Source: Bacillota bacterium
GTDB taxonomy: Bacteria; Bacillota; Limnochordia; DTU080; JAAYLA01
Assembly: GCA_012522135.1 (NCBI GenBank)
Contig: JAAYLA010000375.1
Location: 20,309-84,308 of the forward strand
Direction of reading: 5' to 3'
Length of the DNA: 64,000 bases
Shown here: piece after piece, positions 1-64,000 of the stretch
Position numbering within the stretch: the first letter of the stretch is position 1
Layout: each line of letters opens with the position of its first letter
Translations under genes and position numbers: made by a program
The notes under the pieces: generated by a model
What the model was told of the DNA's origin: nothing
Database searches by the model: none
What the model saw: the letters and a program-made list of their open reading frames with translations, nothing else

Positions 1-191
1 CACGTGACCAGGGGAAAACGGAGCACGCCGCCAGCACCGCCCTGCAGCCCCAAGGCGACCAACGTCGCCGCGAACGACAGCGCGACTGCGGTCGAAGCGA
101 CCCGGGCGAGCGTACCCTCCTTCCACCGGTTGCGATTGGCGGCCGTGATGAGGGAACCGGCTAACGGCAGAGCTACAATGAGAAGCAGCAC
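1..191 (-). CDS. nuoL: NADH-quinone oxidoreductase subunit L, N-terminal fragment running off the window edge
   Basis: Manual minus-strand translation from a GTG at 191 gives VLLLIVALPLAGSLITAANRNRWKEG..., a NuoL-like hydrophobic N-terminus. It lies directly downstream of nuoK; the first ATG (overlapping the nuoK stop) hits a stop after 15 codons. Confidence 0.55.
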   Translation of the reverse strand, partial: MLLLIVALPLAGSLITAANRNRWKEGTLARVASTAVALSFAATLVALGLQGGAGGVLRFPLVT

Positions 192-216
192 AGGTGTCGT
201 CGATTCCACTGACGGC

Positions 217-522
217 TCATCCCTTCAAAAGCTGAATATCGTCGATGTCAACCGCCTCACGTCCGCGAAACAGGGCCACTACGAGCGCCAGGCCGATCGC
301 GACCTCGGCGGCCGCGACGATCATGGCGAAGAAGGCGAAAGCGTGGCCGTCCATATTGCCCACGTGCCGTGCGAACGCGATGAAGGCCAGCGCACCGCCT
401 CCCCACATGAGCTCGACGCTCATGAGCATAATGAGGGGATTGCGGCGGACGAGAAGGCCCAAAAGGCCGATCGCCGAGATCACGGCGCTGAGCAGCAAAT
501 AACCTTGGACCGACAGGGACAT
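217..522 (-). CDS. nuoK: NADH-quinone oxidoreductase subunit K
   Basis: 101-aa three-TM protein, MSLSVQGYLLLSAVI...VELMW, typical NuoK; its position in the nuo operon fits. Confidence 0.9.
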   Translation of the reverse strand: MSLSVQGYLLLSAVISAIGLLGLLVRRNPLIMLMSVELMWGGGALAFIAFARHVGNMDGHAFAFFAMIVAAAEVAIGLALVVALFRGREAVDIDDIQLLKG

Positions 523-525
523 AGC

Positions 526-1038
526 TTATTCTCTCCCCTTCTCCGGACGCCGGCCGACCAAGACGACAACGCCTACTACGGCTACAAGGAGCACGAGGGC
601 CGCTATCTCAAACGGGAAGACGTGCGTCACAAGGAGCGTCTCCCCCATTGCACGCACGGTGCCGAAGTTGCTCGGCACGGCAACACTCCCGCCTGGATCG
701 GACCGCACGATGGCCAGCACGACGAGGAACGCCATGGCGAACGCCGCCAGGAGGTTCAGCGGCAGCCTGCCGGCCGTCCGTGCCGTGAGGCGTTCCATAG
801 GCTCCCTTTTCACCGTGAGCAAAGCAATCACGAACAAGAATAAGATCATCACGGCGCCGGCGTAGACGATCACCTGTGCGACGGCGAGAAACTCCGCTTG
901 CAAGGAGAGATACACCCCCGCCAGCCCCAAAAAGTTGACGATGAGAGCGATGACGCTGTGTACCGGCGCGCGCGCCAGGATTACGCCAAGCGCGCCGCCT
1001 ATGGCCAGCGCACCGGAGACGATGAGGGCGACACTCAC
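526..1038 (-). CDS. nuoJ: NADH-quinone oxidoreductase subunit J
   Basis: 170-aa hydrophobic protein lying between nuoI and nuoK. Confidence 0.8.
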
Positions 1039-1523
1039 GACGCATCGAGCCCCTTTCGTCCCTCATAGGGCGGATATACGTTTTCAGGCACCTTGAAATC
1101 GCTCGTGTGCCGATTTACGAGCCGGTCCCGCCCGTAAATCAGATTCTCTCGGCTGAAGTCGGCGAGCTCGAACTCCTGCGTCAGGTGGAGGGCCTCCGTG
1201 GGACACGCCTCTTCGCAGAGCCCGCAGAATATGCACCGCAGCATGTCGATTTCGTAGACGGCCGCGTACCGCTCGCCGGGCGAGTACGGATTTTGCGGGT
1301 CGTTTTCCGCCGCAATCACCGTAATGGCGTTGGCCGGGCAGGCAACCTGACACAGTTCGCAGCCGATACACATTTCGAGCCCATTTTCGTAGCGCCTCAG
1401 CTCGTGGCGGCCGCGAAAGCGCGCGCTGCGCGGTTTCTTCTGTTCCGGATAGCGGATGGTCGACTTCTCCCGGAAAAATGCCTTGAGCGTCGTGCCCATC
1501 CCTTTTACTAGGCCCTTAACCAC
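1035..1523 (-). CDS. nuoI: NADH-quinone oxidoreductase subunit I (2x[4Fe-4S] ferredoxin-type)
   Basis: Two CxxCxxCxxxCP motifs, [12 protein letters not shown] and [12 protein letters not shown]. Confidence 0.9.
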
Positions 1524-1535
1524 ACCATCGCCCCC

Positions 1536-2522
1536 TTATCGAAAGGCTACCCACGCGGCCGTGGCTACCAGGTTAAGAAACGCCACGGGCAGCATCACTT
1601 TCCAGCCAAAAGCCATGAGCCGGTCGTAACGCAGGCGCGGCAGCGTAGCCCGCATCCAGATGAACAGGAATACGAAAAACGACACCTTCAAGAGGAACCA
1701 GACGACAGGTGGCAAGAACGCGGGTCCACGCCAGCCGCCGAGATATAAGAGGGTCACAAGGCTCGACACCGTGATCATATTCACATATTCGGCGATCGCG
1801 AACATGGCGAAACGCATGCCGCTGTACTCCGTGTGGTAGCCGGCGACCAGCTCGGTCTCGGCCTCGGGCAGGTCGAAGGGCACCCGGTTTACCTCGGCCA
1901 CGACACTGATAAAAAACAGGATGAACCCTACCGGCTGCCGGACGATGAACCACAGGCTCTCTTGCGCGGTGACGATGTCGCTGAGGCGCAACGATCCGGC
2001 GAGCAAGATGACGCCCACGAGGCTCATGCCCATGGTGAGCTCGTAGCTGATCATCTGGGCCGTGGAACGCAGCGCACCCAGAAGCGAGTACTTGCTCTGA
2101 CTGGCCCATCCTCCCAAGGCGATACCGTACACGCCGAGCGACGTAAACGCTAAGAGGACGAGCACGCCTGCGTTCGGATCCGCAATGGAAAGGGGCACGG
2201 TCCAGTTGCCGATCTTGAGGGGCGGACCCACCGGGATCACCGCGAAGGCGGCAAAGGCGACGAACAGGCTGATCACGGGCGCCAGCTTGAAAATAAACCG
2301 ATCGGCATCACGGGGAATGATGTCTTCCTTAAATATCATCTTCACGCCGTCGGCGATCGGCTGCGCGAGTCCCCACGGTCCGGTCCGGTTCGGTCCCAGC
2401 CGGAGGTGGAACCATCCGAGAAACTTGCGCTCAAACAACATCAAATAGGCGAAGACCGTGAGGAGGACGATGATCAGCACCAAAGAGCGGATCGTTACGG
2501 CCACCAGGGAATCCGCGACCAC
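1536..2522 (-). CDS. nuoH: NADH-quinone oxidoreductase subunit H
   Basis: 328-aa polytopic membrane protein of the NuoH/ND1 family (LGPNRTGPWGLAQPIADGVK motif). Confidence 0.9.
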   Translation of the reverse strand: MVADSLVAVTIRSLVLIIVLLTVFAYLMLFERKFLGWFHLRLGPNRTGPWGLAQPIADGVKMIFKEDIIPRDADRFIFKLAPVISLFVAFAAFAVIPVGPPLKIGNWTVPLSIADPNAGVLVLLAFTSLGVYGIALGGWASQSKYSLLGALRSTAQMISYELTMGMSLVGVILLAGSLRLSDIVTAQESLWFIVRQPVGFILFFISVVAEVNRVPFDLPEAETELVAGYHTEYSGMRFAMFAIAEYVNMITVSSLVTLLYLGGWRGPAFLPPVVWFLLKVSFFVFLFIWMRATLPRLRYDRLMAFGWKVMLPVAFLNLVATAAWVAFR

Positions 2523-4897
2523 TAGCCTACCACCTCCATAACGCTCCGGTGCAGGCGGACACGGGGATGCTCGCCCGCTTGCAGGAGCGCGTAAGCGTCC
2601 GTGCCGGGCAGGCCGGCGACCACCTGCACGGTCCCGGGTACCACGTGGGCTGATACACGCACGGTGAGCTCTAGCTCGACGCCGCCGGCCGTCAGCGTGA
2701 CCGTGTCGCCCTCAGCCACGCCCTGCTCCGACGCGTCCTCCGGGTTCAGCAGCGCTTCGGCCCGCGGGCGCGCATGTTCGATGCCCCGGTCGAAGTACGA
2801 GGTGCCGCCGCCGGCAAAGAGGCGTTCCACCGGAACGAGGACCAAGTCCTCTCCCGCGGCGCTCGAAGCCGCAAGTCCGCCCTCCAGCGCCGCGGCAAAA
2901 GCGTCAGCGGTAAGACCGGCAAAGCCTGAAGCCGTGCAACCAAGACGTGCCATCTCTTCTGCCAAAGCCTCGTCGGACGCATACACGTTCACCCGCAGTC
3001 GCTCGGCCAGGGCCGTGATGATCTGGCCGTCCGTCCAGGTCTCGAACTCGGGGTAATCCGCCGGCTGCACCTTTTGCACTTGGCCGTCGAGCGTCGTGTA
3101 GGCGCCGGCCTTCGCCGGAAACGCCGCGGCCGGCAAAATCACGTCGGCGTACTCGGCCGTTTCCGTGACAAATAGATCCACTGCTACGACAAAGGCTTTC
3201 TGGAGAGCCGCCGCGACGAGCTCGCCGTCCGGGTACGTCTGCTTCAAGTTGGCGCCGAACAAGACCAGCGCCTCAAGCGAGCCCGCGGCGGCGGCCTTCA
3301 GCATGCTCTCCGTGGACAAACCGTCCTCGGCCGGCAACGCCGCGCCCCATGCCTGTTCCACTTCCGCCCGCGCGCTCGCCTCTGCCGCGACGCGCCCGCC
3401 CGGCAGCAGAGCCGGGTGCAAGCCCATCCACTCCGCGCCTCTGCCGTTGCCTTGCTCGCTCAAGATCAGTAAGCGGACGTCCTTGCCCATTTCCCGCAAC
3501 TGGGCCAATAGACCGTCCAACGCCCGCCCGATCGCGGCGTCGTGGCCTGCCCACAGGACGATGATCTTATCGCCGGCGGACAGATCGTCCAACAGCTGGG
3601 CTCCTCCGAGCGCTTCACCGACCTGGCCCGGCAGTGCGTCGTAGCGTTTCACGGGCACGCGGTACGCGCCGTGGACCGCTCCGACCGAAATGATACGGCC
3701 ACCCCTGCGGGCGCACTTGCGCACCCGCAGGTCGAGGACCGGAGCCCGTTCCTGTACGAGTGTATCGACGATCAGCACCGTATCGGCAGAGTCGACGTCG
3801 ACCATGCGTCCGGCATATGGTCCGTACGAGGCGACCAGCTGTCTGCCGGTACGGTAGTCGATGTTGGCCGTGCCGAGGCCAGCCCGGGCTAGCTTGCCGA
3901 GAAGATAAGCTTCCTCGTTCGTCAACCGGCCGCCGCCGATGAAGCCGATCGCCTGCGGTCCAGCCCCTTGCCTCACCGCATTCAGGCGCTCTGCCACGAT
4001 GTTCAAAGCCTGGTCCCACGATACGGGTTGCAACTTGCCGTTCATGCGCACAAGGGGCCTTTCGACCCTGCCTTCGCCTTGTACGAAACCGTAGTTGAAC
4101 CGTCCGCGGTCACACAGCCAGCCGCCGTCCACCGCTGGGTTTTCCCGAGATACCACGCGAACAAGCTCTCCGAACCGGTAGTCTAGGCGGACATTGCACC
4201 CGACCGAGCATCCGGTGCACACCGAAGGCACTTTGGCAAGGTCCCAAGGGCGCGCGCGGAAGCGGTAGAGCTCGCTCGTGAGCGCACCGACCGGACACAG
4301 TTCGATCGTATTGCCCGAGAAATAGGAGTCGTACCGTTCGCCGGGCGCCGTCGTGATGACCACGCCGTCGGCCCGCTCCGCGACGACCAGGTTGTTTTCG
4401 AGCGCGATTTCGTCGTCAAAGCGGGTGCACCGCCGGCACACGATGCAGCGCTCCCGGTCGAATACAATGAAGTTGCCCAGCTCCGCCGACTTCAGTTTGC
4501 GCACTTTCGGGTCGAGCGAACGGCTCACGGCGGGCCCGTATGAGTACGTCTGATCCTGCAGCGGGCACTCGCCGCCCTTGTCGCAAACCGGGCAGTCGAG
4601 GGGATGGTTCAGGAGCAGGAGCTCCAAGACGCCCTTCCGGAGTTGGTCGATGAGCTCGGTTTGCGTGCGGACCACCATACCATCGGATACGGGCATCGTA
4701 CAGGCCGTGACGGGCTTGCGCTGTCCTTCCACCTCGACAAGGCACATGCGGCAAACGCCGACGGGCTCGAGCTTCGGATGATGGCAGAACACGGGGATGT
4801 CGACGCCGGCGAGCTTCGCCGCCTCGACGAGCAGCATGCCCTTCGGCACTTCGACGGTTCGGCCGTCGATCGTGATGTGTACACGCTCCTGGCTCAC
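2522..4897 (-). CDS. nuoG: NADH-quinone oxidoreductase subunit G (75 kDa Fe-S / molybdopterin-like subunit)
   Basis: 2Fe-2S and 4Fe-4S Cys clusters plus a molybdopterin oxidoreductase-like body. The true start is probably the GTG at 4897, overlapping the nuoF TGA as GTGA; the ORF-track start at 5209 is an in-frame extension through the nuoF 3' end. Confidence 0.85.
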   Translation of the reverse strand: MSQERVHITIDGRTVEVPKGMLLVEAAKLAGVDIPVFCHHPKLEPVGVCRMCLVEVEGQRKPVTACTMPVSDGMVVRTQTELIDQLRKGVLELLLLNHPLDCPVCDKGGECPLQDQTYSYGPAVSRSLDPKVRKLKSAELGNFIVFDRERCIVCRRCTRFDDEIALENNLVVAERADGVVITTAPGERYDSYFSGNTIELCPVGALTSELYRFRARPWDLAKVPSVCTGCSVGCNVRLDYRFGELVRVVSRENPAVDGGWLCDRGRFNYGFVQGEGRVERPLVRMNGKLQPVSWDQALNIVAERLNAVRQGAGPQAIGFIGGGRLTNEEAYLLGKLARAGLGTANIDYRTGRQLVASYGPYAGRMVDVDSADTVLIVDTLVQERAPVLDLRVRKCARRGGRIISVGAVHGAYRVPVKRYDALPGQVGEALGGAQLLDDLSAGDKIIVLWAGHDAAIGRALDGLLAQLREMGKDVRLLILSEQGNGRGAEWMGLHPALLPGGRVAAEASARAEVEQAWGAALPAEDGLSTESMLKAAAAGSLEALVLFGANLKQTYPDGELVAAALQKAFVVAVDLFVTETAEYADVILPAAAFPAKAGAYTTLDGQVQKVQPADYPEFETWTDGQIITALAERLRVNVYASDEALAEEMARLGCTASGFAGLTADAFAAALEGGLAASSAAGEDLVLVPVERLFAGGGTSYFDRGIEHARPRAEALLNPEDASEQGVAEGDTVTLTAGGVELELTVRVSAHVVPGTVQVVAGLPGTDAYALLQAGEHPRVRLHRSVMEVVG

Positions 4898-6177
4898 GCC
4901 GAGCGCACCTCCTCCAATTGCAGCGGACAGCCTCCGGCCGTCACATGGGCCTCGAACTCCTCCGGGAACCGCTCCAACACGGACTGGACGAAGAAAGTGG
5001 AGGCATCGGAAAGTAGACAGATAGTCGTGCCCTGCATCGTCCGCTTCAGACTGCGCAAGACGTCCAAATCGTGCATCGTGCCCCCGCCCTCCTCGAGACG
5101 CCGGAGGATGCGGGACTTCCACGCGGTTCCCTCGCGACACGGCGTGCACTGGCCGCACGATTCGTTGGAGAAGAAATCGGCGTAGTATCGGGCTACCCGG
5201 ACAAGGCACACGGTGTCGTCGAAGACGATGACACCGGCCGTCCCGAGCATCGAACCGGCCTCCATCGTCGAATCGAAGTCGAGGGGTACGTCCACGTGGT
5301 CAGCCGTGAGAATCGGCGCCGACGCTCCGCCTGGCTGGAATCCTTTCAACCTGCGGCCTTCATGCAAGCCGCCCGCCAGGTCCAACAGCTCGGCAAAGGT
5401 CACGCCGAGGGGCAGCTCGTAATTGCCCGGCCGCTTCACCTTGCCGCTCACGGAGTAAATCTTGGGCCCGGGACTTTTCTCGGTGCCGATCGACCGGTAC
5501 CATTCGACTCCCCGGTAGATGATGTGGGGCACGTTGCACAAAGTCTCGACGTTGTTCACGATCGTCGGCATCCCGTAAAGCCCCGACACCGCCGGGAAGG
5601 GAGGTTTCAGGCGGGGCTGGCCCCGGCCGCCCTCTAGGGAAGACAAAAGTCCGGTCTCCTCGCCGCAAATGTAGGCCCCGGCGCCTCGGTGAACGGTGAT
5701 TTCCTGGTCGAAGCCGGAGCCCATGATGTTCTTGCCCAAATAGCCTTTGCGCCTGGCCTGTTCCATCGCACGCATCAAGACGTCGTATCCGCGCTTGAAC
5801 TCGCCGCGCAGGTAAATGAACGACTGCGCCGCGCCCGTCGCATAAGCGGAAATTAAGATGCCCTCTATGAGTTGGTGCGGGTTGTATTCAATGAGCATCC
5901 GGTTGTTGAACGTAGCGGGTTCGCTCTCATCGGCGTTGCAGACCAAATAGCGCGGTCTGCCGTCGTTCGGTAAAAATCCCCACTTGACCCCTGTGGGAAA
6001 GCCCGCTCCCCCGCGCCCGCGCAGACCCGACTCCTTGACCATCTCGTGCACTTCGGCGGGACTGAGCTCTTTCAGCGCCTTCCTCAAACCCTGGTAGCCG
6101 CCTTGGCCTTCGTACACGTCGATATCGATGAGGTCGCCCTCGCCGATGCCCTTTGTCAGTACCGGTTCAAAGCCCAT
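4894..6177 (-). CDS. nuoF: NADH-quinone oxidoreductase subunit F (NADH/FMN-binding 51 kDa)
   Basis: GRGGAGFPTGVKW FMN/NADH motif and a C-terminal 4Fe-4S CGQCTPCREG motif. Confidence 0.95.
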   Translation of the reverse strand: MGFEPVLTKGIGEGDLIDIDVYEGQGGYQGLRKALKELSPAEVHEMVKESGLRGRGGAGFPTGVKWGFLPNDGRPRYLVCNADESEPATFNNRMLIEYNPHQLIEGILISAYATGAAQSFIYLRGEFKRGYDVLMRAMEQARRKGYLGKNIMGSGFDQEITVHRGAGAYICGEETGLLSSLEGGRGQPRLKPPFPAVSGLYGMPTIVNNVETLCNVPHIIYRGVEWYRSIGTEKSPGPKIYSVSGKVKRPGNYELPLGVTFAELLDLAGGLHEGRRLKGFQPGGASAPILTADHVDVPLDFDSTMEAGSMLGTAGVIVFDDTVCLVRVARYYADFFSNESCGQCTPCREGTAWKSRILRRLEEGGGTMHDLDVLRSLKRTMQGTTICLLSDASTFFVQSVLERFPEEFEAHVTAGGCPLQLEEVRSA

Positions 6178-6192
6178 GGACGCGCCTCCCCG

Positions 6193-6756
6193 TCAGCTCG
6201 AAGACTTCGTGAACCCGGCGGTCGGTTGCAGCGACAACCCGCCGAACATGTCGCCGATGGCCTCCGGCGTTTCGCCCCGGCGGATCGCCTCGATGATCGC
6301 GTCGGCCTTTTCCGGATCCACTTTGTTGCAGTACTCCAAATTGACTTGAAGCGCCGGGGCTGCATCGCAGGCGGCAATGCACTCGCCCGTAACGTGCAGC
6401 GTGATGAGGCCGTCGGGCGTCGTCTCGCCGGCCTTGATTCCGAGCCGCTCTTCCAGGTGTCGGATGAGCTCGGCGCTGCCTTCTAAACCACAAGCGATAT
6501 TGTTGCACACGTGAATCACGTACTTGCCGACCGGTTTTCTTTCGTACAAGGAATAAAATGAAATCACCGACTCGGCGTAGGCCTTCGTCACCCCGGTCAG
6601 CTCGGCGATCGCGGCCAGATCCTCCTCGGACACGTAGCCACGGACCTCCTGCGCGAGATGAAACAGGGGCATCAGGGCTGAACGCTTCTGAGGGTAGCGG
6701 TCCAAAATCGCCTGCACTTCGTCTGCGTGCGACGTAAGCCATGCTGGGGCGCTCAT
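6193..6756 (-). CDS. nuoE: NADH-quinone oxidoreductase subunit E (24 kDa, 2Fe-2S)
   Basis: Thioredoxin-like 2Fe-2S Cys motifs (CNNIACG...CIAAC). The start is placed at the internal ATG (MSAPAWLT) abutting the nuoD stop. Confidence 0.85.
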   Translation of the reverse strand: MSAPAWLTSHADEVQAILDRYPQKRSALMPLFHLAQEVRGYVSEEDLAAIAELTGVTKAYAESVISFYSLYERKPVGKYVIHVCNNIACGLEGSAELIRHLEERLGIKAGETTPDGLITLHVTGECIAACDAAPALQVNLEYCNKVDPEKADAIIEAIRRGETPEAIGDMFGGLSLQPTAGFTKSSS

Positions 6757-7979
6757 CGGTCGACCTCCCCGAAAACCGGATCTACCGTGGCGACGACGGA
6801 GACCAGGTCTGCAATCAAGTTTCCTTCCAACATCTTCGGAATCGCCATCACGTTGTAAAAGGATGGCGGCCGCACCCGCACGCGCCACGGCTTATTCGTT
6901 CCGTTGGAGACGAGGTACACCCCGAACTCGCCGCGCGGGCTTTCGATCGGCACGTACACCTCGCCCGCCGGCACGTCAAACCCGTACGAGACGATCTTAA
7001 AGTGATGAATGAGCTGCTCCATGCTCTCGCGCACTTCGTGCTTGGGCGGGCGCACGATCTTGCGGTCGTCGGTCTGCCACGGCCCGTCGGGCAGCCGCTC
7101 GAGAGCCTGTTGCACCAGCTTGTACGACTCCCACATCTCGAGCACCCTGACCATGTAGCGGTCGTACGTGTCGCCTGCCGTACCTACCGGAACCTCGAAA
7201 TCGTACGTCTCGTAGCCCATGTACGGAAAGGCTTTGCGCACGTCGTAGGAGACCCCGGTGGCGCGCAGATTCGGTCCGGTAAGCCCCCAGGCGATCGCGT
7301 CTTCCTGCGAGATCGCCCCGACCCCTCGCACGCGGTCGAGAAAGATCGGGTTTTCCTCCATGAGCGCACGCAGCTCCTCGTAACGCTTGGGGAACCGCTG
7401 CAGCCAGTCGCGCAGCATGCGCTCAAACTCCGGGGTCAGATCCGCGGCGAGCCCTCCGACCCGGAAGTAGCTAGGATTCATGCGAGCGCCGGAGACCTCT
7501 TCGAACATGTCGAGGATCCCTTCGCGCAAGTCAAAGGCGTACATGATCATGCTCTGCACGCCGAGGTCGAGGCCCGTGGTGCCGAGCCAGACGAGATGGC
7601 TCGCGATGCGCATCAGCTCGGCCAAAAGCAGCCGGACCGTCACCGCGCGCGGCGGCACCTCTAACCCCAAAAGCTTTTCCACCGCCAAGACGTAACCGAG
7701 GTTGTTTGAAAGCGGCGACAGGTAATCCATCCGGTCGATGACCGTGATCGCCTGCTGCCACGTGAGGTTCTCGGCCGTCTTCTCGATGCCCGTGTGGAGG
7801 AAGCCGATCTCGGGCGTGCACCTTACTACCGTCTCGCCTTCGAGCTCCAGGATGAGCCGGAGCACGCCGTGGGTGCTCGGATGGTGCGGGCCAACCGAAA
7901 GGATCATGCGGTCGCCGTCCAACGTTTCGAGCACTTCGTAGCCTTGATGCGTGAAATATTCCGGACTACGCGTCGCCAT
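6753..7979 (-). CDS. nuoD: NADH-quinone oxidoreductase subunit D (49 kDa)
   Basis: [17 protein letters not shown]...HPSTHGVLRL, typical NuoD; the start is placed at the ATG after a GGGGG RBS. Confidence 0.9.
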   Translation of the reverse strand: MATRSPEYFTHQGYEVLETLDGDRMILSVGPHHPSTHGVLRLILELEGETVVRCTPEIGFLHTGIEKTAENLTWQQAITVIDRMDYLSPLSNNLGYVLAVEKLLGLEVPPRAVTVRLLLAELMRIASHLVWLGTTGLDLGVQSMIMYAFDLREGILDMFEEVSGARMNPSYFRVGGLAADLTPEFERMLRDWLQRFPKRYEELRALMEENPIFLDRVRGVGAISQEDAIAWGLTGPNLRATGVSYDVRKAFPYMGYETYDFEVPVGTAGDTYDRYMVRVLEMWESYKLVQQALERLPDGPWQTDDRKIVRPPKHEVRESMEQLIHHFKIVSYGFDVPAGEVYVPIESPRGEFGVYLVSNGTNKPWRVRVRPPSFYNVMAIPKMLEGNLIADLVSVVATVDPVFGEVDR

Positions 7980-8508
7980 TCGCTTCGCCCCCAACGTTCT
8001 CGAGTTTCGGCGCGTGGAACCGGCCTTGCCGCGCGGGAGTGGGCTGCTGCGCCATCGCTCTGGGGCCTTGCAGCGGGTAGTCTTTGCGCAGGGGGTGCCC
8101 GTCCCAGTTATCCGGCATCAAGATTCGCGTCAGGTTCGGATGGCCCGTAAAGACGACTCCGAACAGGTCGTAAACTTCCCGCTCCGCGGCGGCGGCCGCA
8201 GGCCACAGGGACGCGACGGAGGGCACCTCGGGTTTCGCGTCGTCCTTCGGGCTGACGCGCAAGCGAATCCGCCGCAGCGCCGCCGTGTCGAGCAGGTGGT
8301 AGACGACTTCAAAGCGGGGCCGCCGGGGCAAGTAGTCCACGCCGCCCACGTCGAGCAGCAGGTCGAAGCCGTCCTCCCGCAGCCAGCCCGCCACCTCGAG
8401 CAGGCCGTCGGGGTCGACCTTCACCTGCGGAATTTCGAAGGGCGTAGGCATCTCCTCCACCCACTGGGGATAGCGCTCGCACAAAAAACGCACGTACGGC
8501 TCAGGCAC
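7966..8508 (-). CDS. nuoC: NADH-quinone oxidoreductase subunit C (30 kDa)
   Basis: 180-aa NuoC-like sequence; its position fits. Confidence 0.85.
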
Positions 8509-8986
8509 GCCGCATCAGACCACCTTTCGCCCGCCCGGACGCAATGGCATCCTGCAGCTTGAGTACGGCGTCGAGCACCGCGTCAGGCGTGGGCGGACAA
8601 CCCGGCACGTAAACATCGACCGGCAGCACCTCGTCGACGCCTTGTACAATCGCGTAGTTGTCGAAAATGCCGCCGCTCGACGCACACGCGCCCATGGCGA
8701 TCACCCACTTGGGCTCGGGCATTTGCTGGTAAATCCGTTCAATCACCGGCACCATCTTGTTCGAAAGGCGACCGGATACGATCATCAAGTTGGCATGGCG
8801 GGGTGAGGCACGGAACACCTCGGCGCCGAACCGGGCCGAGTCGTAGCGCGGTCCCGGCAGGTTCATCATCTCGATCGCGCAGCACGCCAGGCCAAAGGTG
8901 AGCGGCCAGATCGATGACTTCTGGGCCCAGCGCACGAATTTGTCGATGGTCGTGACAATGAAAGAATCTCCGCTGCTCACTGCCAC
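8501..8986 (-). CDS. nuoB: NADH-quinone oxidoreductase subunit B (20 kDa, N2 cluster)
   Basis: [10 protein letters not shown]...GACASSGG...GCPP motifs. A GTG start follows an AAGGGGGG RBS and overlaps the nuoA end. Confidence 0.9.
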
Positions 8987-9325
8987 TCGAATCCCCCCTT
9001 CTTCCACACGTACAGATCGCCGAGAATGAAGACGATCAGGAAGGGCACCATAACGTAGAAGCCCCATGGACCGAGGTCTTTGAGGGAGACGGCCCATGGG
9101 TAGAAAGCAACGGCCTCTACGTCAAAGACGACGAAGAGCATGGCGATGAGGTAGAACTTGACCGAGAAGCGGCCCATGAGCGGCGGGGTCGGATACCCGC
9201 TTTCGTACGGCAAATATTTTGCCGGCTCTGGGGACCTAGGACCTACGTAAGTGGCAATGAGCGAGATGACGATCGGCACCAGAAGGGCAAAGAGCACATA
9301 GATGAAGAGGGGCGTGTAAGCGCTC
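8977..9325 (-). CDS. nuoA: NADH-quinone oxidoreductase subunit A
   Basis: Three-TM protein [20 protein letters not shown].... The start is placed at the second GTG, after an AGGAGGAG RBS. Confidence 0.85.
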
Positions 9326-9533
9326 ACGTGAACTCCTCCTGTCACGCCCTGCCGCCGCGGGCAGTCGCAGTCCGGTCAGAAGTCGGTCCAATGGTACCAC
9401 ATGTACCTGCCATTTGTAAAGTGAACGCGGGCACAATGTCCTTTTCCTTACGCCCTCTGCACGTGACATGCCTCCGGCGGGTCCGGTAGCTTTGCCCGGT
9501 AGTTTTGCCCGTCCCAAGGCGGTTCGCCCTATC

Positions 9534-12500
9534 CTATTCGGACGAATCCCGATGCTTGCCGTCCGGCAAGGCGAGTATCTGACTTATTTCTCGCAAGTGG
9601 ACAAGGTAAACGCTGCCTACGGGAAGTCCCGTGATGCGTTCCGCGGCCTCGCTGTACAGTTTAAGCTGCGGCTCGTAGCGGGATATCAGCCACTGCGCGT
9701 CGCGGCGGCGATCGGTCTTGTAATCGACTAGGTACAGACTATCGTCCTCGAGCCACAACGCGTCGACTGTTCCCTGCACGACGACACGGTCTTCGGCACC
9801 GAAGGGCGCGGCCTGACCCGGAGACAGGATGTGCCACAGCCGCTCCAGCTCGACGGCTAAGGTGAAAGCCCACTCACGCCAAAGGCGCCCGTCGCGAGCG
9901 GCGCGGCGGATCCTGCTTCCCAAGTCGGTCTCGAGAAAATGCATGATTGCTTCTAAGTCTAGAGCGTCGCGCTGCGCCCTGGTGAGGAGCCTCCGGGCCA
10001 CCAGTGCACCCGCTGCCGCTTTGAGGGCGTCAACCGTCCAAGGCCGCCCGAGATCCAGATGGTAGAGGAACGTGTGCATAGCCGTACCGTGTTCCGCGCC
10101 GCCCGGTTCCTTTTCTCCTTCGACAAAGCGTGGCCTTCGCAGGGCCGGCAGAAACGGCTCCGCATCGGGTTCCGCCGGCAGTGCGGCGCCGTCACCTTCA
10201 TCGTGAAGCTCGCGGGCCAGGAGCGTGACGCTCACCTTGGCCGGAGCTCTCGTGCTGGCGCGGAACGGGTACGCTCGCCCGAGGGCTGCCTCCAACGCCT
10301 GCGCGATGCCGGAGTCAATGGTGCGGCCCAAGGGCTCGCCGGCGGCGAGCCGGTGCCAGTCGACGCCCCGGGTCTCCGCGGCCCCCCGGGCCTCGCCCGC
10401 CAGGCCGCCCGTCTGCTCGACGGTCCAAAGCCGTACCGCCCACCGAGACGGATCCGTGAAGGGGTTCGGGTCCTTGACGTGCACGGGGACCCCACTTTCC
10501 TTCTCGGCCGCTTTGCGCAGCGGTTCACCGTCGCGGTGGCGCATGACCGCGGGACCGATCCAATCGAGAAACGTGTTCGCCCGGGCCAGCAGCGCATCGG
10601 GCAAGGCCCAGCCGTCCACTTCGGCGGCCTGGCTCCACCCCGCCGCCGTCGCCCATATGTCGGCCGTCGAACCTACCAGTACGAGCTTCTCCTGGGCCCG
10701 GGTCAGGGCCACGTACAGCACGCGCAGCTCCTCGGCCACGGCAGCCCGGCGCCGTGCCTCGGCTACCGCCTGGTGCGCCACGGTCGGGGCACGCAGTCCG
10801 AGTTCGGGATCCGCCCACTGCGGGGCAATGCCGAGATGCCCGTCGTAAAGCACGGTACCGACGCGGTCCGAAATGTTGAATCTCTTTCCCAAGTCGGCGA
10901 CGATGACGACGGGAAACTGGAGACCTTTGCTCTTATGGATGCTCATGATGCGCACCACGTCGTCGCCTTCGCCGAGGACCGGCGCCTCGCCCAGATCGCC
11001 CTCCTCGGCTTGCAAGGACTCGACGAAGCGCAGAAACCGGGTAAGGCCTCCCTGCGTAAAGCCGTCGAAGCGCGCCGCCCGCTCGTGCAGGGCGTGCAAA
11101 TTCACCAATCGCTGCGCCCCGCCGGGCAGGCCCTGAACGTATTCGGGATAGCCGGTCTCGCTGTAAAGACGCTGCAGCAGGTCGCCGAGCGGCGAGATGC
11201 GGGCCGCCGTCCGCCATGACTCCAGCCGTGCGCAAAACTCCCGCAGCTTGCGTCCGAGATCATCGTCCAGCGTCTCGGCACCGTGACAAACGGCAGCGAA
11301 AAGATCGCCCCGCGGGTGCAGCGCCCGCAGACGTGCCAGCTCGGCCGTAGACAGATCCACCCACGGCGCGCGGAGCACGGCCGCAAGAGGAATGTCTTGC
11401 CGGGGATTGTCGATAATGCGGAGTACGGAAAGCATTGTTTCGATCTCGACGGCACGGAAAAAACCGGTGCCAAGCTCGGCATAGGCCGGAATCTCCCTGG
11501 CCCGCAAGGCCTCGACGAACAGATTGGCCCGGTCTTTCGTCGAGCGCAGCAAGACCACGATGTCCCGGGGGCGTACGGGACGCATCCTCCCCTCTGTCCG
11601 GTCGTAGACCAATTCTCCCCGGTCGAGCATCTCGCGGATCAACCGGGCGACCAAGGCTGCCTCCCGCTCCAGGGCCGTGAGTAGCTCGGCCGAGAACTCG
11701 TCCTCACGCTGCTCGTCGACCGCGCCGCCGTCCTCCGATCGCTCGTGCTCGGGTGACTCCCCTTCCGCGGCGGGCAGGCGCGTCGGATCCCTTTCCACGA
11801 GGTGCAACTCGATGCCCGTCTCCTCCGCCGGCGGGTATGCGGCATGGGCGACGAGTTCAGCCCGTTCGTCGTATGCCAGTTCGCCCACGCCGGGCGTGAG
11901 GATTTGCCGGAAGAGGAAGTTCACGCCATCGACGATCTGCCGCCGGCTGCGGAAGTTGGCCCGCAAATCGATGACGACGCCCGGCCGCTCGGCCGGTGAA
12001 CAGGCCGCGTCCTGGCGGACGGCCTCGGCGAACGGTTGGAAGCGCTCGAGATGGCCCAGGAACAGGGTCGGATCGGCCAACCGGAACCGGTAGATGCTTT
12101 GCTTGACGTCGCCCACCATGAACAGATTCGGCTCGTCGGCATCCGCAGGACGCGACACGCGCTTCAAGATTGCGTTTTGCAGCGGATTGATGTCTTGGTA
12201 CTCGTCGACCAGGACCTCGACGAAATGCGCCCTAAGTTCTTCGGCCGGTGAGACCGCCTCCGTCTCCGTCTCCTCTGCGGGCGTCTGCAGCACTCGGTAT
12301 GCCAACCGCTCCAGATCGCTAAAGTCGACCACACCACGGGACCGCTTCGCCTGCCAGTAGAGACGGCCGAATTCTTGCACGAGCCGGATGAGCTCGGTGA
12401 CGTGGGGCCCGCTCTGCCGCAACAGCTCAAGCTCTACGTCGGGCGGGTGGCGGAAAAAGCGCTTGGCCGTATCGCCCAGCTTCTTCTTCGCCTTGTTGCG

Positions 12501-13457
12501 GGCGTCTTGAATGCGGGCTTTGTTCACGTCATCTCGGTAACCCGAGAACCGCAACACTTTGAACGATGGCGGGGGATTGAACAGCGCGTGCAACTCGGTC
12601 CACGAGGCGGTGCGTGCCTTCAGCGCCATATCGGCCACGAAGGCCGCTTCCTCACGCAGCTGCGCCCGGGCTGCCGCTGGCGCGCCGAGGCCTTCGGCCA
12701 ATCTACAGGCCCGCTGCAGGTACGCGGCGGCCGTCGCGACTTCGTTGGCTACGGCCGCTGCGACGGTCTCCGCCCACGGCAAGTCGTCCACGGTGGCCGT
12801 GCCGTCCAGCCGGTACATGGATTCGGCGGCGGCAAACCAGCCGTCCGGGTCCGGCAGGCTGACCGCATAGTCGTACAATGCGAGAAGGAGGGTTCTCAAG
12901 CCGGCATCGCCGCGGGCGTCGCGGCAGGCATCCACGAGGGCGTAGAACGCGCCGCCAGGCGCGGCCTCGTCGTACTGCTGCTCGAGCAAGCGGTCGACCG
13001 TCTCGTACTTCAGCAGGGTGGCCTCCTCGCCGTCGAGCACTCGGAAGAGGGGGTCAACGTCGAGCAAGTAAAAGTAGCGGCGCACCAGCCAAAGGCAAAA
13101 GCCGTGCAAGGTTTGGATATGAGCCCGGTCGATCAAAGAGACTTGCCGCCTCAGCCTTTGCCGTTCTTCCGCGGGACGCGTTGGATCCTCCGCCGCTTCG
13201 GCCAAAGCCCTGGCGATCCGCTGCCGCATCTCGGCCGCGGCGGCGTCGGTGAAGGTGACGACCAGCAGCCGGTCGACGTCGCACGGATTCTCCGGGTCGA
13301 GAATGCGCCGGATGATCCGCTCCACGAGTACGGCCGTTTTCCCCGCTCCGGCCGCGGCAGCTACGAGAATGTGGGAGCCTCTCGTATGAATCGCGTGCCA
13401 CTGCTCTTGCGTCCAAGACCCGGTGGGCCTCCGGTGATCGATGCGCAAACCCAACAC
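9534..13457 (-). CDS. addA: ATP-dependent helicase/nuclease subunit A (UvrD-like helicase + RecB-type nuclease)
   Basis: 1307 aa; Walker A AAAGAGKT, UvrD/Rep helicase motifs and a C-terminal PD-(D/E)XK-type region; it sits directly downstream of addB. Confidence 0.9.
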   Translation of the reverse strand: MLGLRIDHRRPTGSWTQEQWHAIHTRGSHILVAAAAGAGKTAVLVERIIRRILDPENPCDVDRLLVVTFTDAAAAEMRQRIARALAEAAEDPTRPAEERQRLRRQVSLIDRAHIQTLHGFCLWLVRRYFYLLDVDPLFRVLDGEEATLLKYETVDRLLEQQYDEAAPGGAFYALVDACRDARGDAGLRTLLLALYDYAVSLPDPDGWFAAAESMYRLDGTATVDDLPWAETVAAAVANEVATAAAYLQRACRLAEGLGAPAAARAQLREEAAFVADMALKARTASWTELHALFNPPPSFKVLRFSGYRDDVNKARIQDARNKAKKKLGDTAKRFFRHPPDVELELLRQSGPHVTELIRLVQEFGRLYWQAKRSRGVVDFSDLERLAYRVLQTPAEETETEAVSPAEELRAHFVEVLVDEYQDINPLQNAILKRVSRPADADEPNLFMVGDVKQSIYRFRLADPTLFLGHLERFQPFAEAVRQDAACSPAERPGVVIDLRANFRSRRQIVDGVNFLFRQILTPGVGELAYDERAELVAHAAYPPAEETGIELHLVERDPTRLPAAEGESPEHERSEDGGAVDEQREDEFSAELLTALEREAALVARLIREMLDRGELVYDRTEGRMRPVRPRDIVVLLRSTKDRANLFVEALRAREIPAYAELGTGFFRAVEIETMLSVLRIIDNPRQDIPLAAVLRAPWVDLSTAELARLRALHPRGDLFAAVCHGAETLDDDLGRKLREFCARLESWRTAARISPLGDLLQRLYSETGYPEYVQGLPGGAQRLVNLHALHERAARFDGFTQGGLTRFLRFVESLQAEEGDLGEAPVLGEGDDVVRIMSIHKSKGLQFPVVIVADLGKRFNISDRVGTVLYDGHLGIAPQWADPELGLRAPTVAHQAVAEARRRAAVAEELRVLYVALTRAQEKLVLVGSTADIWATAAGWSQAAEVDGWALPDALLARANTFLDWIGPAVMRHRDGEPLRKAAEKESGVPVHVKDPNPFTDPSRWAVRLWTVEQTGGLAGEARGAAETRGVDWHRLAAGEPLGRTIDSGIAQALEAALGRAYPFRASTRAPAKVSVTLLARELHDEGDGAALPAEPDAEPFLPALRRPRFVEGEKEPGGAEHGTAMHTFLYHLDLGRPWTVDALKAAAGALVARRLLTRAQRDALDLEAIMHFLETDLGSRIRRAARDGRLWREWAFTLAVELERLWHILSPGQAAPFGAEDRVVVQGTVDALWLEDDSLYLVDYKTDRRRDAQWLISRYEPQLKLYSEAAERITGLPVGSVYLVHLREISQILALPDGKHRDSSE

Positions 13458-13497
13458 TGCACCCTCCGTCAGATTCCTGTCTTAACGCTCCGGCCCG

Positions 13498-16400
13498 TCA
13501 AGAAGCCGGGACAGCGGTCGCGTCTCCCCGCAGCCGGCTCCAAACCTCCTTGTCGTCGAGGGGGTCGATGTAACGGTACTCGTTGCCTTCCACGAGCACG
13601 TCAAAACGGCATACGGCGTGGTACGGACAACGGTTACAGGCGCGGGTGTTGTCTTTCCGGCGGAAGGGGCGGACGTCGTGTTCCCCCCGTAGGATCCGCC
13701 CGGCAAGCTCGCTCGCGCAGTCCCGCACATAGTCGATCAAGAGCTCGAGATATGCCCCGGACACCACGCTGGAGCGCGCGCGGAAACTGCCGTCTTTGTT
13801 CAGGCCGAACGGGAACAGACTCGACGTACTGCTCGGCACTACGGACCGGTCCATGGCCAAGGCGACTTCTCCCTCGCCGTCGGAGCTGAGGATACCCCGG
13901 GCCTTCAACTTCGTCTTACGGAGCGCCCATGCCGCATCGGGGTCGAAATCGGAGTCGACCGGCACGAAAGGATCCCGCACGGGCTGGTAGAACGCACCGG
14001 CCGGCGCAGCACCGAGATGGTCGGCCGCTACACCGAGGTAGACGATGAGCTGTAACTCGAGGCCGGCGAGTACATCGGCCAACGCGACCCCGCGTTCGTA
14101 ACCCTTGTAGTCGACGACCCGCACGTAAGTGGTGCCGTCGTGCCGCCACGTGTCGAGCCGGTCGATTACGCCCACCAGCTGCACGGCCCCGCCTCCGGCG
14201 ATGGGCAGCTGCCAGCCGGCCACCTCGTCGCGGGGACGGCCGAAGGCGAGCTCCGTGGCGACCGGCCGAAAATCGCCTGCGCGCATCTGCTCGTTTAAGA
14301 GACGCACGGCCGTTCGCACGGTGCGGCGCGCCAGGTCAACGAGGTAGCGCTGGCGTCCCGACGAGAGCAGCACCTCGCCGACGAGCTCCCGGGCTGCCGC
14401 TTCGGTCAGCCGGTCCACGACCGCATAAGCCTCTTCGTCCCGTATCGTCTCCCAGTCCAAACCGTGCTCCCGCACCCAATCGACGTACGCCTTCAGCACG
14501 GCGTGCGTCAAGGTGCCGATGCGCGCTGGATCGAGCCGCAGCACGGCCCGCTCCTCAAGTCGCAGCCCGTAGCGGGCGAAATGCTGAAAAGGACAGGCGG
14601 CGAACCGTTCCAGCCGCGAGACACTGGTTACAAGGGGTTCACCGTATAGGGCCGCGGCAAGCTCCGGGAGCAACGGAGCCACTGCATTCGAGTAAACCAG
14701 CGAACGCAACGTCGGGCGGACGAGCGGAGCGTAGTCCGGATGGGTGACGAGCCACTCGTACGCATCCAGCACCGTGGGGTTGTCCGGGTCGAGGCGGAGC
14801 CCGGTGACGACAAAGGCCGCCGCTTGCTGCGGCGTCACGATGCGCGCCAGATCGAAGCCGCCGAAGCGGCGAGCCCTGCCTTCCCTCGCGCGCGGCAAAA
14901 GCCTTTTCGCCCGTGCCAAGAACGCGGAAGGCAGAAGGGCTCTCCCCTGCCCGTCCGATAGCGGTGCGCTCAAATATAGCCGCTCGGAAGCCCTGGTCAA
15001 GGCGATGTAGCCGTAGAACTGCTCTACGTCCATGCGACTACGGCTTGTATCGCCCAAGGTGAGGCCGGAGGCGGCGAGCAGCTCCCGCTCCTCGTCCGTC
15101 AGCAACGCATCTTCTTGGGGCACCGCCGGGAACTCCCGGTCGACCAGGCCCAAGACAAAAACGGCGCGCACGTCCGGCTGGCGCGAGCGGTCGACGGCGC
15201 CGACCAATACCTGGTCGAGCTTCGGCGGAATCAGACCGAGACGCAGGTTCCGGAACGCTTCGTCGAGCATCGCAGTGAGTTCGGCCAGATCAATGGGATC
15301 TTCCGGCAGGACCCCGGCCATCTCATCGAGTAGGCCCACCGTCGCGCTCCAAACCTGAGCGTGGAGCAAGGCGAGTTCCGGGTCGTTCCGTCCGCGCGCC
15401 TCTTCGATCCATCCCGCCATGCGCCGCTCCGCTTCGGTCTCGACTAAGAAGTTCCATAACGCCTCTGCTGCCTCGCGGGGGGTAAAGCGCTTGCCACGGC
15501 CGATACGTTCACTGAGCTGTTGGAGGGGCCTGACCGCAAGGCGCCTGTCTTCATCAATTGTCCACTCGTCTCCGTCCATCGGCGCGGAGGCGGCATCGTC
15601 GTCCTCGTCCCTCCACAGTTTGCGTCCGAAGGACCAAGGCCGCTCATCGACCCAGGCTCGCCCGGTGACGCCGTGCTCCAGGACGTAGTTTTCCAGCAAG
15701 TCGACGCGGGCACGGGGGAGCGGCGTGAAATCCGTCTTTAGGAACCGCATGATCGGCTCCGACTGCCAGCCGGTGCTCACGGCTTCCAACGCGGCCGTTA
15801 GCGCATGCACGAGCGGGTGGAAAAGCATGTCCCGTCTGCTGTCGATGAAATACGGAATGCCCATCCGGGTGAAGACGGCGGCGATGTGCGCGGCGTACGT
15901 GTCGAGGGATCGGACGATGACCGAAATTTCCTGGTAGCGATACCCTTCCAAGCGCACAAGCCGCTGGATCTCGGTGGCCACCGACTCCACTTCGGCCGTG
16001 CGGTCATCGGCCCGTTCGATCCGCACGCATTCGGCCGCTTCCCGATACGGCGGTGCCGAGGCGTCCTCCCAGTTCTGCTCCAGATGCAGTAAGGCGGGAT
16101 GCCGAAAGCGCGATGGCCTCTCCGCCCCGTGTCGCAGCACCACGGGCTCTTCCACCGGCACCCCACTCTGCTTCGCGATGGCCAAAAGCTCGCGGGCCGT
16201 CTCGAGCGGCAGGCGAAAAAGGGACCGCTCGACCTCCTCTTCCGGAGCGGACTGCAGGCGCAGAAACTCATCCGGATCGAGGCACAAGGAAACGTGCGTG
16301 CGTTTGGCCACCTGGATCAGGGCGTAGAGCAGCCTATACTCCTGCGGAGTGAACCCGGCGAAGCCGTCGATCCAAATCTCCGCCCCGCGAAGCAGCCCGC

Positions 16401-16977
16401 TGCGGAGAAGTGCCTCGGCCGCCTCTCCTAAATCCGAATCGGGGTCGGCGTACTTGTCGGCGATGTGCTCGACGTAGTCACGGTAAAGGAGGCTCAAATC
16501 GTGGAGTTTCTTCCTCAAGAGCGGCGAAGGAGGACCGCCGGCCGCGGTCGCCTGGCGCTCGATGTCGTCCGGAGAGTACCCATGCGCTCGAAATTCGGAA
16601 AAAGTACGGCCGAGCCGTTCGATAAATCCCGCTTCCCGCACGACTTGGTGATACAGCTGCAATGCGCCCCGGCGCCGGTGGACCAAGGCTCGCAGAAGCA
16701 TCGTCCGGCCGACGTCGGTTAGGCGCGGGCGCAACGCGCCGCCGGTTTCCTGGAAGATCAGGTGGGCGAGGCGCTTGAAACTGAGGATGCGGGCCCGGGC
16801 GGAACCTTCCACCCCGACTGCGATGAGCCCCTGTTCCATCTGGAAGGTGGCCTGTTCCGGAACGAGCAAGATGAGCGGGGGTCCGAAGGGCGCTCCACGC
16901 TGGGCATCCCGTACCGCTTCCAGACAATAATGCGTCTTTCCCGTACCCGCCCTTCCCAAGACAAGACGGACGCTCAT
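13498..16977 (-). CDS. addB: ATP-dependent helicase/deoxyribonuclease subunit B (Fe-S nuclease)
   Basis: 1159 aa; N-terminal GRAGTGKT P-loop and a C-terminal CNRCPYHAVC Cys cluster typical of the AddB iron-staple nuclease. Confidence 0.9.
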   Translation of the reverse strand: MSVRLVLGRAGTGKTHYCLEAVRDAQRGAPFGPPLILLVPEQATFQMEQGLIAVGVEGSARARILSFKRLAHLIFQETGGALRPRLTDVGRTMLLRALVHRRRGALQLYHQVVREAGFIERLGRTFSEFRAHGYSPDDIERQATAAGGPPSPLLRKKLHDLSLLYRDYVEHIADKYADPDSDLGEAAEALLRSGLLRGAEIWIDGFAGFTPQEYRLLYALIQVAKRTHVSLCLDPDEFLRLQSAPEEEVERSLFRLPLETARELLAIAKQSGVPVEEPVVLRHGAERPSRFRHPALLHLEQNWEDASAPPYREAAECVRIERADDRTAEVESVATEIQRLVRLEGYRYQEISVIVRSLDTYAAHIAAVFTRMGIPYFIDSRRDMLFHPLVHALTAALEAVSTGWQSEPIMRFLKTDFTPLPRARVDLLENYVLEHGVTGRAWVDERPWSFGRKLWRDEDDDAASAPMDGDEWTIDEDRRLAVRPLQQLSERIGRGKRFTPREAAEALWNFLVETEAERRMAGWIEEARGRNDPELALLHAQVWSATVGLLDEMAGVLPEDPIDLAELTAMLDEAFRNLRLGLIPPKLDQVLVGAVDRSRQPDVRAVFVLGLVDREFPAVPQEDALLTDEERELLAASGLTLGDTSRSRMDVEQFYGYIALTRASERLYLSAPLSDGQGRALLPSAFLARAKRLLPRAREGRARRFGGFDLARIVTPQQAAAFVVTGLRLDPDNPTVLDAYEWLVTHPDYAPLVRPTLRSLVYSNAVAPLLPELAAALYGEPLVTSVSRLERFAACPFQHFARYGLRLEERAVLRLDPARIGTLTHAVLKAYVDWVREHGLDWETIRDEEAYAVVDRLTEAAARELVGEVLLSSGRQRYLVDLARRTVRTAVRLLNEQMRAGDFRPVATELAFGRPRDEVAGWQLPIAGGGAVQLVGVIDRLDTWRHDGTTYVRVVDYKGYERGVALADVLAGLELQLIVYLGVAADHLGAAPAGAFYQPVRDPFVPVDSDFDPDAAWALRKTKLKARGILSSDGEGEVALAMDRSVVPSSTSSLFPFGLNKDGSFRARSSVVSGAYLELLIDYVRDCASELAGRILRGEHDVRPFRRKDNTRACNRCPYHAVCRFDVLVEGNEYRYIDPLDDKEVWSRLRGDATAVPAS

Positions 16978-17165
16978 CCGATTCGCCCCTTACCTTTGCC
17001 GCGCTCCTCCCTCAAACGCTTGAAAAAGTCCTCGAACATAGGCAGGTCGCCGTATTTCCGGTGCAAAATGGCCTCCTCTCTGCGGTAGCGCATCTGCCGT
17101 CGTACCCATGCGACGCCGCAGCCGACGAGCACCAAGGCGCCGCCCGCCCAAAGCCACTCCCACAT
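16974..17165 (-). CDS. small single-TM protein (hypothetical), translationally coupled to addB
   Basis: MWEWLWAGGALVLVGCGVAWV, then a charged tail RRQMRYRREEAILHRK...GKGKGRIG; its stop overlaps the addB ATG (ATGA); a GGGGTG RBS-like element sits upstream. Confidence 0.4.
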   Translation of the reverse strand: MWEWLWAGGALVLVGCGVAWVRRQMRYRREEAILHRKYGDLPMFEDFFKRLREERGKGKGRIG

Positions 17166-17283
17166 CGAACAGCACACCCCGATCGCCGAGAGACTTATGG
17201 CACGAAGGAGCTCTCGCTTCTCATTTACTCGTGACGAAGACGGAATCCTCTCATACGGGGAAAAGGCCTATAAAGAGGGGACG

Positions 17284-17310
17284 GCACTTAGGGTGGGGGC
17301 CTAAGTGCCG
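17284..17310 (-). terminator. stem-loop GGCACTTAGG-N7-CCTAAGTGCC downstream of the DapA-like/epimerase operon
   Basis: Perfect 10-bp inverted repeat. On the minus strand it is followed by CCCCTCTTTATAGG, a weak U-tract. Confidence 0.4.
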
Positions 17311-17449
17311 CGTGGGGTGAGCTAGACGAACGACCAGGAGTCCGGGGGGGATAATTTTTTCTCACAGGGTCGCTCGCCTGTCTGAGCCTAGTGTAGCAAC
17401 GGGCCGCGAGGCGGTTCGGTGATCTACGTCACATTTGTACAAGATAGCG

Positions 17450-18505
17450 TCACTTCAGCCACTCGTCGAGATGGGCTCTCACGAACTCATCGTCGACGAG
17501 ATGCGGATAGGCGGACGTGACGCGGGTGATCTCCTCGGCTTGGCCGGGTGAGAGCGTCTCGTTCGGGTTGAGGCACCAGATTCCCTCGAGCAGACCTTGC
17601 CGGCGCAGCACCTCGTGGACGCCCGCTATAGAGCCGCGGAACCCACCTTGCGGGTCAAAGATCGCTGCGTTCATGTCGGTTACCTGGGCGGCCAGAGTCA
17701 GCATCTCGTGAGGAATGCCTTCGCCTTTCTCCCTCACGGCCCGGACCTTTTCGAAGATCTCTACGGCGCTGCGCGTCCACACGGCCCAATGGCCTAGAAG
17801 CCCGCCCACGATGGACTTTTCGACCGGTTTGTTCCCTACCATGATGCGGTAGCGAGTCAGCAAGTCGACGACGATGTTGTCGTCGTTGCCCGTATACAGT
17901 GCGATGGCGTCCCGGCGGTCCGACTCACAGACGGCGCGTACCACATCAAAGGTTTGGTAACGGTTAAAAGGCGCAATTTTTATCGCCACGACGGAAGGCA
18001 GGTCGGCCAATGCACGCCAAAACGCGTAGTCGAGGACGCGTCCCCCCACTGACGGCTGGAGGTAGAAGCCAACGACGGGCAACACCTCGCCCACACGCCG
18101 CGTCCTTTCAATGAGTTCGTCGTTGCTCAGATGGCCTAAACCGCCGTTGCTGAGCAGTACCGCATGGTACCCGAGTTCCCTGGCTAGTTCCGCCTCGCGT
18201 ACTGCCTGTTCCGTGGGGCCTACGGCTCCTGCGATCTTGATGAAGGGCTTGTCCAACTGGGCTTCGTCGATGACCTCGGCAGCGATGCGCAAGACCGGTT
18301 CGAGCAGATTCACCTCGGGACGGCGAATCTCGAACTGAGTCGTGTGGACGCCGACCGCGACGCCTCCTGCGCCGGCCGCGATGTAGTAACGGGTCAGGGC
18401 GCGCTGGCGTCGCTCATCCAGTTTCCGTTCCTTCGTCAGTGCCAGCGGATGGGCGGGAATGACGCATCCTTCCCGCAGTACGGACAGCCAATCTTCACTC
18501 CTCAT
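17450..18505 (-). CDS. DapA/DHDPS-like class I aldolase family protein (tentative)
   Basis: 351 aa; the VVAIKIAPFN segment resembles the Schiff-base lysine region (ivgiKe) of the dihydrodipicolinate synthase family. Confidence 0.4.
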   Translation of the reverse strand: MRSEDWLSVLREGCVIPAHPLALTKERKLDERRQRALTRYYIAAGAGGVAVGVHTTQFEIRRPEVNLLEPVLRIAAEVIDEAQLDKPFIKIAGAVGPTEQAVREAELARELGYHAVLLSNGGLGHLSNDELIERTRRVGEVLPVVGFYLQPSVGGRVLDYAFWRALADLPSVVAIKIAPFNRYQTFDVVRAVCESDRRDAIALYTGNDDNIVVDLLTRYRIMVGNKPVEKSIVGGLLGHWAVWTRSAVEIFEKVRAVREKGEGIPHEMLTLAAQVTDMNAAIFDPQGGFRGSIAGVHEVLRRQGLLEGIWCLNPNETLSPGQAEEITRVTSAYPHLVDDEFVRAHLDEWLK

Positions 18506-18508
18506 CGG

Positions 18509-19525
18509 TCAGAACCTTCCCTCCCGCTCCTGAAAGTGCGTCGGTTTGTCGTAGGTGACGCCCCCCGCCGCTACCCAGTCCGCCGTCCACTCAATCATCT
18601 GATCGAGGGTGACTTTCGGATAGCCGAAGATCCTGTTCATCTTGGCTGCATCGCTCAAGAGCGCGGTGGCGCTTTCCTCCCCGCGGAAAACCGGCTCCTT
18701 TCCGAACAGCTCGCCGAATCGCAACGCCAGCTTGCGTATGGAGACGGTCTCGGGTCCCGTCACGTTGAGGATGGTGGGCGGTGTGCTGCAATGGTGCAGG
18801 GAGCGCAGCGCAATCTCGTTGGCGTCGCCCTGCCAAATCACGTTCACATGGCCCATCGTCAGGTCGATCGGGCGGCCTTCCCAAACCGCCTGTGCCACCT
18901 CGTTCAGGACGCCGTAGCGCATGTCGATCGCGTAGTTCAGCCGAAATATAAGGACCGGCGTGCCGTGCAGGTGGGAGAAGTACTCGAAGATGCGTTCCCG
19001 GCCGAGGCAGGACTGGGCATATTCCCCGACCGGGCCGACGGGAGACGATTCAGTCGCCCCTCCCCAGGCCACGGGAGTGAGTGGATAGACGTTACCGGTA
19101 GAAAACGCCACGATGCGCGAGCTGCGGAATTTGGCCGCCACTCTACCCGGCAGATAAGTGTTCATAGCCCAGCTCAAATGCTCCTGGCCTGTGGTGCCGA
19201 ATTTACGTCCGGCAAGATAAATAATGTTGGCCACCTCGGGCAAGGCCGCCAGCTCGTCTTCATCGAGGAGATCTGCGGCGATGGTCTCGATGCCGGCGTC
19301 GTTGAGCTCCCGCACGAGCGCGGCGTCGGAAAAGCGGGAAACACCGATTACCCGTTTCTGCACGCCTGCCGCCTCGACGGCCCGCCGGGCCATCTTCGCC
19401 ATGGTCGGACCCATCTTTCCCCCGACGCCGAGCAACATGATATCGCCGTCCAGCCGGGCCACATCGTCGATGAGCTCCGGCGAAGGTTCCGTCATGATGC
19501 GCTCCAGCTCTTCCACAGTGCGCAT
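18509..19525 (-). CDS. NAD-dependent epimerase/dehydratase family protein
   Basis: N-terminal Rossmann motif LLGVGGKMG; 338 aa; a YxxxK-type SDR extended fold is likely. Confidence 0.6.
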   Translation of the reverse strand: MRTVEELERIMTEPSPELIDDVARLDGDIMLLGVGGKMGPTMAKMARRAVEAAGVQKRVIGVSRFSDAALVRELNDAGIETIAADLLDEDELAALPEVANIIYLAGRKFGTTGQEHLSWAMNTYLPGRVAAKFRSSRIVAFSTGNVYPLTPVAWGGATESSPVGPVGEYAQSCLGRERIFEYFSHLHGTPVLIFRLNYAIDMRYGVLNEVAQAVWEGRPIDLTMGHVNVIWQGDANEIALRSLHHCSTPPTILNVTGPETVSIRKLALRFGELFGKEPVFRGEESATALLSDAAKMNRIFGYPKVTLDQMIEWTADWVAAGGVTYDKPTHFQEREGRF

Positions 19526-19638
19526 GGCGTTCGCTCCTATCCCCTATGATGTCCGGCGCAGGCGGCGGGAACGCCTTGCGCCACCTCCTTACGTTCTGGC
19601 CGGACGCGGGAAACTCCTCCGCTGCCGCGAAAGGGAAT

Positions 19639-19824
19639 CTAGTTCAACAGCGCGGAATCGGTAGGAGGGCTGCTGGCGATCGGCAAGATCCCGACGGCCC
19701 AAGGCGCGGGCCGGACGACGGGCTGATCGGTAATATCGGCGGCACAGTGGGGACAGATCCAAAGCCCCTCGGCGCTGAGGCTGTAACTGACTTTGCAGCA
19801 CTCGCGGCAATACTTTTTCACCAT
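19639..19824 (-). CDS. small zinc-ribbon protein (CxxC...CxxC)
   Basis: MVKKYCRECCKVSYSLSAEGLWICPHCAADI; a GGGAGGTG RBS sits 6 nt upstream of the ATG. The ORF-track start at 19854 is probably an extension. Confidence 0.5.
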   Translation of the reverse strand: MVKKYCRECCKVSYSLSAEGLWICPHCAADITDQPVVRPAPWAVGILPIASSPPTDSALLN

Positions 19825-19961
19825 GGTGGGCACCTCCCGGCTCTTTCTATTCATACGCCGGTTGCAGCCCCCGGGTGACGTGACGGGAGCCGACGGGCGG
19901 TGAGAGGAGATTCCGACGCAGCGTGGAATATGACGCGGACGGAGAAAGGAGGGACAGGCAA

Positions 19962-20582
19962 ATGGCGCAGTTTCGGGTCGGGCGCAGGCTCGTCCTCAGT
20001 CTGCTCGTCGGGCTCATCGTCTGCTTGTCCGCTGTCCAGACGGCCTTCGCCGAAACCGAGCAAGAAGGGCGCGTCTACCGTTTGGGCGACCGCATCCTGA
20101 CGCTCGGCTCTTGGGGTGCCGACGTCTTCGAGCTGCAGCTCGAGTTGAACCGGGCCGGCTACGACGTAGTCGCCGACGGGCTTTTCGGACGCCAGACTCA
20201 GCTGGCAGTCTTGTCTTTGCAGGTGGCCAGTGGTCTGGAGCCCGATGGCATCGTCGGACCAGCCACTCTGGCGGCGCTGCGCTCGCAGTTTGGCACGATG
20301 GAGTACGTCGTTCAGCCAGGTGACTCCTTGTGGGTGATTGCCCGGCGCTTCGATACGACGATGGACGAAATCGTCGCCCTCAACCGGCTGACCACGTCCG
20401 TCTTACAAGTGGGTCAGCGTCTGCAAGTGCCCGCGCCGCGTACATACATCGTTCAGGAGGGCGACACCTTGAGCGCAATTGCAGTCCGGTTCCAGACGAC
20501 GGTGCAAGCGCTCGCGGCCCTCAACGACATCCGCGATCCGAACCGCATCCGGGTCGGCATGGAGCTCCGCCTGCCCCGCTAA
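19962..20582 (+). CDS. secreted peptidoglycan-binding protein with PG_binding_1 and two LysM domains
   Basis: Signal peptide MAQFRVGRRLVLSLLVGLIVCLSAVQTAFA after an AGGAGGG RBS. A PGRP-like repeat is followed by two LysM-like repeats (YVVQPGDSLWVIARRF.., YIVQEGDTLSAIAVRF..). Confidence 0.75.
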   Translation: MAQFRVGRRLVLSLLVGLIVCLSAVQTAFAETEQEGRVYRLGDRILTLGSWGADVFELQLELNRAGYDVVADGLFGRQTQLAVLSLQVASGLEPDGIVGPATLAALRSQFGTMEYVVQPGDSLWVIARRFDTTMDEIVALNRLTTSVLQVGQRLQVPAPRTYIVQEGDTLSAIAVRFQTTVQALAALNDIRDPNRIRVGMELRLPR

Positions 20583-21217
20583 GCCGGAAGAAAGGCCGGG
20601 GACATCTCCCGCCATTTGGCAGTCCCGCTCAGCAGGTCGTCGATACTCTGCCTCAGTGCCGCAGCCTGCCGGCGCGGCACTGCGAGCTCCACCTCGACCG
20701 CGGTGCCGAAGCGGGGATCGCCGACCTTGATCTCTTCCGTCCGTAAATAGAACTCCAGCTTGCCCCAATGGGCGTAGTCGCATCGAAGCTGCCAGCGTTC
20801 GTGCAGCACGTACTCGACGACACCTGCGGCCGCAACGGCCTGGCTCGCGGTGCCCGCGTAGGCGCGCACGAGCCCCGCGGCCCCGAGCAACGTGCCGCCG
20901 AAGTAACGGGTGACGACGACGACCGTGTTGGTGAGTCCCTCCCGTTCGATTACCTCCAAGATAGGTCGTCCCGCCGTGCCGGAAGGCTCGCCGTCGTCGT
21001 TCATGCGGACGACCCGCCCCGGATAGCCCGTGATGTAGGCGTAGCAGTGATGGGTCGCCGTCGGGAATTCGGCCCGTACGGCGTCGATGAACGCCAACGC
21101 CGCCGACTCATCGGGTACGGGCGCGATGTCGCCGATGAAACGGCTCTTTTTTATTTCTACCTCAACCCGCGCCCTTTGGCGCACGGATGTGTAACGTTCG
21201 TCACCTGACAGCTCCAT
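20579..21217 (-). CDS. yigZ: YigZ / IMPACT family protein (UPF0029)
   Basis: ERYTSVRQRARVEVEIKKSRFIGDIAPV...HHCYAY...GEPSGTAG, typical of YigZ. Confidence 0.75.
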   Translation of the reverse strand: MELSGDERYTSVRQRARVEVEIKKSRFIGDIAPVPDESAALAFIDAVRAEFPTATHHCYAYITGYPGRVVRMNDDGEPSGTAGRPILEVIEREGLTNTVVVVTRYFGGTLLGAAGLVRAYAGTASQAVAAAGVVEYVLHERWQLRCDYAHWGKLEFYLRTEEIKVGDPRFGTAVEVELAVPRRQAAALRQSIDDLLSGTAKWREMSPAFLPA

Positions 21218-21294
21218 CGCCCCCTGCAAAAAGAGGAACACCGGCCCCGCCGGGCGAACCAGCAACTTTGAATCATCGACGGGGATGTGGTGCC

Positions 21295-21513
21295 ATGGGA
21301 CCGTGGATCATGTTCCTCTTCCTTAACGTAGCCATCCTATATTTCATCTACCTCGCGCTTGTGCGCCCTGAAGTGGTGGTAGGTTGGCTCGGCGCTCGCA
21401 CAAAGGGCCGCTTGGACCGCCAGTTCCGCTACCGGGCCGTCGTGCGCTTCGTCGGCGCTGTGGCCTTGTGCACGCTCGCCGTGCTCAACTTCCTTTTCAT
21501 CCGGTGGACTTAG
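21295..21513 (+). CDS. small two-TM membrane protein (hypothetical)
   Basis: MGPWIMFLFLNVAILYFIYLAL...VVRFVGAVALCTLAVLNFLFIRWT; an RBS-like GGGGATGTGGTG lies upstream. Confidence 0.4.
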   Translation: MGPWIMFLFLNVAILYFIYLALVRPEVVVGWLGARTKGRLDRQFRYRAVVRFVGAVALCTLAVLNFLFIRWT

Positions 21514-21554
21514 GCGCGGCGGCACGGGTGCCAAGCGCACCCGCACTCCCGGCC

Positions 21555-22253
21555 TCACACCCAGGCCCGCACCGCGGCCTGCCGCAAGGCATCGATGGCT
21601 TCGGCCATGGGCACATCCGGGTCGTTTTGTCCGTACAGGGACACATAATCGATGTAACTGACGCGGTGTAATTCCCGCATTACACCTGCCACGATGGCTT
21701 CATCGGCACAACGCCACGCGGGGCTCGGCACCCGTACATGCTGTACGTACCCGTGCGCCTCGCGTAGAAGCTGCCTGGGATCGTCACCCAATAGGCCCGC
21801 TGCCTCTACGTCTAGAACAATTCCGATGCCGCGGCCGTCCAGCCTTTCGCACCAAGAGATAAGCGGCACATAAGAAGCCTGCAGCGCTGGATCGTTTCCG
21901 GTCCTGACGGTGAGCAGAAGCCGCGTGCCGCGCTGGAAAGCGAGTTCGCCGAGTCGCAGTACGGCACGGGTGGCTTCGTCGACGGTGTCCGGCTCTACCC
22001 GCACGGCTGCGGCCACGCCTTGCGCGCCCCTTGCCCGCGCCGCCCGGAACCAGCCGTCCCACATCTCCACGTCGACACGGTTCCCATCGCCCAACACGAC
22101 GTGCGCGTCGAACAGACACGGCTTGAGCCCGGCGGGCAGTCCGGTTGCGGCCCGGCCAGCGGGCACCTCGACGCCACGCAAACCGAACTCGACCAGCTCT
22201 TCATCCGACAGGGAGGCCGGCTCCCTGAGCGAAAAGTGGATCGCCAACTTCAT
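21555..22253 (-). CDS. sugar phosphate isomerase/epimerase (xylose isomerase-like TIM barrel) family protein
   Basis: Family-level resemblance only; 233 aa. Confidence 0.4.
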   Translation of the reverse strand: MKLAIHFSLREPASLSDEELVEFGLRGVEVPAGRAATGLPAGLKPCLFDAHVVLGDGNRVDVEMWDGWFRAARARGAQGVAAAVRVEPDTVDEATRAVLRLGELAFQRGTRLLLTVRTGNDPALQASYVPLISWCERLDGRGIGIVLDVEAAGLLGDDPRQLLREAHGYVQHVRVPSPAWRCADEAIVAGVMRELHRVSYIDYVSLYGQNDPDVPMAEAIDALRQAAVRAWV

Positions 22254-22347
22254 TGATCGCACCGCCTTTCCCGTCGTCTTGGGGCCCGCCGGTTGTGTCT
22301 TTGTTGCCCCCTATGCTATGCTGGGCTGAGAGAAGGAGGAGCTCGAC

Positions 22348-23055
22348 GTGGAGCAGAATCAGCCCGTTATCTCAACCGAGCGAAGCTCTGAAGAACGGGT
22401 CCGGGCCATTTTAGACGAGCTGGCCGCGCTCTATCCGGACGCGCGCTGCGAGTTGAATCATTCCAGTCCCTTTGAACTCCTCGTAGCCACGATCCTTTCC
22501 GCGCAAAGCACCGATGCGCGGGTCAACATGGTGACGGAACGCCTGTTCCGCAAGTACAACACTCCGGAAGACTTCGCCTCCCTCCGGCCGGACGACTTGG
22601 CCGAAGAGATCAAGGAACTCGGGCTTTACCGCAACAAAGCGCGACATATCGTAGAGGCGGCGCGCCGCATCGTAGAAGAGCACGATGGCCGTGTTCCGTC
22701 CGAACGCGAGGCGCTGGAAGCCCTGCCGGGCGTCGGACGCAAGACGGCCAACGTCATATTATCGAATGCATTTGGAATACCCGCCCTCGCGGTGGACACC
22801 CATGTGTTTCGTGTCTCACGCCGCTTGGGCCTGGCCTCGGGAAAAACCCCCGAACAAGTGGAACGCGAGCTGATGAACCGCATCCCGCGCCGGGAGTGGA
22901 CGATTACACATCACCGCCTCATCTACCACGGGCGCAGAATGTGCCATGCACGGCGTCCGGACTGTGCGTCATGCCCGCTGCGGCCGTACTGTGCGTACGC
23001 CGGCGGCAGCACAGCGGGCGATCCAGCCGAAGGCCTTAGCGCAGCGGGCGATTGA
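22348..23055 (+). CDS. nth: endonuclease III (DNA glycosylase/AP lyase, HhH-GPD, 4Fe-4S)
   Basis: LVATILSAQSTD...LPGVGRKTANVIL HhH-GPD motif and a C-terminal CxxxxxxCxxCxxxxxC cluster; GTG start after AAGGAGGAG. Confidence 0.9.
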   Translation: MEQNQPVISTERSSEERVRAILDELAALYPDARCELNHSSPFELLVATILSAQSTDARVNMVTERLFRKYNTPEDFASLRPDDLAEEIKELGLYRNKARHIVEAARRIVEEHDGRVPSEREALEALPGVGRKTANVILSNAFGIPALAVDTHVFRVSRRLGLASGKTPEQVERELMNRIPRREWTITHHRLIYHGRRMCHARRPDCASCPLRPYCAYAGGSTAGDPAEGLSAAGD

Positions 23056-23491
23056 TCCAGGCCCAGCGGTCAAGAGCCAGTGCCAGATTGGCCGCCCAAA
23101 CCTCGGCCAACGCGATTTGGGTCGACTGGTTCAATGCCGCGTGCTTTTCGTCAACCTCTACGATCAGGTGGTCGGCAACGTAAATTTGAGGATCGCCCTT
23201 CTCGGGAACGACGATACGCACGGCACTGCCGTCCAAGGGCTGACCCGCTTCAAGGCCCGGGCGCAGCGCGTCGGCAAGCCGCTGCCAAATGAGCTCTCGA
23301 TATTCGTAGATGGTCATGTCACCGACCGGCACGCGGACCCGCATGAAAACGATGCCCGTTCCCGGCACGTCGACCGCCAAGACCGTGGGAGCCATTTCAG
23401 TAGCAGGTTGAGCCGCCTCTTCGGCCATGGCGACGGCACCCAAACCAACGAAACACATTGCGATCAATAGCACAGTGATGGCCTTTCTCAT
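23036..23491 (-). CDS. secreted hypothetical protein (signal peptide)
   Basis: MRKAITVLLIAMCFVGLGAVAMA-EEAAQP; GAGGAGGT RBS; its 3' end overlaps the nth 3' end by 20 nt in convergent orientation. Confidence 0.5.
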   Translation of the reverse strand: MRKAITVLLIAMCFVGLGAVAMAEEAAQPATEMAPTVLAVDVPGTGIVFMRVRVPVGDMTIYEYRELIWQRLADALRPGLEAGQPLDGSAVRIVVPEKGDPQIYVADHLIVEVDEKHAALNQSTQIALAEVWAANLALALDRWAWINRPLR

Positions 23492-23627
23492 GGTGCGGAC
23501 CTCCTCGCAATCTGATCGGCTTCCATCTCAAGATTCGTTACCATTGGTGCATTTCCTCCCGTTCTCCGAAGCCGCTCGAGGCACGGTACTGGGCGATTGC
23601 CGCCGGCCAAGGCCAGCGCACACGCGC

Positions 23628-23661
23628 ATGAAAACACGGAGCGGCTAGCCGCTCCGTGTTC
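23628..23661 (-). terminator. rho-independent terminator (12-bp perfect stem ACACGGAGCGGC-ta-GCCGCTCCGTGT + U-tract)
   Basis: Perfect hairpin, followed on the minus strand by TTTTCAT; it lies 38 nt downstream of the small secreted-peptide gene. Confidence 0.7.
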
Positions 23662-23698
23662 GTACATGCACCCACAGCGCGTAAGGGTCTCGGTCTTC

Positions 23699-23893
23699 TT
23701 AGAGCCAGTTATCCCAAGGCGGAATGATCGGATCCGGACCTTCGGCGCCCAACGGGCGAACCGTGCCGGCGCCGGCTTCCCCGCCGAAAGCATCCACCAC
23801 CTGTACGTCGGCCGACGAAAAGTCAGCCGCAACCGCACCGACCGACAGAGCGAGCAACAACACGATCGTCGCAACGAAGATTCTCGTCTTCAC
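23699..23893 (-). CDS. small secreted peptide precursor (hypothetical, ~40-aa mature peptide)
   Basis: GTG start after an AGGGAGAGG RBS; signal peptide MKTRIFVATIVLLLALSVGAVA-ADFSS; followed by its own strong terminator. Confidence 0.5.
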   Translation of the reverse strand: MKTRIFVATIVLLLALSVGAVAADFSSADVQVVDAFGGEAGAGTVRPLGAEGPDPIIPPWDNWL

Positions 23894-23926
23894 GGCTTTC
23901 CTCTCCCTTTCTCCTGTGCTGGTGAG

Positions 23927-25450
23927 TTAAAGCTCCAGATCTCCAAGTCCCGGTGCTTTGTGGAGCTCTGCGAAAAGCTCCACCAGCCCCTGATCGAACT
24001 TGCGACCGGCTTCTTTCGCCAGGTACTCCATCGCGCGTGGGTGCAGCCGATCATCCGGTTCACCGATTGTCGCTTGCCGTACGTACGCGTCTGCAATCGC
24101 CAAAATCCTCGCCGTGACCGGGATCTCGTCTCCGGCCAATCCGTCCGGATACCCCCTCCCGTCCACTCGCTCGTGCTGGTGACGGATGGCCTGCCTACAC
24201 TCATCCGAAACCGCCACCATCCGCAACACCCGTTCCGTCAACACCAGACTGCGATCGTCGTCGCCCTCGCCTCTCGCCTCGCCGGCCAAAAAATCGCCGC
24301 CCAACGTGACGCCGACGTTTGCCAGACGGGCCGCTTGGCTGAGGCTCTCTCGGGAAGCAGCGGGCAGGCCGTAAGCGTCGGCTAGAATAAGGGCGTATTT
24401 CGTGACGAGTTCCGCCTTGCCCCGCAGCTCGGGATAGAGACCTTCCAAAGTGTCCATCAGACCGAGCAACGTCGTCAGATTCCGCAGAATCTCACGGTCT
24501 TGCCACTCGATGCCTACCCGAGACGTCGTAGTTCCGTGCCGCGCGTGGATGACGTCGTCGAGTTCACGGGTAACGGCCGCCCATTCCCGCCACTGGTTGA
24601 GCTGCCCGTAGTACGTGCTGGCCCGTTGCAAATACCCGATCGCCCCCTGCCTGTCCCCGGTACGGGCGGCGACGGAGCCGAAGACCCGGCACAGGCGGGC
24701 GACCTCCCGCTTGTCCATAAAAGCTACGTTTTCCCACAAGGTCTGCAGCGCATTCCGGCAATACCTGATGGCCGCCGGCAGATCGCCCCGGTGGTAGTAC
24801 AGCCGGCCCAGCTCCGTCAACGTATAGACCGACCGCCCTACCTCGTTTAGCCGCTCCTTCATCGCCAGGGCCTGCTGCAAGAGCTTTTCACCTTGGTCGT
24901 AGTCGCCCGTTTCGATACAGATCAGGCCGAGGTTATTCAAGGCTCGACTGATGCCGTTCGCATCGCCGATGGCCTGGCAACGCTGCAGTGCGGCGTAATT
25001 GTGCCGGTACGCTTGTTCCCATTCGCCACGGGCTATGTACAGTTTGCCGAGTAACAGGTCGACTTCCCCGCGATACTCCGCGTCACCCTCCTGCTCCAAC
25101 ACCTGCCATACCTTCTGCGCGTAATAGAGCGATTCATCCACTACGCCCTTCATGTCGTAGGCCAACGCCAGATTGAAGAGCACCATCTTGCTGCGGTGCC
25201 TACCTACTGCGGCGCCGTGTTTTTCAATGAGCGAGAGGGCCTCCTCAAACTGCTTGAGCGCACGATCGGGCTCGTTCATATTGAGCCAGTTCACGCCCGA
25301 CAGCAGCAGGACTTGGACTTGATCCCGATAAAGCCCCTTCGCCTTGACCAGCTCGTAAAGTTGGCTTAACACGTCGCGCGCCGCGAGCGGCAGTCCTCCG
25401 TGAGTTTTCACGAGGAAGAGACTGTAGCTTCGCATGCGCTCCAAATTCAC
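23927..25450 (-). CDS. TPR-repeat protein with a C-terminal degenerate HD-GYP domain
   Basis: Multiple TPR-like repeats. The C-terminus has HQHERVDGRGYPDGLAGDEIP (the HHE...GYP signature), but the LHDIGK position reads LANVGV. The probable start is the GTG at 25450 after GGGGAG. Confidence 0.7.
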   Translation of the reverse strand: MNLERMRSYSLFLVKTHGGLPLAARDVLSQLYELVKAKGLYRDQVQVLLLSGVNWLNMNEPDRALKQFEEALSLIEKHGAAVGRHRSKMVLFNLALAYDMKGVVDESLYYAQKVWQVLEQEGDAEYRGEVDLLLGKLYIARGEWEQAYRHNYAALQRCQAIGDANGISRALNNLGLICIETGDYDQGEKLLQQALAMKERLNEVGRSVYTLTELGRLYYHRGDLPAAIRYCRNALQTLWENVAFMDKREVARLCRVFGSVAARTGDRQGAIGYLQRASTYYGQLNQWREWAAVTRELDDVIHARHGTTTSRVGIEWQDREILRNLTTLLGLMDTLEGLYPELRGKAELVTKYALILADAYGLPAASRESLSQAARLANVGVTLGGDFLAGEARGEGDDDRSLVLTERVLRMVAVSDECRQAIRHQHERVDGRGYPDGLAGDEIPVTARILAIADAYVRQATIGEPDDRLHPRAMEYLAKEAGRKFDQGLVELFAELHKAPGLGDLEL

Positions 25451-25765
25451 GACAGTCTCCCCTTTAAGCAAAAGGCTCGTTCCAAGCCGAAGCAAGGGCA
25501 TGCCAGGAACGAGCACTACGTCCTCATGCGGAGCGGCAACCAGACAGTCATAGCTGCGCGTGCGCGCGGCCTTAGACTCACGGCTTTGCGTCCCCGGCTT
25601 TCACCGGGTTTGCCCTTGACTTCTCCGTATTCAATTGAGTGCGCTCTTCGCGCGCAGAAGGATCACGCGTCATGAAGTTCGACCAAATGGCCCGGATTCC
25701 TGCTCAGTTTCGAAAAATTTCTTTAACGGACGAGGAATGCACACGGAATCAGAGAGCAGGCTCGT

Positions 25766-26260
25766 TCAGACGGCTCCCGGCGGCTGCTTACGCCGGGTCA
25801 GGTGCAGTATCCTGAAGGGGTATTCGTTTTCCGGACCCTTGTCGTACCGGGCGATCTCCTCCACGTCCCACTCGCCCACCAGCTCTGGAAAGCGCGTGTC
25901 TCCGTCCACGTGTGCGTCCACTTCCGTCATAAAAATTTCTTCGGCCAAGGGCATGAACGCTTCGTAAACGGACTCGCCGCCGATGACGAACGCGTCGCCG
26001 CCGGAAATCTGTAGTGCTTCAGCCGGGGAGCGCGCCACGAGCACGCCTTCCGCTCGAAAGGACGGATCGCGCGTCAAGACGATGTTTCGCCGGTCAGCCA
26101 ACGGCCCGCCGATCGATTCGAAGGTCTTGCGGCCCATGATCACCGTGCTGCCTAGCGTCGTCCGGCGAAAGAACCGCATATCATCCCGCAGCCGCCATGG
26201 AATGCCTCCGCCCGCGCCGATGACGCCGTTGCGGCTGCGGGCGACGATCAGGCGGATCAT
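25766..26260 (-). CDS. folA: dihydrofolate reductase
   Basis: [31 protein letters not shown], the classic DHFR N-terminus. Confidence 0.9.
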
Positions 26261-27063
26261 ACGCTCACCTCGCCTTTAATGTGAGGGTGTGGATCGTAGC
26301 CCTCGATCTCGATGTCCTCAAAGCGGAACCCGTCGATCGACTTGACGGCCGGATTCAGGCGCAAGCGAGGAAGGGGCCGCGGCTCGCGCGTCAGCTGCAG
26401 GCGCACTTGTTCGATATGGTTATTGTAGATATGGGCGTCGCCTAGCGTGTGTACGAATTCGCCGGGCTCAAGGCCCACTACCTGAGCAACCATCATGGTG
26501 AGCAAGGAGTAGCTAGCTATATTGAAAGGCAGGCCGATGAAATAGTCGGCGGAACGCTGGTAAAGCTGACATGAGAGCCTGCCTTCCGCCACGTAAAACT
26601 GGAAGAGGGCATGGCACGGACGAAGTGCCATTTGATCGAGTTCGCCGGCATTCCACGCACTCACAATGATGCCCCGGTCGTTCGGGTTCGTCTTCAGAAG
26701 GTCAATGGCTCGGCTGATCTGGTCGACGGTACGCAGCCTTCCTTGCGCGTCGAGGTATCGCCAACTGCGCCACTGAACTCCGTAGATGCGGCCGAGCTCC
26801 CCGTTTTCGTCGGCCCAGGGATCCCAAATACGTACGTTGTTTTGCCTCAGGTAGTCGATGTTGCTCTCGCCGCGCAAGAACCAAAGCAATTCGTAAATGA
26901 TCGAACGCACGTGAAGCCGTTTTGTCGTAAGAAGCGGGAAGCCCTTCTGCCAGTCAAAGCGCATCTGGTACCCGAAGACGCTGATGGTTCCCGTGCCTGT
27001 CCGATCATCTTTCGGTACGCCGTTTTCCAATATGTGCCTGCCCAAGTCGAGGTATTGCTGCAT
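26257..27063 (-). CDS. thyA: thymidylate synthase
   Basis: [15 protein letters not shown]...DRTGTGT...CHALFQFYV active-site region; overlaps folA as ATGA. Confidence 0.95.
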
Positions 27064-27254
27064 CCAGGTCTCTCCTCCCTAGGCTCTATTCTCGCACACT
27101 TCAGCCCGGGGAAGAAGCCCTGCGCATGAGTGAAGTTTGCTGGGGACGCGATACCTGATTTCCGCCCCGGATCGGCAGCTAGGATGGCCGCCGTTGTCAT
27201 CCGGTGCGGGATTGGGACCGGTTCCCTTGACTCGGTCCAAGCCGTGCCGGTACG

Positions 27255-27283
27255 TTGACACGTCCCTTGGGTATTGATATAAT
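27255..27283 (+). promoter_or_regulatory. near-perfect sigma-A promoter: TTGACA-17 nt-TATAAT with extended -10 (TGaTATAAT)
   Basis: TTGACA at 27255-27260, 17-nt spacer, TATAAT at 27278-27283 preceded by TGa; it lies ~40 nt upstream of the small acidic ORF. Confidence 0.6.
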
Positions 27284-27323
27284 GCGCCGTGTTTAGCAAG
27301 ACATCCGAGAGGGGCTAAGGGAT

Positions 27324-27554
27324 TTGAGTCACTTCAACAGGTTGGACGACTTTTTCGAGGGCGGTTTCGACCCTGAGTCCGAGGGAGAAGGCGAGGAGCT
27401 CGAGGGGCTGGAACCGTTCACATTTAACATCTCGTTCCCCGAAGCACCCGACCAGGTCCGTCAGAACGTGAAGCTCGTTCAAGGACGACTGGTCGTCTCA
27501 TTCGAATTCGTCTTTGACGACGTCGACCTTCTTGACAGTGGCGAAGACGATTAG
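27324..27554 (+). CDS. small highly acidic hypothetical protein (76 aa, TTG start)
   Basis: ORF immediately downstream of the consensus promoter; AAGGGA/GAGAGGGG RBS-like element; about 30% D/E content. Confidence 0.35.
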   Translation: MSHFNRLDDFFEGGFDPESEGEGEELEGLEPFTFNISFPEAPDQVRQNVKLVQGRLVVSFEFVFDDVDLLDSGEDD

Positions 27555-27555
27555 C

Positions 27556-27596
27556 GCGCCCCGCAGCTCCGACGGTGGACCTGCCGGGGCGCTTTC
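27556..27596. terminator. stem-loop GCGCCCCG-N21-CGGGGCGC followed by TTTCA, between the convergent acidic ORF and lepB
   Basis: 8-bp GC stem with a long loop; candidate bidirectional terminator. Confidence 0.3.
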
Positions 27597-27611
27597 ACAT
27601 TCATATGGAAA

Positions 27612-28199
27612 CTACGGCGAGGCCCAAGCCACTCCGTCCGAGTCGATGAAGCCGGTCCGGGGCAGCGGCCAGTACCGGACGGCGGCACGTCCTACAATGA
27701 GCTCCCGCGGTATGGGTCCCACCCTCGGGCTGCGGCTGTCTTCAGAGTTGTTGCGGTTGTCGCCGAGGACGAAGTAGTGTCCTTCCGGCACTGTATAGGG
27801 CCCGAACTTGCCGAAGGTGGGCCCATTGATGTAGTCCTCCACGATCGGCTGGCCGTTTACGAATAGCATGCCCTGGGCGATGGCAATTACATCGCCCGGA
27901 AGGCCGACGACGCGCTTGATATAATACTGGCTCGGGTCCGCCGGATAGCGGAACACGATGATGTCACCGTAGGTCGGCTCGCGAAAGTAGTAGCTGACCT
28001 TGTCGATGAGCAGCCGTTCACCGGACTGCAGCGTCGGCTGCATGGAAGGGCCGTCGACGGTGAATGCACGTGCAACGAACAAAAGGATGACTATCGCGAG
28101 CGCGGCCGCCGTAAGAAACGTTTCCCCCAGCTCGCGGATGACGGACTTTTCCGCGGGCGCACGGCCGGCTATCGGCGATCGGTGCGGTGAGAGGCTCAC
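27612..28199 (-). CDS. lepB: signal peptidase I
   Basis: TM anchor, then the GPSMQPTL catalytic Ser box and a GDNRNNSEDSR box. The start is placed at the GTG after CAGGAGGCGG; the ORF-track TTG at 28295 is a probable extension. Confidence 0.85.
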   Translation of the reverse strand: MSLSPHRSPIAGRAPAEKSVIRELGETFLTAAALAIVILLFVARAFTVDGPSMQPTLQSGERLLIDKVSYYFREPTYGDIIVFRYPADPSQYYIKRVVGLPGDVIAIAQGMLFVNGQPIVEDYINGPTFGKFGPYTVPEGHYFVLGDNRNNSEDSRSPRVGPIPRELIVGRAAVRYWPLPRTGFIDSDGVAWASP

Positions 28200-28328
28200 T
28201 TGTGCCGCCTCCTGAAACCAAGTGGACTGAAATGGCTTCCCTGATGACCTCCCGAATGCTTTCCAATTCTTTAAAGACCGGGCCAATCCCTGCAAGAGAT
28301 GGTATGACCGGCCGCGGGCGGGAGTCGC

Positions 28329-28931
28329 TCAGAAGCGCCACAGGCACCTGGAGGAGACCTCTTTGTAAAGCGGCACGACCCGGCGGAAAGTCTGCGGATC
28401 GCGTCGGGCAAGCGCGCTTTCGATTTCTTGGCGCAACGATATGCTGAGGAGCAGCAGGTCGATCTGCTCTTGAATGATCTCGCGTACCATAAACTCGAGG
28501 TACTCGCGGCCCAAAGTGCTCATGGGCAAGGCCGGATTGGGCTCGATGACCTCCTCGTACCAGTCGGGTATGGGACCCGCGAAGGAAAAGACGACATACA
28601 ACCTTCCCTTAAACTCACGCAAAGTCCGGATGGCCTCCAACGGCTCGCTGATGCAAACCGTCCGGTCGCGCCGGGTGTGGCGGATGAGCCGTCCGTTGAC
28701 GATGGTCACCTCTTCGCACTGGTGCGCTCCGAGCTCTAGTTCAAACCCCGTGCGCGGACTTCCGAGCTCGGAGATGAGCATGGTGTCGGGGAGAAAATCG
28801 CGATTGCGCACGAAAGTAAGGCGGCGCAAAAGATCCGGTTCCTCCAGCAAGAACTGCAACAGGAACTTGCTCATGGGATGTTTATGTGGCAAACGGCTGA
28901 ATCGTCGTACCGCTTCGCGTTTGGCTTTCAT
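28329..28931 (-). CDS. hypothetical protein (no recognisable domain)
   Basis: 200 aa counted from the ATG after a GGGGTGA RBS; it lies upstream of lepB on the same strand and divergent from imuB. Confidence 0.4.
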   Translation of the reverse strand: MKAKREAVRRFSRLPHKHPMSKFLLQFLLEEPDLLRRLTFVRNRDFLPDTMLISELGSPRTGFELELGAHQCEEVTIVNGRLIRHTRRDRTVCISEPLEAIRTLREFKGRLYVVFSFAGPIPDWYEEVIEPNPALPMSTLGREYLEFMVREIIQEQIDLLLLSISLRQEIESALARRDPQTFRRVVPLYKEVSSRCLWRF

Positions 28932-29205
28932 GATCGTCACCCCGGGATCGTGAAAACCGTGGTTCCGGTGCACAAACAGGTTAGCCTTTAACTCACTTAT
29001 ATGTGACGTCCCTGCAGGTTCATGCCCTTTTCCCACCGGCTCGCCCGCAGGACGGTGGTTGCGTCTATTCTATAGGACAAAAGACGTTCGCTCCATAGTA
29101 CTTTCGGCCCTTTTCTCCTCGTACCAAATGACGTGTCCCAGGGAGGTTTCTCTCCCTTCCACACGTGCCGCGCGCGTATGCCAGTTTTTTCAAGCTCCTC
29201 TCCCC

Positions 29206-29233
29206 TTGATCCCGAACGCCTGTGCGGTATAAT
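29206..29233 (+). promoter_or_regulatory. promoter TTGATC-16 nt-TATAAT upstream of imuB-dnaE2
   Basis: -35 TTGATC at 29206-29211 and -10 TATAAT at 29228-29233. A degenerate LexA box, CGAACGCCTGTGCG at 29213-29226, fills the spacer. Confidence 0.5.
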
Positions 29234-29255
29234 ATGGATTGCAAACCTCTGTTCG

Positions 29256-29269
29256 GGAACAGGTGTTCG
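29256..29269 (+). promoter_or_regulatory. LexA (Cheo-type) operator gGAACAGGTGTTCG, GAAC-N4-GTTC
   Basis: Exact GAAC-N4-GTTC core between the -10 box and the imuB ATG at 29272. Confidence 0.6.
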
Positions 29270-29271
29270 CC

Positions 29272-30324
29272 ATGCAGACCCGCATTCTCCATCTTGTCTG
29301 GCAGCCAAAGCAAACGACGACCGCCGCTTCCCTCTGGAACGACATCCTTTTGCAATGCGCGGCGCAATCGCCTTACGTCGAACCTTGTCATCCGTACGAA
29401 GCCTTTGTAGATCTGACGGACGCCTGCCGGGTCGAAAACCTCCTCTGCGCGCTGAACGCTCTGCAGAAAGAAGGTGAGTTCGGCACTTTCATCCTTTCAC
29501 TGGCGCCGAACAAGTTCATCGCGCGCACGGTATCGCTGCTCGCCCTCGAGAATGCGCTGCCGCCGTCGCTCCATGTCCACCAAAGTGGGCTTGCTGTCTA
29601 TACAGAAACCGCTCCCTCACAGGCAGAGGCACTTCTCGCTTCCCTTTCGGTGCGCTGCCTCTGGTGCATCGATCGGCATGTGCGCGAGCGCCTCGTCGCT
29701 TTGGGAATAACGAAAATCGGCGAATTGCGTCGCGTGCCGCTTCCGTGGCTCGTGCAGACTTTCGGCGCCGCAACGGGGCAAACCCTGTTCGCGCTGGCAA
29801 ACGGTCGCGACGACTCGCCGGTACAGCCCCTCTACCCGCCGCGCACCGTCGAAGTATATTGGGATTTTCCGCCTGAGCAAACCGCTTACGACATGGTCGT
29901 CTTCGACCACGTATTGCGCAGTCTGACGCACAAGCTCGCTGGGCAACTGCATACACTCGGCTTGGCTTGTTCCTCTCTTTTGCTGCGTGTCGAGTCTCCC
30001 GCCGGTGTCGTAGGGCAGGCAGGTAGACTGGACGTTCCCTCTTGCACTTCCGAGGGCCTGGCGCCGCACGTTGAACGCCTCTTTCGAAAAATACCCCTAG
30101 ACGATCGCCTTTACCGGCTACACCTTATTGCAGGCGACCTCAGCCTGCCCGAAAGCAAACAAACTAGTTTTATAAGCAGCCTCATGCCGCCGTCCGCCGC
30201 GCGGGTAGACAAGGTGTTAGCCGGGGTCCGGAAACGCTTCGGAGCACAAGCCATCCAGTGTGCAGGAACGCTCAAAAGGCCAAGGCGCGAGCAAATGCGG
30301 GCGCTCTGGCACGGTACGTCTTGA
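29272..30324 (+). CDS. imuB: ImuB-like inactive Y-family polymerase (mutasome accessory subunit)
   Basis: Y-family fold. The N-terminus reads RILHLVWQPKQ where active polymerases have ILHVDMDAFFA (catalytic Asp lost, ImuB-like LW.DWP). A little-finger-like GRDDSPVQPLYPPRTVEVYWDF is present. It sits immediately upstream of dnaE2. Confidence 0.7.
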   Translation: MQTRILHLVWQPKQTTTAASLWNDILLQCAAQSPYVEPCHPYEAFVDLTDACRVENLLCALNALQKEGEFGTFILSLAPNKFIARTVSLLALENALPPSLHVHQSGLAVYTETAPSQAEALLASLSVRCLWCIDRHVRERLVALGITKIGELRRVPLPWLVQTFGAATGQTLFALANGRDDSPVQPLYPPRTVEVYWDFPPEQTAYDMVVFDHVLRSLTHKLAGQLHTLGLACSSLLLRVESPAGVVGQAGRLDVPSCTSEGLAPHVERLFRKIPLDDRLYRLHLIAGDLSLPESKQTSFISSLMPPSAARVDKVLAGVRKRFGAQAIQCAGTLKRPRREQMRALWHGTS

Positions 30325-30380
30325 ACAAGCCTGTGTACTGCGTTTCTTTTCCTGTTCTGCCGGATGGAAGGAGGAACCCC

Positions 30381-33300
30381 GTGTTTCCCCACTTGCACGT
30401 CCACTCACCTTTCTCGTTTCTTGACGGTGCCAGCAGTATCGAACGGCTTATTCAAACGGCACAAGAACAAGGAGCGAAGGTGCTCGCCCTCACCGATCAC
30501 AACAGCGTCTCGGGAATGGCCCGCTTTGCCGCGGCCGCCCGCGTGGCGGGCATCACGCCCGTCGCCGGAGCCGAAGTCACTCTCGAAGACGGCTACCACC
30601 TCGTCCTCCTGGCCAAAGAACCGGCCGGATACGCCAACTTGTGCCGCCTCCTTACCGCCGCCTACGCCCACGGAGGCCGTGAGGACCCGCGCCTGCCCTA
30701 CTCGGTGCTCCGCCGGTATCACGCAGGTCTTTTCGCCCTTTCGGGTTGCCGGCGCGGCAAAATTCCCTTCAGCATTCTGGAAGGCCGGGATAAGGAAGCT
30801 TTGGCCGCGGCCGAACAGCTCCTTTCCGTCTTTGGCAAGAGCAACTTCGCCCTTGAAATGGACGCGAGCGCGCTGCCCCGCGCCGAATATCTTAACCGGC
30901 GCTTGAATGATCTGGCCGAACATTTGCGCATTCCGATCGTCGCCACCGCCGACGTGCATTACGCTACAAAGGACGACTTTTACCTGCACGATCTGCTCAC
31001 ATGCGTCCGGACCGGGACCACCCTATCGGACGTCCATCCCGAAAGGCGACTGAACGCGGAAAACTACCTGCAGCCGCGCCGCGTCCTGGAACAGCGGTTG
31101 GCCGCTTATCCGCAGGCAATAAAAAACGCCTTTCGCATCGCGGAAATGTGCGCCGATGCGTTTCCGAACGGTCAACCCCAACTTCCCGAATTCCCGGTAC
31201 CGTCCGGCCACACGCCCGCCGAGTACTTGCGCTACCTCACGTACCAAGGAGCTGAAAAGCGCTACGGCCGCATCACACGGGTCATTCGCGAACGCCTCGA
31301 GCACGAGCTGCATATTATTACCAAGCTCGGCGTTGAATCGTATTTTCTTATCGTATGGGATCTCGTGCGCTACGCCCGCCGGCGCGGCATCCGCCACGCA
31401 GGGCGCGGTTCGGCGGCCGATTCCGCCGTCGCCTACGCCCTGCACATCACCAATGTCGACGCCATAGAGCGCGGCTTGCTTTTCGAACGCTTTCTTAGCC
31501 TGGAACGCTCCCAGATGCCCGACATCGACGTCGACTTCGACGCCCGCTACCGCGACGAGATCGCCGATTACGTCTTCCGGCGCTACGGTGCCGAGCACGT
31601 CGCCTCGGTCTGCACGTTCAGCACCTATCGCGCCCGCTCTGCTTTGCGCGACCTGGGCAAAGCCATGGGTTTTTCCCCGGATGAACTCGATGCGCTGGCC
31701 AAATCCGTACCCCACATCCCCGCCGACGGCGTGCGCAAGGCCATTTCGCGCGTTCCCGAGCTGCGCGACAGCGGCCTGCCCTTTGAACGCTACGAAACGC
31801 TCTTTGCCTTTTGCGAGCAGGTGGCGGGTTTCCCCCGGCACATCGGCACTCACCTAGGGGGACTTGTGATCAGCAAAGATCCTATTACCACGCTCTCGCC
31901 CGTCCAGACGTCGGCCAAAGGCGCTGCCATCATCCAGTTCGACAAGGATGACATCGAAGCGCTGGGCCTTATCAAGATCGATTTGCTCTCCCTGCGCACC
32001 CTCTCTGCGCTCGAAGACGCGGTGGTCACCATCAACAGACAAAATGCGCGCCACGGCCGGCCCGCCGTCGATCCCGAAAACATTCCGCAAGGTGACGAAG
32101 CCACTTACGAGATGCTCCGCGCGGGCGAAACGATCGGCGTCTTCCAGCTCGAAAGCCCAGCCCAAAGGGGCCTGCAGACACGCTTGGAAGCCAATAAGAT
32201 GGAAGATCTCGTCGCCAGCGTCGCGCTCATACGTCCTGGCCCCATCCAAGGCCAGATGGTCGAGCCGTTCCTGGCCCGCCGCAGCGGCTTGGAACCCGTC
32301 ACCTACTTGCATCCGGCCCTGCGCCCGATCCTCGAAAAAACGTACGGCGTGGTGTTGTACCAGGAGCAGGTGATCGAAATCGCTACCGTTATCGCGGGGT
32401 TTACGGCAGGCGAAGCCGACAAATTGCGCAAGACAATGACACACTATCGCTCAGAACGGGAAATGGAGCGCATCGGCGAACACTTCATCGCCCGCGCCAT
32501 GGGCCGTGGCATCGACCGTCAAACCGCCGAGACGATCTTCTCGTACATCCGCGGGTACGCCGGGTACGGTTTCTGCGAAGCCCACGCGGCCGCCTTCGCC
32601 GACACGGCTTACAAAACGGCTTATCTTATACGCCATTACCCCGAGCACTTCTACGCGGCTATTTTGAACCACTACCCCATGGGCTTTTACCCTCCCAACA
32701 CCATTTGCCTTGCGGCCAGAAGGCGCGGGGTCACCATTTTACCGCCCGACATCAACGCGAGTGAAGACGTATGCACCGCAGCCGACGGCAAGATCCGCAT
32801 CGGCCTCAAGTTCGTCCGTACCATGGAATCAGCCGTCTTGGAGCAAATTTTGGCGGACCGCCGGCGGGGCGGCCCCTACACGTCTTTACCGAACTTCCTA
32901 AGCCGCGTCCGCATCCCTAAAGACACCTTGGAACAGCTCATCTTGGGCGGTTGCTTCGACACCTTCTCGCCCAACCGACGGGCACTCCTCTGGCAAGTAC
33001 AGGCTTACCTGGGCTGGTACGCTCCCCAAGGTGCCAGAAGGCAGCAAGGCCCCGGCCGTCCCGTGCAAAGCAGCCTGGTCCAGGTGGGTCTGCAGGTCAG
33101 GGAAGACTCCGGCACGCCGATCGACGACTTCCCGCCCTACGAGCGCCATGTATACGAGTACGCGGCCCTCGGCTTCAACCCGGGAGAGCACTTCATGAGC
33201 CATTTTCGCAAGCACCTTCTCGCCTGCGGCGCGGACGACACTCGCAGCATACGCAGGCGCCCCCGCGGGAAGTGGGCGAAGATCGCAGGGCTTGTGATCC

Positions 33301-33524
33301 GCCCCCACAAACCGCCGACGAAAAGCGGACGGACCGTCGTCTACTTTTCTCTGGAAGACGAGTTCGGACAAGTCGACGTCACAGCTTTCGAAAACATTTA
33401 CCAAAAGTACGGCCGGCTCATCTACCACGCGCCGCTCCTTTGGGTCGAAGGTCCCGTAGAATGGCGCGGCAGGGGCGTCAGCGTCATCGCGCGACGCATC
33501 GCGGCCTTCCGTTCACCGACCTGA
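30381..33524 (+). CDS. dnaE2: error-prone DNA polymerase DnaE2 (ImuC)
   Basis: GTG start after GGAAGGAGGAA; N-terminal PHP domain FPHLHVHSPFSFLDGAS; ~1047 aa without a tau-binding tail; downstream of imuB and the LexA boxes. Confidence 0.85.
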   Translation: MFPHLHVHSPFSFLDGASSIERLIQTAQEQGAKVLALTDHNSVSGMARFAAAARVAGITPVAGAEVTLEDGYHLVLLAKEPAGYANLCRLLTAAYAHGGREDPRLPYSVLRRYHAGLFALSGCRRGKIPFSILEGRDKEALAAAEQLLSVFGKSNFALEMDASALPRAEYLNRRLNDLAEHLRIPIVATADVHYATKDDFYLHDLLTCVRTGTTLSDVHPERRLNAENYLQPRRVLEQRLAAYPQAIKNAFRIAEMCADAFPNGQPQLPEFPVPSGHTPAEYLRYLTYQGAEKRYGRITRVIRERLEHELHIITKLGVESYFLIVWDLVRYARRRGIRHAGRGSAADSAVAYALHITNVDAIERGLLFERFLSLERSQMPDIDVDFDARYRDEIADYVFRRYGAEHVASVCTFSTYRARSALRDLGKAMGFSPDELDALAKSVPHIPADGVRKAISRVPELRDSGLPFERYETLFAFCEQVAGFPRHIGTHLGGLVISKDPITTLSPVQTSAKGAAIIQFDKDDIEALGLIKIDLLSLRTLSALEDAVVTINRQNARHGRPAVDPENIPQGDEATYEMLRAGETIGVFQLESPAQRGLQTRLEANKMEDLVASVALIRPGPIQGQMVEPFLARRSGLEPVTYLHPALRPILEKTYGVVLYQEQVIEIATVIAGFTAGEADKLRKTMTHYRSEREMERIGEHFIARAMGRGIDRQTAETIFSYIRGYAGYGFCEAHAAAFADTAYKTAYLIRHYPEHFYAAILNHYPMGFYPPNTICLAARRRGVTILPPDINASEDVCTAADGKIRIGLKFVRTMESAVLEQILADRRRGGPYTSLPNFLSRVRIPKDTLEQLILGGCFDTFSPNRRALLWQVQAYLGWYAPQGARRQQGPGRPVQSSLVQVGLQVREDSGTPIDDFPPYERHVYEYAALGFNPGEHFMSHFRKHLLACGADDTRSIRRRPRGKWAKIAGLVIRPHKPPTKSGRTVVYFSLEDEFGQVDVTAFENIYQKYGRLIYHAPLLWVEGPVEWRGRGVSVIARRIAAFRSPT

Positions 33525-33528
33525 CCCT

Positions 33529-34293
33529 TCAGCCCATGTACGAACCGCCGTTGATGCAAAGCATCTGCCCCGTCATATGGTCCGACAAGTCCGAAGCCAG
33601 GAACAGCACTCCCTTTGCGATGTCCTCCACGTCGGCAAGCCGCCCCAACGGGATGCTTTCCACGAGACGCCGCCGCGCCTCGAGATCGTGCAAGCCGAAC
33701 CGTTCGATCACATCCTGAGTCAGCGTGAACCCGGGGAGGAGCGCGTTGACCTGCACGTAAGGGGCCAACTCCAAAGCGAGGCACTTCGTCAGCGCCAAGA
33801 CGCCGGCCTTCGCAGCGCAGTAGTTCGCGCCCTTCATCCTTCCCCGCAAGGCCGAAGCCGCCGACACGTTGACGATCTTGCCCCGCCTTCTGGCCATCAT
33901 CCCCCGGGCCACGACTTGCGAACAGAGGAAGGTGCCCCGCAAGTTGACGTCGATCACCCGGTCCCACGCTTCATCGCTCATTTCGGCAAGAGGCACGTCG
34001 ACCGCTATCCCCGCGTTATTCATCAGAAAGTCGATGCGACCGAAGGCACTCTCCACCCGGGCGACCATCCCTTCGACCTCGCTCCGCACCGAGACGTCGG
34101 CCTGTACCGCCATCGCCTTTCCGCCCCACGACCGAATCTCCTCGACCACGTCCTCGGCTTCCTTGCGAGAACGGGAGTAGTTTACGGCCACGGCCATGCC
34201 ATGGCGCGCGAGGCACCGGGCCACCCCGCGTCCGATGCCCCTGCTCGCGCCCGTGATCAGACCGACCTGCCCCGCAAGAGAGATCATGCACAT
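33529..34293 (-). CDS. SDR family oxidoreductase (FabG-like 3-oxoacyl-ACP reductase family)
   Basis: GLITGASRGIGRG Rossmann motif, NNAG, and a YCAAK catalytic Tyr/Lys; ATG after GGAAGGGG. The ORF-track start at 34668 is a long extension. Confidence 0.8.
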   Translation of the reverse strand: MCMISLAGQVGLITGASRGIGRGVARCLARHGMAVAVNYSRSRKEAEDVVEEIRSWGGKAMAVQADVSVRSEVEGMVARVESAFGRIDFLMNNAGIAVDVPLAEMSDEAWDRVIDVNLRGTFLCSQVVARGMMARRRGKIVNVSAASALRGRMKGANYCAAKAGVLALTKCLALELAPYVQVNALLPGFTLTQDVIERFGLHDLEARRRLVESIPLGRLADVEDIAKGVLFLASDLSDHMTGQMLCINGGSYMG

Positions 34294-34380
34294 CTGCCCC
34301 TTCCAACGCCGTACTGCCTCATCCTTATGCGGCGATGTCCGCGGACTTGCTCCCCTCCCCGTTGCAAGCGGCGGTCCGGC

Positions 34381-34396
34381 TGTGATGTATCGCACA
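34381..34396. promoter_or_regulatory. CRP-like site TGTGATGTATCGCACA (TGTGA-N6-gCACA)
   Basis: One mismatch from the CRP consensus palindrome; ~113 bp upstream of the DUF2249a-nnrS1 operon, in the divergent region with the SDR gene. Confidence 0.45.
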
Positions 34397-34508
34397 TTAC
34401 TTTGTGGTCCAACCGGCTGCACCGCCTTCCGGAGCGTGCCACAATGAAAGTGCACGACGTTCCCGCAGACCGCACACGGAAAAAACTGTCCCGAGGGAGG
34501 AATGGCCG

Positions 34509-34769
34509 ATGCATCCTTGGCCCGAGTTGACCCGGCGCATCGAGCTCGACAACCGCGGACTTGAGCCCCCGGAGCCGATGGTGCGCATCTTGACCGCCCT
34601 GAAACATTTAGGGGACGGCGAGTACATTTTGGCCCACAACGATCGTGAGCCCATGTTTCTCTATCCACGGCTCGACGAGATGGGTTACGTGTACCGGGCC
34701 GAGCTGCAGGAGGACGGTTCTTGCCTCATTGCCATCCGCAAACCTCATGGCGGGGAGACAAGACCGTGA
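34509..34769 (+). CDS. DUF2249 domain protein (paralog a)
   Basis: LDNRGLEPPEPMVRILTALKHLGDGEYILAHNDREPMFLYPRLDEMGY matches the DUF2249 pattern; GAGGGAGGAA RBS. Confidence 0.7.
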   Translation: MHPWPELTRRIELDNRGLEPPEPMVRILTALKHLGDGEYILAHNDREPMFLYPRLDEMGYVYRAELQEDGSCLIAIRKPHGGETRP

Positions 34770-36040
34770 ACTTGCCCGGACTGGACGTAGAAAGCAGACC
34801 CCGGCCGGCGGTGCCGTCCCTGTACATCCAGACGGGCCTGCTTTTTCTCATCGGCGCGGCCGCGGTAATCGCTCTGCACCCTGGAGCGCTCATGGCCTCG
34901 CCCCGCCACAACCCGGTGACGCTCGTGGTCACCCACATGCTGGTTCTGGGCTTCGGCACGCTCATCACCTTCGGGGCCCTCGAGCAAATGGTACCGGTCA
35001 TCACAGGGCGCAAGGTCACCTCGGAACGCTACAGCCGCACGGCTTATGCCCTGTTTGTTCCCGGACTCCTGCTGCAGCTCGCGGGCTTTGCCGCGTGGCA
35101 GCCCTATCTGATCGCGGCCGGCGGAACCCTCATCACCTTGGGTACGGCGCTCTTTACGCTGCCTTACGTTCCGACCCTGTGGGAGCGCCTGCGGAGCGAC
35201 TTGACTGCTCCGTTCATCTTCTCGTCCCTCATCTACGTCAATTTGACCGTGTTCCTGGGTGTCGCGTCGGCCGTGCAGCTCAAAACCCTCTGGTGGCCGT
35301 GGCTGTTTTGGCACGGGCTGCCCTTCCACCTCATACTGGGAGGCCTCGGCTGGTTCACGCAGATTATCATCGGGGTGTCCTACAAGCTCATTCCTATGTT
35401 CATTACTACGACCGGCGCCGGTGATCTCCATGTGCGGCGCGTCTGCGCCTCGTTCAACATAGGCCTTCTGCTTGCCCTGCTCTCGGCCGCAGGCAGCTGG
35501 ACGGCCGGCGCCGCGGCAGGGCTGACCGTGGTAGGTGTGACATGTGCCGTGTACGCTTGGGATGTGCGCGGGATGGTCAAACGACGCATCCGCCGGCGCA
35601 TCGGGGCGGGAATGAAGCAAAGCCTGGTCGCCGTGTTGTACTTGATCCTTGCGGCTGCTCTGTCCGCCCTGCTCCTGGCCCGGGCCCTGCCCATAGACGG
35701 CCTGTCCGCAGACCGGTGGGTCGTCGTCGCCGGCCTGCTCTTCGCCTGCGGCTGGGTGGGGAGCGTGATCCTTGGCATGCTGTCCAAAATCGTGCCCATG
35801 CTCGTCTGGCTCGATCTGTTTGCCGGCCGCGTGGGTGAGCGGGATACGCCTACCATAGCCCAGTTGATCGACGAACGAGCCGTCGGGTTGGGAGGAATCG
35901 GCTACCACGCAGGTCTTCTTACCCTTGCCGTCGCTTTCGCCGCGGGACACCCGGTCGCTGCCACATGGGCGGCCGCATTGTTTCTCCTCGGCGTGGTCGT
36001 CCTGGCCGGCACGCTGATCGGAGTCTGGTCGGCGCGCTGA
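34766..36040 (+). CDS. NnrS-like 12-TM membrane protein (paralog 1)
   Basis: The GTG start overlaps the DUF2249a stop (GTGA). ~12 TM helices with conserved His; paralogous to 36726..37979 (NPVTLVVTHMLVLGFGTLITFGALEQMVPV vs HPLILGVVHATVLGWGVSVALGSLQQMAPV). The NnrS family assignment is tentative. Confidence 0.55.
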   Translation: MNLPGLDVESRPRPAVPSLYIQTGLLFLIGAAAVIALHPGALMASPRHNPVTLVVTHMLVLGFGTLITFGALEQMVPVITGRKVTSERYSRTAYALFVPGLLLQLAGFAAWQPYLIAAGGTLITLGTALFTLPYVPTLWERLRSDLTAPFIFSSLIYVNLTVFLGVASAVQLKTLWWPWLFWHGLPFHLILGGLGWFTQIIIGVSYKLIPMFITTTGAGDLHVRRVCASFNIGLLLALLSAAGSWTAGAAAGLTVVGVTCAVYAWDVRGMVKRRIRRRIGAGMKQSLVAVLYLILAAALSALLLARALPIDGLSADRWVVVAGLLFACGWVGSVILGMLSKIVPMLVWLDLFAGRVGERDTPTIAQLIDERAVGLGGIGYHAGLLTLAVAFAAGHPVAATWAAALFLLGVVVLAGTLIGVWSAR

Positions 36041-36110
36041 GACCGGTCTTCACGTATCGAGGCTGGGTGGCATGAACGTACTCGCATTACCGGACTAGGA
36101 GGAAGGAAAT

Positions 36111-36416
36111 GTGGAAGCGCGTTTGGATACCGTGCGGGAGGCGCTGCGCAGCGTCGTCGATCCCGAGCTGCATTTGAACATCGTCGACTTGGGGCTGATT
36201 TACAGCATTAAAGAGTCCGCCCCGGGAAAAGTGCACATCACGATGACGCTCACGACTCCGGGCTGCCCCGTCGGTTCGGCGATCCTGCAGGCCGTCGAGC
36301 GAGTCGTGGAGCAGCTGCCCGGCATCGAGGAAGTCGACGTCGAGCTGACCTTTGAACCGCGCTGGACACCGGAGTTCATCACAGACGAAGGCCGCCGCTT
36401 CCTGAACATGCTGTGA
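36111..36416 (+). CDS. DUF59 / MIP18-family Fe-S cluster assembly protein (SufT-like)
   Basis: VVDPELHLNIVDLGLIYSI...TLTTPGCP, typical of the PF01883 family; GTG after AGGAGGAAGGAAA. Confidence 0.75.
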   Translation: MEARLDTVREALRSVVDPELHLNIVDLGLIYSIKESAPGKVHITMTLTTPGCPVGSAILQAVERVVEQLPGIEEVDVELTFEPRWTPEFITDEGRRFLNML

Positions 36417-36489
36417 GGTCGGAGCGGAAGTGCAAAGCGGTCACCCCGATCGAACGTCTCCTGAATCAACGTTCTTGGAGGTGATAAGA

Positions 36490-36720
36490 ATGACAGAGCC
36501 CATTGTATTGGATGTGCGGGAAGATCTGCGCCGAGGACGCGAGCCCTTTCACAAGATCATGGCAGCCGTCGACGCTCTGGCGCCCGGTCAGGAGCTCATT
36601 CTCCTCTGTTCGCTCGAACCCCGCCCTTTGTATAAAGTGCTGGGCGCGAAGGGCTTTTCTCACCGCACAGAGGAAAGCGACGACGGGGACTGGAAGGTCA
36701 CGTTTTTCCGGCCGGAGTAG
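36490..36720 (+). CDS. DUF2249 domain protein (paralog b)
   Basis: VLDVREDLRRGREPFHKIMAAVDALAPGQELILLCSLEPRPLYKVLGAKGF; GGAGGTGA RBS. Confidence 0.7.
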   Translation: MTEPIVLDVREDLRRGREPFHKIMAAVDALAPGQELILLCSLEPRPLYKVLGAKGFSHRTEESDDGDWKVTFFRPE

Positions 36721-36725
36721 AACGC

Positions 36726-37979
36726 TCAGCGCATCAAAGTCCGCAACAAGTTGCCGGTGGCGACCAGGGCGCCGAGGCTCATCAGCACCGCATACCCTGT
36801 GACGTTGAACCCGAAAGGCGCGACCGCCAAGAGCCCGATCAAACCGGCATTATAAAGCGCAAGTCCGAGCCAGGCCGCGCCCTCGTGCACCATGTGACGA
36901 AAAGAGGGGACGCCTGGCTCGTCCGTTCGGTGCCAGTATTTATTGTGCCAGACGAAAAAGGGCAGGATGCGGTGAAGGTATCCTAGAATGGCGCAGCTGA
37001 GCCACCCGAAAAGACCGGCCAGACCCAACCACGCTACGAACCGGCCGTTTGCGCCCAGCCACGGAAAGGCGATAGCCCCCGCCGCGACCGCAGCTCCATA
37101 CAGGTGGGACAGCCGCACGTAGGTGACCATCGGATGCATCCGGACAGTCGGCCTGGGGGCAAAAACGGCCCGGGTGTCCCATAAAAAGAGAAGGACCGAC
37201 GCCGCGACCACGACGCGGCCCGCCTGCGCAAGCCAAGGAAGGCCCGCACCGCCGCCGAAGGCTAAGGCCCCGATTCCCGCGTGGAGCATCACGACGACGG
37301 GCCGGTCGAAGTTGGGAGCGAACTTCTTCGGCGTCAGACCGAAAAAGGGCAAAAGGTGGTACGAGATGCCCAGAACGAGCATGGCGAACCAGCCCACGAG
37401 CCCCGCCGCGGTGTGAGCGGCAAAGGCAGCTTGCCATCCGGATCCCAGCCAATTCGCAGCAAGGTTGACGGCGAGCGCGGCGCCGAGGAGCACCGTCACG
37501 GCCAGGTAGAAAAGGGCACTCTTTACGAAGGGCCGGATGCGCGACGCCGCTGGACTGCCGCCCGGAGCCATCGTGCGGACCACATTGACCAGGGCCGTCC
37601 CGACCGCCAGGAGCACGAGAAGGCTGCCGAGCACGAGGAGAACCGGGGCAAAGCGCACCATCCCCCACACCAGACAGGCGACTCCTATGCCGAAGCCGTA
37701 GGCACCGGCCGCGGCCAGGTGTTCACTGTAAAGCCCCGTACCGAAGACGACGGGAGCCATCTGCTGCAGCGAGCCGAGCGCTACGCTGACGCCCCACCCG
37801 AGCACCGTCGCGTGCACCACGCCCAGGATGAGCGGATGCCGGTACAGCCCCGACTCGTACGGAACGGCGGCGAAGGGTAAGAGCACCGCGACCCCCGCAA
37901 AGGCTAGGAGCCCGAACGCAAAGTAAGGGCCTAATGCGAACAGGGGGACGAGATTGTCGCGGGTGACCCGGATGCCCAC
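36726..37979 (-). CDS. NnrS-like 12-TM membrane protein (paralog 2)
   Basis: The GTG start sits directly after the TAA of the upstream regulator gene; paralog of 34766..36040. Confidence 0.55.
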   Translation of the reverse strand: MGIRVTRDNLVPLFALGPYFAFGLLAFAGVAVLLPFAAVPYESGLYRHPLILGVVHATVLGWGVSVALGSLQQMAPVVFGTGLYSEHLAAAGAYGFGIGVACLVWGMVRFAPVLLVLGSLLVLLAVGTALVNVVRTMAPGGSPAASRIRPFVKSALFYLAVTVLLGAALAVNLAANWLGSGWQAAFAAHTAAGLVGWFAMLVLGISYHLLPFFGLTPKKFAPNFDRPVVVMLHAGIGALAFGGGAGLPWLAQAGRVVVAASVLLFLWDTRAVFAPRPTVRMHPMVTYVRLSHLYGAAVAAGAIAFPWLGANGRFVAWLGLAGLFGWLSCAILGYLHRILPFFVWHNKYWHRTDEPGVPSFRHMVHEGAAWLGLALYNAGLIGLLAVAPFGFNVTGYAVLMSLGALVATGNLLRTLMR

Positions 37980-38666
37980 TTACGCCTCACTCCACGATTG
38001 CAAGATGAGGGGCTTGAGCACGATGATGCGGGAACCCTCGATCCGCAAGACTCCCTCCCGCTGAAACTGCTGCAAAAGGCGGGTGGCCGTCTCGCGTGAG
38101 GCCCCGATCCAACTGCCCAGCTCTTGCCGCGTCAACGACAAATCGACCTCGATGCCCTCCTCGGTGGCCCGGCCGTGGCGCTCGCACAGATCGAGGATGC
38201 GGCGGGCCAAGCGGGCCGCCACGTTCTGCAGCGACATCCGCGTAATCTCCTCCTGCGACTCGCGCATCCGTTGGGCCAAGAGTCGCAGCATGCGCATGAG
38301 GATGTCGGGATTCGCCAGGGCGATGCGCTCGAAGTCGGAAAACTGGATTTGAGCGAGTTCGGAATCTTCCAACACCTCGGCGTTCGCCGGGTACGGACCG
38401 CCGTCGAGGAACGGAACGACGGCTACGGGTTCGCCGTCTCCGAGGAGGTGTAAAATCTGCTCCCGCCCGTCGGCGGCCAACCGATACACTTTCACCCTGC
38501 CCGTGTAGATGAAAAACAGCGCCCGGCTCGGCTCGCCTTCCACGAAGAGGATTTGTCCCTTGCGGTAGCGCGCCGTGACGACGACGGGCTCGAGAAGTCT
38601 TCTCTGCTCGTCCGACAGCCCGGAGAAAAAGGGAATGCGGCGCAAGACGTACTGTGCACGCTCCAT
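37980..38666 (-). CDS. Crp/Fnr-family transcriptional regulator (CRP-like recognition helix)
   Basis: N-terminal cNMP-binding-like beta-roll and a C-terminal HTH with RETATRLL (R-E-xxx-R as in E. coli CRP); ATG after AGGAGGG. Confidence 0.8.
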   Translation of the reverse strand: MERAQYVLRRIPFFSGLSDEQRRLLEPVVVTARYRKGQILFVEGEPSRALFFIYTGRVKVYRLAADGREQILHLLGDGEPVAVVPFLDGGPYPANAEVLEDSELAQIQFSDFERIALANPDILMRMLRLLAQRMRESQEEITRMSLQNVAARLARRILDLCERHGRATEEGIEVDLSLTRQELGSWIGASRETATRLLQQFQREGVLRIEGSRIIVLKPLILQSWSEA

Positions 38667-38772
38667 GGGGCCCTCCTGTACCGGTGCGGGATGTTTCCAG
38701 TCTACCAGATCGACGGGCCCGAAACCACTGTGACAGGCATCGGTAGGCAGGTGCCGCGGGGCGGACGCGCGT

Positions 38773-38788
38773 GTGTGATCCGGATCAC
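38773..38788. promoter_or_regulatory. perfect CRP-type palindrome TGTGATCCGGATCACA (TGTGA-N6-TCACA)
   Basis: 16-bp perfect inverted repeat in the divergent region between the Crp-family regulator and nirK. Confidence 0.6.
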
Positions 38789-38919
38789 AGCGCGGTGAGA
38801 GAATTCGCATCGTTGCCTACGCCGGCGGTCACTGATCCTGCGCCGTGCCTTTGATACGCTGGAACGGGAAGACGAAGCAGGAGGAAACAATCGCTCGCGG
38901 GCCCCGGGAGGTGCGTTGT

Positions 38920-40290
38920 ATGGAACGTTTCGGTCGCAACACCGTTTGGCTCACCTTGGTCATAGCAGGCCTCATACTAATCGTCGGACTGCTTGACCGC
39001 GGAGCGGGCACACACAGCGCGCCTACCGGTTCTCAGGCCGCAGTGCCCGCGGGCGATGAAATCGTAGTAGAACTGGCGATGATGCGATTCGAACCGAGCC
39101 GCATACAAGTTCCCCCCGGCACCACCATTCGCTTCGTCAATCGCGACCCCATGTTGCACAACGTAGTGCATGCGCGGCCGGACACCCTCGGCAAAGGGCC
39201 TGAAAAGTTCCGCTCGCCGCAGCTCGGTCCGGGAGACAGCTGGACCCTCACCCTGACGGTGGAGGGCGTGTACGATATTCTGTGCGACATCGCGGGCCAC
39301 TTCCTCGCCGGCATGGTCGGCCAAATTGTGGTGACCCAGGATACGGCTGCCCGGGAGGCCGAGCCCGCCGGAACCGCCGGGCAGCCCGTCGCCCGCGATC
39401 CCCGGGACCTGCCCGGCCCCATTGATCGGGATGAGCCCACGGTCGTTCGTTTCGACCTGCGTACCGTGGAAGTGGAAGGCCAGCTCGCGGAAGGCATCAC
39501 TTTCACCTACTGGACGTACAACGGTACCGTGCCCGGTCCCCTGCTGCGCGTGCGCCAGGGCGATACGGTCGAGCTGTACCTTACGAATGATGCGTCGAGC
39601 ACCCAACCCCATTCGATCGATCTGCACGCCGTCACGGGTCCCGGAGGCGGCGCCGCCGTGACACAGGTCGCCCCCGGCGAGACGAAGGCTTTCCGCTTCA
39701 AGGCCCTGCATCCCGGCGTCTACGTATACCATTGCGCGACGCCGCACATCCCGACCCACATCGCCATGGGCATGTACGGGCTAATCGTCGTCGAGCCGCC
39801 CGAGGGACTTGTGCCCGTCGACCACGAGTTTTACGTGATGCAGGGCGAAGTCTACGCCGATCTGCGCCCCGGTTCCCAAGGCCACGCTGCGCACGATCCG
39901 GCGGCGATGTGGGATGAGCGACCGAATTTCGTCGTGTTCAACGGCCAGTTCCAAGCTCTCACCGGAGACCGCGCCATGCGGGTCAACGTCGGCGACACGG
40001 TGCGCATCTTCTTCGGTGTCGGTGGGCCGAACTTGCCGTCGTCGCTGCACTTGATCGGTGAAGTATTCGACCGGCTCCATCCGGAAGGCGCGGCAGAACC
40101 CGCAACCCACGTACAGACCACGCTCGTACCCGCCGGCGGCGCCACGTGGGTTGAGTTCACCGTCGACGTTCCGGGAACCTACACGCTCGTCGACCACTCG
40201 CTCAGCCGGGCCGTCGACAAGGGAGCCTTGGCCACGATAGAGGCCGTAGGCCCCGGCGCACCGGACATTTTCGCCGCGCTCGACGACTGA
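38920..40290 (+). CDS. nirK: copper-containing nitrite reductase NirK with an N-terminal cupredoxin domain
   Basis: ATG after GGGAGGTG. The N-terminal cupredoxin carries H..C....H....M ligands (HNVV...CDIAGHFLAGM). The NirK core has HSIDLH (T1/T2 His and catalytic Asp) and HCATPHIPTHIAMGMYG. Confidence 0.85.
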   Translation: MERFGRNTVWLTLVIAGLILIVGLLDRGAGTHSAPTGSQAAVPAGDEIVVELAMMRFEPSRIQVPPGTTIRFVNRDPMLHNVVHARPDTLGKGPEKFRSPQLGPGDSWTLTLTVEGVYDILCDIAGHFLAGMVGQIVVTQDTAAREAEPAGTAGQPVARDPRDLPGPIDRDEPTVVRFDLRTVEVEGQLAEGITFTYWTYNGTVPGPLLRVRQGDTVELYLTNDASSTQPHSIDLHAVTGPGGGAAVTQVAPGETKAFRFKALHPGVYVYHCATPHIPTHIAMGMYGLIVVEPPEGLVPVDHEFYVMQGEVYADLRPGSQGHAAHDPAAMWDERPNFVVFNGQFQALTGDRAMRVNVGDTVRIFFGVGGPNLPSSLHLIGEVFDRLHPEGAAEPATHVQTTLVPAGGATWVEFTVDVPGTYTLVDHSLSRAVDKGALATIEAVGPGAPDIFAALDD

Positions 40291-40412
40291 ACAGCACTTC
40301 GGACGGACGGGCCTTCGGAGCACCGGCAGGAAACAGGTCCAGCGCACAAGAATAACAGGTGGGACGGGCCCGTCAGGTCGGCCTGCAGCTTGAGGAGGTA
40401 CGCCCCCGTCCG

Positions 40413-43400
40413 ATGAGTTTGCAACGTGTGTCCGTGCACCGTCCCGTCGCGCTCTCCATGTGCGTTCTCGCCGCCTTGGTCATCGGCCTGATCTCCCTTG
40501 ATCGCATCGGCATCGATCTTTTGCCCAATTTGGAGTATCCTACGCTGGCCGTTGTGACCGTTTACCCGAATGCGGATGCCGAGAGCGTCGAAAGCGACGT
40601 CACGCTGCCTATTGAACGCACTTTATCGACCGTATCGGGACTGCGGCAGCTTGAGTCGCTGAGCATGGAGAACGCGTCGCTCGTCATGGCCACCTTCGAG
40701 TGGGGCACCGACTTAGGCGACGCCTTCGAGGAAATCAACTCGCTGCTCAGCGTGGCGAGCCTTCTGCTTCCATCCGATGTCCAGCGCCCGATCGTCGTCA
40801 AGCTCGATCCGTCCCAAGTGCCCGTTCTCAATATCGCGGTGACCGGCGAGACGGACCTTGTTGCGTTGACGGGCCGCGTAGAAAGGGAAATCGTGCCGGT
40901 CATCGAGCGCGTTCCTGGCGTCGCCCAAGTCAGTGTAGCCGGCGGCGCGTACCCGCAGATCAGCGTCTACTACGACACCCAGGCACTCCGGGAAAGGGCG
41001 CGGCTCAATCCCCTGGATATCCAGGCGATGCTGCAATACCAAAACGCCGTCGTACCCGCGGGTACACTTGAGGTACGTCCGGAAGAACTGGGCCTTGAGG
41101 CGGGTGACGTACGCCGGTTCCCGCTGCGCGTCGGTGCCAACTTGGAAAGCATCGACGACCTGCGCAGCCTCGTCATCTCCGTCGAACAGCCCGCGACGGG
41201 AGGCGACGCGTTCGGCCTGTCGGCGCTGCTTCCGCCCGACGTCATCCGCCTCGGCGATGTGGCGCAGATCGTCGAAGAAGTGCGGCGCGTGGAAGGGCAC
41301 ACGCGGGTCAACGGCGAGCCGGCCGTTGTCCTGCGCGTGCTGAAAGAGAGCGAAGCGAACACCGTCGAAGTCTCCCGGGGGGTCCTCGCGGCGGTCGCTG
41401 CCTTGACCGGGCAACTTGCGGGCGATCTAACCCTTGAGATCGTCACCGACCAGGCGCAATTCATCAACGAGTCCATCGACAATTTGTCCTGGAGCGCCCT
41501 TGTCGGTGCCGTCCTCGCCGTCCTGGTCCTCACCCTTTTCCTGCGTTCGTGGCGCGATATCGTCGTCATCGCGGTGGCGATCCCGCTGGCGTTTGCCGTC
41601 GCCGTCACCTTGCTTCATTTCGGCGGTTACACCCTCAACTTGATGACCCTGGGCGGACTGGCCATTGCCGTAGGAATGCTCGTCGACAATGCGATCGTCG
41701 TGCTCGAGAACATTTTCCGCTTGCGGGGCCTTGGCCTGTCGCCTAAGGAGGCGGCCGTCCAGGGGGCGAGCGAGATGGCGCCGGCGATCGTCGCGTCGAC
41801 GCTTACGACGGTAGCCGTATTCGTCCCGCTTATCTTCATGCGCAGTTTAGCCGGGTATCTGTTCAAGGAGTTGTCCCTGGCCGTCGTCTGCGCGCTGGCG
41901 GCGTCGCTGCTCGTTGCTCTCACCGTCGTTCCGATGCTAGCGGCCTACCTCCCCGATCGGTCGAGGAGCACCGCGCGGGCAGCCACTTCCCGGCCGGCGG
42001 AGGGCGTCCATCAAGGGATCGCAGATCGGTTGACCCCCCACTACGCCCGGGCGATTCGGAAGGTGCTCCGTCGTCCTTGGCTTGGGGTCGTGATCGCGGG
42101 CGCCTTCACCATAAGCCTGGTGTTCCTCCCCAGGCTCCTCGACGTCGGTTTCGTGCCCGAGATGGACGGCAGCCTCGTGACAATCGACATTCAGCTCCCG
42201 CCGGGCACGCCCCTGCACACCACGGACAAGGTCGTGCGCGACGTCGAAGCCTATCTGGAAGCCCTGCCCGAAGTCGCTCTGCTGTCGGTGCAGGTGGGAA
42301 ACCAAGGCGGCACGGATTATCTCAGCATCGTACAGGAGATGCCGGTCAACCAGGCCCGGGTTCACGCGCTCCTTGTCCCGCCCGGCGAGCGCTCTCGCTC
42401 GTCCCATGAACTGGCCCGGATCATCGGCAGCGAACTGCCCCTGCCCCCGGAGGCCGCCGTGCGGATCAGCGCCGACCGGGCCGTCGATGCACTCGGCGAT
42501 GATTTCGCGAGCGGGCTGACGCTGGAGATCCTCGGCCCGGAATGGGATGTACTCCAGTCCGTCGCGGGCCGCATCGCCGAAGAGCTGAGACGGACCCCCG
42601 GCTTCGTCAACGTCACTTCCACCGCAGAAGATGTGAACCAAGTGCTCTTTTTTGAAGTAGATAGGGTGCAGGCCGGAAGAGCGTTGCTGCCGGCCGGGCA
42701 GGTCGGCCTGACGGTCCGCCTGGCGCTGACGGGTCTTCAAGCGACTACGCTGCACGTCGACGGGCGGTCGGTGCCGGTAGTCATCAAGCCCAGTCCGAGC
42801 GAGACCGAAAATCTGGAGGCCTTGCAGTCGCTGCGGGTGTGGAATTTGCAAAGCGACGCGACAGGCATCCCGCAGGCGGCCCGCTTCGAAGCGATCACCA
42901 CGGCGGACGCCCCGGTCATCACCGATGCGCCGAGAACCATTCGGCACCTCGATCGACAACGGGTCGCGACGGTGAAAGCCCAGCTCGACGGCGTTGACCT
43001 CGGCAAGGCGCGGCGGCTGGCCGAGCAGATCGTGGCTGCTACGGATCTTCCAGCAGGTTACGAGGTGCGAATGGCAGGAATTCATAGGACGCTGGATGAA
43101 TCAATTAAGGAGTTGGTTCTTGCGCTAGGGCTTGCGGTGCTGTTCGTGTACATGGTGATGGCAGCCCAGTTCGAGTCCTTGCGGTATCCGGGCATCATCA
43201 TGATTACCGTGCCCCTGTCGGCGGCGGGAGGCTTCTTCGCCTTGTGGTTGACCGGCCAGCAGCTGAACGTACCGGCCTTCCTCGGACTCCTCCTGCTCGT
43301 CGGCATTGCGGTGAACAACGGCATCGTTCTGGTCGACACGATCGGCCGCTTCCGGCGTTCGTTGCCCCTGGAAGAGGCGATCGTCGAAGCGTGCCGCGTG

Positions 43401-43613
43401 CGGCTCCGGCCCATTTTGATGACCGCGCTGACAACGATTCTGGGGCTGGTTCCGCTCGCCCTCGGGTGGGGAGAAGGCACCGAAATTCAGGTTCCCTTGG
43501 CCCTGGCAGCGCTGGGCGGGTTGATCTCGGGAACGCTACTCACCCTTTTTGTGGTGCCGGCCTTTTACCGGCTCTTCTCTGGCACCATTGAGACGCCCGC
43601 ACGGGCCGATTGA
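40413..43613 (+). CDS. RND-family efflux transporter (AcrB/HAE-like)
   Basis: ~1060 aa, 12 TM plus two large periplasmic loops; the start is ambiguous (40359 GTG-type or the 40413 ATG). Confidence 0.8.
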   Translation: MSLQRVSVHRPVALSMCVLAALVIGLISLDRIGIDLLPNLEYPTLAVVTVYPNADAESVESDVTLPIERTLSTVSGLRQLESLSMENASLVMATFEWGTDLGDAFEEINSLLSVASLLLPSDVQRPIVVKLDPSQVPVLNIAVTGETDLVALTGRVEREIVPVIERVPGVAQVSVAGGAYPQISVYYDTQALRERARLNPLDIQAMLQYQNAVVPAGTLEVRPEELGLEAGDVRRFPLRVGANLESIDDLRSLVISVEQPATGGDAFGLSALLPPDVIRLGDVAQIVEEVRRVEGHTRVNGEPAVVLRVLKESEANTVEVSRGVLAAVAALTGQLAGDLTLEIVTDQAQFINESIDNLSWSALVGAVLAVLVLTLFLRSWRDIVVIAVAIPLAFAVAVTLLHFGGYTLNLMTLGGLAIAVGMLVDNAIVVLENIFRLRGLGLSPKEAAVQGASEMAPAIVASTLTTVAVFVPLIFMRSLAGYLFKELSLAVVCALAASLLVALTVVPMLAAYLPDRSRSTARAATSRPAEGVHQGIADRLTPHYARAIRKVLRRPWLGVVIAGAFTISLVFLPRLLDVGFVPEMDGSLVTIDIQLPPGTPLHTTDKVVRDVEAYLEALPEVALLSVQVGNQGGTDYLSIVQEMPVNQARVHALLVPPGERSRSSHELARIIGSELPLPPEAAVRISADRAVDALGDDFASGLTLEILGPEWDVLQSVAGRIAEELRRTPGFVNVTSTAEDVNQVLFFEVDRVQAGRALLPAGQVGLTVRLALTGLQATTLHVDGRSVPVVIKPSPSETENLEALQSLRVWNLQSDATGIPQAARFEAITTADAPVITDAPRTIRHLDRQRVATVKAQLDGVDLGKARRLAEQIVAATDLPAGYEVRMAGIHRTLDESIKELVLALGLAVLFVYMVMAAQFESLRYPGIIMITVPLSAAGGFFALWLTGQQLNVPAFLGLLLLVGIAVNNGIVLVDTIGRFRRSLPLEEAIVEACRVRLRPILMTALTTILGLVPLALGWGEGTEIQVPLALAALGGLISGTLLTLFVVPAFYRLFSGTIETPARAD

Positions 43614-43715
43614 TCCCGGCGGTCGAAAGCAGGAGGAAACACGAGTTCGTTTCGCGCCTTTTGGCAGAGAAGCATCATGTTCTTCAGAGAGTGAGCGGAA
43701 TAAGGGGGATCCTAC

Positions 43716-44123
43716 ATGGCTAGAGCAGTACGTCGTCAAACGCCCGCACAGAGGCTTGCTACCTTGTTCGGGGCAACCTTGCTGATTCTGATCTTGGCGC
43801 TATTAGTGGTCTCGTTCGTACAGGGAAACCGCCGGACGGTTTCCGACAGCCCGATGCAGCGTCTGATCTCGGCACCCACGGCTGACCTCTTCTACGTATA
43901 TGAGACAGCGAGGGTTGAGGACGGGGTCATGTACGTGACGGGCCAGTTCGTCGGTGTGCCCAATGTCACGCCCGAAACCGCCGAGGAATGGCAAGAGCAC
44001 ACGAAAAAGGTCGCCGAGGTCATCGTGAAGGAGCTCAAGGGTCTTCCTACCGTTTCGGCTCTCTCGCTGAAGCAATACCACCGGGGCGAACTCGTGGGCG
44101 AGATTACACTCCCCGTGAAGTAG
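43716..44123 (+). CDS. membrane-anchored hypothetical protein (N-terminal TM, 135 aa)
   Basis: AAGGGGGAT RBS; TM LATLFGATLLILILALLVVSFV; followed by a terminator. Confidence 0.45.
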   Translation: MARAVRRQTPAQRLATLFGATLLILILALLVVSFVQGNRRTVSDSPMQRLISAPTADLFYVYETARVEDGVMYVTGQFVGVPNVTPETAEEWQEHTKKVAEVIVKELKGLPTVSALSLKQYHRGELVGEITLPVK

Positions 44124-44133
44124 AAGCTGTTTC

Positions 44134-44167
44134 GGGGCCCCACGCTGCGGCGTGGGGCCTTTCTTTG
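44134..44167 (+). terminator. rho-independent terminator GGCCCCACGC-tgcg-GCGTGGGGCC + TTTCTTTG
   Basis: 10-bp GC stem plus T-tract, just after the 43716..44123 gene. Confidence 0.65.
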
Positions 44168-44276
44168 CCTGTCTGCATTTCCAGTCGCTCGCGCCGTTGC
44201 CGGGTGGCGCGCACGGACCACCCCTGGCACAGCGCTGCCGCGTGCCTGCCTCGCCGGTGCGCCTGGCCGGCACGAA

Positions 44277-44314
44277 AAGGGGCCGCCCCCGCATACCACG
44301 CAGGGATGGCCCCT
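44277..44314 (-). terminator. probable rpsI terminator (GC hairpin + TTTTCG on the minus strand)
   Basis: Minus strand GGGGCCATCCCTGCGTGGTATGCGGGGGCGGCCCTTTTCG, downstream of rpsI. Confidence 0.45.
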
Positions 44315-44358
44315 CATTGCCGTCGTATCCGTAATCTTGCCTCGCGCCCTGCGGCGTG

Positions 44359-44763
44359 TTACCGCTTCGAGAACTGAGGCGCCCGGCGGGCCTTCTTCAG
44401 ACCGTACTTCTTCCGCTCCTTCATACGCGGATCGCGGGTGAGATAGCCGGCCTTCTTCAGTACGGGCCGCAGCTCGGGATCGGCCTCCACAAGCGCACGC
44501 GCGATGCCGTGCCGGATCGCGCCGGCTTGTCCGCTCAAGCCGCCGCCGTACACGTTGACCAGCACGTCGAAACGGTCCTCAACGCCGGCCGTCTTGAGCG
44601 GCGCGCGAACCCGCATCTCGAGGATCGGACGGCCCAAGTACTCACTGATGGGCTTTCCGTTGATGATGATCTTGCCGTCGCCGGGGACTAACCGAACCCG
44701 TGCCACGGAGCACTTGCGGCGGCCGGTTCCCCAGTACATGTATTCTGGAGCTGCAGTAGCCAA
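44359..44763 (-). CDS. rpsI: 30S ribosomal protein S9
   Basis: C-terminal ...[17 protein letters not shown], typical of S9. Confidence 0.95.
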
Positions 44764-44787
44764 AGGGCAGCCAACCTCCTCCTAAAA

Positions 44788-45238
44788 TTACGCGTTGATC
44801 TCCAACACTTCGGGCTGCTGAGCCTCGTGCGGATGGGTGTCTCCGCGGTACACCTTCAGCTTACGAATTTGCCTGCGCCCCAGCCGGTTGTGGGGGAGCA
44901 TGCCCCATACCGCAAGCTCGATTAGGCGCTCGGGCCGCCGCTCCAGCATCTCTTGCGCCGTAGTCCTCCGGAGCCCGCCCGCATACCCGGAGTGCCGGTA
45001 ATACATCTTCTGTTGCAGCTTGCGCCCAGTGAGCCGGACCTTGTCTGCGTTGATCACAATGACGTAATCGCCGGTGTCAACGTGCGGCGTAAAGGTGGGC
45101 TTATGCTTTCCGCGCAGGATGGCTGCGACCTGGCTGGCCAAGCGTCCAAGGGTCTTGCCTGTCGCGTCAACCACGTACCACTTCTTGTCCAGGTCTTCCT
45201 TCTTCGCCTGGAAAGTTCGTTGCCTCACCGTGTTTCCC
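44788..45238 (-). CDS. rplM: 50S ribosomal protein L13
   Basis: GTG start (V in ...[23 protein letters not shown]) after GGGGGA; the ORF-track N-terminal extension is rejected. Confidence 0.9.
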
Positions 45239-45355
45239 CCTGTCTGTCGTGGACAAAAGCGTTCAAAGGTGCGCCGAAGGCGGATGAATACAAAGAACCG
45301 GACGGACGTCCGGCGAACTGCCAACAACCATTCTAACCTACTCCGTCATTTGCTG

Positions 45356-46147
45356 TCAACCTGTAGATGCCGACTCCTCCGGGTTTTCAAGCCCGCCGCC
45401 GTCCGGATAGGCGACCGCCATTAACGTCAATCCGTGGGGCGGAGCGGTGCTGCCCAACTCCTCGCGCCGGCCGGACGCCAAAGCCTTCGGTACGCACTCG
45501 GCGCTGCGCCGGCCCAAGCCGACTTCGAGGAGGGTACCCGCCATGATGCGCACCATGTTGTAAAGAAACCCCGAACCCTCAATCTCGAAGTGGACAAGGT
45601 CGTTCTCACGCCAGACGTCGGCTCTGTACATGCGGCGCACGGTGCTTTTGCTGCCTCCCCCGGTTGAACGGAAGGCAGCAAAGTCGTGCTCGCCGACGAA
45701 GTGCCGCGCCGCGCGGCGCATTTTCTCTACGTCGACGGGACGCGGCACGAACAGTGCGTAGCGGTGCCAAAAGGGGGACGGTGTCGCACGCACGAGCCAC
45801 GTATAGCGGTACGTCTTGCTCAAGGCCCAGTACCGTGCATGAAAGTCTCCAGGCACTTCTGCGGCCTCGCGCACTTTGATGTCCCACGGCAGTTGCGTAT
45901 TGACGGCAGCGGGAAAGCGCTCGACCGGAATGCGCGACCGGGTGTGAAAGTTCACCACCTGGCCGCGGGCGTGCACCCCCGCGTCGGTGCGGCCTGCTCC
46001 GATCACCTGCACGGGTTCTTGGCAAGTCCGGGCGAGTGCCTCTTGCAGCACGCTTTGTATGGTCGGACGGTCAGGCCGGCCCTGATCTTGAAAGCCGCAG
46101 TAGCCGGTACCGTCGTATTCCACTACCAACTTGATGTTGCGGGTCAC
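45356..46147 (-). CDS. truA: tRNA pseudouridine(38-40) synthase
   Basis: IKLVVEYDGTGYCGFQDQ...GAGRTDAGVHA catalytic Asp motif; GTG after GAGGGAGGG overlapping the ecf ORF stop. Confidence 0.9.
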   Translation of the reverse strand: MTRNIKLVVEYDGTGYCGFQDQGRPDRPTIQSVLQEALARTCQEPVQVIGAGRTDAGVHARGQVVNFHTRSRIPVERFPAAVNTQLPWDIKVREAAEVPGDFHARYWALSKTYRYTWLVRATPSPFWHRYALFVPRPVDVEKMRRAARHFVGEHDFAAFRSTGGGSKSTVRRMYRADVWRENDLVHFEIEGSGFLYNMVRIMAGTLLEVGLGRRSAECVPKALASGRREELGSTAPPHGLTLMAVAYPDGGGLENPEESASTG

Positions 46148-48453
46148 GAAGCCCTCCCTCCAATGCGGTTGGCCAGCACAATGACAACGGCCGAGCACAC
46201 AAGCGCCGCAAAGACCAGGATGTCCCGCACATGCCAGGACTCCGTCCGCGGCCGCCATGGCGCGCCGTCGGCGTATCCTCGGAGGACTAAAGCGTCTCCG
46301 AGCCGCTCGGCTCTGCGGAGTACAGCGGTGCTCAAGGGCACGACCAGCGTGACGACGCGAGACCACACTCCCCGGACACCGCGCAAAAACTGCACTCCCC
46401 GCATCGTTTGGGCCCGCGTGATGCGCGCTGCCTCCTCAGTGAGCCTAGGAAACATGGCCATGGCCACAAGGGTGCCCGCGAGAAGCGTTCCGAGGGGCAG
46501 ACCGACGCGCTCGAGAGGCCGCAAGAGCGCGGAAAACGCTTCCATCATCCGGCTGAGGCCCGCCGCACGGCCCACCCAGAGCAAGGCGGCAACCGTCAAG
46601 AACATCCGCAGTCCAGCGAAGGCGCCCGTTCCGAACAGGCCCCTAGGTCCCGCGGCGGCAACTCCCCCGCCGCCGAAAACGGCGGCGATCAGCATAAACG
46701 GCAATAAGGCCAGGAACGCTCCCTTGACTGTACGCCACGGCGTCTTGGTCAGGGCCAATAGGGTGAGGACAACGGCCCCGGCCGCCGCAAGGCCCGACCA
46801 ACGGGTTACCGAGACGACGCTGAGGGCAAGGACAGACGCGCCGAGGACGAGAGAGCGCGCATCGGTCCGGTTTCCGGGGGCTTCGCTGCGCTCTGAGGCC
46901 GAAACTGCAGGAGCTTCCCTTCGCACCTCCTCGCCGCTTTCGTCGTCGCTTTCCAGGCTCCAGACGGCGGTCTCGTGTTGCGTCGTTACCTTGCCGTCTT
47001 CAAGCCGGACTACCCGGGATGCGGCCCCGTAGAGCAGGTCGTGATCGTGCGTCGTGAACAATACCCCAGCCCCGTCCTTCTCTACGAGCTCGCGCAGTAG
47101 GCGGGCCACTATGGCGGCGGAAGGCCGGTCGAGACCGGCTGTCGGCTCGTCGAGCAAGTACAGCCGCGGCCGCTGTGCGAGGCACGCGGCCAGGGCCACT
47201 TTGCGCCTTTCCCCTCCTGAAAGGGCAAACGGCGATCGATCAAGAAACTCGGGCCCTAATCCGACCGCCCCAAGGGCCCCTTCGATGCGCTCCCGCCACT
47301 CTGCCTGCGGAATGCCGAGGCAACGCAGACCGAAGGTAAGCTCCTCCTTCACCGTCGCCGCGAAGAGCTGGGCCTCCGGCTGCTGCATCGCCAGTCCGAC
47401 GCCAGGCAGCAACGCCCGCACCGCCTTGGCCCGGGCCGCCCGCATTCTCCGGCCTCTGCCGGCGGGCGGAATGGGCGTGCCCAGCACCGTAAGCCGACCG
47501 CCGCCGTGCGGTTCGAGCCCCGCCGCCACTTGGAGTAAGGTGCTTTTTCCGGCACCCGAACGTCCGCCCAAGGCAACGGCCTCTCCCTCGTAAACCGCCA
47601 AGTCCACACCGGTTAAGACCGGCCGGGCACTGGCCGGATAGCGAAAAGCCAACGCCTCCATGCGCAATACTGCCGGCGTATTGCCGCCCCGCTGCCGCCG
47701 CAGTCGCCAGGCACCGGGTACCCCTTGCGGCGTCGCCTGCGGCCGTCCGATGCCCCACTCGTCGAGCCGGTCGCCGAGTTCCCACAGGCGGCGCGGCGGG
47801 CCGTCGAAGACAAGCCGTCCTTTCCCGAGCACTACCACTCGGTCGGCCTGCGCCGCCTCTTCAGGACTGTGTGTGATCCAAAGGCAACCCGCCCCGGCTG
47901 AACGCAAGTACTCGCCGACCACGCATGCCGTCAGACGCGCGGAAAGGGGGTCGGCGAAGGCATTTGGCTCGTCCAGGACCAGCAGGTCGGGATGGCGAGC
48001 CAGCGCCCCGGCCAGCGCAATCCGCTGCAGCTCCCCGCCCGAGAGGGCGCTCGTAGGCGAATCTAAGGCATGGAGCATGTCTACCCGGCTGAGCCATTGG
48101 CGAATGCGCAAGGCCACCTCGTCCTCGGATAAGCCGAGAGGCGCAAGGGCCAGACGCAGGTCGTCGCCGACCGTCAGCCCTACCACGTGATGTTCAGGGT
48201 GCTGTGACAAGTAACCGATGCGCAAAGGCGGCGGTGTCCGCAGCCGCCCCGAGGCCGGGGAGACCAGGCCTACGGCAAGGTACGCCAGCGTCGATTTGCC
48301 CGACCCGTTCGCGCCCATCACGGCGACCCATTCTCCGGGTTCCACGCGCAAGGACAGTGCGTCCAAAGCGCGCAGCTCACCGCCGCGGGGCCCCGGATAG
48401 GTGACCGTGACATCCTCGAAGGAAAGGAGGGGCGAGAAACGAGGCATATTCAC
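46144..48453 (-). CDS. ecfA1A2T: energy-coupling factor (ECF) transporter, apparent single-polypeptide fusion EcfA1-EcfA2-EcfT
   Basis: One 769-aa open frame: ATPase 1 (GANGSGKST, LSGGELQR, LLVLDEP), ATPase 2 (GRSGAGKST, LSGGERRK, LYLLDEPTAGLD), an acidic linker, then a 5-TM EcfT-like domain with coupling-helix motifs TRAQTMRGVQF and RRAERLGDALVLRGY. Confidence 0.75.
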   Translation of the reverse strand: MNMPRFSPLLSFEDVTVTYPGPRGGELRALDALSLRVEPGEWVAVMGANGSGKSTLAYLAVGLVSPASGRLRTPPPLRIGYLSQHPEHHVVGLTVGDDLRLALAPLGLSEDEVALRIRQWLSRVDMLHALDSPTSALSGGELQRIALAGALARHPDLLVLDEPNAFADPLSARLTACVVGEYLRSAGAGCLWITHSPEEAAQADRVVVLGKGRLVFDGPPRRLWELGDRLDEWGIGRPQATPQGVPGAWRLRRQRGGNTPAVLRMEALAFRYPASARPVLTGVDLAVYEGEAVALGGRSGAGKSTLLQVAAGLEPHGGGRLTVLGTPIPPAGRGRRMRAARAKAVRALLPGVGLAMQQPEAQLFAATVKEELTFGLRCLGIPQAEWRERIEGALGAVGLGPEFLDRSPFALSGGERRKVALAACLAQRPRLYLLDEPTAGLDRPSAAIVARLLRELVEKDGAGVLFTTHDHDLLYGAASRVVRLEDGKVTTQHETAVWSLESDDESGEEVRREAPAVSASERSEAPGNRTDARSLVLGASVLALSVVSVTRWSGLAAAGAVVLTLLALTKTPWRTVKGAFLALLPFMLIAAVFGGGGVAAAGPRGLFGTGAFAGLRMFLTVAALLWVGRAAGLSRMMEAFSALLRPLERVGLPLGTLLAGTLVAMAMFPRLTEEAARITRAQTMRGVQFLRGVRGVWSRVVTLVVPLSTAVLRRAERLGDALVLRGYADGAPWRPRTESWHVRDILVFAALVCSAVVIVLANRIGGRAS

Positions 48454-48529
48454 CCTGCTCCGTCCGTAGATAATGAAAGCGCAGAGTTGCCCCTGCGCCC
48501 GACAGATCGTAGAACGCCCTCACGAAGGG

Positions 48530-48868
48530 CTACACCAGCTCAATCTGGGCAATCGGCGCCGCGTCGCCGCGCCGCACGCCGACCCGCAAAATCCGCGTGT
48601 ATCCGCCCTGCCTCTCGGCGTACTTCGGCGCCACCTCTTCAAAAAGGTGCTTTACCGCGGCAGGATTGTTCAAAACCGCCGCCGCCTGGCGCCGCGCGGC
48701 CAGATCCCCTTGCTTGCCCAAGGTGATCAGCTTTTCCGCTACGGGCCGAATGGCTTTGGCGCGGGTTTCGGTGGTCCGGATGCGCCCATTGAGGATCAGA
48801 GCAGCCACTTGATTGCGGATCAAGGACTTTCTGTGCCCGTGAGTGCTTGCCAGACGTGACTTCTTCAC
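48530..48868 (-). CDS. rplQ: 50S ribosomal protein L17
   Basis: [25 protein letters not shown]..., typical L17. Confidence 0.95.
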
Positions 48869-48892
48869 TGCTAAGCGCCCCCCTTTCCAGCG

Positions 48893-49834
48893 TCAGTCGT
48901 CCGACTCGCGCAAGGAGAGGTTGAGCGCGGCCAACTTCTCCTTCACTTCCTGCAACGACTTCTTGCCGAGATTCCGCACTTTCATCATGTCTTCTTCCGT
49001 CTTGCGTGTCAGTTCCGCGACCGTATTGATTCCAGCCCGCTTCAGGCAGTTGTAGGAGCGGACGGACAGGTCGAGCTCCTCGATGGTCATCTCCAGGAGG
49101 CGATCCTTCTCTTCCTCTTCCTTCTCCACCATGATCTCCACATCTTCCGGCAGATCGGTCAAGGAGACGAAAAGGCGCAAATGCTCGATCAGGATCTTCG
49201 CCGACAGACTGACCGCTTCATCGGGCGCGATGCTGCCGTCGGTGACTACCTCCAGGATCAGACGGTCGTAGTCCGTCTGCTGGCCGACACGCGTATCCTC
49301 GATCTCGTAGTTGACCCGCCTGACCGGAGTAAAGATCGAGTCGATGGCAATCACGCCGATCGGCTGATCAGGCGTCTTGTTCCGCTCGGCCGACACATAG
49401 CCCCGTCCCCGCTTGAAGGTGAGCTCCATCTCCAACTTGGCGCCCTTCTCCAAGGTGGCAATATGAAGATCAGGGTTGAGGATCTCGACGTCCGCCGGAA
49501 CTTCGATGTCAGCGGCCGTTACCGGTCCCTCGCGCTCAACCGAAAGGCGCCCAACGACGACCTCATCGGTGTGCATTTTGACGATAAGCTCCTTCAAGTT
49601 GAGCACGATGTCGGTGGTATCCTCAGCAACGCCCGGAATCGTAGAAAACTCATGGAGCACACCGTCGATACGGATCGAAGTGACCGCCGCGCCGGGTAAG
49701 GACGACAGCAAAATCCGCCGCAGCGAGTTCCCCAATGTGATGCCGTAACCGCGCTCGAGGGGCTCTACGACGAACTTGCCGTATACGCCGTCCATCTCTA
49801 CGGTCTCGATTCTGGGCTTTTCGATTTCGATCAT
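48893..49834 (-). CDS. rpoA: DNA-directed RNA polymerase subunit alpha
   Basis: [13 protein letters not shown]...; 313 aa with a C-terminal domain. Confidence 0.95.
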
Positions 49835-49885
49835 CTAAGCCAACACCCTCCTTGTCGGGTCGGTTGGTCGGCACGCAGCGCAAAA

Positions 49886-50512
49886 TTATCTTGAATAGTG
49901 CTCGACAATGAGGTGCTCCTGGATGTTGAGGTCTATCTGGTCCCGCCGTGGTAGTGCGATGACACGACCCGTTAACGTCTCTGGATTCATTTCGAGCCAC
50001 TCGGGAACCTGAGTGCTCGCAGCCTCGGCCTGCTCACGGAGCCCGGGCAAGTTCCGGCTCTTCTCGCGGACCGCAATCTCGTCGCCAGCCCTTACCGCGT
50101 ACGACGGGATGCTGACCTTTCTTCCGTTAACCGCGATATGACCGTGCCTGACGAGCTGACGGGCAGCCGCACGACTCGGAGCCCAGCCAAGGCGGTAGAC
50201 GATGTTGTCCAGGCGTGCCTCCAGCATGATGAGCAAGTTCTCGCCCGTTACGCCTTTTGCACGCGCCGCATTCTCATAGTATCGCTCAAATTGACGCTCC
50301 AAAACCCCGTAAATCCGACGGAGCTTCTGCTTTTCGCGCAGGTGCAGACCGTATTCGGAAGGCCTGCGCATTCGCCCTTGACCGTGCTGACCAGGAGGAT
50401 ACGGCCTCTTCTCGAAGGGGCACTTCTCGCTCATGCACTTGGCGCCCTTCAAGAACAGCTTCTCGCCCTCACGCCGGCAAAGTCGGCATACAGGGCCCGT
50501 ATACCTTGCCAT
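49886..50512 (-). CDS. rpsD: 30S ribosomal protein S4
   Basis: [16 protein letters not shown]..., zinc-ribbon-type S4. Confidence 0.95.
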
Positions 50513-50541
50513 GTAGCTTCAAACACCTCCGAAACAATTAC

Positions 50542-50964
50542 CTACACCCGACGGCGCTTCGGCGGCCGGCATCCGTTGTGCGGGATGGGGGTCACGTCTT
50601 TGATCAAAACTACTTCCAGCCCCGCTGCCTGCAGTGAGCGAATGGCTGCCTCGCGTCCTGCACCGGGTCCTTTCACGTAGACTTCTACCTCGCGCATACC
50701 GTGCTCCATGGCTGTCCGTGCAGCCTGCTCGGCAGCCATGCCGGCGGCAAACGGCGTTCCCTTGCGGGAGCCCTTGAAACCTTGCGTACCGGCGCTCGCC
50801 CAGGAGATGACGTTCCCTTGGCGATCGGTAATGCTCACGATGGTGTTATTGAAAGTCGAGCGGATATGGGCAATCCCACTCGGAATGTTTTTCCGCTCCC
50901 TACGGCGGGGTCTTGTTCCCCTTCGCGGACGTGCCACGTGCATGCCTCCTTCTTTGGTTGCCAC
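50542..50964 (-). CDS. rpsK: 30S ribosomal protein S11
   Basis: ...[23 protein letters not shown]; the true start is probably the internal GTG/ATG after AAGGAGG, not 50964. Confidence 0.9.
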
Positions 50965-51036
50965 ACGCTGTCTGCTGCGCGTGTGCTATACGGTCATCTG
51001 GCGCAACGACATAGCGCCACAATCGTCACCAGCCGG

Positions 51037-51405
51037 CTACTTCTTCTTCCCGCCGATCGCCCGCCGCGGTCCTTTACGGGTACGGGCGTTCGTCCGCGTC
51101 CTCTGCCCCCGCGTAGGCAGGCCTCGGCGGTGGCGCAATCCGCGGTAGCTGCCGATATCGATCAACCGGCGGATGTTCATCTGTACCTCGCGCCGCAGAT
51201 CACCTTCTACCACGTAATTCTTCTCAATCTCCTCACGCAGCCGGTTCGCCTCGTCCTCCGTGAGGTCGCGCACCCGCGTGTCCGGATTGACACCCGTCGC
51301 TTCGAGCACCTTTTTCGCCCGCGACCGGCCGATGCCGTAGATATATGTCAACGCGATCTCGACCCGCTTTTCACGGGGCAGATCTACACCTGCAATACGC
51401 GCCAT
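51037..51405 (-). CDS. rpsM: 30S ribosomal protein S13
   Basis: [26 protein letters not shown]... Confidence 0.95.
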
Positions 51406-51426
51406 CTAACGCTCCACCTCCTGTCT

Positions 51427-51540
51427 TCAGCCTTGCCTTTGCTTGTGCTTCGGGTCTTCACAGATCACCATCACGCGCCCTTTGCGACGAATCACCTTGC
51501 ACTTGTCGCACATGGGCTTCACGGACGGTCTTACCTTCAT
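51427..51540 (-). CDS. rpmJ: 50S ribosomal protein L36
   Basis: Not in the ORF track (37 aa). Manual translation gives [37 protein letters not shown]. Confidence 0.9.
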
Positions 51541-51559
51541 GGCCCACAAACCTCCATTC

Positions 51560-51784
51560 CTACTTCTTGCGGTAAACGATTCGCCCGCGGCTCAGATCAT
51601 AGGGGGAAAGCTCTACCGTCACTCGGTCACCCGGAATGATACGGATAAAATGCATGCGCATCTTCCCGGAGATGTGAGCCAAAACGACGTGGCCGTTGTC
51701 GAGTTCGACGCGAAACATGGCGTTCGGGAGGGGCTCAATGACCGTCCCTTCAACTTCGATTACGTCTTGCTTACCCAGTGTCAT
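51560..51784 (-). CDS. infA: translation initiation factor IF-1
   Basis: [43 protein letters not shown]..., matches IF-1; the start is placed at the ATG after GAGGAGG. Confidence 0.9.
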
Positions 51785-52091
51785 CGTCCTCCTCACCGTC
51801 ATGATTGAAGGAATCCGCAATCTCCTGTAGAGCCTGCCTCAGCTCTGCGTCCGCACCTTTATGTCCTGCGTCCGGGCTCAACGGAATACCAGTGAGAACC
51901 TGGTCGTAGACGAGCAAATGCTTCGGGTTCTTTCGCTTCGGACGCGCGATCGGCCTGCGCTCTCCGTCCGCCACGTACAAGAAACCCTCTTTGTCCTGAT
52001 CGATGACCACGTACCACCGATGCCGGTCCCGGCCGCGTACGGATCGCACCACCTGGCCCTTCTCGACCTCCCGGCCCCGGGCCAAGCCCAT
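51771..52091 (-). CDS. KOW domain-containing RNA-binding protein (map-infA spacer gene, ybzG-like)
   Basis: [20 protein letters not shown]...[21 protein letters not shown] matches the small KOW-protein family found between map and infA; the start is uncertain. Confidence 0.6.
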
Positions 52092-52155
52092 AGCAGTGAC
52101 ACGCCTGTCTCCGTCACTCGTCTCGGCAGCCTCAGAGCGCATAACCATCCCCTCG

Positions 52156-52908
52156 TCAATCCTCGAGCGTCGTCACTATTAGCGGACCGTCCGACGTGAT
52201 GGCGACCGAGTGCTCAAAATGGGCCGACAGCCCGGCGTCACGCGTCACAACGGTCCAGCCGTCCTCGAGCACGACGACTTCGGGACCTTTCATGTTGACC
52301 ATCGGCTCGATAGCCAAGGTCATACCTTGCCGCAGCCTCGGCCCCCGCCCGGGAGGACCGAAGTTGGGTACCTGGGGCGCCTCGTGCATCGCCCGGCCCA
52401 CGCCGTGCCCCACGAACTCCCGCACCACCGAAAAACCAGCCGCCTCGACGTGGGTTTGGATGGCATGGGATATGTCGGAAAGCCGTCCCCCGGGCACCGC
52501 TTTCTCAATCCCCTTGTACAGCGCCTCCTCGGTCACTTGCAAGAGACGCCGGGCCTCGTCCGAGATCTCTCCTACGGGCAGCGTACGTGCCATATCGGCG
52601 AAATAACCGTCAAGGCTCGCCCCAATGTCGATGCCCACGATGTCTCCCTCGACCAGGCGGCGCGGCCCGGGAATTCCGTGCACCACCTCTTCGTTGACCG
52701 AGGTGCAGATATTCTTCGGATATCCTTCGTAACCGAGGAAGGCTCCCTTGACCCCTTGTTCCTCAAAAAACCGGGCTACTTTTTCGTCGAGCTCCTCGGT
52801 GGTGATTCCGGGGACGATCGATTCCTCCACAAGACGGTGCGCTTGAGCCACGATCCGGCCGATGCGGCGCATCTTCTCAATCTCAGCTGCAGTCTTGACG
52901 ACGATCAT
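52156..52908 (-). CDS. map: type I methionine aminopeptidase
   Basis: MIVVKTAAEIEKMR...; metal ligands D, D, H, E, E present. Confidence 0.95.
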   Translation of the reverse strand: MIVVKTAAEIEKMRRIGRIVAQAHRLVEESIVPGITTEELDEKVARFFEEQGVKGAFLGYEGYPKNICTSVNEEVVHGIPGPRRLVEGDIVGIDIGASLDGYFADMARTLPVGEISDEARRLLQVTEEALYKGIEKAVPGGRLSDISHAIQTHVEAAGFSVVREFVGHGVGRAMHEAPQVPNFGPPGRGPRLRQGMTLAIEPMVNMKGPEVVVLEDGWTVVTRDAGLSAHFEHSVAITSDGPLIVTTLED

Positions 52909-53586
52909 CTATAGAGCACCACTCGATTCCAGTTCATCGCGCACCCGCGTCAGCGAATCGACCATTTCGCGAAAGACTTCCTCGATACTTTGCTCACCGT
53001 TCACCGTGATCAGACGCCCGCGCTCCTCATAATAGGATATCACAGGTTGCGTCTGCACCAAATACACGGCAAGCCTCTCACGGGCGGTTTCTTCCGTATC
53101 GTCCTCCCGCTGGGTGAGCGTTGCGTTGCAGACTTGGCACCTACTGCGCTCCGCGCACGCCGGATACCTGCGAAAGTACGTCGCCCCGCATTCGGGACAT
53201 ACCCAGCGATGCGCAATGCGCATTACGGCTTCTTCGTCGGAGATCCTGATTTCTACGGCGGCGTCCAGCTCGTGACCCGTTGAGTGCAGCGCTGCGTCCA
53301 ACGCCCGGGCTTGGGCCACCGTGCGGGGAAAGCCGTCCAGGATATACCCGTTCCTGCAGTCGCCCCGGGTCAATCGTTCCTCGACGATCCGTATCGCCAC
53401 GTCGTCCGGCACCAGATGTCCCCGGTCGATAAAGCGCTTGGCGAGCGCACCCAGGGCGCTGCCGCTGCGTATCGCATCCCGAAACATACTCCCCGTCGAA
53501 ATATGGGGAATGCCGAAATGCTCGGCCAACAGCGCCCCTTGCGTTCCCTTTCCCGCACCCGGTCGACCTAGCATCGTGAGCCGCAT
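52909..53586 (-). CDS. adk: adenylate kinase (Zn-lid type)
   Basis: GRPGAGKGTQ P-loop; lid CPECG...CQVC. Confidence 0.95.
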   Translation of the reverse strand: MRLTMLGRPGAGKGTQGALLAEHFGIPHISTGSMFRDAIRSGSALGALAKRFIDRGHLVPDDVAIRIVEERLTRGDCRNGYILDGFPRTVAQARALDAALHSTGHELDAAVEIRISDEEAVMRIAHRWVCPECGATYFRRYPACAERSRCQVCNATLTQREDDTEETARERLAVYLVQTQPVISYYEERGRLITVNGEQSIEEVFREMVDSLTRVRDELESSGAL

Positions 53587-53621
53587 ACTTTCGCTCGCCT
53601 CGCTTTGCCGTCCCTCAGGGC

Positions 53622-54890
53622 CTACTTTAGGAACCCTTCGTAGTGCCGCATCAACAGCTGTGCCTCGATCTGACGCATCGTATCGAGGGCGACACCGACC
53701 ATGATGATGATCCCGGTCCCGCCGAAGTACAAGAACTGGGTCGGCATCCGGGTCACGGCAGCCAAGACGTACGGCGACAGGGCGATAAGTGCCAAGAAGA
53801 TCCCGCCGGCCAACGTGATCCGTGTCAACACCTTGTCAAGGTACTCGGCAGTGGGCCGTCCGGGCCGTAGCCCCGGGATAAAGCCTCCGTTCTTCTTCAG
53901 GTTGTTTGCTACCTCGGCCGGGTTGAACGTCACGGCCGTGTAGAAGTACGTGAAGAAGACGATCAAAACCGTGTACAGGATAAAGTAGCCGGTAGTCCCA
54001 TGACCGATCCAACGCTCGATGGCCGCCAGTGAAGGCGCAAACTGGGCGATGGTCAGCGGAAACACCAGCAGCGACGACGCGAAGATAACGGGAATCACAC
54101 CCGCCTGATTGACCTTCAGCGGAAGGTGCGTCGTGCCGCCGCCCATCATGCGCCGGCCAACCACGCGCCGGGCGTACTGGACCGGAATGCGCCTCTGTCC
54201 CTCCTGCACCATGACCACGCCGGCCACGATGAACACGCTCAACACGAGCCACAGGATCAGGCTGATCGGACTGACGCCGCCTTGGCCTACCGCACGCACC
54301 GCCTGATAGAGACCCGGAGGAAACTCGGCGACGATACCCGTGAAGATGATGAGCGAGACACCGTTGCCAATACCCTTCTCCGTTATCTTCTCGCCTAGCC
54401 ACATCAGGAAGACCGAACCTGCGGTCAAGCTGACTACGATCACCGTGATGTGGAAGAACGTCTCATTTACGAGCACACCCCAGGTACGTGCCAACATCGT
54501 CGTCGCAAGGCCCTGGATGAGGCCGAGCAGTACCGTACCGTACCGGGTATACTGCTGGATCTTCTTACGGCCTTCGACACCTTCTTTCTGCAGCTCCTCA
54601 AGGCGCGGGATCACGATCGTGAGCAGCTGCAGAATAATGGACGCCGTAATGTACGGTCCTACGCCTAAGGCGAAGACGGCGAATCGGCTGAGGGCACCGC
54701 CCGCAAACATGTCAAGAAAACCGAACACCGTGCCCTCTTCGACGCGGAGCGCCTCGGACAGTGCCGCCGCATCGACGCCCGGGACGGGAATGTGCGACCC
54801 CAACCTAAAGACGAGCAGCAGCGCGGCAGTGTAAAGGATCTTCCTCCGCAGGTCTCCAATGCGCATCGCATTGCGGAAGGCGCTCAGCAC
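53622..54890 (-). CDS. secY: preprotein translocase subunit SecY
   Basis: 10-TM SecY sequence at the end of the spc operon. Confidence 0.95.
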   Translation of the reverse strand: MLSAFRNAMRIGDLRRKILYTAALLLVFRLGSHIPVPGVDAAALSEALRVEEGTVFGFLDMFAGGALSRFAVFALGVGPYITASIILQLLTIVIPRLEELQKEGVEGRKKIQQYTRYGTVLLGLIQGLATTMLARTWGVLVNETFFHITVIVVSLTAGSVFLMWLGEKITEKGIGNGVSLIIFTGIVAEFPPGLYQAVRAVGQGGVSPISLILWLVLSVFIVAGVVMVQEGQRRIPVQYARRVVGRRMMGGGTTHLPLKVNQAGVIPVIFASSLLVFPLTIAQFAPSLAAIERWIGHGTTGYFILYTVLIVFFTYFYTAVTFNPAEVANNLKKNGGFIPGLRPGRPTAEYLDKVLTRITLAGGIFLALIALSPYVLAAVTRMPTQFLYFGGTGIIIMVGVALDTMRQIEAQLLMRHYEGFLK

Positions 54891-54891
54891 G

Positions 54892-55335
54892 TCAAATCAC
54901 CTCTGCCTTTCCTCCGGCTGCCTCGATCTTTTCAGCGGCCGCCTTGCTGAAGGCGTGAGCCTGAACGGTCAAGGCAGTGGTGAGCTCACCGTCGCCGAGG
55001 ATCTTTACGCCGTCGCGTATCTGACGGATAAGACCCGACTCCAACAGGACCTCGGGCGTGACCACGCTGCCCGCTTCAAACCGGGCCAGATCGCTGACAT
55101 TGACGATCGAGTACACCTTAGCAAAACGTGCGTTGTTGAATCCTCTCTTCGGCAGACGCCGTTGAAGCGGCATCTGTCCGCCCTCGAAATAAGGACCGGG
55201 TTTGCCGCCACTGCGCGCGAGCTGCCCTTTCTGACCGCGTCCTGCCGTCTTGCCGAGCCCGGACCCGATCCCGCGCCCTAACCGCTTCCGTTCACGCCGC
55301 GCACCGGGGGCAGCTTTCACATCGTGTAGCTGCAA
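54892..55335 (-). CDS. rplO: 50S ribosomal protein L15
   Basis: [30 protein letters not shown]... Confidence 0.95.
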
Positions 55336-55363
55336 CTCGATTACCCCCTTGTCAACCCCATGG

Positions 55364-55546
55364 TTATGCCTCTTCGACCTTCACCAGATGCCGGACCTTG
55401 TAAATCATCCCGCGAATGCTCGGATTGTCTTCCTTGATGACCGACGCGTTGAGCCTGCGCAGTCCGAGGGCCCGGATCGTGTCCTTCTGGTCTCTGGGAA
55501 AGCCGATTGCGCTCTTCACCCATGTAATCTTCAGCTTCGAGCTCAT
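55364..55546 (-). CDS. rpmD: 50S ribosomal protein L30
   Basis: [33 protein letters not shown]...; the ORF-track upstream extension is rejected. Confidence 0.9.
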
Positions 55547-55560
55547 ACCGACCGTGCCCC

Positions 55561-56067
55561 CTACAGAATCTCTTCCACGCTCTTGCCCCGGATTGCCGCA
55601 ACCTCTTCCGCGGTGCGCAACGACTTCAACCCTTCGATGGTCGCTTTCACGACGTTCATCGGGTTCGAAGAGCCCAGCGATTTGGTCAGCACGTCGCGCA
55701 CGCCGGCGCATTCCAGCACGGCGCGCATCGGCCCGCCCGCAATCACTCCGGTACCTTCGGATGCAGGCCGCATGATGACCCTCGCGCCGGCATACCGGGC
55801 CGTCACTTCGTGGGGAATCGTCGTTCCGACGATCGGAACCTTGATCATATTCTTTTTGGCCTTGTCGATACCTTTTCTAATAGCGTCTGCGACCTCTTTC
55901 GCCTTCCCGGTAGCCGCGCCGACGTGGCCTTGCCCGTCGCCGACTACGACCAGAGCGGAAAAACTGCGGTTACGGCCGCCCTTGACGGTCTTTGAGACCG
56001 GATTGATGCTGACGACCCTCTCTTCGAGCTCGCCCAGGGCCGCAGCGTCAATGCGTTCACTCGCCAC
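55561..56067 (-). CDS. rpsE: 30S ribosomal protein S5
   Basis: ...[30 protein letters not shown]... Confidence 0.95.
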
Positions 56068-56082
56068 GCAAATCCCTCCAGC

Positions 56083-56448
56083 CTAAAATTCTAGCCCAGC
56101 TTCACGCGCGCCCTCGGCTAGGGCCTTCACCCGGCCGTGATACAGGTTGCCTCCGCGGTCGAACACCACGCGGGTGATTCCCTTCTCTCGCGCACGCTCG
56201 CCGATGAGCTTGCCGACATACTTAGCAGCCTCGATATTGCCGGTGCTCTTGAGCGCCTTGCGGACCTCGGGTTCCACGGTGGAAGCCGAGACGAGGGTGT
56301 GTCCCGCCAGGTCGTCGATAACCTGAGCGTAAATGTGGTGAAGGCTGCGGAAGACAGCGAGCCTGGGCCGCTGCGGCGTGCCGAACACCTTCTTGCGTAT
56401 TCTCAAATGGCGACGCTTGCGCGCCTCTTTCCTACTGGCAATCGCCAT
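56083..56448 (-). CDS. rplR: 50S ribosomal protein L18
   Basis: ...[20 protein letters not shown]... Confidence 0.95.
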
Positions 56449-56468
56449 AGGTCCCCGTCCTCCTCCTG

Positions 56469-57005
56469 CTACTTACCGGCCTTGCCGGCCTTGCGCCTGA
56501 CGTACTCGCCCTCATAGCGAATTCCTTTGCCAAGGTACGGCTCGGGCTTGCGCACGGCGCGGATTTCGGCTGCGAGCTGCCCGACCTTTTCCTTATCGAT
56601 GCCGCGCACCGTGATGCGGGTCGGTGCGGGAACCTCAATCTCCATACCGGGCGGCGTGTCGAATTCCACCGGGTGCGAAAAGCCCATGGAGAGCACCAGC
56701 TTGTTCCCCTGCTTGGCGGCTCTGTAGCCGACGCCGTGAATCTCGAGGCGCTTCTCGAAGCCCTGCGTCACACCCTGCACCATATTGGCGATCAGCGTGC
56801 GGGTGAGGCCATGGAGCGAGCGGTGCTTCTTTTCATCCGAAGGACGGTTGACGACGACTCGCCCGTCCTCGATATTCACCTGCATCTCGGGATGGAGCTT
56901 GCGCTCGAGGGTACCCTTGGGTCCCTTCACACGAATGGTGTTGCCCTCGAGCTGCACCTCCATGCCGGACGGTATTTCGATCGGGATCTTACCAATTCTA
57001 GACAT
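56469..57005 (-). CDS. rplF: 50S ribosomal protein L6
   Basis: [22 protein letters not shown]... Confidence 0.95.
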
Positions 57006-57028
57006 TCGGCTTCACTCCATCATTCGGC

Positions 57029-57427
57029 TTACCAAACGTAGCAAATGACCTCGCCGCCGACGCCCTCTTTCCTCGCCTGTCGATCGCTCATAACGCCCTT
57101 CGACGTGGAGAGCACGGCTACACCCAGACCACCCAGTACCTTGGGGATCTCGTCTTTCTTGGCGTACACCCGCAGGCCCGGCTTCGAAATCCGGCGGATG
57201 CCGCTGATCACCCGAGTCTGGCCGGGACCCTGCTTCAAGTAGATGCGGAGGGTGGCTTTATTACCGTCCTGGATCACCTTGTAATCCCGGATGTATCCCT
57301 CTTCCTTAAATATCCGAGCCAGCTCGACCTTCATCTTCGACGAAGGTACATCGACTTGCTCGTGGTTCACCGCGCTGGCGTTCCGAATGCGCGTGAGCAT
57401 GTCGGCAATTGGATCCGTCATCACCAT
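57029..57427 (-). CDS. rpsH: 30S ribosomal protein S8
   Basis: [17 protein letters not shown]... Confidence 0.95.
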
Positions 57428-57468
57428 GTCCTAAAAGTCCACCCCTTTCATCCATGACCCCCTGCGAG

Positions 57469-57654
57469 CTACCAGGACGCCTTCGTCACCCCGGGGATCT
57501 CACCGCGGTGCGCCAAGGTCCTGAAGCAAACGCGGCACATATCAAACCGACGCATATATGCCCGCGGCCGGCCACAGATGCGGCAGCGGTTTACATGGCG
57601 GGTAGAATATTTCGGCTCCCGCCTGGCGCGTACGATCTTCGACTTGCTGGCCAA
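57469..57654 (-). CDS. rpsZ: 30S ribosomal protein S14 type Z (zinc-binding)
   Basis: ...[38 protein letters not shown]; the probable TTG start after GAGAGGTGG gives 61 aa. Confidence 0.85.
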
Positions 57655-57691
57655 AGGGCCCACCTCTCTTTAGTTATCGCATGGCAAAAAC

Positions 57692-58234
57692 TTACGCAGC
57701 ACGGAACGGCATGCCGAGCGCTTTCAACAGCTCGAATGCCTCTTCGTCCGTCTTCGCCGTCGTCACGATCGTAACGTCCATCCCGCGAATTTGCGAAACC
57801 TTGTCGTAGCTGATTTCGGGGAAGATCAGCTGTTCCCTCAGGCCGAGAGAGTAGTTGCCCCGGCCGTCGAAGGACTGCGGCGACACACCGCGAAAATCGC
57901 GGATGCGAGGCAGGCTGACGTTGATCAGCTTGTCGAGGAAGTCGTACATCCGCTGGCCCCGCAGTGTCACCTTGCAGCCGATCGGGTTGCCTTCGCGAAT
58001 CCTGAAGTTCGCAACCGACTTGCGCGCCCGGGTGATCATCGGCCGCTGGCCGGTAATCATGGCGAGGTCTTCCATGGCCGAATCGAGCGCCTTGCTGTCG
58101 TGCGCTCCTTCGCCGACCCCCATGTTCACTACGACCTTAACAAGTCGCGGGACTTGATTTACGTTCTTGTATCCAAAGCGTTCACGCAGTGCGGGAACGA
58201 CCTCGTTAATGTAGCGTTCCTTCAACCGAGACAC
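57692..58234 (-). CDS. rplE: 50S ribosomal protein L5
   Basis: GTG start gives [16 protein letters not shown]..., cf. the L5 N-terminus MNRLKEKY. Confidence 0.9.
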
Positions 58235-58248
58235 GGCCGCCAAGCCCC

Positions 58249-58569
58249 CTAATCGATGCTCTTGCCGCAACGGCGGCAAACTCGGCGCAGGGCCCCTTCT
58301 TCACTCCGCTCGCGCTTCGCCCGAGTGGGCTTATCGCAGGAGGGGCACACGAGCGCCACTTTGGAAGTGTGGATCGGCCCTGGCTGCTCGACCACGCCAC
58401 CTTGTGGATTTTGCCGCGTCGGGCGGGTGTGGCGCTTGATGATGTTGATGCCGTCGACGATGACCCGGCTCTCTCGCGGCCTAACTTCCAATACCCGGCC
58501 GGTCCTGCCTTTGTCGACGCCCCAGAGCACCTGGACCAGATCGCCTTTCTTGACATGAACTTTCGCCAT
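58249..58569 (-). CDS. rplX: 50S ribosomal protein L24
   Basis: [29 protein letters not shown]... (KOW). Confidence 0.95.
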
Positions 58570-58688
58570 CGGCCTTTACGACCTCCTAAGGACTTCGCCA
58601 AGCGTCCCTCGCGACCGCCCAAGACGATCGCCGGCACGGCCTGGCCCATCCCCTCTTCCTTGCACCGCCCCGTTGCCGAAGCGACGGC

Positions 58689-59057
58689 TTAGATCACTTC
58701 CGGGGCAAGTGAGATGATGCGCATAAAGTCCTTCTCTCGCAGCTCTCTGGGGACGGGCCCGAAGATGCGCGTGCCGCGCGGCGCTTTCTGCTCGTTAATG
58801 ATTACGGCAGCGTTGTCGTCAAACCGGATGTAGGAGCCGTCCGGACGCCGATGCGCCTTCTTGCAACGGACGACGACCGCCCTTACGACGTCGCCCTTCT
58901 TGACGACTCCGCCGGGAGCTGCCTCTTTCACCGTGGCCACGATGATGTCTCCCACGCCGGCGTACTTGCGGTTCGATCCTCCCAGCACCGAAATGCAGAG
59001 AAGCTCCTTTGCCCCCGAGTTGTCGGCCACTTTGAGCCTTGACTCCTTTTGAATCAT
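58689..59057 (-). CDS. rplN: 50S ribosomal protein L14
   Basis: [22 protein letters not shown]... Confidence 0.95.
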
Positions 59058-59075
59058 CGGAAGCGTCCTCCCTTT

Positions 59076-59345
59076 CTACTCGGCTCTCTGAAGAATCTCG
59101 ACCACACGCCAGCGCTTATCCTTCGAGAGTGGCCGCGTCTCCATGATGCGAACGCGGTCTCCGACGCGGCACTGGTTTTGCTCGTCGTGCACCTTGTACT
59201 TCTTCGTCCGGCGCACTCTCTTGCCGTAAAGCTTGTGCCTGACGATCCGCTCGACCGCCACGACACACGTCTTATCCATCTTATCCGAAACGACGACCCC
59301 CACACGCGTCTTGCGTATATTGCGGGTCTGCGGTTGCTCAGACAT
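59076..59345 (-). CDS. rpsQ: 30S ribosomal protein S17
   Basis: ...[27 protein letters not shown]... Confidence 0.95.
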
Positions 59346-59365
59346 GTTCGCCCAGCCTCCTTACC

Positions 59366-59569
59366 TTACGCCCTCTGCAGGCCGAGTTCACGCTCTCGCA
59401 TGATGGTCTTCACCCGGGCGATGTCTTTACGCACCTCACGGATGCGCATCGGATTGTCGAGCTGACCGGTTGCTGCCTGGAAACGGAGATTGAACAGTTC
59501 TTCCTTCAGGTCAGCAAGCTTCCGCTCCAGTTCGGCGCTGCTCAAATCGCGAAAAGCTTTCGCCTTCAT
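59366..59569 (-). CDS. rpmC: 50S ribosomal protein L29
   Basis: [31 protein letters not shown]... Confidence 0.95.
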
Positions 59570-59997
59570 TACGAGTCACCACCCGCGAGATCTTGCCTCA
59601 CAACGATCTTCGTGGCGATCGGAAGCTTGTGTGAGGCCAAGCGCAAGGCCTCCCGCGCCACCTCTTCCCGCACGCCGGCCAGTTCAAACATGATCCGACC
59701 GGGCTTGACGACAGCCACTCAGTACTCGGGAGCGCCCTTACCCGAACCCATGCGCACCTCGGCGGGCTTCTTGGTCACGGGCTTGTCGGGAAAGATCTTG
59801 ATCCAAACCTTTCCGCCACGGCGAATGTGACGCGTCATCGCCACACGGGCCGCCTCGATCTGCCGGTTGGTAATCCAGCCGGGCTCCAGGGCCTGCAATC
59901 CGTAGTCACCAAAGGTGAGCTGATTTCCTCGCAGGGCCTTTCCGGTTCTACGGCCTCGGTGCACGCGGCGGTACTTGACACGCTTCGGTATCAGCAC
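59569..59997 (-). CDS. rplP: 50S ribosomal protein L16, interrupted by an in-frame TGA (59719-59721) at the conserved Trp codon
   Basis: N-terminal 92 aa [11 protein letters not shown]...GSGKGAPEY, then TGA, then in-frame [49 protein letters not shown] to a TAA at 59569-59571. Every L16 has Trp here (B. subtilis ...GKGAPEGWVAVVKPG...). Confidence 0.75.
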
Positions 59998-60000
59998 GGC

Positions 60001-60669
60001 CTACTCCACTCCTTGCTCGGCAGCTTCCTTCTGCTTCTTTTCGGGAAGCACTTCGCCCTTATAAATCCATACCTTGACGCCGATCTGCCCGTACGTCGTC
60101 TTTGCCTCGGCGAAGCCGTAGTCGATGTCGGCCCGCAGGGTGTGCAGCGGGACGCTTCCCTCCGGCGTCCACTCGGTCCGCGCGATCTCCGCCCCGCCCA
60201 GTCGACCGGAGACCCGGATCTTCACGCCGAGGGCTCCGGCGCGCATGGTGCGCTGTTGGGCCTGGCGCATCGCCCGCCGGAACGAGACCCTGCGCTGCAA
60301 CTGGAAGGCGATGTTCTCCGCAACCAGCTGCGCGTCGAGCTCGGGCACCTTGATCTCCACGATGTTGATCTGCACCTGCTTACCGGTCATCGCCTCGAGC
60401 TCTCTACGCACCCTGTCGACCTCTTGACCGCCCTTGCCGATGACCATGCCCGGCCGCGCCGTGTGGATGATCACCTTCACGCGGTTGGCCGCCCGCTCCA
60501 GCTCGATGGTGGAGACACCGGCCGTGAAGAACCTCTGCTTAATGTAGTGGCGAATGAGCAGGTCCTCGTGGAGAAGATCGGCATATTCCTTCTTGTTGGC
60601 GTACCAGCGACCTTTCCAGTCTTTGATTACGCCCAAACGAAATCCGTAAGGGTGTACTTTCTGACCCAA
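60001..60669 (-). CDS. rpsC: 30S ribosomal protein S3
   Basis: [29 protein letters not shown]... (KH domain). Confidence 0.95.
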
Positions 60670-60689
60670 GTCATTTCCTCCCTCTCTCC

Positions 60690-61025
60690 TTACTCCCGCT
60701 CCGCCAAAACCACCGTAATGTGGCTGGTCCGTTTACGGATCCGGTCGGCCATGCCGCGTGCCCTGGGACGGATCCGCTTCCAGGTGGGACCTTCGTCGAC
60801 GTAGATCTTCGCGATGTACAGGTCGTCACGGTTCATATCGAAGTTGTTCTCGGCGTTGGCCGCAGCTGACTCGACCACTTTGTAGACCGGCGTTGCGGCC
60901 TTGTTCGGCATGAACCGCAAGATGTTCAGTGCCTCTCCCACAGGCTTGCCGCGCACCAAATCGACGACTTGGCGGGCTCTGCGGGGAGAGATCCGGACAT
61001 GTTTTGCTACTGCCCTAGACTCCAT
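60690..61025 (-). CDS. rplV: 50S ribosomal protein L22
   Basis: [27 protein letters not shown]... Confidence 0.95.
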
Positions 61026-61042
61026 CCTTCTCGCCTCCGCCT

Positions 61043-61327
61043 TTATCTTACACCCGTGCGCCGCTCGGTCTGGCCGGCGTGCCCGCGGAATGTCCTCGTG
61101 GGAGCGAACTCACCCAACTTGTGGCCCACCATGTCCTCGGTGATGTAGATGGGTACGTGTTTCCTCCCGTCGTATACCGCAATGGTGTGGCCCACCATCT
61201 CCGGAAAGATCGTGGAGGCCCGAGACCACGTCCTGATTACGCGCTTTTCGCCGGACTCATTCATCTGCCGAATCTTCTTCAAAAGACTCGGATGGGCGTA
61301 TGGGCCCTTCTTCGAAGAGCGTCCCAT
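61043..61327 (-). CDS. rpsS: 30S ribosomal protein S19
   Basis: [19 protein letters not shown]... Confidence 0.95.
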
Positions 61328-61345
61328 CGTTCGACCTCCTCTCCG

Positions 61346-62176
61346 CTACCGCTTACGACGCCGCACGATCAGAGCGTCGGACTTCTTACCCTTCTTGCGC
61401 GTCCTGACGCCCAAAGTCGGCTTGCCCCAGGGCGTCACGGGACTCGGCATGCCGATCGGCGAGTGGCCTTCGCCGCCGCCGTGCGGGTGATCGACCGGGT
61501 TCATCGCCAGACCCCGTGTGTGCGGCCTGCGTCCCAGGTAGCGCTTCCGCCCTGCCTTACCGAGAACGATGTTCTCGTGCTCGACGTTGCCGACCTGTCC
61601 GATCGTCGCGCGGCATTCCTGGAGCACCATCCGGAATTCGCCGGACGGCAGCCTGACCGTGGCGTACTTTCCTTCCTTGGCCATCAGCTGCGCCGCGGCT
61701 CCGGCTGAACGCACAAGCTGCGCTCCCTTGCCCGGACGCATCTCGATATTGTGCACAACCGTGCCGACCGGAATGTTGCGGAGCGGCAAAGCGTTGCCCG
61801 GCTTGATGTCCGCGTCAGGTCCCGATACGACCGTGTCACCGACGTTCAGGCCAACCGGGGCGAGGATGTAGCGCTTCTCCCCATCCGCGTAATGGAGCAA
61901 GGCGATGCGAGCCGAACGGTTCGGATCGTACTCGATGGCGGCGACCTTGGCCGGTACCCCGTCTTTATCGCGCCGGAAGTCGATCACACGGTAACGCCGC
62001 TTATGACCGCCTCCGCGGAAACGAATTGTCGTCCGCCCCTGATTGTTTCGTCCACCCGTCGACCGAAGCGGCTGTAGGAGGCTTTTCTCAGGGGTCTTCT
62101 TCGTGATCTCGCTGAACGTGCTGACCGTCATCCCTCGACGGCCCGCCGAAGTCGGCTTGTACTTCTTAACCGGCAT
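61346..62176 (-). CDS. rplB: 50S ribosomal protein L2
   Basis: [26 protein letters not shown]... Confidence 0.95.
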
Positions 62177-62187
62177 GACGTAACCCC

Positions 62188-62472
62188 CTATAGACCCTCA
62201 AAGATTTCGATGCGGTCCCCTTCGGCCAGGGTGACGATGGCCCTCTTCCGCTCAGGTCTGCGTCCCTCGAACCGCCCCTGGCGCCGCACCTTCCCGCGGA
62301 TGCGCTGGGTGCTCACGTCCTTGACGGTCACGTTGAAGATCTTCTCGATCGCGTCCCGAATCTGGTGCTTGTTGGCTTCGAGTGCGACCTCAAAGGTGTA
62401 CTGATTTTCCTCCAATAGACGCGTGCTCTTCTCGGTCACAACAGGCCGAATGATGATATCGCGCGGATCCAT
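62188..62472 (-). CDS. rplW: 50S ribosomal protein L23
   Basis: [16 protein letters not shown]... Confidence 0.95.
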
Positions 62473-63095
62473 CAGGCGAACACCTCCTCGACCTGAGCAA
62501 CCCCGTCCTTCGTGATGACGAGCGTACGATACTTCAAAACGTCGTACGCGTTGATGCCCCTGGCCGGACGCAAGGCCACACCCGGCAAGTTCCGAGCGGA
62601 AAGTTCGACGTTCCGATCGGGCTGTGCCATGACAACGAGGGCCTTGTCGGAAGCGCCGACCGCCTTGAGCACCTCGGCCATACGCTTCGTCTTGATCTCA
62701 GGCAGCGAGAGCTGGTCTAACACGATCAAGTCGCCGGCCTTCACCTTTGCCGACAGGGCCGACTTCAGCGCTGCCCGCCGGACCTTCCGCGGCAGAGCCT
62801 GGCGGTAGCTGCGCGGCTTCGGCCCGAATACGACGCCGCCCCCTACCCAAATGGGCGACCGGATGCTGCCGTGGCGGGCCCGGCCGGTTCCCTTTTGCCT
62901 CCAGGGCTTGCGCCCACCGCCCCGGACCTCTCCGCGCGTCTTCGTCGACGCCGTTCCTTGCCTCCGGTTGGCTTCATACGCCACGATCGCCTGGTGAAGG
63001 AGGGGCTCGTTCACTTCGGTCCCGAAGATCTCGTCGCTTAGCTCGATCTCGCCGACCTGATTCCCTTCCATGTTGTACACGGGTACCTTAGGCAT
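62472..63095 (-). CDS. rplD: 50S ribosomal protein L4
   Basis: [25 protein letters not shown]... Confidence 0.95.
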
Positions 63096-63110
63096 TCCCG
63101 TATCCCCCTC

Positions 63111-63752
63111 TTACGCCTTGTTCTTCACGGTCTGCCGGATCAGCAACAAGGAACCTTTCGGTCCGGGTACGGATCCCGCAATCAACATGAGGTTCCTGTC
63201 GGCGTCAACGCGGACGACACGCAGACCTTGTACCGTGCGGCGAACACCGCCCATGCGCCCCGGCAACTTGCGGCCCTTGAACACGCGCGCGGGCCCGACC
63301 GAGTTCAAAGCACCCACGCCGCGGTGGTAGCGCGAACCGTGGCTCATCGCTCCCCGGCGCATGTTCCAGCGCTTGATGACGCCCTGGAAACCTTTCCCCT
63401 TCGTAACCCCGGTCACGTCGACGTACTCGCCGGGTGAGAAGATGTCCGCCTTCACTTCATCGCCAACGTTAAGAGCTTGAAAGTCTCCGCTGTCTTCTAC
63501 CCGCAGCTCCCGCAGGTAACGGGCCGGCTCGACCCCGGCTTTGGCGAAATGCCCCTTCAGCGGCTTGTTCACACGCTTCGGCCGGATCGCGCCGAACGCC
63601 AGCTGCACCGCCTCGTAGCCGTCCTTTTCGACAGTCTTGCGCTGCACGACCTTGCAGGGCCCGGCCTCGACAACGGTGACCGGCGTCAGCCGACCGTTTT
63701 CTTCGAATACCTGGGTCATGCCCAACTTGCGGCCCAGAATTCCCTTCGGCAT
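63111..63752 (-). CDS. rplC: 50S ribosomal protein L3
   Basis: [33 protein letters not shown]... Confidence 0.95.
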
Positions 63753-63767
63753 CCCTGGTCCTCCGTT

Positions 63768-64000
63768 CTATAGCTTAATCTCGATGTCGACGCCAGCCGG
63801 CAGGTCGAGACGCATGAGTGCGTCGACCGTCTTTGCAGTCGGCTCCAAAATGTCGATTAGCCGCTTGTGCGTCCGCATCTCAAACTGCTCACGCGAGTCT
63901 TTGTGCACGTGAGGCGAACGGAGAACGGTAAACACGTTCCGTTCGGTTGGCAGCGGCACGGGCCCCGAAACGAGGGCACCGGTCCGCTTCGCCGTCTCGA
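63768..64000 (-). CDS. rpsJ: 30S ribosomal protein S10, C-terminal part (gene start lies beyond the window end)
   Basis: ...[43 protein letters not shown], typical S10 C-terminus. Confidence 0.9.

Follow-up and report, generated by a model that had tools for sequence, protein, structure and literature searches.

A two-gene, putatively LexA-controlled operon for an inactive Y-family polymerase homologue and a DnaE2X-type polymerase in an uncultured Limnochordia-like bacterium

The window, i.e. the whole 64-kb stretch of DNA analysed here, comes from an uncultured Limnochordia-like bacterium and holds, at positions 29206–33524, a two-gene region in which a TTGATC-16-TATAAT promoter is followed by the gene of a 350-aa Y-family polymerase homologue and then by that of a 1047-aa DnaE-type polymerase. 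The first gene runs from its ATG to its stop codon at 29272–30324 on the + strand (beginning MQTRILHLVWQP); it has 350 codons plus the stop, and not the 351 aa counted in an earlier sequence-only reading of the region. For the second gene, the mechanically delimited ORF opens at 30258, but the gene actually begins with a GTG at 30381, behind the Shine-Dalgarno sequence GGAAGGAGG (30366–30374, + strand); from there to 33524 (+ strand) it encodes 1047 aa, as in the orthologues. The intercistronic gap, 56 nt, leaves no room for a further gene. The divergent neighbour (28329–28931, - strand) encodes a 200-aa protein which profile matches assign to the ReoY/UPF0302 family; it is not RecA-like, as had already been noted, and lies outside the system, while serving as a synteny marker common with Geochorda. 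Upstream lie the genes for ReoY, signal peptidase, ThyA and DHFR, and downstream SDR, DUF2249-cluster, Crp and cupredoxin genes. At the same site in Geochorda, the signal peptidase and ReoY genes are followed by three genes: an inactive Y-family homologue, DUF6504 (that is, ImuB-C) and DnaE2.

Profiles, alignments and a structural model identify the first product as a fingerless inactive Y-family polymerase homologue (iPolY). The profile check proposed in the sequence-only reading returned IMS_HHH_1 and IMS_C as the only Pfam matches, DinB profiles aligning from about position 124, and the catalytic D/E set of DinB was not seen intact. An AlphaFold2 model of the protein has a pLDDT of 92.6 and, when submitted to Foldseek, its top matches are all Y-family polymerases. 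The chain is laid out as palm remnant, thumb, little finger, clamp-motif position, RecA N-terminus-like (RecA-NT-like) motif and C-terminal helix. Alignment with solved or reference DinB proteins reveals that the catalytic acidic residues are gone. A short linker (aa 11–18; 29302–29325, + strand) stands in place of about 62 fingers residues (11–72 of E. coli DinB) and, just upstream of it, the positions of Asp8 and Asp10 are non-acidic (Val9 and Gln11 by motif register). At the position of the catalytic Asp103-Glu104 pair of DinB we find Tyr42-Glu43 (SLDEAY becoming HPYEAF; 29395–29400, + strand), and the Asp of this pair is missing in all members of the iPolY family. The same fingers gap occurs in the family members P0002–P0006, P0015 and P0021 and in S. 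coelicolor DinB2, and not in the iPolYs of Geochorda, Sphaerobacter and Nitrospira.

The C-terminal part carries three further elements. QTSFI (aa 297–301; 30160–30174, + strand) falls where the alignment has the beta-clamp-binding motif, QxxLF in relatives and, in E. coli DinB, QLVLGL; its Gln297 hardly varies, and the pentapeptide is a weak version of the QxxLF motif with a putative clamp-binding function. It is followed by PSAARVDKVLAGVRKRFGAQAIQC (aa 307–330; 30190–30261, + strand), which resembles the RecA-NT motif defined in PMC6511836: comparison by hhalign of the family C-termini with RecA N-termini gave a probability of 82.5% (E ~1e-5), placing residues 307–328 onto RecA 3–24, and residues 308–323 form a helix in the AlphaFold2 model. 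Last comes a conserved helix seen in both alignment and model, RREQMRALWHG (aa 338–348; 30283–30315, + strand), part of an RPRRExMRA motif starting at aa 336, in which R338, R339, E340, M342, R343 and A344 are invariant. This RRExMRA helix is common to the iPolYs accompanying DnaE2X and missing from scDinB2-like and gbDinB2-like iPolYs, and the window protein groups with the former. The chain stops about 20 residues past the RecA-NT-like motif and has no ImuB-C domain, which is why we call it an iPolY and not an ImuB proper; the previous description of an ImuB-like dead Y-family protein was thus right about the lost catalytic Asp residues and too specific in the name. The fingers deletion and the RecA-NT-like motif had been overlooked, as had one of the three operator boxes described below.

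What, then, could be missing from the cassette? No imuA gene or RecA-like domain was found in the larger ORFs scanned of the 64-kb window, in agreement with the earlier remark that no imuA lies nearby. Queried by tblastn with five ImuB-C sequences from the literature and three proteins of the DUF6504 type, the window gave no ImuB-C either, and no ImuB-C-like sequence was detected in the window or in five syntenic contigs (L001 and L004–L007; E > 0.2). The missing piece is most likely ImuB-C and not ImuA; ImuB-C lies between the iPolY and DnaE2 genes in Geochorda and other relatives. The sequence-only reading had left a choice between an ImuA encoded elsewhere and a genuine two-gene cassette. 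The latter is favoured by the arrangement in six lineages, with iPolYs 29–70% identical to that of the window, where the two genes adjoin with nothing between them. An ImuA encoded elsewhere is unlikely, because genomes without imuA or imuB have been found in surveys to carry DnaE2X and DnaE2B systems, for which RecA is proposed to bind the RecA-NT motif instead (PMC6511836, PMC12926913), and because a RecA-NT-like motif is present here. The likely third partner is RecA.

It may still be that the system really has three parts, the two-gene look being only apparent, with ImuB-C or, less likely, ImuA encoded at a distance; we consider this unlikely, but several observations agree with it. DnaE2X, the closest group to have been characterised, is always accompanied by ImuB-C (PMC12926913), whose contact with the PHP domain of DnaE2 is the largest one in published models. 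The gene of ImuB-C was found at the loci L011, L012 and L013, and it adjoins the polymerase gene in each of Geochorda, L012 and L013; in the last two, the three-gene set is already scattered in part. Furthermore, the RRExMRA helix, otherwise found in iPolYs with an ImuB-C partner, is invariant here, so that ImuB-C could be elsewhere in the genome. Against these points stand the negative ImuB-C searches of the 64-kb window and of five syntenic contigs, the uninterrupted adjacency of the two genes in six lineages (at L014 and L015 there is no space for an ImuB-C gene between them), the reported lack of ImuA in genomes with DnaE2X or DnaE2B, and the existence of two-component iPolY-DnaE2 systems without ImuB-C in Streptomyces, Nitrospira and Citrifermentans. 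We thus retain the two-gene cassette as the preferred reading.

The second product is, according to profiles and alignments, a DnaE2X-type C-family DNA polymerase. It comprises PHP, polymerase core, (HhH)2 and OB domains without the C-terminal tau-binding domain, the alignments with the Taq and E. coli alpha subunits ending near residues 1116/1220 and 1068/1160, respectively. The catalytic Asp residues are retained in the motifs PDIDVDF (31518–31538, + strand) and KIDLL (31974–31994, + strand). The class assignment comes from BLAST restricted to the first 400 aa; over this part, identity is 50.8% with the DnaE2X of Kyrpidia tusciae and 47.5% with that of Alicyclobacillus, as against 31–39% with four DnaE2A references and 29–36% with four DnaE2B references, which puts the polymerase nearest to the DnaE2X proteins of the literature and outside the two other lineages. 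The PHP signature, HHDHEHCDH, agrees with the canonical 'active' form by the definition of PMC12926913, according to which the PHP of DnaE2 usually carries substitutions; most relatives have HHDHEHCNH, and a canonical site is atypical for a DnaE2. The earlier label of DnaE2-type error-prone polymerase therefore holds for its first half, mutagenic synthesis remaining an assumption in view of the canonical PHP site. A simple pattern search found no QxxLF-type clamp motif in the polymerase. Its dN/dS values, 0.06–0.16, indicate purifying selection.

Could this polymerase be an ordinary DnaE, i.e. a DnaE1 or DnaE3 partner of PolC, which is SOS-inducible as is B. subtilis dnaE? Both of its active sites, polymerase and PHP, are intact, NCBI labels most of its homologues 'DNA polymerase III subunit alpha', and the 64-kb window contains no second dnaE. 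Moreover, the best-scoring profile, the NCBIfam 'error-prone DNA polymerase' (915 bits), is close to the DnaE model (875 bits), both scores being under their cut-offs. However, the model for DnaE3 of the B. subtilis type gives a much lower score (678 bits), the C-terminal domain is missing and the closest sequences are published DnaE2X proteins. The nearest homologues (53–58% identity) are spread over MAGs of Bacillota, Betaproteobacteria, Chitinophagales and Ignavibacteriales without following taxonomy, in contrast to SecY, which does follow it (Limnochordia at 68–71%). Since the gene is, in addition, invariably coupled to that of a dead PolY and placed behind multiple LexA operators, we judge an ordinary DnaE very improbable and keep to a DnaE2X-type enzyme.

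The promoter that had been proposed ahead of the pair is confirmed by sequence and conservation: it is of sigma-70 type (29206–29233, + strand), with the -35 box TTGATC (29206–29211), a 16-nt spacer and the -10 box TATAAT (29228–29233). It matches at 10 of 12 positions and is the single sigma-70-like site on either strand across 28900–29400, where shuffled sequences give an expectation of 0.2. Both hexamers are unchanged in four aligned orthologous loci, equivalent promoters exist at the loci of further relatives, and transcription is predicted to start near 29240. The operator consensus of B. subtilis LexA (DinR) is reportedly CGAAC-N4-GTTCG. Three boxes of this Cheo type, each a 13/14 match, overlie or adjoin the promoter. 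The first, O1 (CGAACGCCTGTGCG / CGAACgcctGTGCG; 29213–29226), sits within the -35/-10 spacer; across L004–L007 its half-sites are fixed while its N4 drifts (GCCT, GCAC, GGAT), and Geochorda has a box at the equivalent position (CGAACATGTATTCG), but O1 is missing in L001 and L014, which makes it the least conserved of the three. The second, O2 (CAAACCTCTGTTCG / CAAACctctGTTCG; 29242–29255, about +2 to +15), lies just 3' of the -10 box and is kept in all members of the clade with differing N4 (CTCT, TCCT, TTTT, CTTT, ATAC). The third, O3 (GGAACAGGTGTTCG / GGAACaggtGTTCG; 29256–29269), abuts O2, includes the weak Shine-Dalgarno AGGTG and stops 2 nt short of the start codon, O2 and O3 together spanning about +2 to +29; it is kept in L001 and L004–L007, with one extra mismatch each in L014 and L015. 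Of the two LexA boxes claimed previously, both are present (O1 and O3), as is the perfect GAAC-N4-GTTC between the -10 box and the start codon (core GAACAGGTGTTC, 29257–29268), but the count of two was short by O2.

A lone perfect GAAC-N4-GTTC box would be unremarkable, since the 64-kb window contains 2 against 1.19 expected; it is the clustering that is remarkable. Of the 5 one-mismatch matches to CGAAC-N4-GTTCG in the window, 3 are found within 57 bp, at the iPolY promoter. In Geochorda and in two other iPolY operons, textbook Cheo boxes stand at the corresponding places of the promoter, and at the place equivalent to O3 more distant iPolY operons have CGAACATATGTTTC, CGAACAGTTGTTTG plus CGAATATGTGTTTG, and CGAACACACATTCC. 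Across the orthologous loci the half-sites are conserved and the N4 spacers variable. The prediction of three Cheo-type LexA operators is therefore supported by sequence and conservation. Neither lexA (in the larger ORFs scanned) nor recA was found in the 64-kb window, which leaves both the regulator and the third partner as assumptions. That the repeats are recognised by another regulator in place of LexA, or form a hairpin that works in the 5' UTR of the RNA, would fit with the lack of a visible lexA in the window and with the 14-nt inverted repeat, Shine-Dalgarno included, which O2 and O3 make together. But the stability of the predicted hairpins does not exceed that found for shuffled sequences (z between -0.8 and +1.5), the hairpins differ among orthologues, and both the identity of the motif with the Gram-positive LexA consensus, as it is reported, and the canonical boxes in distant relatives, e.g. 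CGAACATATGTTTC, as well as the conservation of half-sites and not of spacers, speak for LexA and leave these two alternatives highly improbable. Finally, that the 350-aa gene is a decaying dinB remnant without a function of its own, the polymerase alone being of importance, agrees with its losses (the catalytic residues and about 62 others) and with the rarity of the fingerless form (only four clusters among 1.84 billion representative proteins), but is scarcely credible for a gene which keeps its frame and length (350–360 aa) down to 29% identity, has dN/dS values of 0.13–0.30 against its orthologues (purifying selection), a confidently predicted fold and invariant C-terminal motifs, and is the first to be served by the promoter and operators.

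The locus is thus probably a LexA-repressed bicistronic operon for translesion synthesis, of the inactive-PolY plus DnaE2 type, which descends from the DnaE2X-iPolY-ImuB-C-RecA module and has been reduced to two genes. In undamaged cells, LexA dimers would sit on the three operators, one in the -35/-10 spacer and two abutting from about +2 to the start codon, and the bound repressor would block both the binding of RNA polymerase and its escape from the promoter. DNA damage would activate RecA and thereby lead to self-cleavage of LexA and to the synthesis of one mRNA for both genes; the co-transcription of a dead Y-family homologue with a DnaE2-type polymerase, already suggested by the sequence-only reading, is supported. 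Lacking the catalytic Asp residues and the fingers domain, iPolY is predicted to be unable to polymerise. Because it nonetheless keeps palm, thumb, little finger, clamp-motif position and RecA-NT-like motif, it is most likely an adaptor which, by analogy with published models of related systems, would hold the polymerase on the beta clamp and bind RecA, RecA replacing ImuA; the clamp-motif column and the RecA-NT-like motif are in line with PMC6511836 and PMC11791113. DNA synthesis would be left to the second product, with all its polymerase catalytic residues kept.

In its control, the operon resembles members of the B. subtilis LexA (DinR) regulon, where several boxes at one promoter also occur, by operator sequence and by placement over the promoter; it differs in that all three boxes here are 13/14 candidate sites by sequence and in that two of them abut without a gap, ending two bases before the start codon. 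The ImuA(ImuA')-ImuB-DnaE2 mutasome of M. tuberculosis, P. aeruginosa and Caulobacter follows the same logic, with LexA controlling a cassette whose dead Y-family protein has clamp-binding and RecA-NT motifs and recruits a synthesising DnaE2 (PMC10421592, PMC11791113), and has the same Y-family fold without catalytic carboxylates. The window, in contrast, has no ImuA, its polymerase is not a DnaE2A, its operator is of the Gram-positive Cheo type, and the ImuB-C beta-barrel, kept by even the most reduced ImuBs, is absent. The iPolY-DnaE2B-RecA module, represented by S. coelicolor DinB2 (CAB50953) and DnaE2 (CAB50954) and, in a gbDinB2-like version, in Nitrospira and Citrifermentans (PMC12926913), has the same composition, i.e. 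a dead PolY with RecA-NT motif and a DnaE2, without ImuB-C and without ImuA, and S. coelicolor DinB2 has the same gap in its fingers. However, the window polymerase is 29–36% identical to DnaE2B and 51% to DnaE2X, the accompanying iPolY has no more than a remote similarity (24% identity, E = 2.5e-5) to scDinB2, and the latter, like gbDinB2, does not have the extra C-terminal helix. The closest relative is the DnaE2X-iPolY-ImuB-C-RecA module, known from Kyrpidia tusciae (ADG05750/ADG05749/ADG05748), Alicyclobacillus, Sphaerobacter, Dehalogenimonas and Deinococcus deserti (PMC6511836, PMC12926913). The window differs from it by having no ImuB-C (DUF6504) gene in the operon or within 64 kb, by the fingerless form of its iPolY and by a canonical PHP, which is disrupted in Kyrpidia and Alicyclobacillus. 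But the polymerase is closest to the DnaE2X group, the dead PolY with its RecA-NT-like motif and terminal RRExM helix is shared, imuA is absent from both, and the locus shares its synteny with the three-gene form in Geochorda; the operon would thus be a reduced, stripped-down variant of an already catalogued kind of SOS translesion module.

The coordinates and sequence strings that the sequence-only reading had given for the operon at 29206-33524 are correct. Its promoter, on the plus strand, consists of a -35 box TTGATC (29206-29211) and a -10 box TATAAT (29228-29233) with a 16-nt spacer, and is the sole sigma-70-like site between 28900 and 29400 on either strand (a 10/12 match, as against 0.2 in shuffled sequences). 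It precedes, on the same strand, the gene of an inactive Y-family polymerase homologue (iPolY; ATG 29272 to 30324, 350 codons), whose product begins MQTRILHLVWQP, and, 56 nt further on, a polymerase gene (30381-33524) starting with a GTG six bases 3′ of GGAAGGAGG; use of this GTG gives a protein of 1047 aa, the same size as its orthologues. The operon is flanked upstream by a divergent gene for a ReoY/UPF0302 protein (28329-28931, minus strand) and downstream by a convergent short-chain dehydrogenase gene, 4 nt from the end of the polymerase gene; its G+C content (0.609) is in line with the window's 0.624. A longer or frameshifted iPolY N-terminus was considered and rejected: there is a stop codon just upstream of 29239, the DNA in question is filled by the promoter and operators, and the orthologues are all 350-360 aa long.

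Three Cheo-type LexA boxes, each matching CGAAC-N4-GTTCG at 13 of 14 positions, are found at this promoter: O1 in the spacer (29213-29226), O2 (29242-29255) and O3 (29256-29269). They represent three of the five such matches in the 64 kb. O2 and O3 abut; together they span the DNA from just past the -10 box up to 2 nt before the start codon, with a weak Shine-Dalgarno sequence, AGGTG, inside this stretch. Among orthologous loci the half-sites are invariant and the four-base spacers variable, a pattern that would be expected of protein-binding palindromes. More distant iPolY operons, those of relatives that possess a gene for the C-terminal ImuB domain (ImuB-C), carry canonical Cheo boxes at matching positions of the promoter. 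In Geochorda subterranea the spacer contains CGAACATGTATTCG, and CGAACATATGTTTC follows the -10 box; locus L012 has two boxes in tandem, and locus L013 has one. No lexA gene is present among the genes of the 64-kb window. The idea that the O2/O3 inverted repeat acts as an RNA hairpin hiding the Shine-Dalgarno sequence was discarded, since the repeat folds no more stably than shuffled sequences and the fold is not conserved. A second perfect GAAC-N4-GTTC occurs at 22537-22548, 190 bp inside the endonuclease III gene nth (22348-23055, plus strand), with non-consensus flanks; it was not retained as a further operator because of this location, its mismatched flanks and a chance-level occurrence (two perfect cores in the window for 1.19 expected).

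The only Pfam domains detected in iPolY are the thumb (IMS_HHH_1) and the little finger (IMS_C), and DinB profiles match the protein from about position 124 onward only. Upon alignment with a solved Pol IV structure (7yll) and with E. coli DinB, the first palm strand is kept (RILHLVW), the positions of Asp8 and Asp10 are non-acidic (Val and Gln by motif register), DinB Asp103-Glu104 correspond to Tyr42-Glu43, and a short linker replaces about 62 residues, equivalent to DinB 11-72, that is the fingers domain. The AlphaFold2 model built from 71 homologues is confident (pLDDT 92.6) and all of its top matches in the PDB are polymerases of the Y family. Three conserved elements follow the little finger. 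The pentapeptide QTSFI (aa 297-301) occupies the column where relatives have QxxLF and E. coli DinB has its clamp motif, QLVLGL. Next, PSAARVDKVLAGVRKRFGAQAI is aligned by hhalign, using the family profile, with RecA residues 3-24 at 82.5% probability, which is the level at which detection of the RecA-N-terminus-like (RecA-NT) motif was reported (PMC6511836). The C-terminal helix, RPRRExMRA, is invariant, and no ImuB-C domain is found in the protein. Values of dN/dS are 0.13-0.30, rough figures as dS is near saturation; they indicate that the gene is under purifying selection and, together with the conserved motifs, led to the pseudogene reading being rejected. An exhaustive HMMER search, covering 1.84 billion representative proteins, gave four clusters of the short fingerless form and no more; after these the hits fall off steeply to dead PolYs that have kept their fingers (390-420 aa). 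A scan of genome contigs with the iPolY family alignment matched only two Dehalococcoidia MAGs, at 27-29% identity. The fingerless architecture has a precedent, since S. coelicolor DinB2 displays the same fingers gap.

The second protein has the PHP, polymerase core, fingers, (HhH)2 and OB domains, and its catalytic PDIDVDF and KIDLL align with the motifs of Taq Pol III alpha. The last 100 or so residues of the alpha subunits of Taq and E. coli have no counterpart in the alignments; the C-terminal tau-binding domain is therefore absent. A simple pattern search for a QxxLF-like motif found none. Among NCBIfam models, 'error-prone DNA polymerase' scores highest (915 bits for a cut-off of 939), above DnaE (875) and well above the B. 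subtilis-type model (678). The protein was classed by comparing its first 400 residues with reference sequences given in the PMC12926913 supplement: it shares 50.8% identity with the DnaE2X of Kyrpidia and 47.5% with that of Alicyclobacillus, as against no more than 39% with DnaE2A and 36% with DnaE2B. The nearest database homologues (53-58% identity) are scattered across unrelated phyla, whereas SecY of the same window tracks Limnochordia (68-71% identity), a difference that is typical of accessory genes. The PHP site of the window protein has the canonical set of nine metal ligands, HHDHEHCDH, which is unusual among DnaE2 proteins; HHDHEHCNH is found in 100 of the 120 closest clusters, and the PHP sites of the Kyrpidia and Alicyclobacillus proteins are disrupted. 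Ligand 8 (aa 191; nt 30951-30953) varies even between very close relatives: it is Asp in the window protein, in its homologue P0155 and in Geochorda, and Asn in P0154 (87% identical), in P0156 and in most other homologues. A proofreading-type PHP site may flicker on and off within the DnaE2X-like group.

In Geochorda subterranea, which belongs to the Limnochordia, the same signal-peptidase/ReoY neighbourhood as in the window is followed by genes for a 421-aa iPolY with fingers, an 87-aa DUF6504 protein and a 1075-aa DnaE2. By hhalign, DUF6504 matches the C-terminal domain that fused ImuB-like proteins carry (98% probability), and published ImuB-C proteins match DUF6504 at E values of 1e-15 to 1e-4. 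DUF6504 is thus, on the strength of hhalign and of these published sequences, a standalone ImuB-C; solved structures and the DUF6504 literature brought no confirmation of this identity. Neither the window nor the syntenic contigs of the fingerless clade gave a match to ImuB-C/DUF6504 probes. The polymerase gene is directly downstream of iPolY in all six lineages with the fingerless iPolY, whose iPolY proteins are 29-70% identical to that of the window. The most economical scenario is an ancestor with DnaE2X, iPolY and ImuB-C, followed by loss of the iPolY fingers and of the cis-encoded ImuB-C. Caution is needed about an absence of ImuB-C from the genome, because the invariant C-terminal helix is otherwise seen in ImuB-C-associated iPolYs. 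Moreover, the module can be split, as shown by two DnaE2X-like loci in which the three genes are partly dispersed: a tRNA-synthetase gene lies between iPolY-DUF6504 and the polymerase gene in L012, and 4 kb separate the iPolY gene from DUF6504-dnaE2 in L013. The most divergent syntenic relative, L001, has between reoY and the iPolY promoter a gene (3707-4477 of that locus) for a 256-aa MBL-fold metallohydrolase, best matched in NCBIfam by 'GPMC system MBL fold' (330 bits, below cut-off); being upstream of the LexA boxes, it is probably outside the SOS operon. It was rejected as a missing partner, since it precedes the LexA promoter and neither the window nor the other lineages have it.

The window genes include nuo genes, addB and addA (9534-16977, minus strand; 1159 and 1307 aa; 12 kb upstream of the operon), nth, thyA-folA and a ribosomal-protein/secY/rpoA block. 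The presence of addAB, the nuo genes and the secY-adk-map-rpoA ribosomal block indicates core chromosome rather than a mobile element; the source is an uncultured, Limnochordia-like bacterium of the phylum Bacillota. The intergenic DNA that separates reoY from iPolY includes a block of some 45 nt (29058-29105; GTTGCGTCTATTCTATAGGACAAAAGACGTTCGCTCCATAGTACTTT), near-invariant in L004-L007 and partly kept in L001, with an imperfect inverted repeat, CTATAGGA...TCCATAG; the block contains no sigma-70 site, matches no Rfam family and may be an operator or leader of the divergent reoY. A c-di-GMP-I riboswitch (25532-25624, minus strand; RF01051, 71.8 bits, E = 4e-12) directly precedes a TPR and HD_5 (HD-GYP-like) gene (23927-25516, minus strand, 529 aa), and would serve that gene, which encodes a putative c-di-GMP phosphodiesterase, as a c-di-GMP-sensing leader. 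Two ORFs, 34721-36040 (plus strand, 439 aa) and 36726-37979 (minus strand, 417 aa), are without Pfam or NCBIfam match. In syntenic loci the counterpart of the former belongs to a conserved DUF2249/unknown/FeS_assembly_P/DUF2249 cluster, adjoining genes for a Crp/Fnr regulator and a cupredoxin/multicopper protein; this cluster may be redox- or NO-related. The region 38845-43613, considered as a second iPolY-DnaE pair, proved to encode a cupredoxin/multicopper protein and an AcrB-type transporter.

The locus thus combines a dead, fingerless Y-family scaffold, bearing clamp-type and RecA-NT-type motifs, with a catalytically competent DnaE2X-type polymerase, behind a promoter buried beneath three conserved Cheo-type palindromes. 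LexA would repress this promoter, and its RecA-stimulated cleavage would induce one bicistronic mRNA. The scaffold would tether the polymerase to the beta clamp via QTSFI and via thumb contacts like those modelled in PMC12926913, and by binding RecA it would take the place of ImuA; the polymerase would then extend across lesions. With a PHP site that looks intact, this synthesis may or may not be mutagenic. A bolder proposal, which we regard as improbable, is that the clade has a genuine two-protein SOS polymerase of DnaE2X lineage, having lost ImuB-C genome-wide and the fingers of the dead PolY and keeping a working PHP proofreading site; the RRExMRA helix would bind the polymerase or RecA directly, and the polymerase that is induced could serve damage tolerance with relatively good accuracy instead of acting as a mutator. 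If so, the equation of DnaE2 with error-prone synthesis would be challenged.

In several pathogens, DnaE2-based modules drive mutation after DNA damage as well as drug resistance, and the smallest set of components with which they can work is still debated. The locus offers a natural "minimal" version, in which the adaptor is made of palm, thumb and little finger plus clamp and RecA motifs, ImuA and a cis-encoded ImuB-C are both lacking, and the PHP site of the polymerase looks intact. With this locus, the DnaE2X lineage now reaches Limnochordia-like Bacillota, and a clean example of a LexA promoter with three operators becomes available. If two proteins suffice, they would reveal which contacts are dispensable for DnaE2 recruitment and make it testable whether an intact PHP site gives a non-mutagenic system; if ImuB-C is encoded elsewhere in the genome, the locus is merely another member of a catalogued family. 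The operon is not an imuA-imuB-dnaE2 cassette in the canonical sense; it resembles instead the ImuA-less modules. Two of these were already listed by Timinskas and Venclovas, iPolY-ImuB-C-DnaE2X-RecA and iPolY-DnaE2B-RecA (PMC6511836; PMC12926913). The window locus would work like them, yet fits neither definition: with the former it shares the DnaE2X-type polymerase, but it has no associated ImuB-C gene, and with the latter it shares the two-gene composition, but not the polymerase lineage. We conclude that it is a reduced form of an already catalogued module type.

Follow-up and report, generated by a model that had tools for sequence, protein, structure and literature searches.

The DNA described here encodes a widespread module, comprising an oxidase-fold membrane protein, DUF2249 and DUF59 proteins and a CRP-type regulator, which in this instance is wired to a copper nitrite reductase (Table 1). 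The cluster, which lies in a window of 64 kb (the whole stretch of DNA analysed), forms one predicted regulon with transcription units for DUF2249a, membrane protein 1, DUF59 and DUF2249b, for the regulator with membrane protein 2, and for nirK. We regard the identity and architecture of the cluster and its proteins as very well founded; the best explanation overall, in which the regulon is combined with a protective mechanism, is one on which our judgement is evenly balanced. All of the genes and couplings listed in an earlier note on this DNA were found in the sequence, and the same genes were called independently on two metagenome contigs with this locus.

Table 1. Genes and candidate regulatory sites of the cluster (window coordinates).
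Feature	Position	Strand	Remarks
Candidate CRP-type box TGTGATGTATCGCACA	34381..34396		one mismatch to TGTGA-N6-TCACA; 113 bp 5' of DUF2249a
DUF2249a, 86 aa, TusA-like fold without the TusA cysteine	34509..34769	+	PF10006 E 1e-16
Membrane protein 1, 424 aa, 12 helices, HCO/NOR subunit-I fold, two-histidine type	34766..36040	+	
DUF59 / FeS_assembly_P protein, 101 aa, TTPGCP cysteine motif	36111..36416	+	PF01883 E 4e-22
DUF2249b, 76 aa	36490..36720	+	PF10006 E 4e-18
Membrane protein 2, 417 aa, 12 helices, HCO/NOR subunit-I fold	36726..37979	-	
Crp/Fnr-family regulator, 228 aa, single cysteine, recognition helix SRETATR	37980..38666	-	cNMP_binding E 3e-22, HTH_Crp_2 E 7e-17
Candidate CRP-type box TGTGATCCGGATCACA, perfect palindrome	38774..38789		in regulator/nirK divergent intergenic region
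NirK copper nitrite reductase, 456 aa, N-terminal membrane anchor and cupredoxin domain	38920..40290	+	TIGR02376

The gene junctions are as had been proposed: the TGA of DUF2249a overlaps the GTG start of membrane protein 1 as GTGA, the regulator gene ends in TAA immediately before the GTG of membrane protein 2, and the cupredoxin-NirK gene diverges from that for the regulator. The ATG codons of DUF2249a and DUF2249b are preceded by GGGAGG and GGAGG, respectively, and the Pfam assignments of both DUF2249 proteins and of the DUF59 protein were upheld (Table 1).

Comparison with other loci reveals which of these genes belong together. Among 80 loci with relatives of the membrane proteins, from about ten phyla, DUF2249 was present in 77 and DUF59 was beside the membrane gene in 74, nearly always within 1 kb, counts which were made with HMMs of our own that had been iterated over these loci, and which are not independent events, because many of the loci are from related Gemmatimonadota; Pfam confirmed a subset (15 DUF2249 and 12 DUF59 proteins in a crude set of gene calls for 24 loci). 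Over the same 80 loci, the density of DUF2249 ORFs was 8.15 per 10 kb within 1 kb of the membrane gene vs 0.04 beyond 3 kb, and that of DUF59 ORFs 5.55 vs 0.04, i.e. about 140-200 times denser, which argues that the clustering is not due to chance. The proposal that DUF2249 is a dedicated partner of such membrane proteins is thus strengthened, with 118 of the 122 nearby DUF2249 copies lying on the same strand as the membrane gene. The idea that the layout is exceptional, with an inverted duplication and an isolated DUF59 gene, did not hold, since the plus-strand order DUF2249-membrane-DUF59-DUF2249 is a standard architecture, this order or DUF2249-membrane-DUF59 being common across loci. DUF59 is a core component of the module, as is also manifest in a natural fusion (P0173) with DUF59 at the C-terminus of the membrane domain. 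The one unusual element is the second membrane paralog, a lineage-specific addition co-transcribed with the regulator. In one other locus (L005) a DUF2249 closely resembling DUF2249b lies directly 3' of the membrane protein 2 homologue, on the same strand.

Both membrane proteins are two-histidine relatives of the catalytic subunit of the haem-copper oxidases (HCO) and NO reductases (NOR), and are, as the earlier note held, paralogous (29% identity over 402 residues, E 1e-22). They belong to a large family without a Pfam model, the profile of which matches 3875 clusters at 50% identity, and which has a 12-helix HCO/NOR fold made of three homologous four-helix units; the units match one another with an hhalign probability of 99% (E about 1e-16), H56 of membrane protein 2 being aligned to H189. 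Among 168 family members only two histidines are 100% conserved, i.e. those in helices 2 and 6 (H57 and H188 in membrane protein 1, H56 and H189 in membrane protein 2), and these, with the fold, are the basis on which haem binding is predicted. The positive-inside rule indicates an N-in/C-in orientation (K+R 11 vs 3 and 17 vs 4), and one family member (P0034) is a tandem fusion of two domains of this family.

The closest structures are those of CcoN and NorB, with respect to which the histidines in helices 2 and 6 are at the expected depth, although sequence identity is 11-13% and no window protein matched PF00115 in the Pfam search. This raises the question of whether the oxidase-fold proteins are themselves a non-canonical NO reductase or terminal oxidase, reducing the NO made by NirK in place of a missing NOR, with the extra histidines of membrane protein 2 as a second metal site. 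The regulator box common to nirK and the retention of five further histidines in the membrane protein 2 subfamily, to which they are specific (H208, H233, H292, H336 and H345), are consistent with such a role, as is the finding of no NOR gene within the 64 kb window, although one may exist elsewhere in the genome. However, four of the six canonical ligand histidines, the helix-7 and helix-10 pairs, are missing from the proteins, the extra histidines lie near the cytoplasmic helix ends rather than at active-site depth, and, in contrast to cbb3 CcoN and cNOR NorB, there is no adjacent gene for a cytochrome c or CuA partner subunit, i.e. an electron donor of the NorC, CcoO or CoxB type. We therefore consider catalytic NO or dioxygen reduction by these proteins very unlikely.

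A precedent is provided by the HCO-homology (HCOH) three-unit proteins, reportedly described by Pei, Li, Kinch and Grishin in 2014 (Protein Sci 23:1220). Like these, the present proteins have 12 helices in three homologous four-helix units, the HCO subunit-I fold and only two conserved histidines; in some members the first unit is weakly similar to COX1 helices 9-12, and in genomes they are associated with DUF2249 and with genes of denitrification or NO. The same work is cited for the link between DUF2249 and HCOs in a haloarchaeal study (PMC11218638). The membrane paralogs had been tentatively assigned to NnrS (PF05940), a haem- and copper-containing protein of NO-responsive regulons which they resemble in length (about 400 aa), in their 12 helices and in having few conserved histidines. 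This identity was not sustained: PF05940 gave no match at E <= 0.1, no sequence similarity to NnrS was detectable, and hhalign gave a probability of 0.1% against a genuine NnrS (363 bits on PF05940), which is encoded by its own gene next to that of a family member. We know of no report of NnrS travelling with DUF2249 and DUF59. NnrS, whose expression accompanies that of nir and nor genes and is governed by Crp-family NO regulators (PMC1274295), is nonetheless likely to be a functional analogue of the membrane proteins.

With regard to the small partners, DUF2249 has the TusA fold with conserved Asp/Arg replacing Cys; DUF2249a matches TusA weakly (E 1.8e-4) and has a proline at the TusA Cys position. 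The best NCBIfam matches of the DUF59 protein are SUF_assoc and SufT, its scores being under the SufT and PaaD equivalog cut-offs, and the nearest solved chains are 2cu6 and 1uwd. No signal peptides were found on the DUF59 and DUF2249 proteins, which we infer to be cytoplasmic.

The regulator reached none of the NCBIfam equivalog cut-offs, but its recognition helix matches that of CRP (SRETVGR). Rodionov et al. associate R180/E181 with the TGTGA motif and with NO-related HcpR regulators without FNR cysteines (PMC1274295), and the TGTGA-N6-TCACA boxes of both promoter regions fit the CRP-like helix. Four CRP-type sites with at most one mismatch occur in the 64 kb, vs 0.87 expected (four were reached in 0 of 100 shuffles), and the only perfect one is that shared by nirK in the regulator/nirK intergenic region. 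Both boxes in Table 1 are conserved in two related loci (L001 and L002), two others (L005 and L007) have perfect boxes in promoter regions, and box density is 1.41 per 10 kb within 2 kb of the membrane gene, 0.30 beyond and 0 inside the gene. The inclusion of a Crp-family regulator in the unit is borne out by the presence of a homologue in 42 of 83 loci.

The nitrite/NO context proposed for the module is plausible, given the CRP box of nirK, NirK homologues in 6 of 83 other loci and the published induction of DUF2249 genes by 3-9 log2-fold during haloarchaeal denitrification (PMC11218638); NnrS, NirS, haem d1 and NorR-like genes also lie near some membrane-family relatives. However, in 77 of the 83 loci there is no NirK within 6 kb, and aerobes, e.g. 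Thermogemmatispora, are among the hosts, implying that the module is not strictly tied to denitrification.

A mechanism by which the module protects iron centres from NO falls, in our estimation, slightly short of an even chance. The cysteine-poor regulator, of the CRP/HcpR/DNR kind, would bind the boxes before both divergent promoter regions and, in the presence of nitrite/NO, turn on nirK along with the module. Each membrane protein would carry a single haem (or metal) between its two histidines, at the depth of the redox centre of the oxidases, and, NnrS-like in action rather than respiring NO, would sense NO or hand electrons or a ligand to partners bound at its cytoplasmic side. There, DUF59, with its Fe-S handling fold, and DUF2249 may protect, repair or re-metallate iron and Fe-S centres, damage to which would come from NirK-derived NO. 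The two membrane paralogs may form a heterodimer.

Work on Thermus thermophilus suggests that the module could instead transduce signals. DrpA, a single DUF2249 domain like DUF2249a and DUF2249b, is induced with N-oxide respiration under the Crp-family regulator DnrT and affects both regulation and enzyme activity, and DrpB has a DUF1858 and two DUF2249 domains (PMC6282519). By analogy, the membrane protein would sense NO, O2, nitrate or redox state through haem and DUF2249 would pass the signal on to the Crp-family regulator, as has been suggested for DrpA/DrpB and DnrS/DnrT, so tuning nirK expression with no role in repair. Loss of DrpA/DrpB deregulates DnrS/DnrT and nar transcription, and this mainly regulatory phenotype favours a sensor, as do the co-transcription of the regulator with membrane protein 2, the frequency of Crp-family genes with the module, and the DrpB-like proteins adjoining family members in L004 and L057. 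However, about half of the loci lack a Crp gene within 6 kb, no DrpB-type protein is encoded in the window, and DUF59, as constant a partner as DUF2249, has no obvious signalling role. Moreover, Thermus drpAB double mutants have no active nitrate reductase although the protein is present at normal levels, so that a role in maturation is indicated as well. DrpA is also reported to be periplasmic, in contrast to the apparently cytoplasmic partners here, and the Thermus study makes no mention of an oxidase-fold membrane partner or DUF59 (PMC6282519). On balance, we regard signal transduction as unlikely.

The inactive nitrate reductase of the Thermus mutants is also in keeping with metallocentre assembly, in which iron, Fe-S, haem or copper would be delivered to or inserted into respiratory enzymes (e.g. 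NirK or Nar) as these are being made, irrespective of any damage by NO. SufT-like maturation factors are among the members of the DUF59 family, some relatives (L039) have DUF59 fused to a Mrp/NUBPL P-loop Fe-S carrier, a haloarchaeal Fe-S carrier bears DUF2249 (PMC11218638), and SCO1/SenC and LpqE-like (PF04314) genes are nearby in L003 and L005. Assembly is nevertheless distinctly unlikely in our view, because in most loci the module has no respiratory enzyme gene nearby. Further, NirK needs only copper and matures outside the cytoplasm, whereas the DUF59 and DUF2249 proteins lack signal peptides.

The NirK itself scores 354.5 bits on TIGR02376, vs a cut-off of 296.3, with a Copper-bind match to its cupredoxin domain (E 2e-21). 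Its best solved relative (2dv6_A, 354 bits) is the Hyphomicrobium denitrificans enzyme, a likeness that concerns this neighbouring enzyme only and not the DUF2249/DUF59/membrane module. The two have an N-terminal cupredoxin fusion and the same domain order, although the window NirK differs in having an N-terminal membrane anchor.

Seven genes occupy the interval between the SDR gene and the RND pump in the window, and all of the genes and couplings that the earlier note listed there are present, as judged from Pfam and NCBIfam matches, from the gene junctions and from agreeing gene calls on two metagenome contigs that bear this same locus. Both DUF2249 proteins and the DUF59 protein score above the PF10006 and PF01883 cut-offs, respectively, and the core of NirK (query residues 110-446) aligns with 2dv6_A. 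The two membrane proteins, membrane 1 and membrane 2, share 29% identity across 402 residues (E 1e-22), and DUF2249a and DUF2249b are also 29% identical.

Positions of the cluster genes, CRP-type boxes and flanking genes in the window
Feature	Position	Strand	Details
nuo genes (nuoI/H/G/D-like), AddA/AddB, L13/S9, truA, rpoA, secY	526-7994, 9534-16977, 44359-54890		flanks
SDR gene	ends ~34293	minus	left border of cluster
One-mismatch box copy	34381-34396		113 bp upstream of DUF2249a
DUF2249a	34509-34769	+	PF10006, E 1e-16; 60.9 bits vs cut-off 29.5
Membrane 1, 424 aa	34766-36040	+	GTG start overlapping DUF2249a stop as GTGA
DUF59	36111-36416	+	PF01883, E 4e-22; 78.8 bits vs cut-off 23.5
DUF2249b	36490-36720	+	PF10006, E 4e-18; 65.6 bits vs cut-off 29.5
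Membrane 2, 417 aa	36726-37979	-	GTG directly after regulator TAA
Crp/Fnr regulator, 228 aa	37980-38666	-	TAA abuts membrane 2 GTG
Perfect box TGTGATCCGGATCACA	38774-38789		regulator/nirK intergenic region
Cupredoxin-fused NirK	38920-40290	+	divergent from regulator; TIGR02376 354.5 bits vs cut-off 296.3

Comparison across genomes reveals that DUF2249, DUF59 and the oxidase-fold membrane family constitute one tightly linked module, which extends from Bacillota to Campylobacterota and often includes a CRP-type regulator. A scan of one genome per species gave at least 464 loci, of which the best 80 were kept for counts; these span Bacillota/Limnochordales, Ktedonobacteria (including the cultured Thermogemmatispora and Ktedonosporobacter), Gemmatimonadota, Verrucomicrobiota, Bacteroidota/Ignavibacteria, Campylobacterota, Myxococcota, Nitrospiraceae and others. 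Among the tractable organisms that possess the module are Thermogemmatispora, Sulfurimonas and Gemmatimonas. With HMMs built from the window and the first loci, and then iterated on those same loci, DUF2249 was detected in 77, DUF59 in 74 and both in 72 of the best 80 of these at least 464 loci. Within the same best 80, 122 DUF2249 ORFs lie within 1 kb of the membrane gene, 118 of them on the same strand, and a single one lies beyond 3 kb, corresponding to 8.15 (≤1 kb) versus 0.04 (>3 kb) ORFs per 10 kb, so the proposed association of DUF2249 with such membrane proteins is a genuine enrichment; of the DUF59 ORFs, 83 lie within 1 kb and a single one lies more than 3 kb away. Pfam matches among 148 crudely called neighbours from 24 loci comprised DUF2249 (15), DUF59 (12), Crp/Fnr (11), DUF1858 (5), Cupin (5), single-unit COX1 fragments (3), NnrS (2), sigma-54 activators (2) and NirS (1).

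Written with d (DUF2249), M (membrane gene) and F (DUF59), the frequent gene orders are dMF (15), FMdd (10), dMF'd (7) and dMFd (5). The plus-strand operon of the window is thus a standard dMFd unit and not, as the earlier note had supposed, one half of an unusual inverted duplication. Two family members found in the search of representatives are natural fusions: P0173 (536 aa) carries DUF59 at the cytoplasmic C terminus of the family domain and P0034 (862 aa) comprises two family domains in tandem. Both fusions support physical coupling, and would be useful constructs for structural work.

The assignment of the membrane paralogs to the NnrS family does not stand. At E ≤ 0.1, Pfam and NCBIfam contained no match to either, not even PF05940 (NnrS), on which, in the same library, a genuine NnrS encoded 2.4 kb from a family member in the related locus L079 scores 363 bits; alignment of the family profile with this NnrS by hhalign gave a probability of 0.1% over 8 aligned columns, with a single-sequence target that limits sensitivity. 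Given that L079 encodes an NnrS as a separate gene, dissimilar to the family at profile level, the term 'NnrS-like' applies to the fold and the presumed role only, and not to family membership. Solved structures in the Protein Data Bank, searched by sequence with each paralog and also with the family profile, gave no match even at E 10, and tblastn against plasmids gave none. A word-seeded homology search returned only 33 relatives, mostly from metagenomes plus one Limnochordales genome; a profile search of 1.84 billion cluster representatives (50% identity) recovered 3875 clusters with E ≤ 1e-3, of which 833 have E ≤ 1e-30. Large as the family thus is, it lacks a model of its own, and its members are publicly named either "hypothetical protein" or "cbb3-type cytochrome oxidase subunit 1", the latter label being misleading.

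Models compared with cbb3 CcoN (3mk7_A) and cNOR NorB (4xyd_A) as reference structures show that the membrane proteins adopt the 12-helix subunit-I fold of the haem-copper oxidases and of the NO reductase (NOR) catalytic subunit, and the positive-inside rule gives an N-in/C-in orientation. The three four-helix units are mutually homologous (hhalign unit versus unit: probability 99%, E 7e-17 to 1e-15), although these scores are possibly inflated, since hydrophobic profiles were aligned globally. In this alignment the histidines of helix 2 and helix 6 coincide, and the third unit has no counterpart. Both histidines, H56 (helix 2) and H189 (helix 6), are conserved in all 168 full-length members, in which no other histidine column exceeds 49% and Q73, G196, W344 and the P-F motifs at helix ends are nearly invariant. 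Proteins of three such units, with two histidines and possibly one haem, were reportedly described in 2014 by Pei et al. under the heading 'HCO homology', NnrS being one such family. The window family shares both the three homologous four-helix units and the two conserved histidines, and presumably belongs with them. The same analysis is said to have recognised the family and its association with DUF2249; together with the published connection between DUF2249 and denitrification, this means that proteins of this kind are already known, though uncharacterised.

A canonical oxidase or NOR is ruled out by the set of ligand histidines and by the missing partner subunits. When the six oxidase ligand histidines were mapped by helix number and depth, neither an HH pair in helix 7 nor an H-x-H in helix 10 was found, and no electron-entry subunit (NorC, CcoO or CoxB) is adjacent in the locus gene table, with just two cytochrome c matches among the 148 neighbouring proteins scanned. 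Neither window protein matches the COX1 profile (PF00115); of the relatives, P0124 (56 bits) and P0173 (41.5 bits) exceed its cut-off of 34.8 bits and the others fall below it. A non-canonical NO reductase we regard as very improbable.

Loci with a second family copy are rare: apart from the window's lineage, only two show one, and only weakly. Membrane 1 is similar to the broadly distributed core of the family; membrane 2 falls into a Limnochordales-type subfamily, which has five additional histidines in the direction of the cytoplasmic ends of its helices. In the related locus L005, a close homologue of DUF2249b lies downstream of the membrane 2 homologue on the same strand, which implies a rearrangement between the two lineages.

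The conserved motifs of the DUF2249 proteins are LDxR and PxPL and their predicted fold is that of TusA. DUF2249a scores 21.8 bits on PF01206 (TusA), under the 28.6-bit cut-off, and a Protein Data Bank sequence search with it found nothing. DUF2249a has LEPPEP at the TusA CPxP position, such that proline replaces the TusA cysteine (the TusA counterpart being LRCPEP), and 144 of 190 DUF2249 domains contain no cysteine. The DUF59 protein retains, as seen in its translation, the cysteine of the T-x-x-C-P motif as TTPGCP, and it falls below the equivalog cut-off of both SufT models (TIGR02945, 102.1 bits versus 143.4; TIGR03406, 91 versus 202.6).

Further arrangements of these small proteins were seen in related loci. 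In the Limnochordales relatives L003 (9993-11047) and L005 (10444-11498), a DUF2249 gene overlaps that of a membrane protein of YwiC-like type (PF14256); a CRP-type box, perfect or nearly so, lies upstream, and a Crp gene is close by. DUF2249 thus partners more than one kind of membrane protein. In the same two loci (L003 5960-7419, L005 4298-5703), DUF59 is translationally coupled to a different membrane protein of 360-382 aa, which has no Pfam match and no similarity to the family or to NnrS; the 382-aa protein adjoining DUF59 in L003 was accordingly rejected as a member of either, and these proteins may represent another unclassified partner family. L005 also encodes a 518-aa protein with a weak COX1 match (8909-10465) within the same cluster, and in that of L004 a 151-aa single-unit COX1 fragment (11999-12454) adjoins DUF2249 genes.

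The regulator has, in its 228-aa translation, a single cysteine, located in the DNA-binding half, and hence is not an FNR-type Fe-S oxygen sensor; its score on the Fnr model is 90.9 bits versus 228. Its recognition helix, SRETATR (R-E-x-x-x-R), fits the SRETVGR of CRP and, together with the TGTGA-N6-TCACA boxes at 38774 and 34381, predicts DNA specificity of the CRP/HcpR type. Four sites with at most one mismatch occur in the window versus 0.87 expected, a number reached in 0 of 100 shuffles; those at 1770, inside nuoH, and at 17418, between addB and a dapA-like gene, were set aside as having no convincing promoter position. Boxes recur in the matching intergenic regions of related loci (perfect in L005 and L007), and over all loci there are 1.41 of them per 10 kb up to 2 kb from the membrane gene, 0.30 further away and none in the gene itself; 42 of 83 loci have a Crp homologue. 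The FNR-type box TTGA-N6-TCAA occurs in the window at one distant site, equal to chance expectation, and promoter and terminator scans of the cluster did no better than on shuffles. The same consensus is reported for Desulfovibrio HcpR by Rodionov et al. (PMC1274295), who connect it with R180/E181 and describe NO-related regulators of the Crp family as lacking the FNR cysteines. Many related Gemmatimonadota loci (e.g. L024 3903 and 4747; L045 3879 and 4690) carry the variants CGTGAC-N4-GTCACA and TGAGAC-N4-GTCACA ~1-2 kb ahead of the membrane gene, a recurring pair that suggests a conserved two-site promoter architecture.

With respect to nitrite and NO, the nirK promoter region of the window carries the regulator box, 6 of 83 other loci, spread over several phyla, have a NirK homologue within 6 kb, and NnrS, NirS, haem d1 and NorR-like genes are occasional neighbours of family genes. 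The vicinity of most loci contains no N-oxide reductase, and aerobes are among the hosts; the module is better regarded as serving stress response or maintenance than as a respiratory enzyme. In Haloferax mediterranei all four DUF2249 genes are upregulated 3-9 log2-fold under denitrification, in a study that cites Pei et al. 2014 as linking DUF2249 with the oxidase superfamily (PMC11218638). In Thermus, DrpA is a DUF2249 protein and DrpB comprises DUF1858 and two DUF2249 domains; anoxia plus nitrate induces both through DnrT, a Crp-family protein. Transcription is deregulated when they are lost, and the nitrate reductase made by the double mutant is inactive (PMC6282519). A sensing relay to the regulator modelled on DrpAB is conceivable for the window, if rather unlikely; the DrpB architecture is absent from it and present in loci L004 and L057. 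Assembly of metallocentres for respiratory enzymes appears improbable.

Established are the fold and orientation of the membrane proteins, their two histidines, their tight linkage to DUF2249 and DUF59, the fusions, and the regulator with its boxes, and on these we base a tentative mechanism, to which we give not quite even chances. H56 and H189 of the membrane protein would hold a single haem or metal between them, as deep in the membrane as the redox centres of the oxidases; DUF59, with its Fe-S handling fold and TTPGCP cysteine, would dock on the conserved LLPFF and ILPFxVW helix ends of the cytoplasmic face, as would DUF2249; and the three together would shield iron and Fe-S centres, or restore them, when NirK yields NO. 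A similar protection or restoration of iron centres has been proposed for NnrS and the RIC proteins. More speculatively, and in our view quite improbably, the two-histidine proteins, possibly as a heterodimer of the paralogs, might be the missing NO-handling partner of NirK where a canonical NOR is absent, in which case they would be single-haem membrane enzymes or NO sinks of a new class, passing NO or electrons to cytoplasmic DUF2249 and DUF59; if so, a biochemical function would follow for DUF2249 and for a family of several thousand sequence clusters.

New here are the almost obligatory association with DUF59, the pair of natural fusions, the conservation of the CRP-type box and the size of the family and, in the window's lineage, the second paralog co-transcribed with the regulator and the nirK with the same box. 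DUF2249, free-standing DUF59 and the oxidase-fold membrane family are each common and each unexplained, and the window, in which module and nitrite reductase share a perfect regulator box, is a compact test case. Solving the module would clarify how iron centres are protected in bacteria that make or meet NO, and what role a minimal two-histidine haem-copper oxidase fold plays, with implications for the evolution of the oxidases and NO reductases.

The description of the cluster as an 'island' is not apt in the sense of a mobile element, since its GC level is even with that of the flanks and its neighbours are housekeeping genes. Directly upstream of the SDR gene (29239-33524), a weak ImuB-type (IMS_HHH) match followed by a PHP/DNA polymerase III alpha gene (1014-1088 aa) looks like an imuB-dnaE2 damage-inducible mutagenesis cassette. 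The RND (ACR_tran) pump (40359-43613) lies immediately downstream of nirK on the same strand, a position kept in L001 and L002, the contigs with the same locus. Between it and rpsI is a 135-aa ORF (43716-44123) with an N-terminal hydrophobic segment and no Pfam match, at the position of which a 119-aa gene is called in L001. A single 769-aa ORF further downstream (46144-48453) encodes two ABC ATPase domains together with a transmembrane component of CbiQ type, and is either a fused ECF transporter or the product of adjacent genes merged by ORF calling.

Follow-up and report, generated by a model that had tools for sequence, protein, structure and literature searches.

A recurring single-chain architecture of the ECF energising module: an EcfA1-EcfA2-EcfT gene fusion in the rplQ-truA slot of a Limnochordia sub-lineage

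In a sub-lineage of the Limnochordia (Bacillota), the whole energising module of an energy-coupling factor (ECF) transporter, EcfA1-EcfA2-EcfT, is very probably inherited as one genuine fusion and made as one predicted polypeptide of ~82 kDa. The gene itself is real and conserved. It lies in the 64,000-nucleotide stretch of DNA analysed here (referred to as the window), whose source genome is placed in the class Limnochordia by RpoA taxonomy. Many Gram-positive bacteria import vitamins mainly through ECF transporters, which are being explored as targets for antibiotics. Debate continues over two features of the mechanism: how S-components associate dynamically with a shared module, and what part the C-terminal bundle of the ATPases plays. 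A bundle-less, single-chain housekeeping module with a fixed 1:1:1 stoichiometry would bear on both.

The initial annotation had described one 769-aa ORF uniting both ECF ATPases with EcfT, and this is borne out by the ORF list together with the Pfam and NCBIfam domains. The frame begins with a GTG at 48453, is stop-free throughout and terminates with a TGA at 46146-46144, while public gene callers begin two codons downstream at the ATG at 48447, yielding 767 aa. This 767-aa product is present in public data at 100% identity (P0001), has already been deposited as NLN29478.1, and recurs unchanged on ~49 contigs, whose assemblies come from NCBI, JGI, ENA and Logan. Pfam detects two ABC_tran domains followed by CbiQ at residues 535-728, and the domains are arranged in the order EcfA1, a 22-aa linker, EcfA2, a 35-aa linker and EcfT (Table 1). 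The two junctions, which had been put at ~47700 and ~46900, were located at these linkers, and disorder in the AF2 model of the fusion (pLDDT 87.6, pTM 0.87) is restricted to them.

Table 1. Position and supporting evidence of the fused gene, its domains, junctions and motifs, and the flanking genes (window coordinates; residues numbered from the GTG start).
Feature	Coordinates (nt)	Strand	Evidence
Fused ORF ecfA1-ecfA2-ecfT	46144..48453	(-)	ORF list, Pfam, NCBIfam, homologue search
EcfA1-type ABC ATPase domain (res 9-240)	47734..48429	(-)	TIGR04520, 4huq_B alignment, invariant motifs
EcfA1 Walker A	48289-48315	(-)	
A1-A2 junction (res 241-262, TPQGVPGAWRLRRQRGGNTPAV)	47668..47733	(-)	clade alignment, AF2 pLDDT 51-67
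EcfA2-type ABC ATPase domain (res 263-496)	46966..47667	(-)	TIGR04521, 4huq_A alignment, motifs
EcfA2 Walker A	47539-47565	(-)	
Acidic disordered A2-T tether (res 497-531, VWSLESDDESGEEVRREAPAVSASERSEAPGNRTD)	46861..46965	(-)	AF2, clade alignment
EcfT (CbiQ-family) transmembrane scaffold (res 532-769)	46147..46860	(-)	PF02361, structure matches, AF2
Coupling-helix motif 1, AQTMRG (res 681-686)	46396..46413	(-)	Q682, R685, G686 conserved
Coupling-helix motif 2, ALVLRG (res 721-726)	46276..46293	(-)	
rplQ (L17), directly upstream	48530..48868	(-)	
truA, directly downstream	45356..46147	(-)	PF01416

Both ATPase halves are complete with respect to their catalytic motifs, as had been claimed for Walker A, signature and Walker B. 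According to the translation and the alignments, EcfA1 carries Walker A GANGSGKST (47-55), Q84, the signature LSGGELQR (137-144), Walker B LLVLDEP (D161, E162) and H195, and the corresponding elements of EcfA2 are GRSGAGKST (297-305), Q357, LSGGERRK (411-418), D435/E436 and H469. Both halves thus retain an intact Walker A, Q-loop, signature, Walker B and H-loop, and these motifs are invariant across 41 fused homologues. The top-scoring NCBIfam models are ECF_ATPase_1 (TIGR04520, residues 11-240, profile positions 2-240 of 269) and ECF_ATPase_2 (TIGR04521, residues 268-497, profile positions 6-231 of 279), found in the expected order with scores of 300.8 and 305.8 that fall just short of the cut-offs of 315 and 330, respectively; the two profiles find no match over their final ~29 and ~48 positions. 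A contig search using generic ABC motifs retrieved 80 loci of ABC ATPases, most of them unrelated, whose matches ended near residue 490, and it was uninformative on taxonomy and on how the fusion is distributed.

The C-terminal third component matches PF02361 (E 1.4e-13, 51.4 bits versus a cut-off of 25) as well as the solved subunits 4hzu_T/4huq_T (E ~7e-12) and 5d3m_D, the alignment to 4hzu_T covering both coupling helices. Helices are predicted by AF2 at residues 532-547, 552-568, 573-593, 603-650, 654-684, 692-724 and 742-764. Both A-x-x-x-R-G motifs attributed to this domain are present as AQTMRG and ALVLRG, in which R685, G686 and R725 are invariant among the 41 fused homologues. Overall the domain is divergent, with at most 38% identity to any stand-alone EcfT, and only five representatives reach E<=1e-30.

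The ribosomal-cluster context proposed in the initial annotation (rplQ ... truA-rplM-rpsI) was confirmed from the neighbouring ORFs, the genes on the same strand being rpsK, rpsD, rpoA, rplQ, the fusion, truA, rplM and rpsI. The probable GTG start of truA (46147-46145) overlaps the TGA stop of the fusion in the sequence GTGA, and a scan of the 76-nt gap between rplQ and the fusion for promoter-like or terminator-like sites found none. The same synteny, with the fused gene between rplQ and truA-rplM-rpsI, is seen in P0008 and P0005; the rplQ-truA slot holds an ECF module in L081, L083, L085, L088, L092 and L093, and in the first four of these rplQ likewise adjoins it. No S-component gene, CbiM/N included, was found within the 64-kb window, in keeping with a shared (group II) module. 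The locus has the group II arrangement, in which the module sits between rplQ and truA and no S-component gene adjoins it, and not that of group I, where CbiM/N, NikM/N or BioY would share the operon (CbiMNQO, NikMNQO, BioMNY).

The chief addition to the initial annotation lies at the C-termini of the two ATPases and in the linkers that follow them. Within the window's clade the A1-A2 linker has 11% mean identity and a length of 20-30 aa, and the A2-T tether has 12% identity and a length of 31-52 aa. In the window protein the tether has a pLDDT below 50 over residues 502-527 and contains ten D+E against four K+R, in agreement with the acidic, low-complexity linker that had been noted behind EcfA2, of which the quoted stretch ESDDESGEEVRREAPAVSASERSEAPG corresponds to residues 501-527. 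[quoted passage not shown] The alignments of the fusion to the L. brevis subunits end at position 244 of 279 of 4huq_B (from 19; EcfA1) and 224 of 290 of 4huq_A (from 18; EcfA2), and the helical bundle is absent behind both nucleotide-binding domains in the AF2 model. From the H-loop of EcfA2 to the start of EcfT there are 56-74 residues in the window's clade versus 98-132 in the split forms, and relative to split relatives the anchor distances are shorter by 15-25 residues after A1 and by 40-70 after A2. As judged from sequence and model, these helices are largely gone in the window's clade, the A1-A2 linker standing in place of most of the EcfA1 C-terminal helices and the A2-T tether in place of the EcfA2 C-terminal helical domain.

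The fused state is conserved among relatives whose linkers have diverged. Nine clade members with 40-63% identity align collinearly, their domains being 44-51% identical and their linkers 11-12%, and although the linkers vary in length, the reading frame is preserved in every member. Three separate ORFs in related genomes had been named in advance as evidence against a fusion. Such ORFs do exist in two Limnochordia genomes, L092 (273/283/256 aa) and L093 (258/316/264 aa), where split ecfA1, ecfA2 and ecfT occupy the rplQ-truA slot, overlap by 4-16 nt and encode full-length C-terminal domains, but the closer relatives at 40-63% identity are fused in the same slot and the fusion stands. The split genomes point instead to its source state. 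In the cultured relative Limnochorda pilosa, ECF genes were not found in the rplQ-truA slot, so that a module at this position is dispensable for at least some members of the class. Since L092 and L093 are split and L. pilosa is devoid of the slot genes, the fusion arose within the class. A T-domain tree (neighbour joining, Kimura distances, ~236 columns), which is crude and is relied on for well-supported statements only, recovers the window clade as monophyletic at 99% bootstrap, while monophyly of all fused forms was obtained in 0 of 100 bootstraps. The split L092 T protein is placed in the broader surroundings of the window clade, a region whose branching order the tree does not settle. 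The absence of all-fused monophyly speaks for several independent fusion origins, and these sequence comparisons indicate that the A-A-T fusion arose independently several times in bacteria.

Three other readings of the locus have to be weighed against an inherited single-chain module. Because the genes of L092 and L093 overlap in the slot, small changes would suffice to merge their frames, and a continuous ORF could in principle reflect missing stops or frameshifts introduced at the junctions during sequencing or assembly. This artefact is hardly credible and was rejected: the identical 767-aa product comes from the ~49 contigs of independent assemblies and pipelines, a single frame spans both junctions despite indels in eight orthologues that have diverged to 40-63% identity as well as in many more distant proteins, and the ATPase C-terminal segments are truly absent rather than frameshifted. 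It is also very unlikely that the fused gene gives rise to separate subunits through linker proteolysis or internal translation starts. Being disordered and little conserved, the two linkers would be open to proteases, and a Shine-Dalgarno-like GAGGAGGTG lies within the coding region of the A2-T linker. However, no in-frame ATG, GTG or TTG follows it at a usable distance, and an internal start there was rejected. Loss of the C-terminal dimerisation helices is moreover explained more easily if the tether is retained, and the convergence of independent lineages on the same fusion hints at selection for the covalent link as such.

The remaining alternative concerns function, namely that the protein is not a general vitamin module but a dedicated metal module of the CbiO-CbiO-CbiQ type, or one drifting towards another role or loss. 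The cbiO subfamily model TIGR01166 exceeds its cut-off (238.1 versus 211.8) and both equivalog models fall below theirs, the T domain is unusually divergent, and the slot genes have been lost in L. pilosa. Against this, the best-scoring models are still ECF_ATPase_1 followed by ECF_ATPase_2, the rplQ-ecf-truA position is the canonical housekeeping one, neither CbiM/N nor another S-component gene is adjacent, unlike in Bifidobacterium, and the conservation of every catalytic and coupling residue argues against decay. We consider a metal or decaying module very improbable, and a shared housekeeping module the better description of this locus.

The canonical group II modules of Bacillota, those of L. 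brevis (4HUQ/4HZU/4RFS) and L. delbrueckii (5D3M/5JSZ), share with the fusion the three components, the gene order, the slot, the ATPase motifs and both EcfT Arg-Gly motifs; the fusion matches their solved subunits in sequence, and in neither case is an S-component gene adjacent. The corresponding B. subtilis genes are ecfA-ecfA'-ecfT between rplQ and truA. In contrast to these three-polypeptide modules, the fusion is one chain whose two tethers, 22 and 35 residues long, are disordered, and it has a divergent T domain and ATPase halves from which the helices of the four-helix bundle are largely missing. The split modules of L092 and L093 agree with it in class, slot and gene order and differ in their three overlapping genes and full-length C-terminal domains.

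Although a full A1-A2-T fusion had been called unusual, this was overstated, as the same order recurs in many independent protein clusters and NLN29478.1 was already on deposit. It is found in Bifidobacterium (RefSeq), Synergistaceae and other Limnochordia, and the ABC_tran - ABC_tran - CbiQ order was confirmed in the window protein and ten other fused proteins, besides named RefSeq and UniRef entries. Fused forms constitute a recurring minority: among the 150 best relatives of the T domain, about 13 are fused. Fused A1-A2 ATPases with a separate T are the form that the literature recognises (PMC6828968, which cites Rodionov 2009 and Eitinger 2011). Proteins of this kind, 470-620 aa long, are numerous among the homologue matches, and the window protein has the same tandem nucleotide-binding domains in one chain and additionally carries T. 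No paper that explicitly describes an A-A-T ECF fusion turned up in the literature searched, which does not prove that none exists, and no solved structure of one was found. The fusion is therefore a real addition to an architecture that is catalogued, widespread and unstudied.

The Bifidobacterium proteins (WP_172144100.1 of B. panos, 796 aa; WP_033510215.1/WP_412235703.1 of B. pullorum, 772-774 aa), named 'energy-coupling factor transporter ATPase' in RefSeq, have the same A1-A2-linker-T order, are collinear at 30-32% identity and show a similarly short A2-to-T spacing, but the T-domain tree places their origin apart from the window clade. Their gene begins directly behind an S-component gene and overlaps it by 4 nt, a neighbour that the window fusion lacks, so that they look like dedicated group I-like systems rather than a ribosomal-cluster module. 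In Limnochordia-like genomes, the P0015 (726 aa) and P0035 (~825 aa) groups share the slot between rplQ and truA and the domain order but form separate clades on the T tree, an exclusive grouping of the window protein with P0015 being recovered in 0 of 100 bootstraps. In P0035 each ATPase is still followed by a long C-terminal segment (anchor distances 151 and 83), whereas P0015 is reduced even further than the window clade after A2 (anchor distance 43).

Homology and the predicted model suggest how such a chain may have arisen and may work. The three overlapping genes of the rplQ-truA slot would have merged through loss of the two stop/start overlaps. Translated as a single chain, the protein would pair its two cytoplasmic ATPase domains as an ATP-sandwich dimer, the 35-residue acidic tether would connect the end of EcfA2 with the first transmembrane helix of EcfT, and the two Arg-bearing coupling helices would dock onto the two ATPases. 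As a shared group II module it would energise S-components encoded elsewhere in the genome for the uptake of vitamins and other micronutrients. The covalent links would impose a 1:1:1 stoichiometry, and the fusion may reasonably be expected to fix both stoichiometry and topology of the energising module; the links apparently also rendered redundant the C-terminal four-helix bundle by which EcfA and EcfA' are normally held together, and this bundle has been lost. It is conceivable, at somewhat under even chances, that covalent tethering has functionally replaced the bundle and that the same trade, a fusion gained and a bundle shortened or lost, has been repeated in independent lineages, a proposal drawn from the alignments, one predicted model and the two split Limnochordia references (L092, L093). 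If so, the chief job of the bundle would be merely to hold the two ATPases together, and natural single-chain modules would be ready minimal scaffolds for structural and mechanistic study of S-component docking and release. Among these would be the whole-transporter chains of the order S-A-A-T that were also noticed, in which the S-component is unable to leave.

The fusion offers direct evolutionary evidence that the N-terminus of EcfT is cytoplasmic and within reach of the C-terminus of EcfA2, it suggests that a tether can substitute for the bundle, and a single-chain module could suit expression and cryo-EM. For annotation, proteins of ~770 aa such as this one are better named EcfA1-EcfA2-EcfT fusions than generic 'ABC ATP-binding protein'. 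Beyond these points the finding is an ordinary one, a tidy variant rather than a surprise.

The initial annotation's single uninterrupted 769-aa frame is borne out by the ORF listing of the window, and the motifs it named in both ATPase domains and in EcfT were all found in place (table below). Pfam recognises two ABC_tran domains followed by CbiQ, and the two best NCBIfam models are ECF_ATPase_1 and ECF_ATPase_2. Public gene calls begin two codons downstream of the GTG and give a 767-aa protein (P0001, 100% identity).

Features of the fused EcfA1-EcfA2-EcfT (A-A-T) protein and of the surrounding window
Feature	Location	Details
Fused ORF	46144-48453 (-)	GTG start, 769 aa
Start in public gene calls	48447	ATG
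A1 domain	residues 9-240	Walker A GANGSGKST; Q84; LSGGELQR; D161-E162; H195
ECF_ATPase_1 match	residues 11-240	
A2 domain	residues 263-496	Walker A GRSGAGKST; Q357; LSGGERRK; D435-E436; H469
ECF_ATPase_2 match	residues 268-497	
Acidic linker	residues 501-527	
EcfT domain	residues 532-769	AQTMRG 681-686; ALVLRG 721-726
CbiQ match	residues 535-728	
Sigma-70-like site	45330-45359 (-)	TTGACA, 18 nt, TAGAAT; 11/12 matches
ORF between pump gene and rpsI	43716-44123 (+)	135 aa; no Pfam match
AcrB/RND-family pump gene	40359-43613 (+)	1084 aa
Polytopic membrane ORF	34721-36040 (+)	439 aa
Polytopic membrane ORF	36726-37979 (-)	417 aa
c-di-GMP-I riboswitch aptamer	25532-25624 (-)	RF01051, 71.8 bits, full-length match

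An artefact of assembly or sequencing is ruled out by the recovery of the identical 767-aa protein from ~49 contigs (NCBI, JGI/IMG, ENA and Logan assemblies; NCBI record NLN29478.1, 'ATP-binding cassette domain-containing protein [Firmicutes/Bacillota bacterium]') and by eight homologues of the same clade (P0002-P0009, 762-849 aa, 40-63% identity) that align collinearly across both junctions. Within this clade, identity is 44-51% in the three domains and 11-12% in the two junctions, which vary in length from 20 to 30 (A1-A2) and from 31 to 52 residues (A2-T) with the frame kept in every case, a pattern that argues for selection on a tethered protein and not for sequencing error. The comparison of orthologous loci proposed in the initial annotation shows that the genes of P0008 and P0005 likewise stand between rplQ and truA-rplM-rpsI. 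The fusion is real, conserved and clade-specific, and affects the housekeeping ECF module of a Limnochordia lineage.

The nearest named relatives of the window RpoA are Limnochordia and Limnochordales MAGs, and its identity to that of cultured Limnochorda pilosa, the type species of the class, is 76%. Through RpoA, the rplQ-truA slot was compared in three relatives' genomes. In L. pilosa (AP014924, locus 7966-9142), truA comes straight after rplQ and the slot is empty of ECF module genes; the module was therefore lost or moved in that lineage. Both remaining genomes, MAGs, hold separate genes there, of 273/283/256 aa in L092 (a short gap between A1 and A2 and a 4-nt A2/T overlap, ATGA) and of 258/316/264 aa in L093 (overlaps of 16 and 8 nt). 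A slot that is empty, split and fused in turn suggests that the three genes of the ordinary arrangement became fused within Limnochordia, for which loss of two stop/start overlaps, and nothing more, would have been required.

The ATPase halves are truncated relative to their split counterparts. Against the L. brevis subunits of known structure, the alignments end at 244/279 (EcfA) and 224/290 (EcfA'), and both halves fall just under the NCBIfam equivalog cut-offs because the last ~29 (ECF_ATPase_1) and ~48 (ECF_ATPase_2) profile positions are unmatched. Aligned with split Limnochordia, the window clade lacks ~35 residues after the A1 'WGIGRP' segment and the entire 50-60-residue A2 C-terminal segment. 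The distance from the A1 H-loop to the A2 Walker A lysine is 101-115 residues, against 123-131 in L092/L093, and that from the A2 H-loop to the EcfT start is 56-74 against 98-132. The AlphaFold2 model derived from 41 fused proteins is confident (mean pLDDT 87.6, pTM 0.87): neither ATPase core is followed by a helical bundle, the disordered junction residues are limited to 243-246 and 502-527, and EcfT has seven long helices. When ECF ATPases dimerise, the two helices at the C-terminus of each pack into a four-helix bundle (PMC4245157), a feature absent from the window protein in both alignments and model. The covalent A1-A2 and A2-T links may have taken over holding the module together, rendering the bundle dispensable.

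The initial annotation's view of a full A1-A2-T fusion as unusual is weakened by ~45 clusters with ABC_tran plus CbiQ among the 120 best full-length matches, the order being A-A-T in all ten such proteins scanned. They include RefSeq Bifidobacterium 'energy-coupling factor transporter ATPase' entries (WP_172144100.1, WP_033510215.1, WP_412235703.1; 463 members in one of the clusters), a protein from Synergistaceae and a cluster labelled Limnochordia bacterium. When the T domain alone was searched against 1.84 billion representatives, only five matches reached E<=1e-30, all fused proteins of the window clade; the next best were stand-alone ~260-aa EcfTs (<=38% identity), and long proteins with a C-terminal T domain made up ~13 of 150 top matches. 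A1-A2 fusions are recognised in the literature (PMC6828968), as is fusion of 'occasionally three' ABC subunits (PMC3971661), and a limited literature search found no paper describing an A-A-T ECF module. The window fusion is a further case of an architecture recurrent in bacteria and already in sequence databases, though unstudied.

In a neighbour-joining tree of T domains (100 bootstraps; a crude method with deep nodes unresolved), support was 99% for the window clade, 86% for the P0035 group, 100% for P0015 + P0321 and 99% for Bifidobacterium P0010 + P0429, and 0% both for all fused proteins together and for the window clade with P0015 to the exclusion of stand-alone EcfTs. Contexts and junctions differ as well: P0015 and P0035 lie in the ribosomal slot and P0068 and P0045 elsewhere; the after-A2 distance is also short in most other fused groups (32-85 residues), equals that of split forms in P0046, P0049 and P0050 (97-102), and the P0035 group retains long segments after both ATPases. 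Together, these observations indicate several independent fusions. This recurrence, and the loss of the ATPase C-terminal bundle that goes with the fusion, are the points of some interest.

The gene lies in a ribosomal block, rpsK-rpsD-rpoA-rplQ-[fusion]-truA-rplM-rpsI, between rplQ and truA, whose probable GTG start overlaps the TGA stop of the fusion. No promoter-like or terminator-like site was found in the rplQ-fusion gap. The strong sigma-70-like site at the truA end, just upstream of rplM, suggests a putative promoter for rplM-rpsI, in a region where such sites are no more numerous than in shuffled sequence. The 64-kb window holds no S-component-like ORF, its polytopic membrane ORFs being NuoJ, NuoH, an AcrB-family pump, SecY and two unassigned proteins (~10-14 hydrophobic segments each, no Pfam match at E<=0.001); with the ribosomal slot, this fits a shared group II module with S-components scattered in the genome. 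The pump gene, beyond rpsI and convergent with it, is kept in relatives L081 and L083, the latter also with a 135-aa unassigned gene at the position matching that in the window. The c-di-GMP-I aptamer is the only Rfam match in the window.

Among known systems, the canonical Bacillota EcfAA'T module comes closest, and the window protein is predicted to work alike, but as a single chain without the C-terminal bundle hallmark. Homology predicts ATP binding and hydrolysis by its two NBDs at two composite sites, both intact, with the pair of Arg-bearing coupling helices from the T domain lodged in the NBD grooves; the T domain, which is the docking surface for S-components (PMC3971661), would play this part here too. 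The fusion requires a cytoplasmic EcfT N-terminus, which the 35-residue acidic tether could reach; single-chain expression, partners and substrates we infer.

Unlike the window fusion with its ribosomal slot, the Bifidobacterium gene stands immediately downstream of one for an S-component. In B. panos (L084, 7405-10391), this S-component gene (PF07155/PF12822, 199 aa) overlaps the A-A-T start by 4 nt, which would make a compact two-gene ECF transporter. P0047 (1041 aa; L094 1412-4669, a human oral metagenome contig) combines all parts of an ECF transporter in a single polypeptide, ordered as a YkoE-like S-component domain (PF09819, 13-132), two ABC ATPase domains and CbiQ/EcfT (796-995), with a TPP riboswitch (RF00059, 66 bits, L094 1412-1513) just upstream of the coding region; several members of 1041 aa are spread over different contigs. 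The S-component of such a chain cannot dissociate, which bears on ECF transport models. Residues 194-237 of the T-domain query, from the region of coupling-helix 3, are matched by seven separate stretches of the 1531-aa protein P0408, which looks like a repeat of this segment.

Follow-up and report, generated by a model that had tools for sequence, protein, structure and literature searches.

A probable single-base error at the invariant tryptophan codon of rplP in a Bacillota genome assembly

uL16 is an essential, single-copy ribosomal protein present once in each ribosome, and the loss of its C-terminal third should not be tolerated. UGA is the leakiest of the stop codons, and near-cognate read-through of it inserts Trp, so that a real mutant with UGA in place of a Trp codon would still make some wild-type protein. 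UGA has been reassigned to Trp under genetic code 4, which is found in Mycoplasmatales, some endosymbionts and Patescibacteria. Among genomes that keep the standard code, suppressor tRNAs are reported in ~0.3%, and a tRNA-Trp with a 4-bp anticodon stem promotes UGA read-through in E. coli (PMC13092985). Local errors in uncurated metagenome-assembled genomes (MAGs) are also known to bring wrong protein sequences into databases (PMC7111523).

Here we describe an in-frame TGA in rplP, the gene for uL16 (L16), in a 64,000-nucleotide stretch of DNA from a Bacillota bacterium (hereafter the window). The locus resembles the known consensus and assembly errors of MAGs (PMC7111523) in that an isolated substitution breaks an essential and otherwise perfectly conserved gene and is absent from all other conspecific assemblies, and in that comparable breaks occur in rpsC, rpsK, rpoA and truA of low-coverage sister contigs. 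It differs from them in that the window, free of private indels over 46 kb, is not obviously of low quality. It shares with leaky UGA read-through and suppressor tRNAs in standard-code bacteria the property that Trp insertion would restore wild-type L16. However, natural read-through at its known levels falls far short of the amount required for a stoichiometric ribosomal protein, and the stop in the window lacks a stimulatory context or structure and has no counterpart in relatives. As under genetic code 4, UGA stands at a conserved Trp position, but here it does so only once and in one gene, TGA terminates more genes of the window than any other stop, the GC content is 62%, close strains use TGG and no cognate tRNA was seen in the window.

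The interrupted rplP and its conspecific counterparts

The original prediction placed an in-frame TGA at 59719-59721 within rplP, and the stop is present there, with the two halves of the gene in one shared frame and the minus-strand translation ending AGGDS*. The features of the locus are:

59569..59997, minus strand: rplP (ribosomal protein uL16), 142 codons plus the true stop TAA, GTG start, broken at codon 93
59719..59721, minus strand: in-frame TGA replacing the conserved Trp codon (TGG), rplP codon 93, read as TCA on the plus strand
59719: the single differing base, T on the plus strand (A in the coding sense) against C (G) in nine of nine other assemblies
59719..59997, minus strand: N-terminal open reading frame of 92 codons upstream of the stop, from the translation of the window
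59569..59718, minus strand: C-terminal open reading frame of 49 codons after the stop, starting at the GTG (Val94) that adjoins the TGA

With W restored at codon 93, the product matches solved bacterial uL16 over residues 1-139 (E = 3e-66 for the Bacillus subtilis chain 3j9w_BP), with 58 uL16 sequences in the PDB matched in all, and alignment to the solved chains sets the stop against the Trp of the EGW/EYW motif. With rpsC on one side and rpmC on the other, the gene has its usual place, and the order rplV-rpsC-rplP-rpmC-rpsQ is the same in the window and in all sister loci. Both similarity and position in the S10 operon place it in the uL16 family, whereas the uninterrupted frame of ~140 codons, present in nine of nine sisters, is lacking in the window. 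The intact 142-aa L16 called in sister contigs carries PF00252. The broken copy remains rplP, and only this copy of the sequence is interrupted.

Conspecific assemblies were found through exact protein sequences. The neighboring S3 protein led to ten contigs from independent metagenome assemblies, eight of which cover rplP, and a SecY look-up gave two long contigs covering the gene, one of them already counted, for a total of nine assemblies from nine samples. The sister contigs, one of which is named as an anaerobic digester metagenome, share 99.7%–99.9% identity with the window across as much as 6.7 kb. Codon 93 is TGG in all nine assemblies, and an uninterrupted 142-aa L16 is called in each of the eight S3-derived contigs that cover rplP. 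Over the 429 nt of the gene, the codon-93 base is the sole difference from the window in seven of these eight loci, and the eighth has one synonymous change besides. Across the 6.7-kb alignment of the ribosomal operon, the window carries a single private allele, G>A at 59719. Intact L16 was matched exactly on 24 public contigs (NCBI, ENA, Logan), while neither the 92-aa nor the 49-aa fragment is on record in the public protein collection. A 30-mer around the site carrying TGR had no match in species-representative genomes, and in JGI metagenomes it retrieved only an unrelated contig bearing TGG.

More distant relatives agree. No close relative was found in the species-representative genome set, where the best L16 match is 80% identical and belongs to an uncultured Bacillota MAG, and the aligned position is Trp, encoded by TGG, in all 80 loci retrieved from it. 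Over these 80 loci this upholds the claim of the original prediction that every L16 has Trp at this position, and its proposal of a single-base change from TGG to TGA is likewise sustained by the conspecific comparison: G>A on the coding strand is the sole base that makes codon 93 a stop. Because nine conspecific assemblies have TGG in an otherwise identical or nearly identical rplP, the change is of one base and private to this assembly; the Trp that it replaces is invariant, and TGA serves as an ordinary stop in this window.

We put a probability of roughly 85% on the organism having TGG, with the A being a base or consensus error, or tracing back to a rare or damaged read from which the consensus was taken. 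Codon 93 of the organism's rplP would then encode Trp, and the A in the assembly would not be representative of the living population. It could have arisen as a single-base consensus error, or a rare variant or damaged read may have set the consensus where coverage was thin. Special decoding would not be involved, and the real protein would be an ordinary, full-length uL16 of 142 aa. That the base is wrong, as opposed to a real allele, we infer from the comparison of assemblies.

Private substitutions and the quality of the assembly

A real TGG>TGA allele, though unlikely, is the alternative that survives best. It could be carried by the lineage or by a sizeable fraction of cells that survive on low-level UGA read-through by tRNA-Trp, or it could be present in dying cells or free DNA only. 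Comparison of the window with further conspecific contigs bears on this directly. Additional look-ups gave contigs that tile the window from 8.7 to 25.6 kb and from 34.4 to 64 kb. Over the 35.7 kb covered by at least three other assemblies there are 11 substitutions private to the window, and no private indels were found across 46 kb of comparison. With these private substitutions and without private indels, the window represents a strain a little apart from the others rather than an assembly of conspicuously poor quality, and because there are ten other private SNPs, a private SNP in the window is not suspicious by itself. Both the strain's distinctness and its freedom from private indels favor a real allele, as does the fact that G>A is the commonest spontaneous mutation.

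The kinds of substitution observed argue in the other direction. The 11 private SNPs comprise three synonymous, seven missense and one nonsense change, compared with 14 synonymous and seven missense changes among the polymorphisms seen in at least two assemblies (Fisher's exact p = 0.06). When singletons are pooled over all assemblies, 58 are non-synonymous and 31 synonymous (p = 0.012 against the shared set). Given this non-synonymous excess over shared polymorphisms, singletons in these assemblies appear unfiltered by selection and look like errors or very recent mutations, and those of the window carry no sign of having passed selection. The nonsense allele is also absent from every other assembly of the species, and its truncated product is not on record. 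Read-through by tRNA-Trp would give exactly wild-type L16 (PMC13092985), but uL16 is needed at one copy per ribosome, for which read-through at the percent level would be insufficient. Moreover, the base directly 3′ of the TGA is G, and neither a known leaky context nor a stimulatory structure is present.

Broken essential genes are a common artefact in this species, since in low-coverage sister contigs (3-4.4x, according to the contig names) rpsC and rpsK are frameshifted, truA contains a stop and rpoA has a cluster of indels. All of these defects are seen in ENA ERZ2647963 NODE_111 (cov 4.4), in which rpsK and rpsC are split by frameshifts and the defects match window positions 45947-45948, 49625-49678, 50724 and 60343; they are plainly errors of assembly, and they affect essential genes of the same species. 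The sister loci L013 and L105 (3.1x and 3.5x) have similar breaks.

Two further observations concern the missense changes of the window. Five of the seven private ones lie in two adjacent genes at 38920-43613 on the plus strand, namely E139V and E194D in a multicopper oxidase and T413A, P535S and I718S in an AcrB-like transporter. This clustering may reflect strain divergence or recombination, or a locally weaker consensus. The window versions of the adk (K78R) and map (L245V) proteins have no match in the collections searched, and neither do those of thyA and of the 1088-aa and 895-aa open reading frames.

Use of TGA and other features of the window

TGA was said in the original prediction to be a genuine stop elsewhere in the window, and this is the case: the TGA of nuoF overlaps the GTG start of nuoG as GTGA at ~4894-4897. 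The TGA of rplD overlaps the ATG of rplW in the same manner, as ATGA, and ~29 of the 68 putative genes of the window end in TGA. A search for in-frame stops in other genes, which had been proposed as a check, covered 58 genes of the window with boundaries taken from gene calls in sister contigs, and rplP alone has an internal stop. A cruder scan for in-frame stops with coding signal on both sides yielded no second case: its hits were either antisense frames or true boundaries between genes, as where the stop of nuoE at 6193 precedes the start of nuoF at 6177. A search for tRNA genes in the window found none. In an Rfam search of the window no SECIS family reached the gathering threshold, the sole match being an unrelated c-di-GMP-I riboswitch. 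The 76 nt from the rplP stop onward do not fold significantly better than shuffled sequence (z = -1.58; 15 of 200 shuffles folded equally well).

TGA is not a sense codon in this window. Reassignment of UGA (codes 4 or 25) is recognized by TGA being unused as a terminator together with in-frame TGAs at conserved Trp or Gly positions of many genes, and the window shows neither. Programmed read-through is recognized by a stop conserved among relatives and by a stimulatory structure, but the codon is TGG in all nine conspecific assemblies and in all 80 distant relatives, and the downstream fold is the non-significant one given above. Bacterial selenoproteins are recognized by a SECIS hairpin downstream and Cys in homologues, and neither was found. 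The order of explanations in the original prediction, with error first and Trp-inserting read-through last, thus gains support from the normal use of TGA as a stop, the lack of any other in-frame stop and the lack of an RNA element.

Suppression or partial recoding specific to this strain, in which UGA is read as Trp by a tRNA-Trp with a UCA anticodon or a 4-bp anticodon stem, or through a weakened RF2, is very unlikely on these results. Such tRNAs do exist in bacteria and the affected codon is a Trp codon. However, the many genes that end in TGA include the tightly coupled ATGA and GTGA junctions, an in-frame TGA occurs in none of the 57 other genes checked, no tRNA gene lies in the window, the sister strains all have TGG and a GC content of 62% is unlike that of known UGA-recoded lineages. 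More doubtful still is a genuine TGA that has become fixed in a viable strain, with full-length L16 produced because Trp is efficiently inserted, for example by a strain-specific suppressor tRNA or a tRNA-Trp having a 4-bp anticodon stem. If true, a free-living bacterium with high GC and the standard code would here be at an early stage of UGA-to-Trp ambiguity.

A split L16, in which translation terminates at the TGA and restarts at the adjacent GTG (Val94) so that fragments of 92 and 49 aa assemble in the ribosome, is scarcely credible. GTG is a valid bacterial start, and stop/start pairs this close can be coupled by termination-reinitiation. Here, however, the GTG is merely a conserved Val codon present in all relatives, and no Shine-Dalgarno motif lies at normal spacing, the nearest AAGGG being 16 nt upstream; restart was rejected on these two grounds, the missing ribosome-binding site and the conserved Val codon. 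A split would also lose the invariant Trp and cut the beta-sheet core, and no such split is on record in the public protein collection. Selenocysteine insertion, although UGA is the Sec codon, is effectively refuted already, given that the aligned residue is Trp and not Cys in 80 of 80 relatives, that no SECIS family reached the Rfam threshold and the downstream fold is not significant, and that the sequence 3′ of the stop is identical in strains having TGG.

Several other features of the window are recorded here in their own right. The c-di-GMP-I riboswitch (RF01051, 25532-25624, minus strand, 71.8 bits, E = 4e-12) immediately precedes a 529-aa open reading frame (23927-25516, minus strand) for which no Pfam entry is on record, because its gene call in the sister contig is truncated by the contig edge. 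A single 767-aa open reading frame at 46144-48447 (minus strand) combines two ABC ATPase domains with a CbiQ (EcfT-like) domain and is flanked by rplQ and truA. Since ecfA1, ecfA2 and ecfT are usually separate genes at this place in Bacillota, it is apparently a fused energising module of an ECF transporter. The cluster at 34509-40290 encodes two DUF2249 proteins, an FeS_assembly_P protein, a Crp/Fnr-type regulator, two membrane proteins of ~420 aa without a Pfam match and a multicopper oxidase with a cupredoxin domain (NirK-like), and may be a denitrification or NO-related module. Between map and infA lies a 123-aa open reading frame (51771-52142, minus strand) that has no Pfam match, overlaps the infA start by 13 nt and is conserved in all sister contigs. 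The complex I (nuo) operon, including nuoE, nuoF and nuoG, occupies 1035-9345 (minus strand) and is followed by addB and addA at 9534-16977 (minus strand). The corresponding open reading frames of 1159 and 1307 aa had been guessed from their size to be rpoB and rpoC, which was rejected; they are AddB and AddA.

Significance for the annotation of rplP

With an error in the assembly as the preferred reading, the finding carries little weight as biology, and the likeliest outcome is the correction of one base. Its value lies in quality control. The probable error lies in an essential marker gene, where it would shorten the annotated L16 and might influence completeness estimates based on marker genes as well as phylogenies built on rplP. 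Conspecific assemblies can resolve such cases without reads. Should the TGA be real and dominant, it would be a natural case of UGA suppression in an essential gene.
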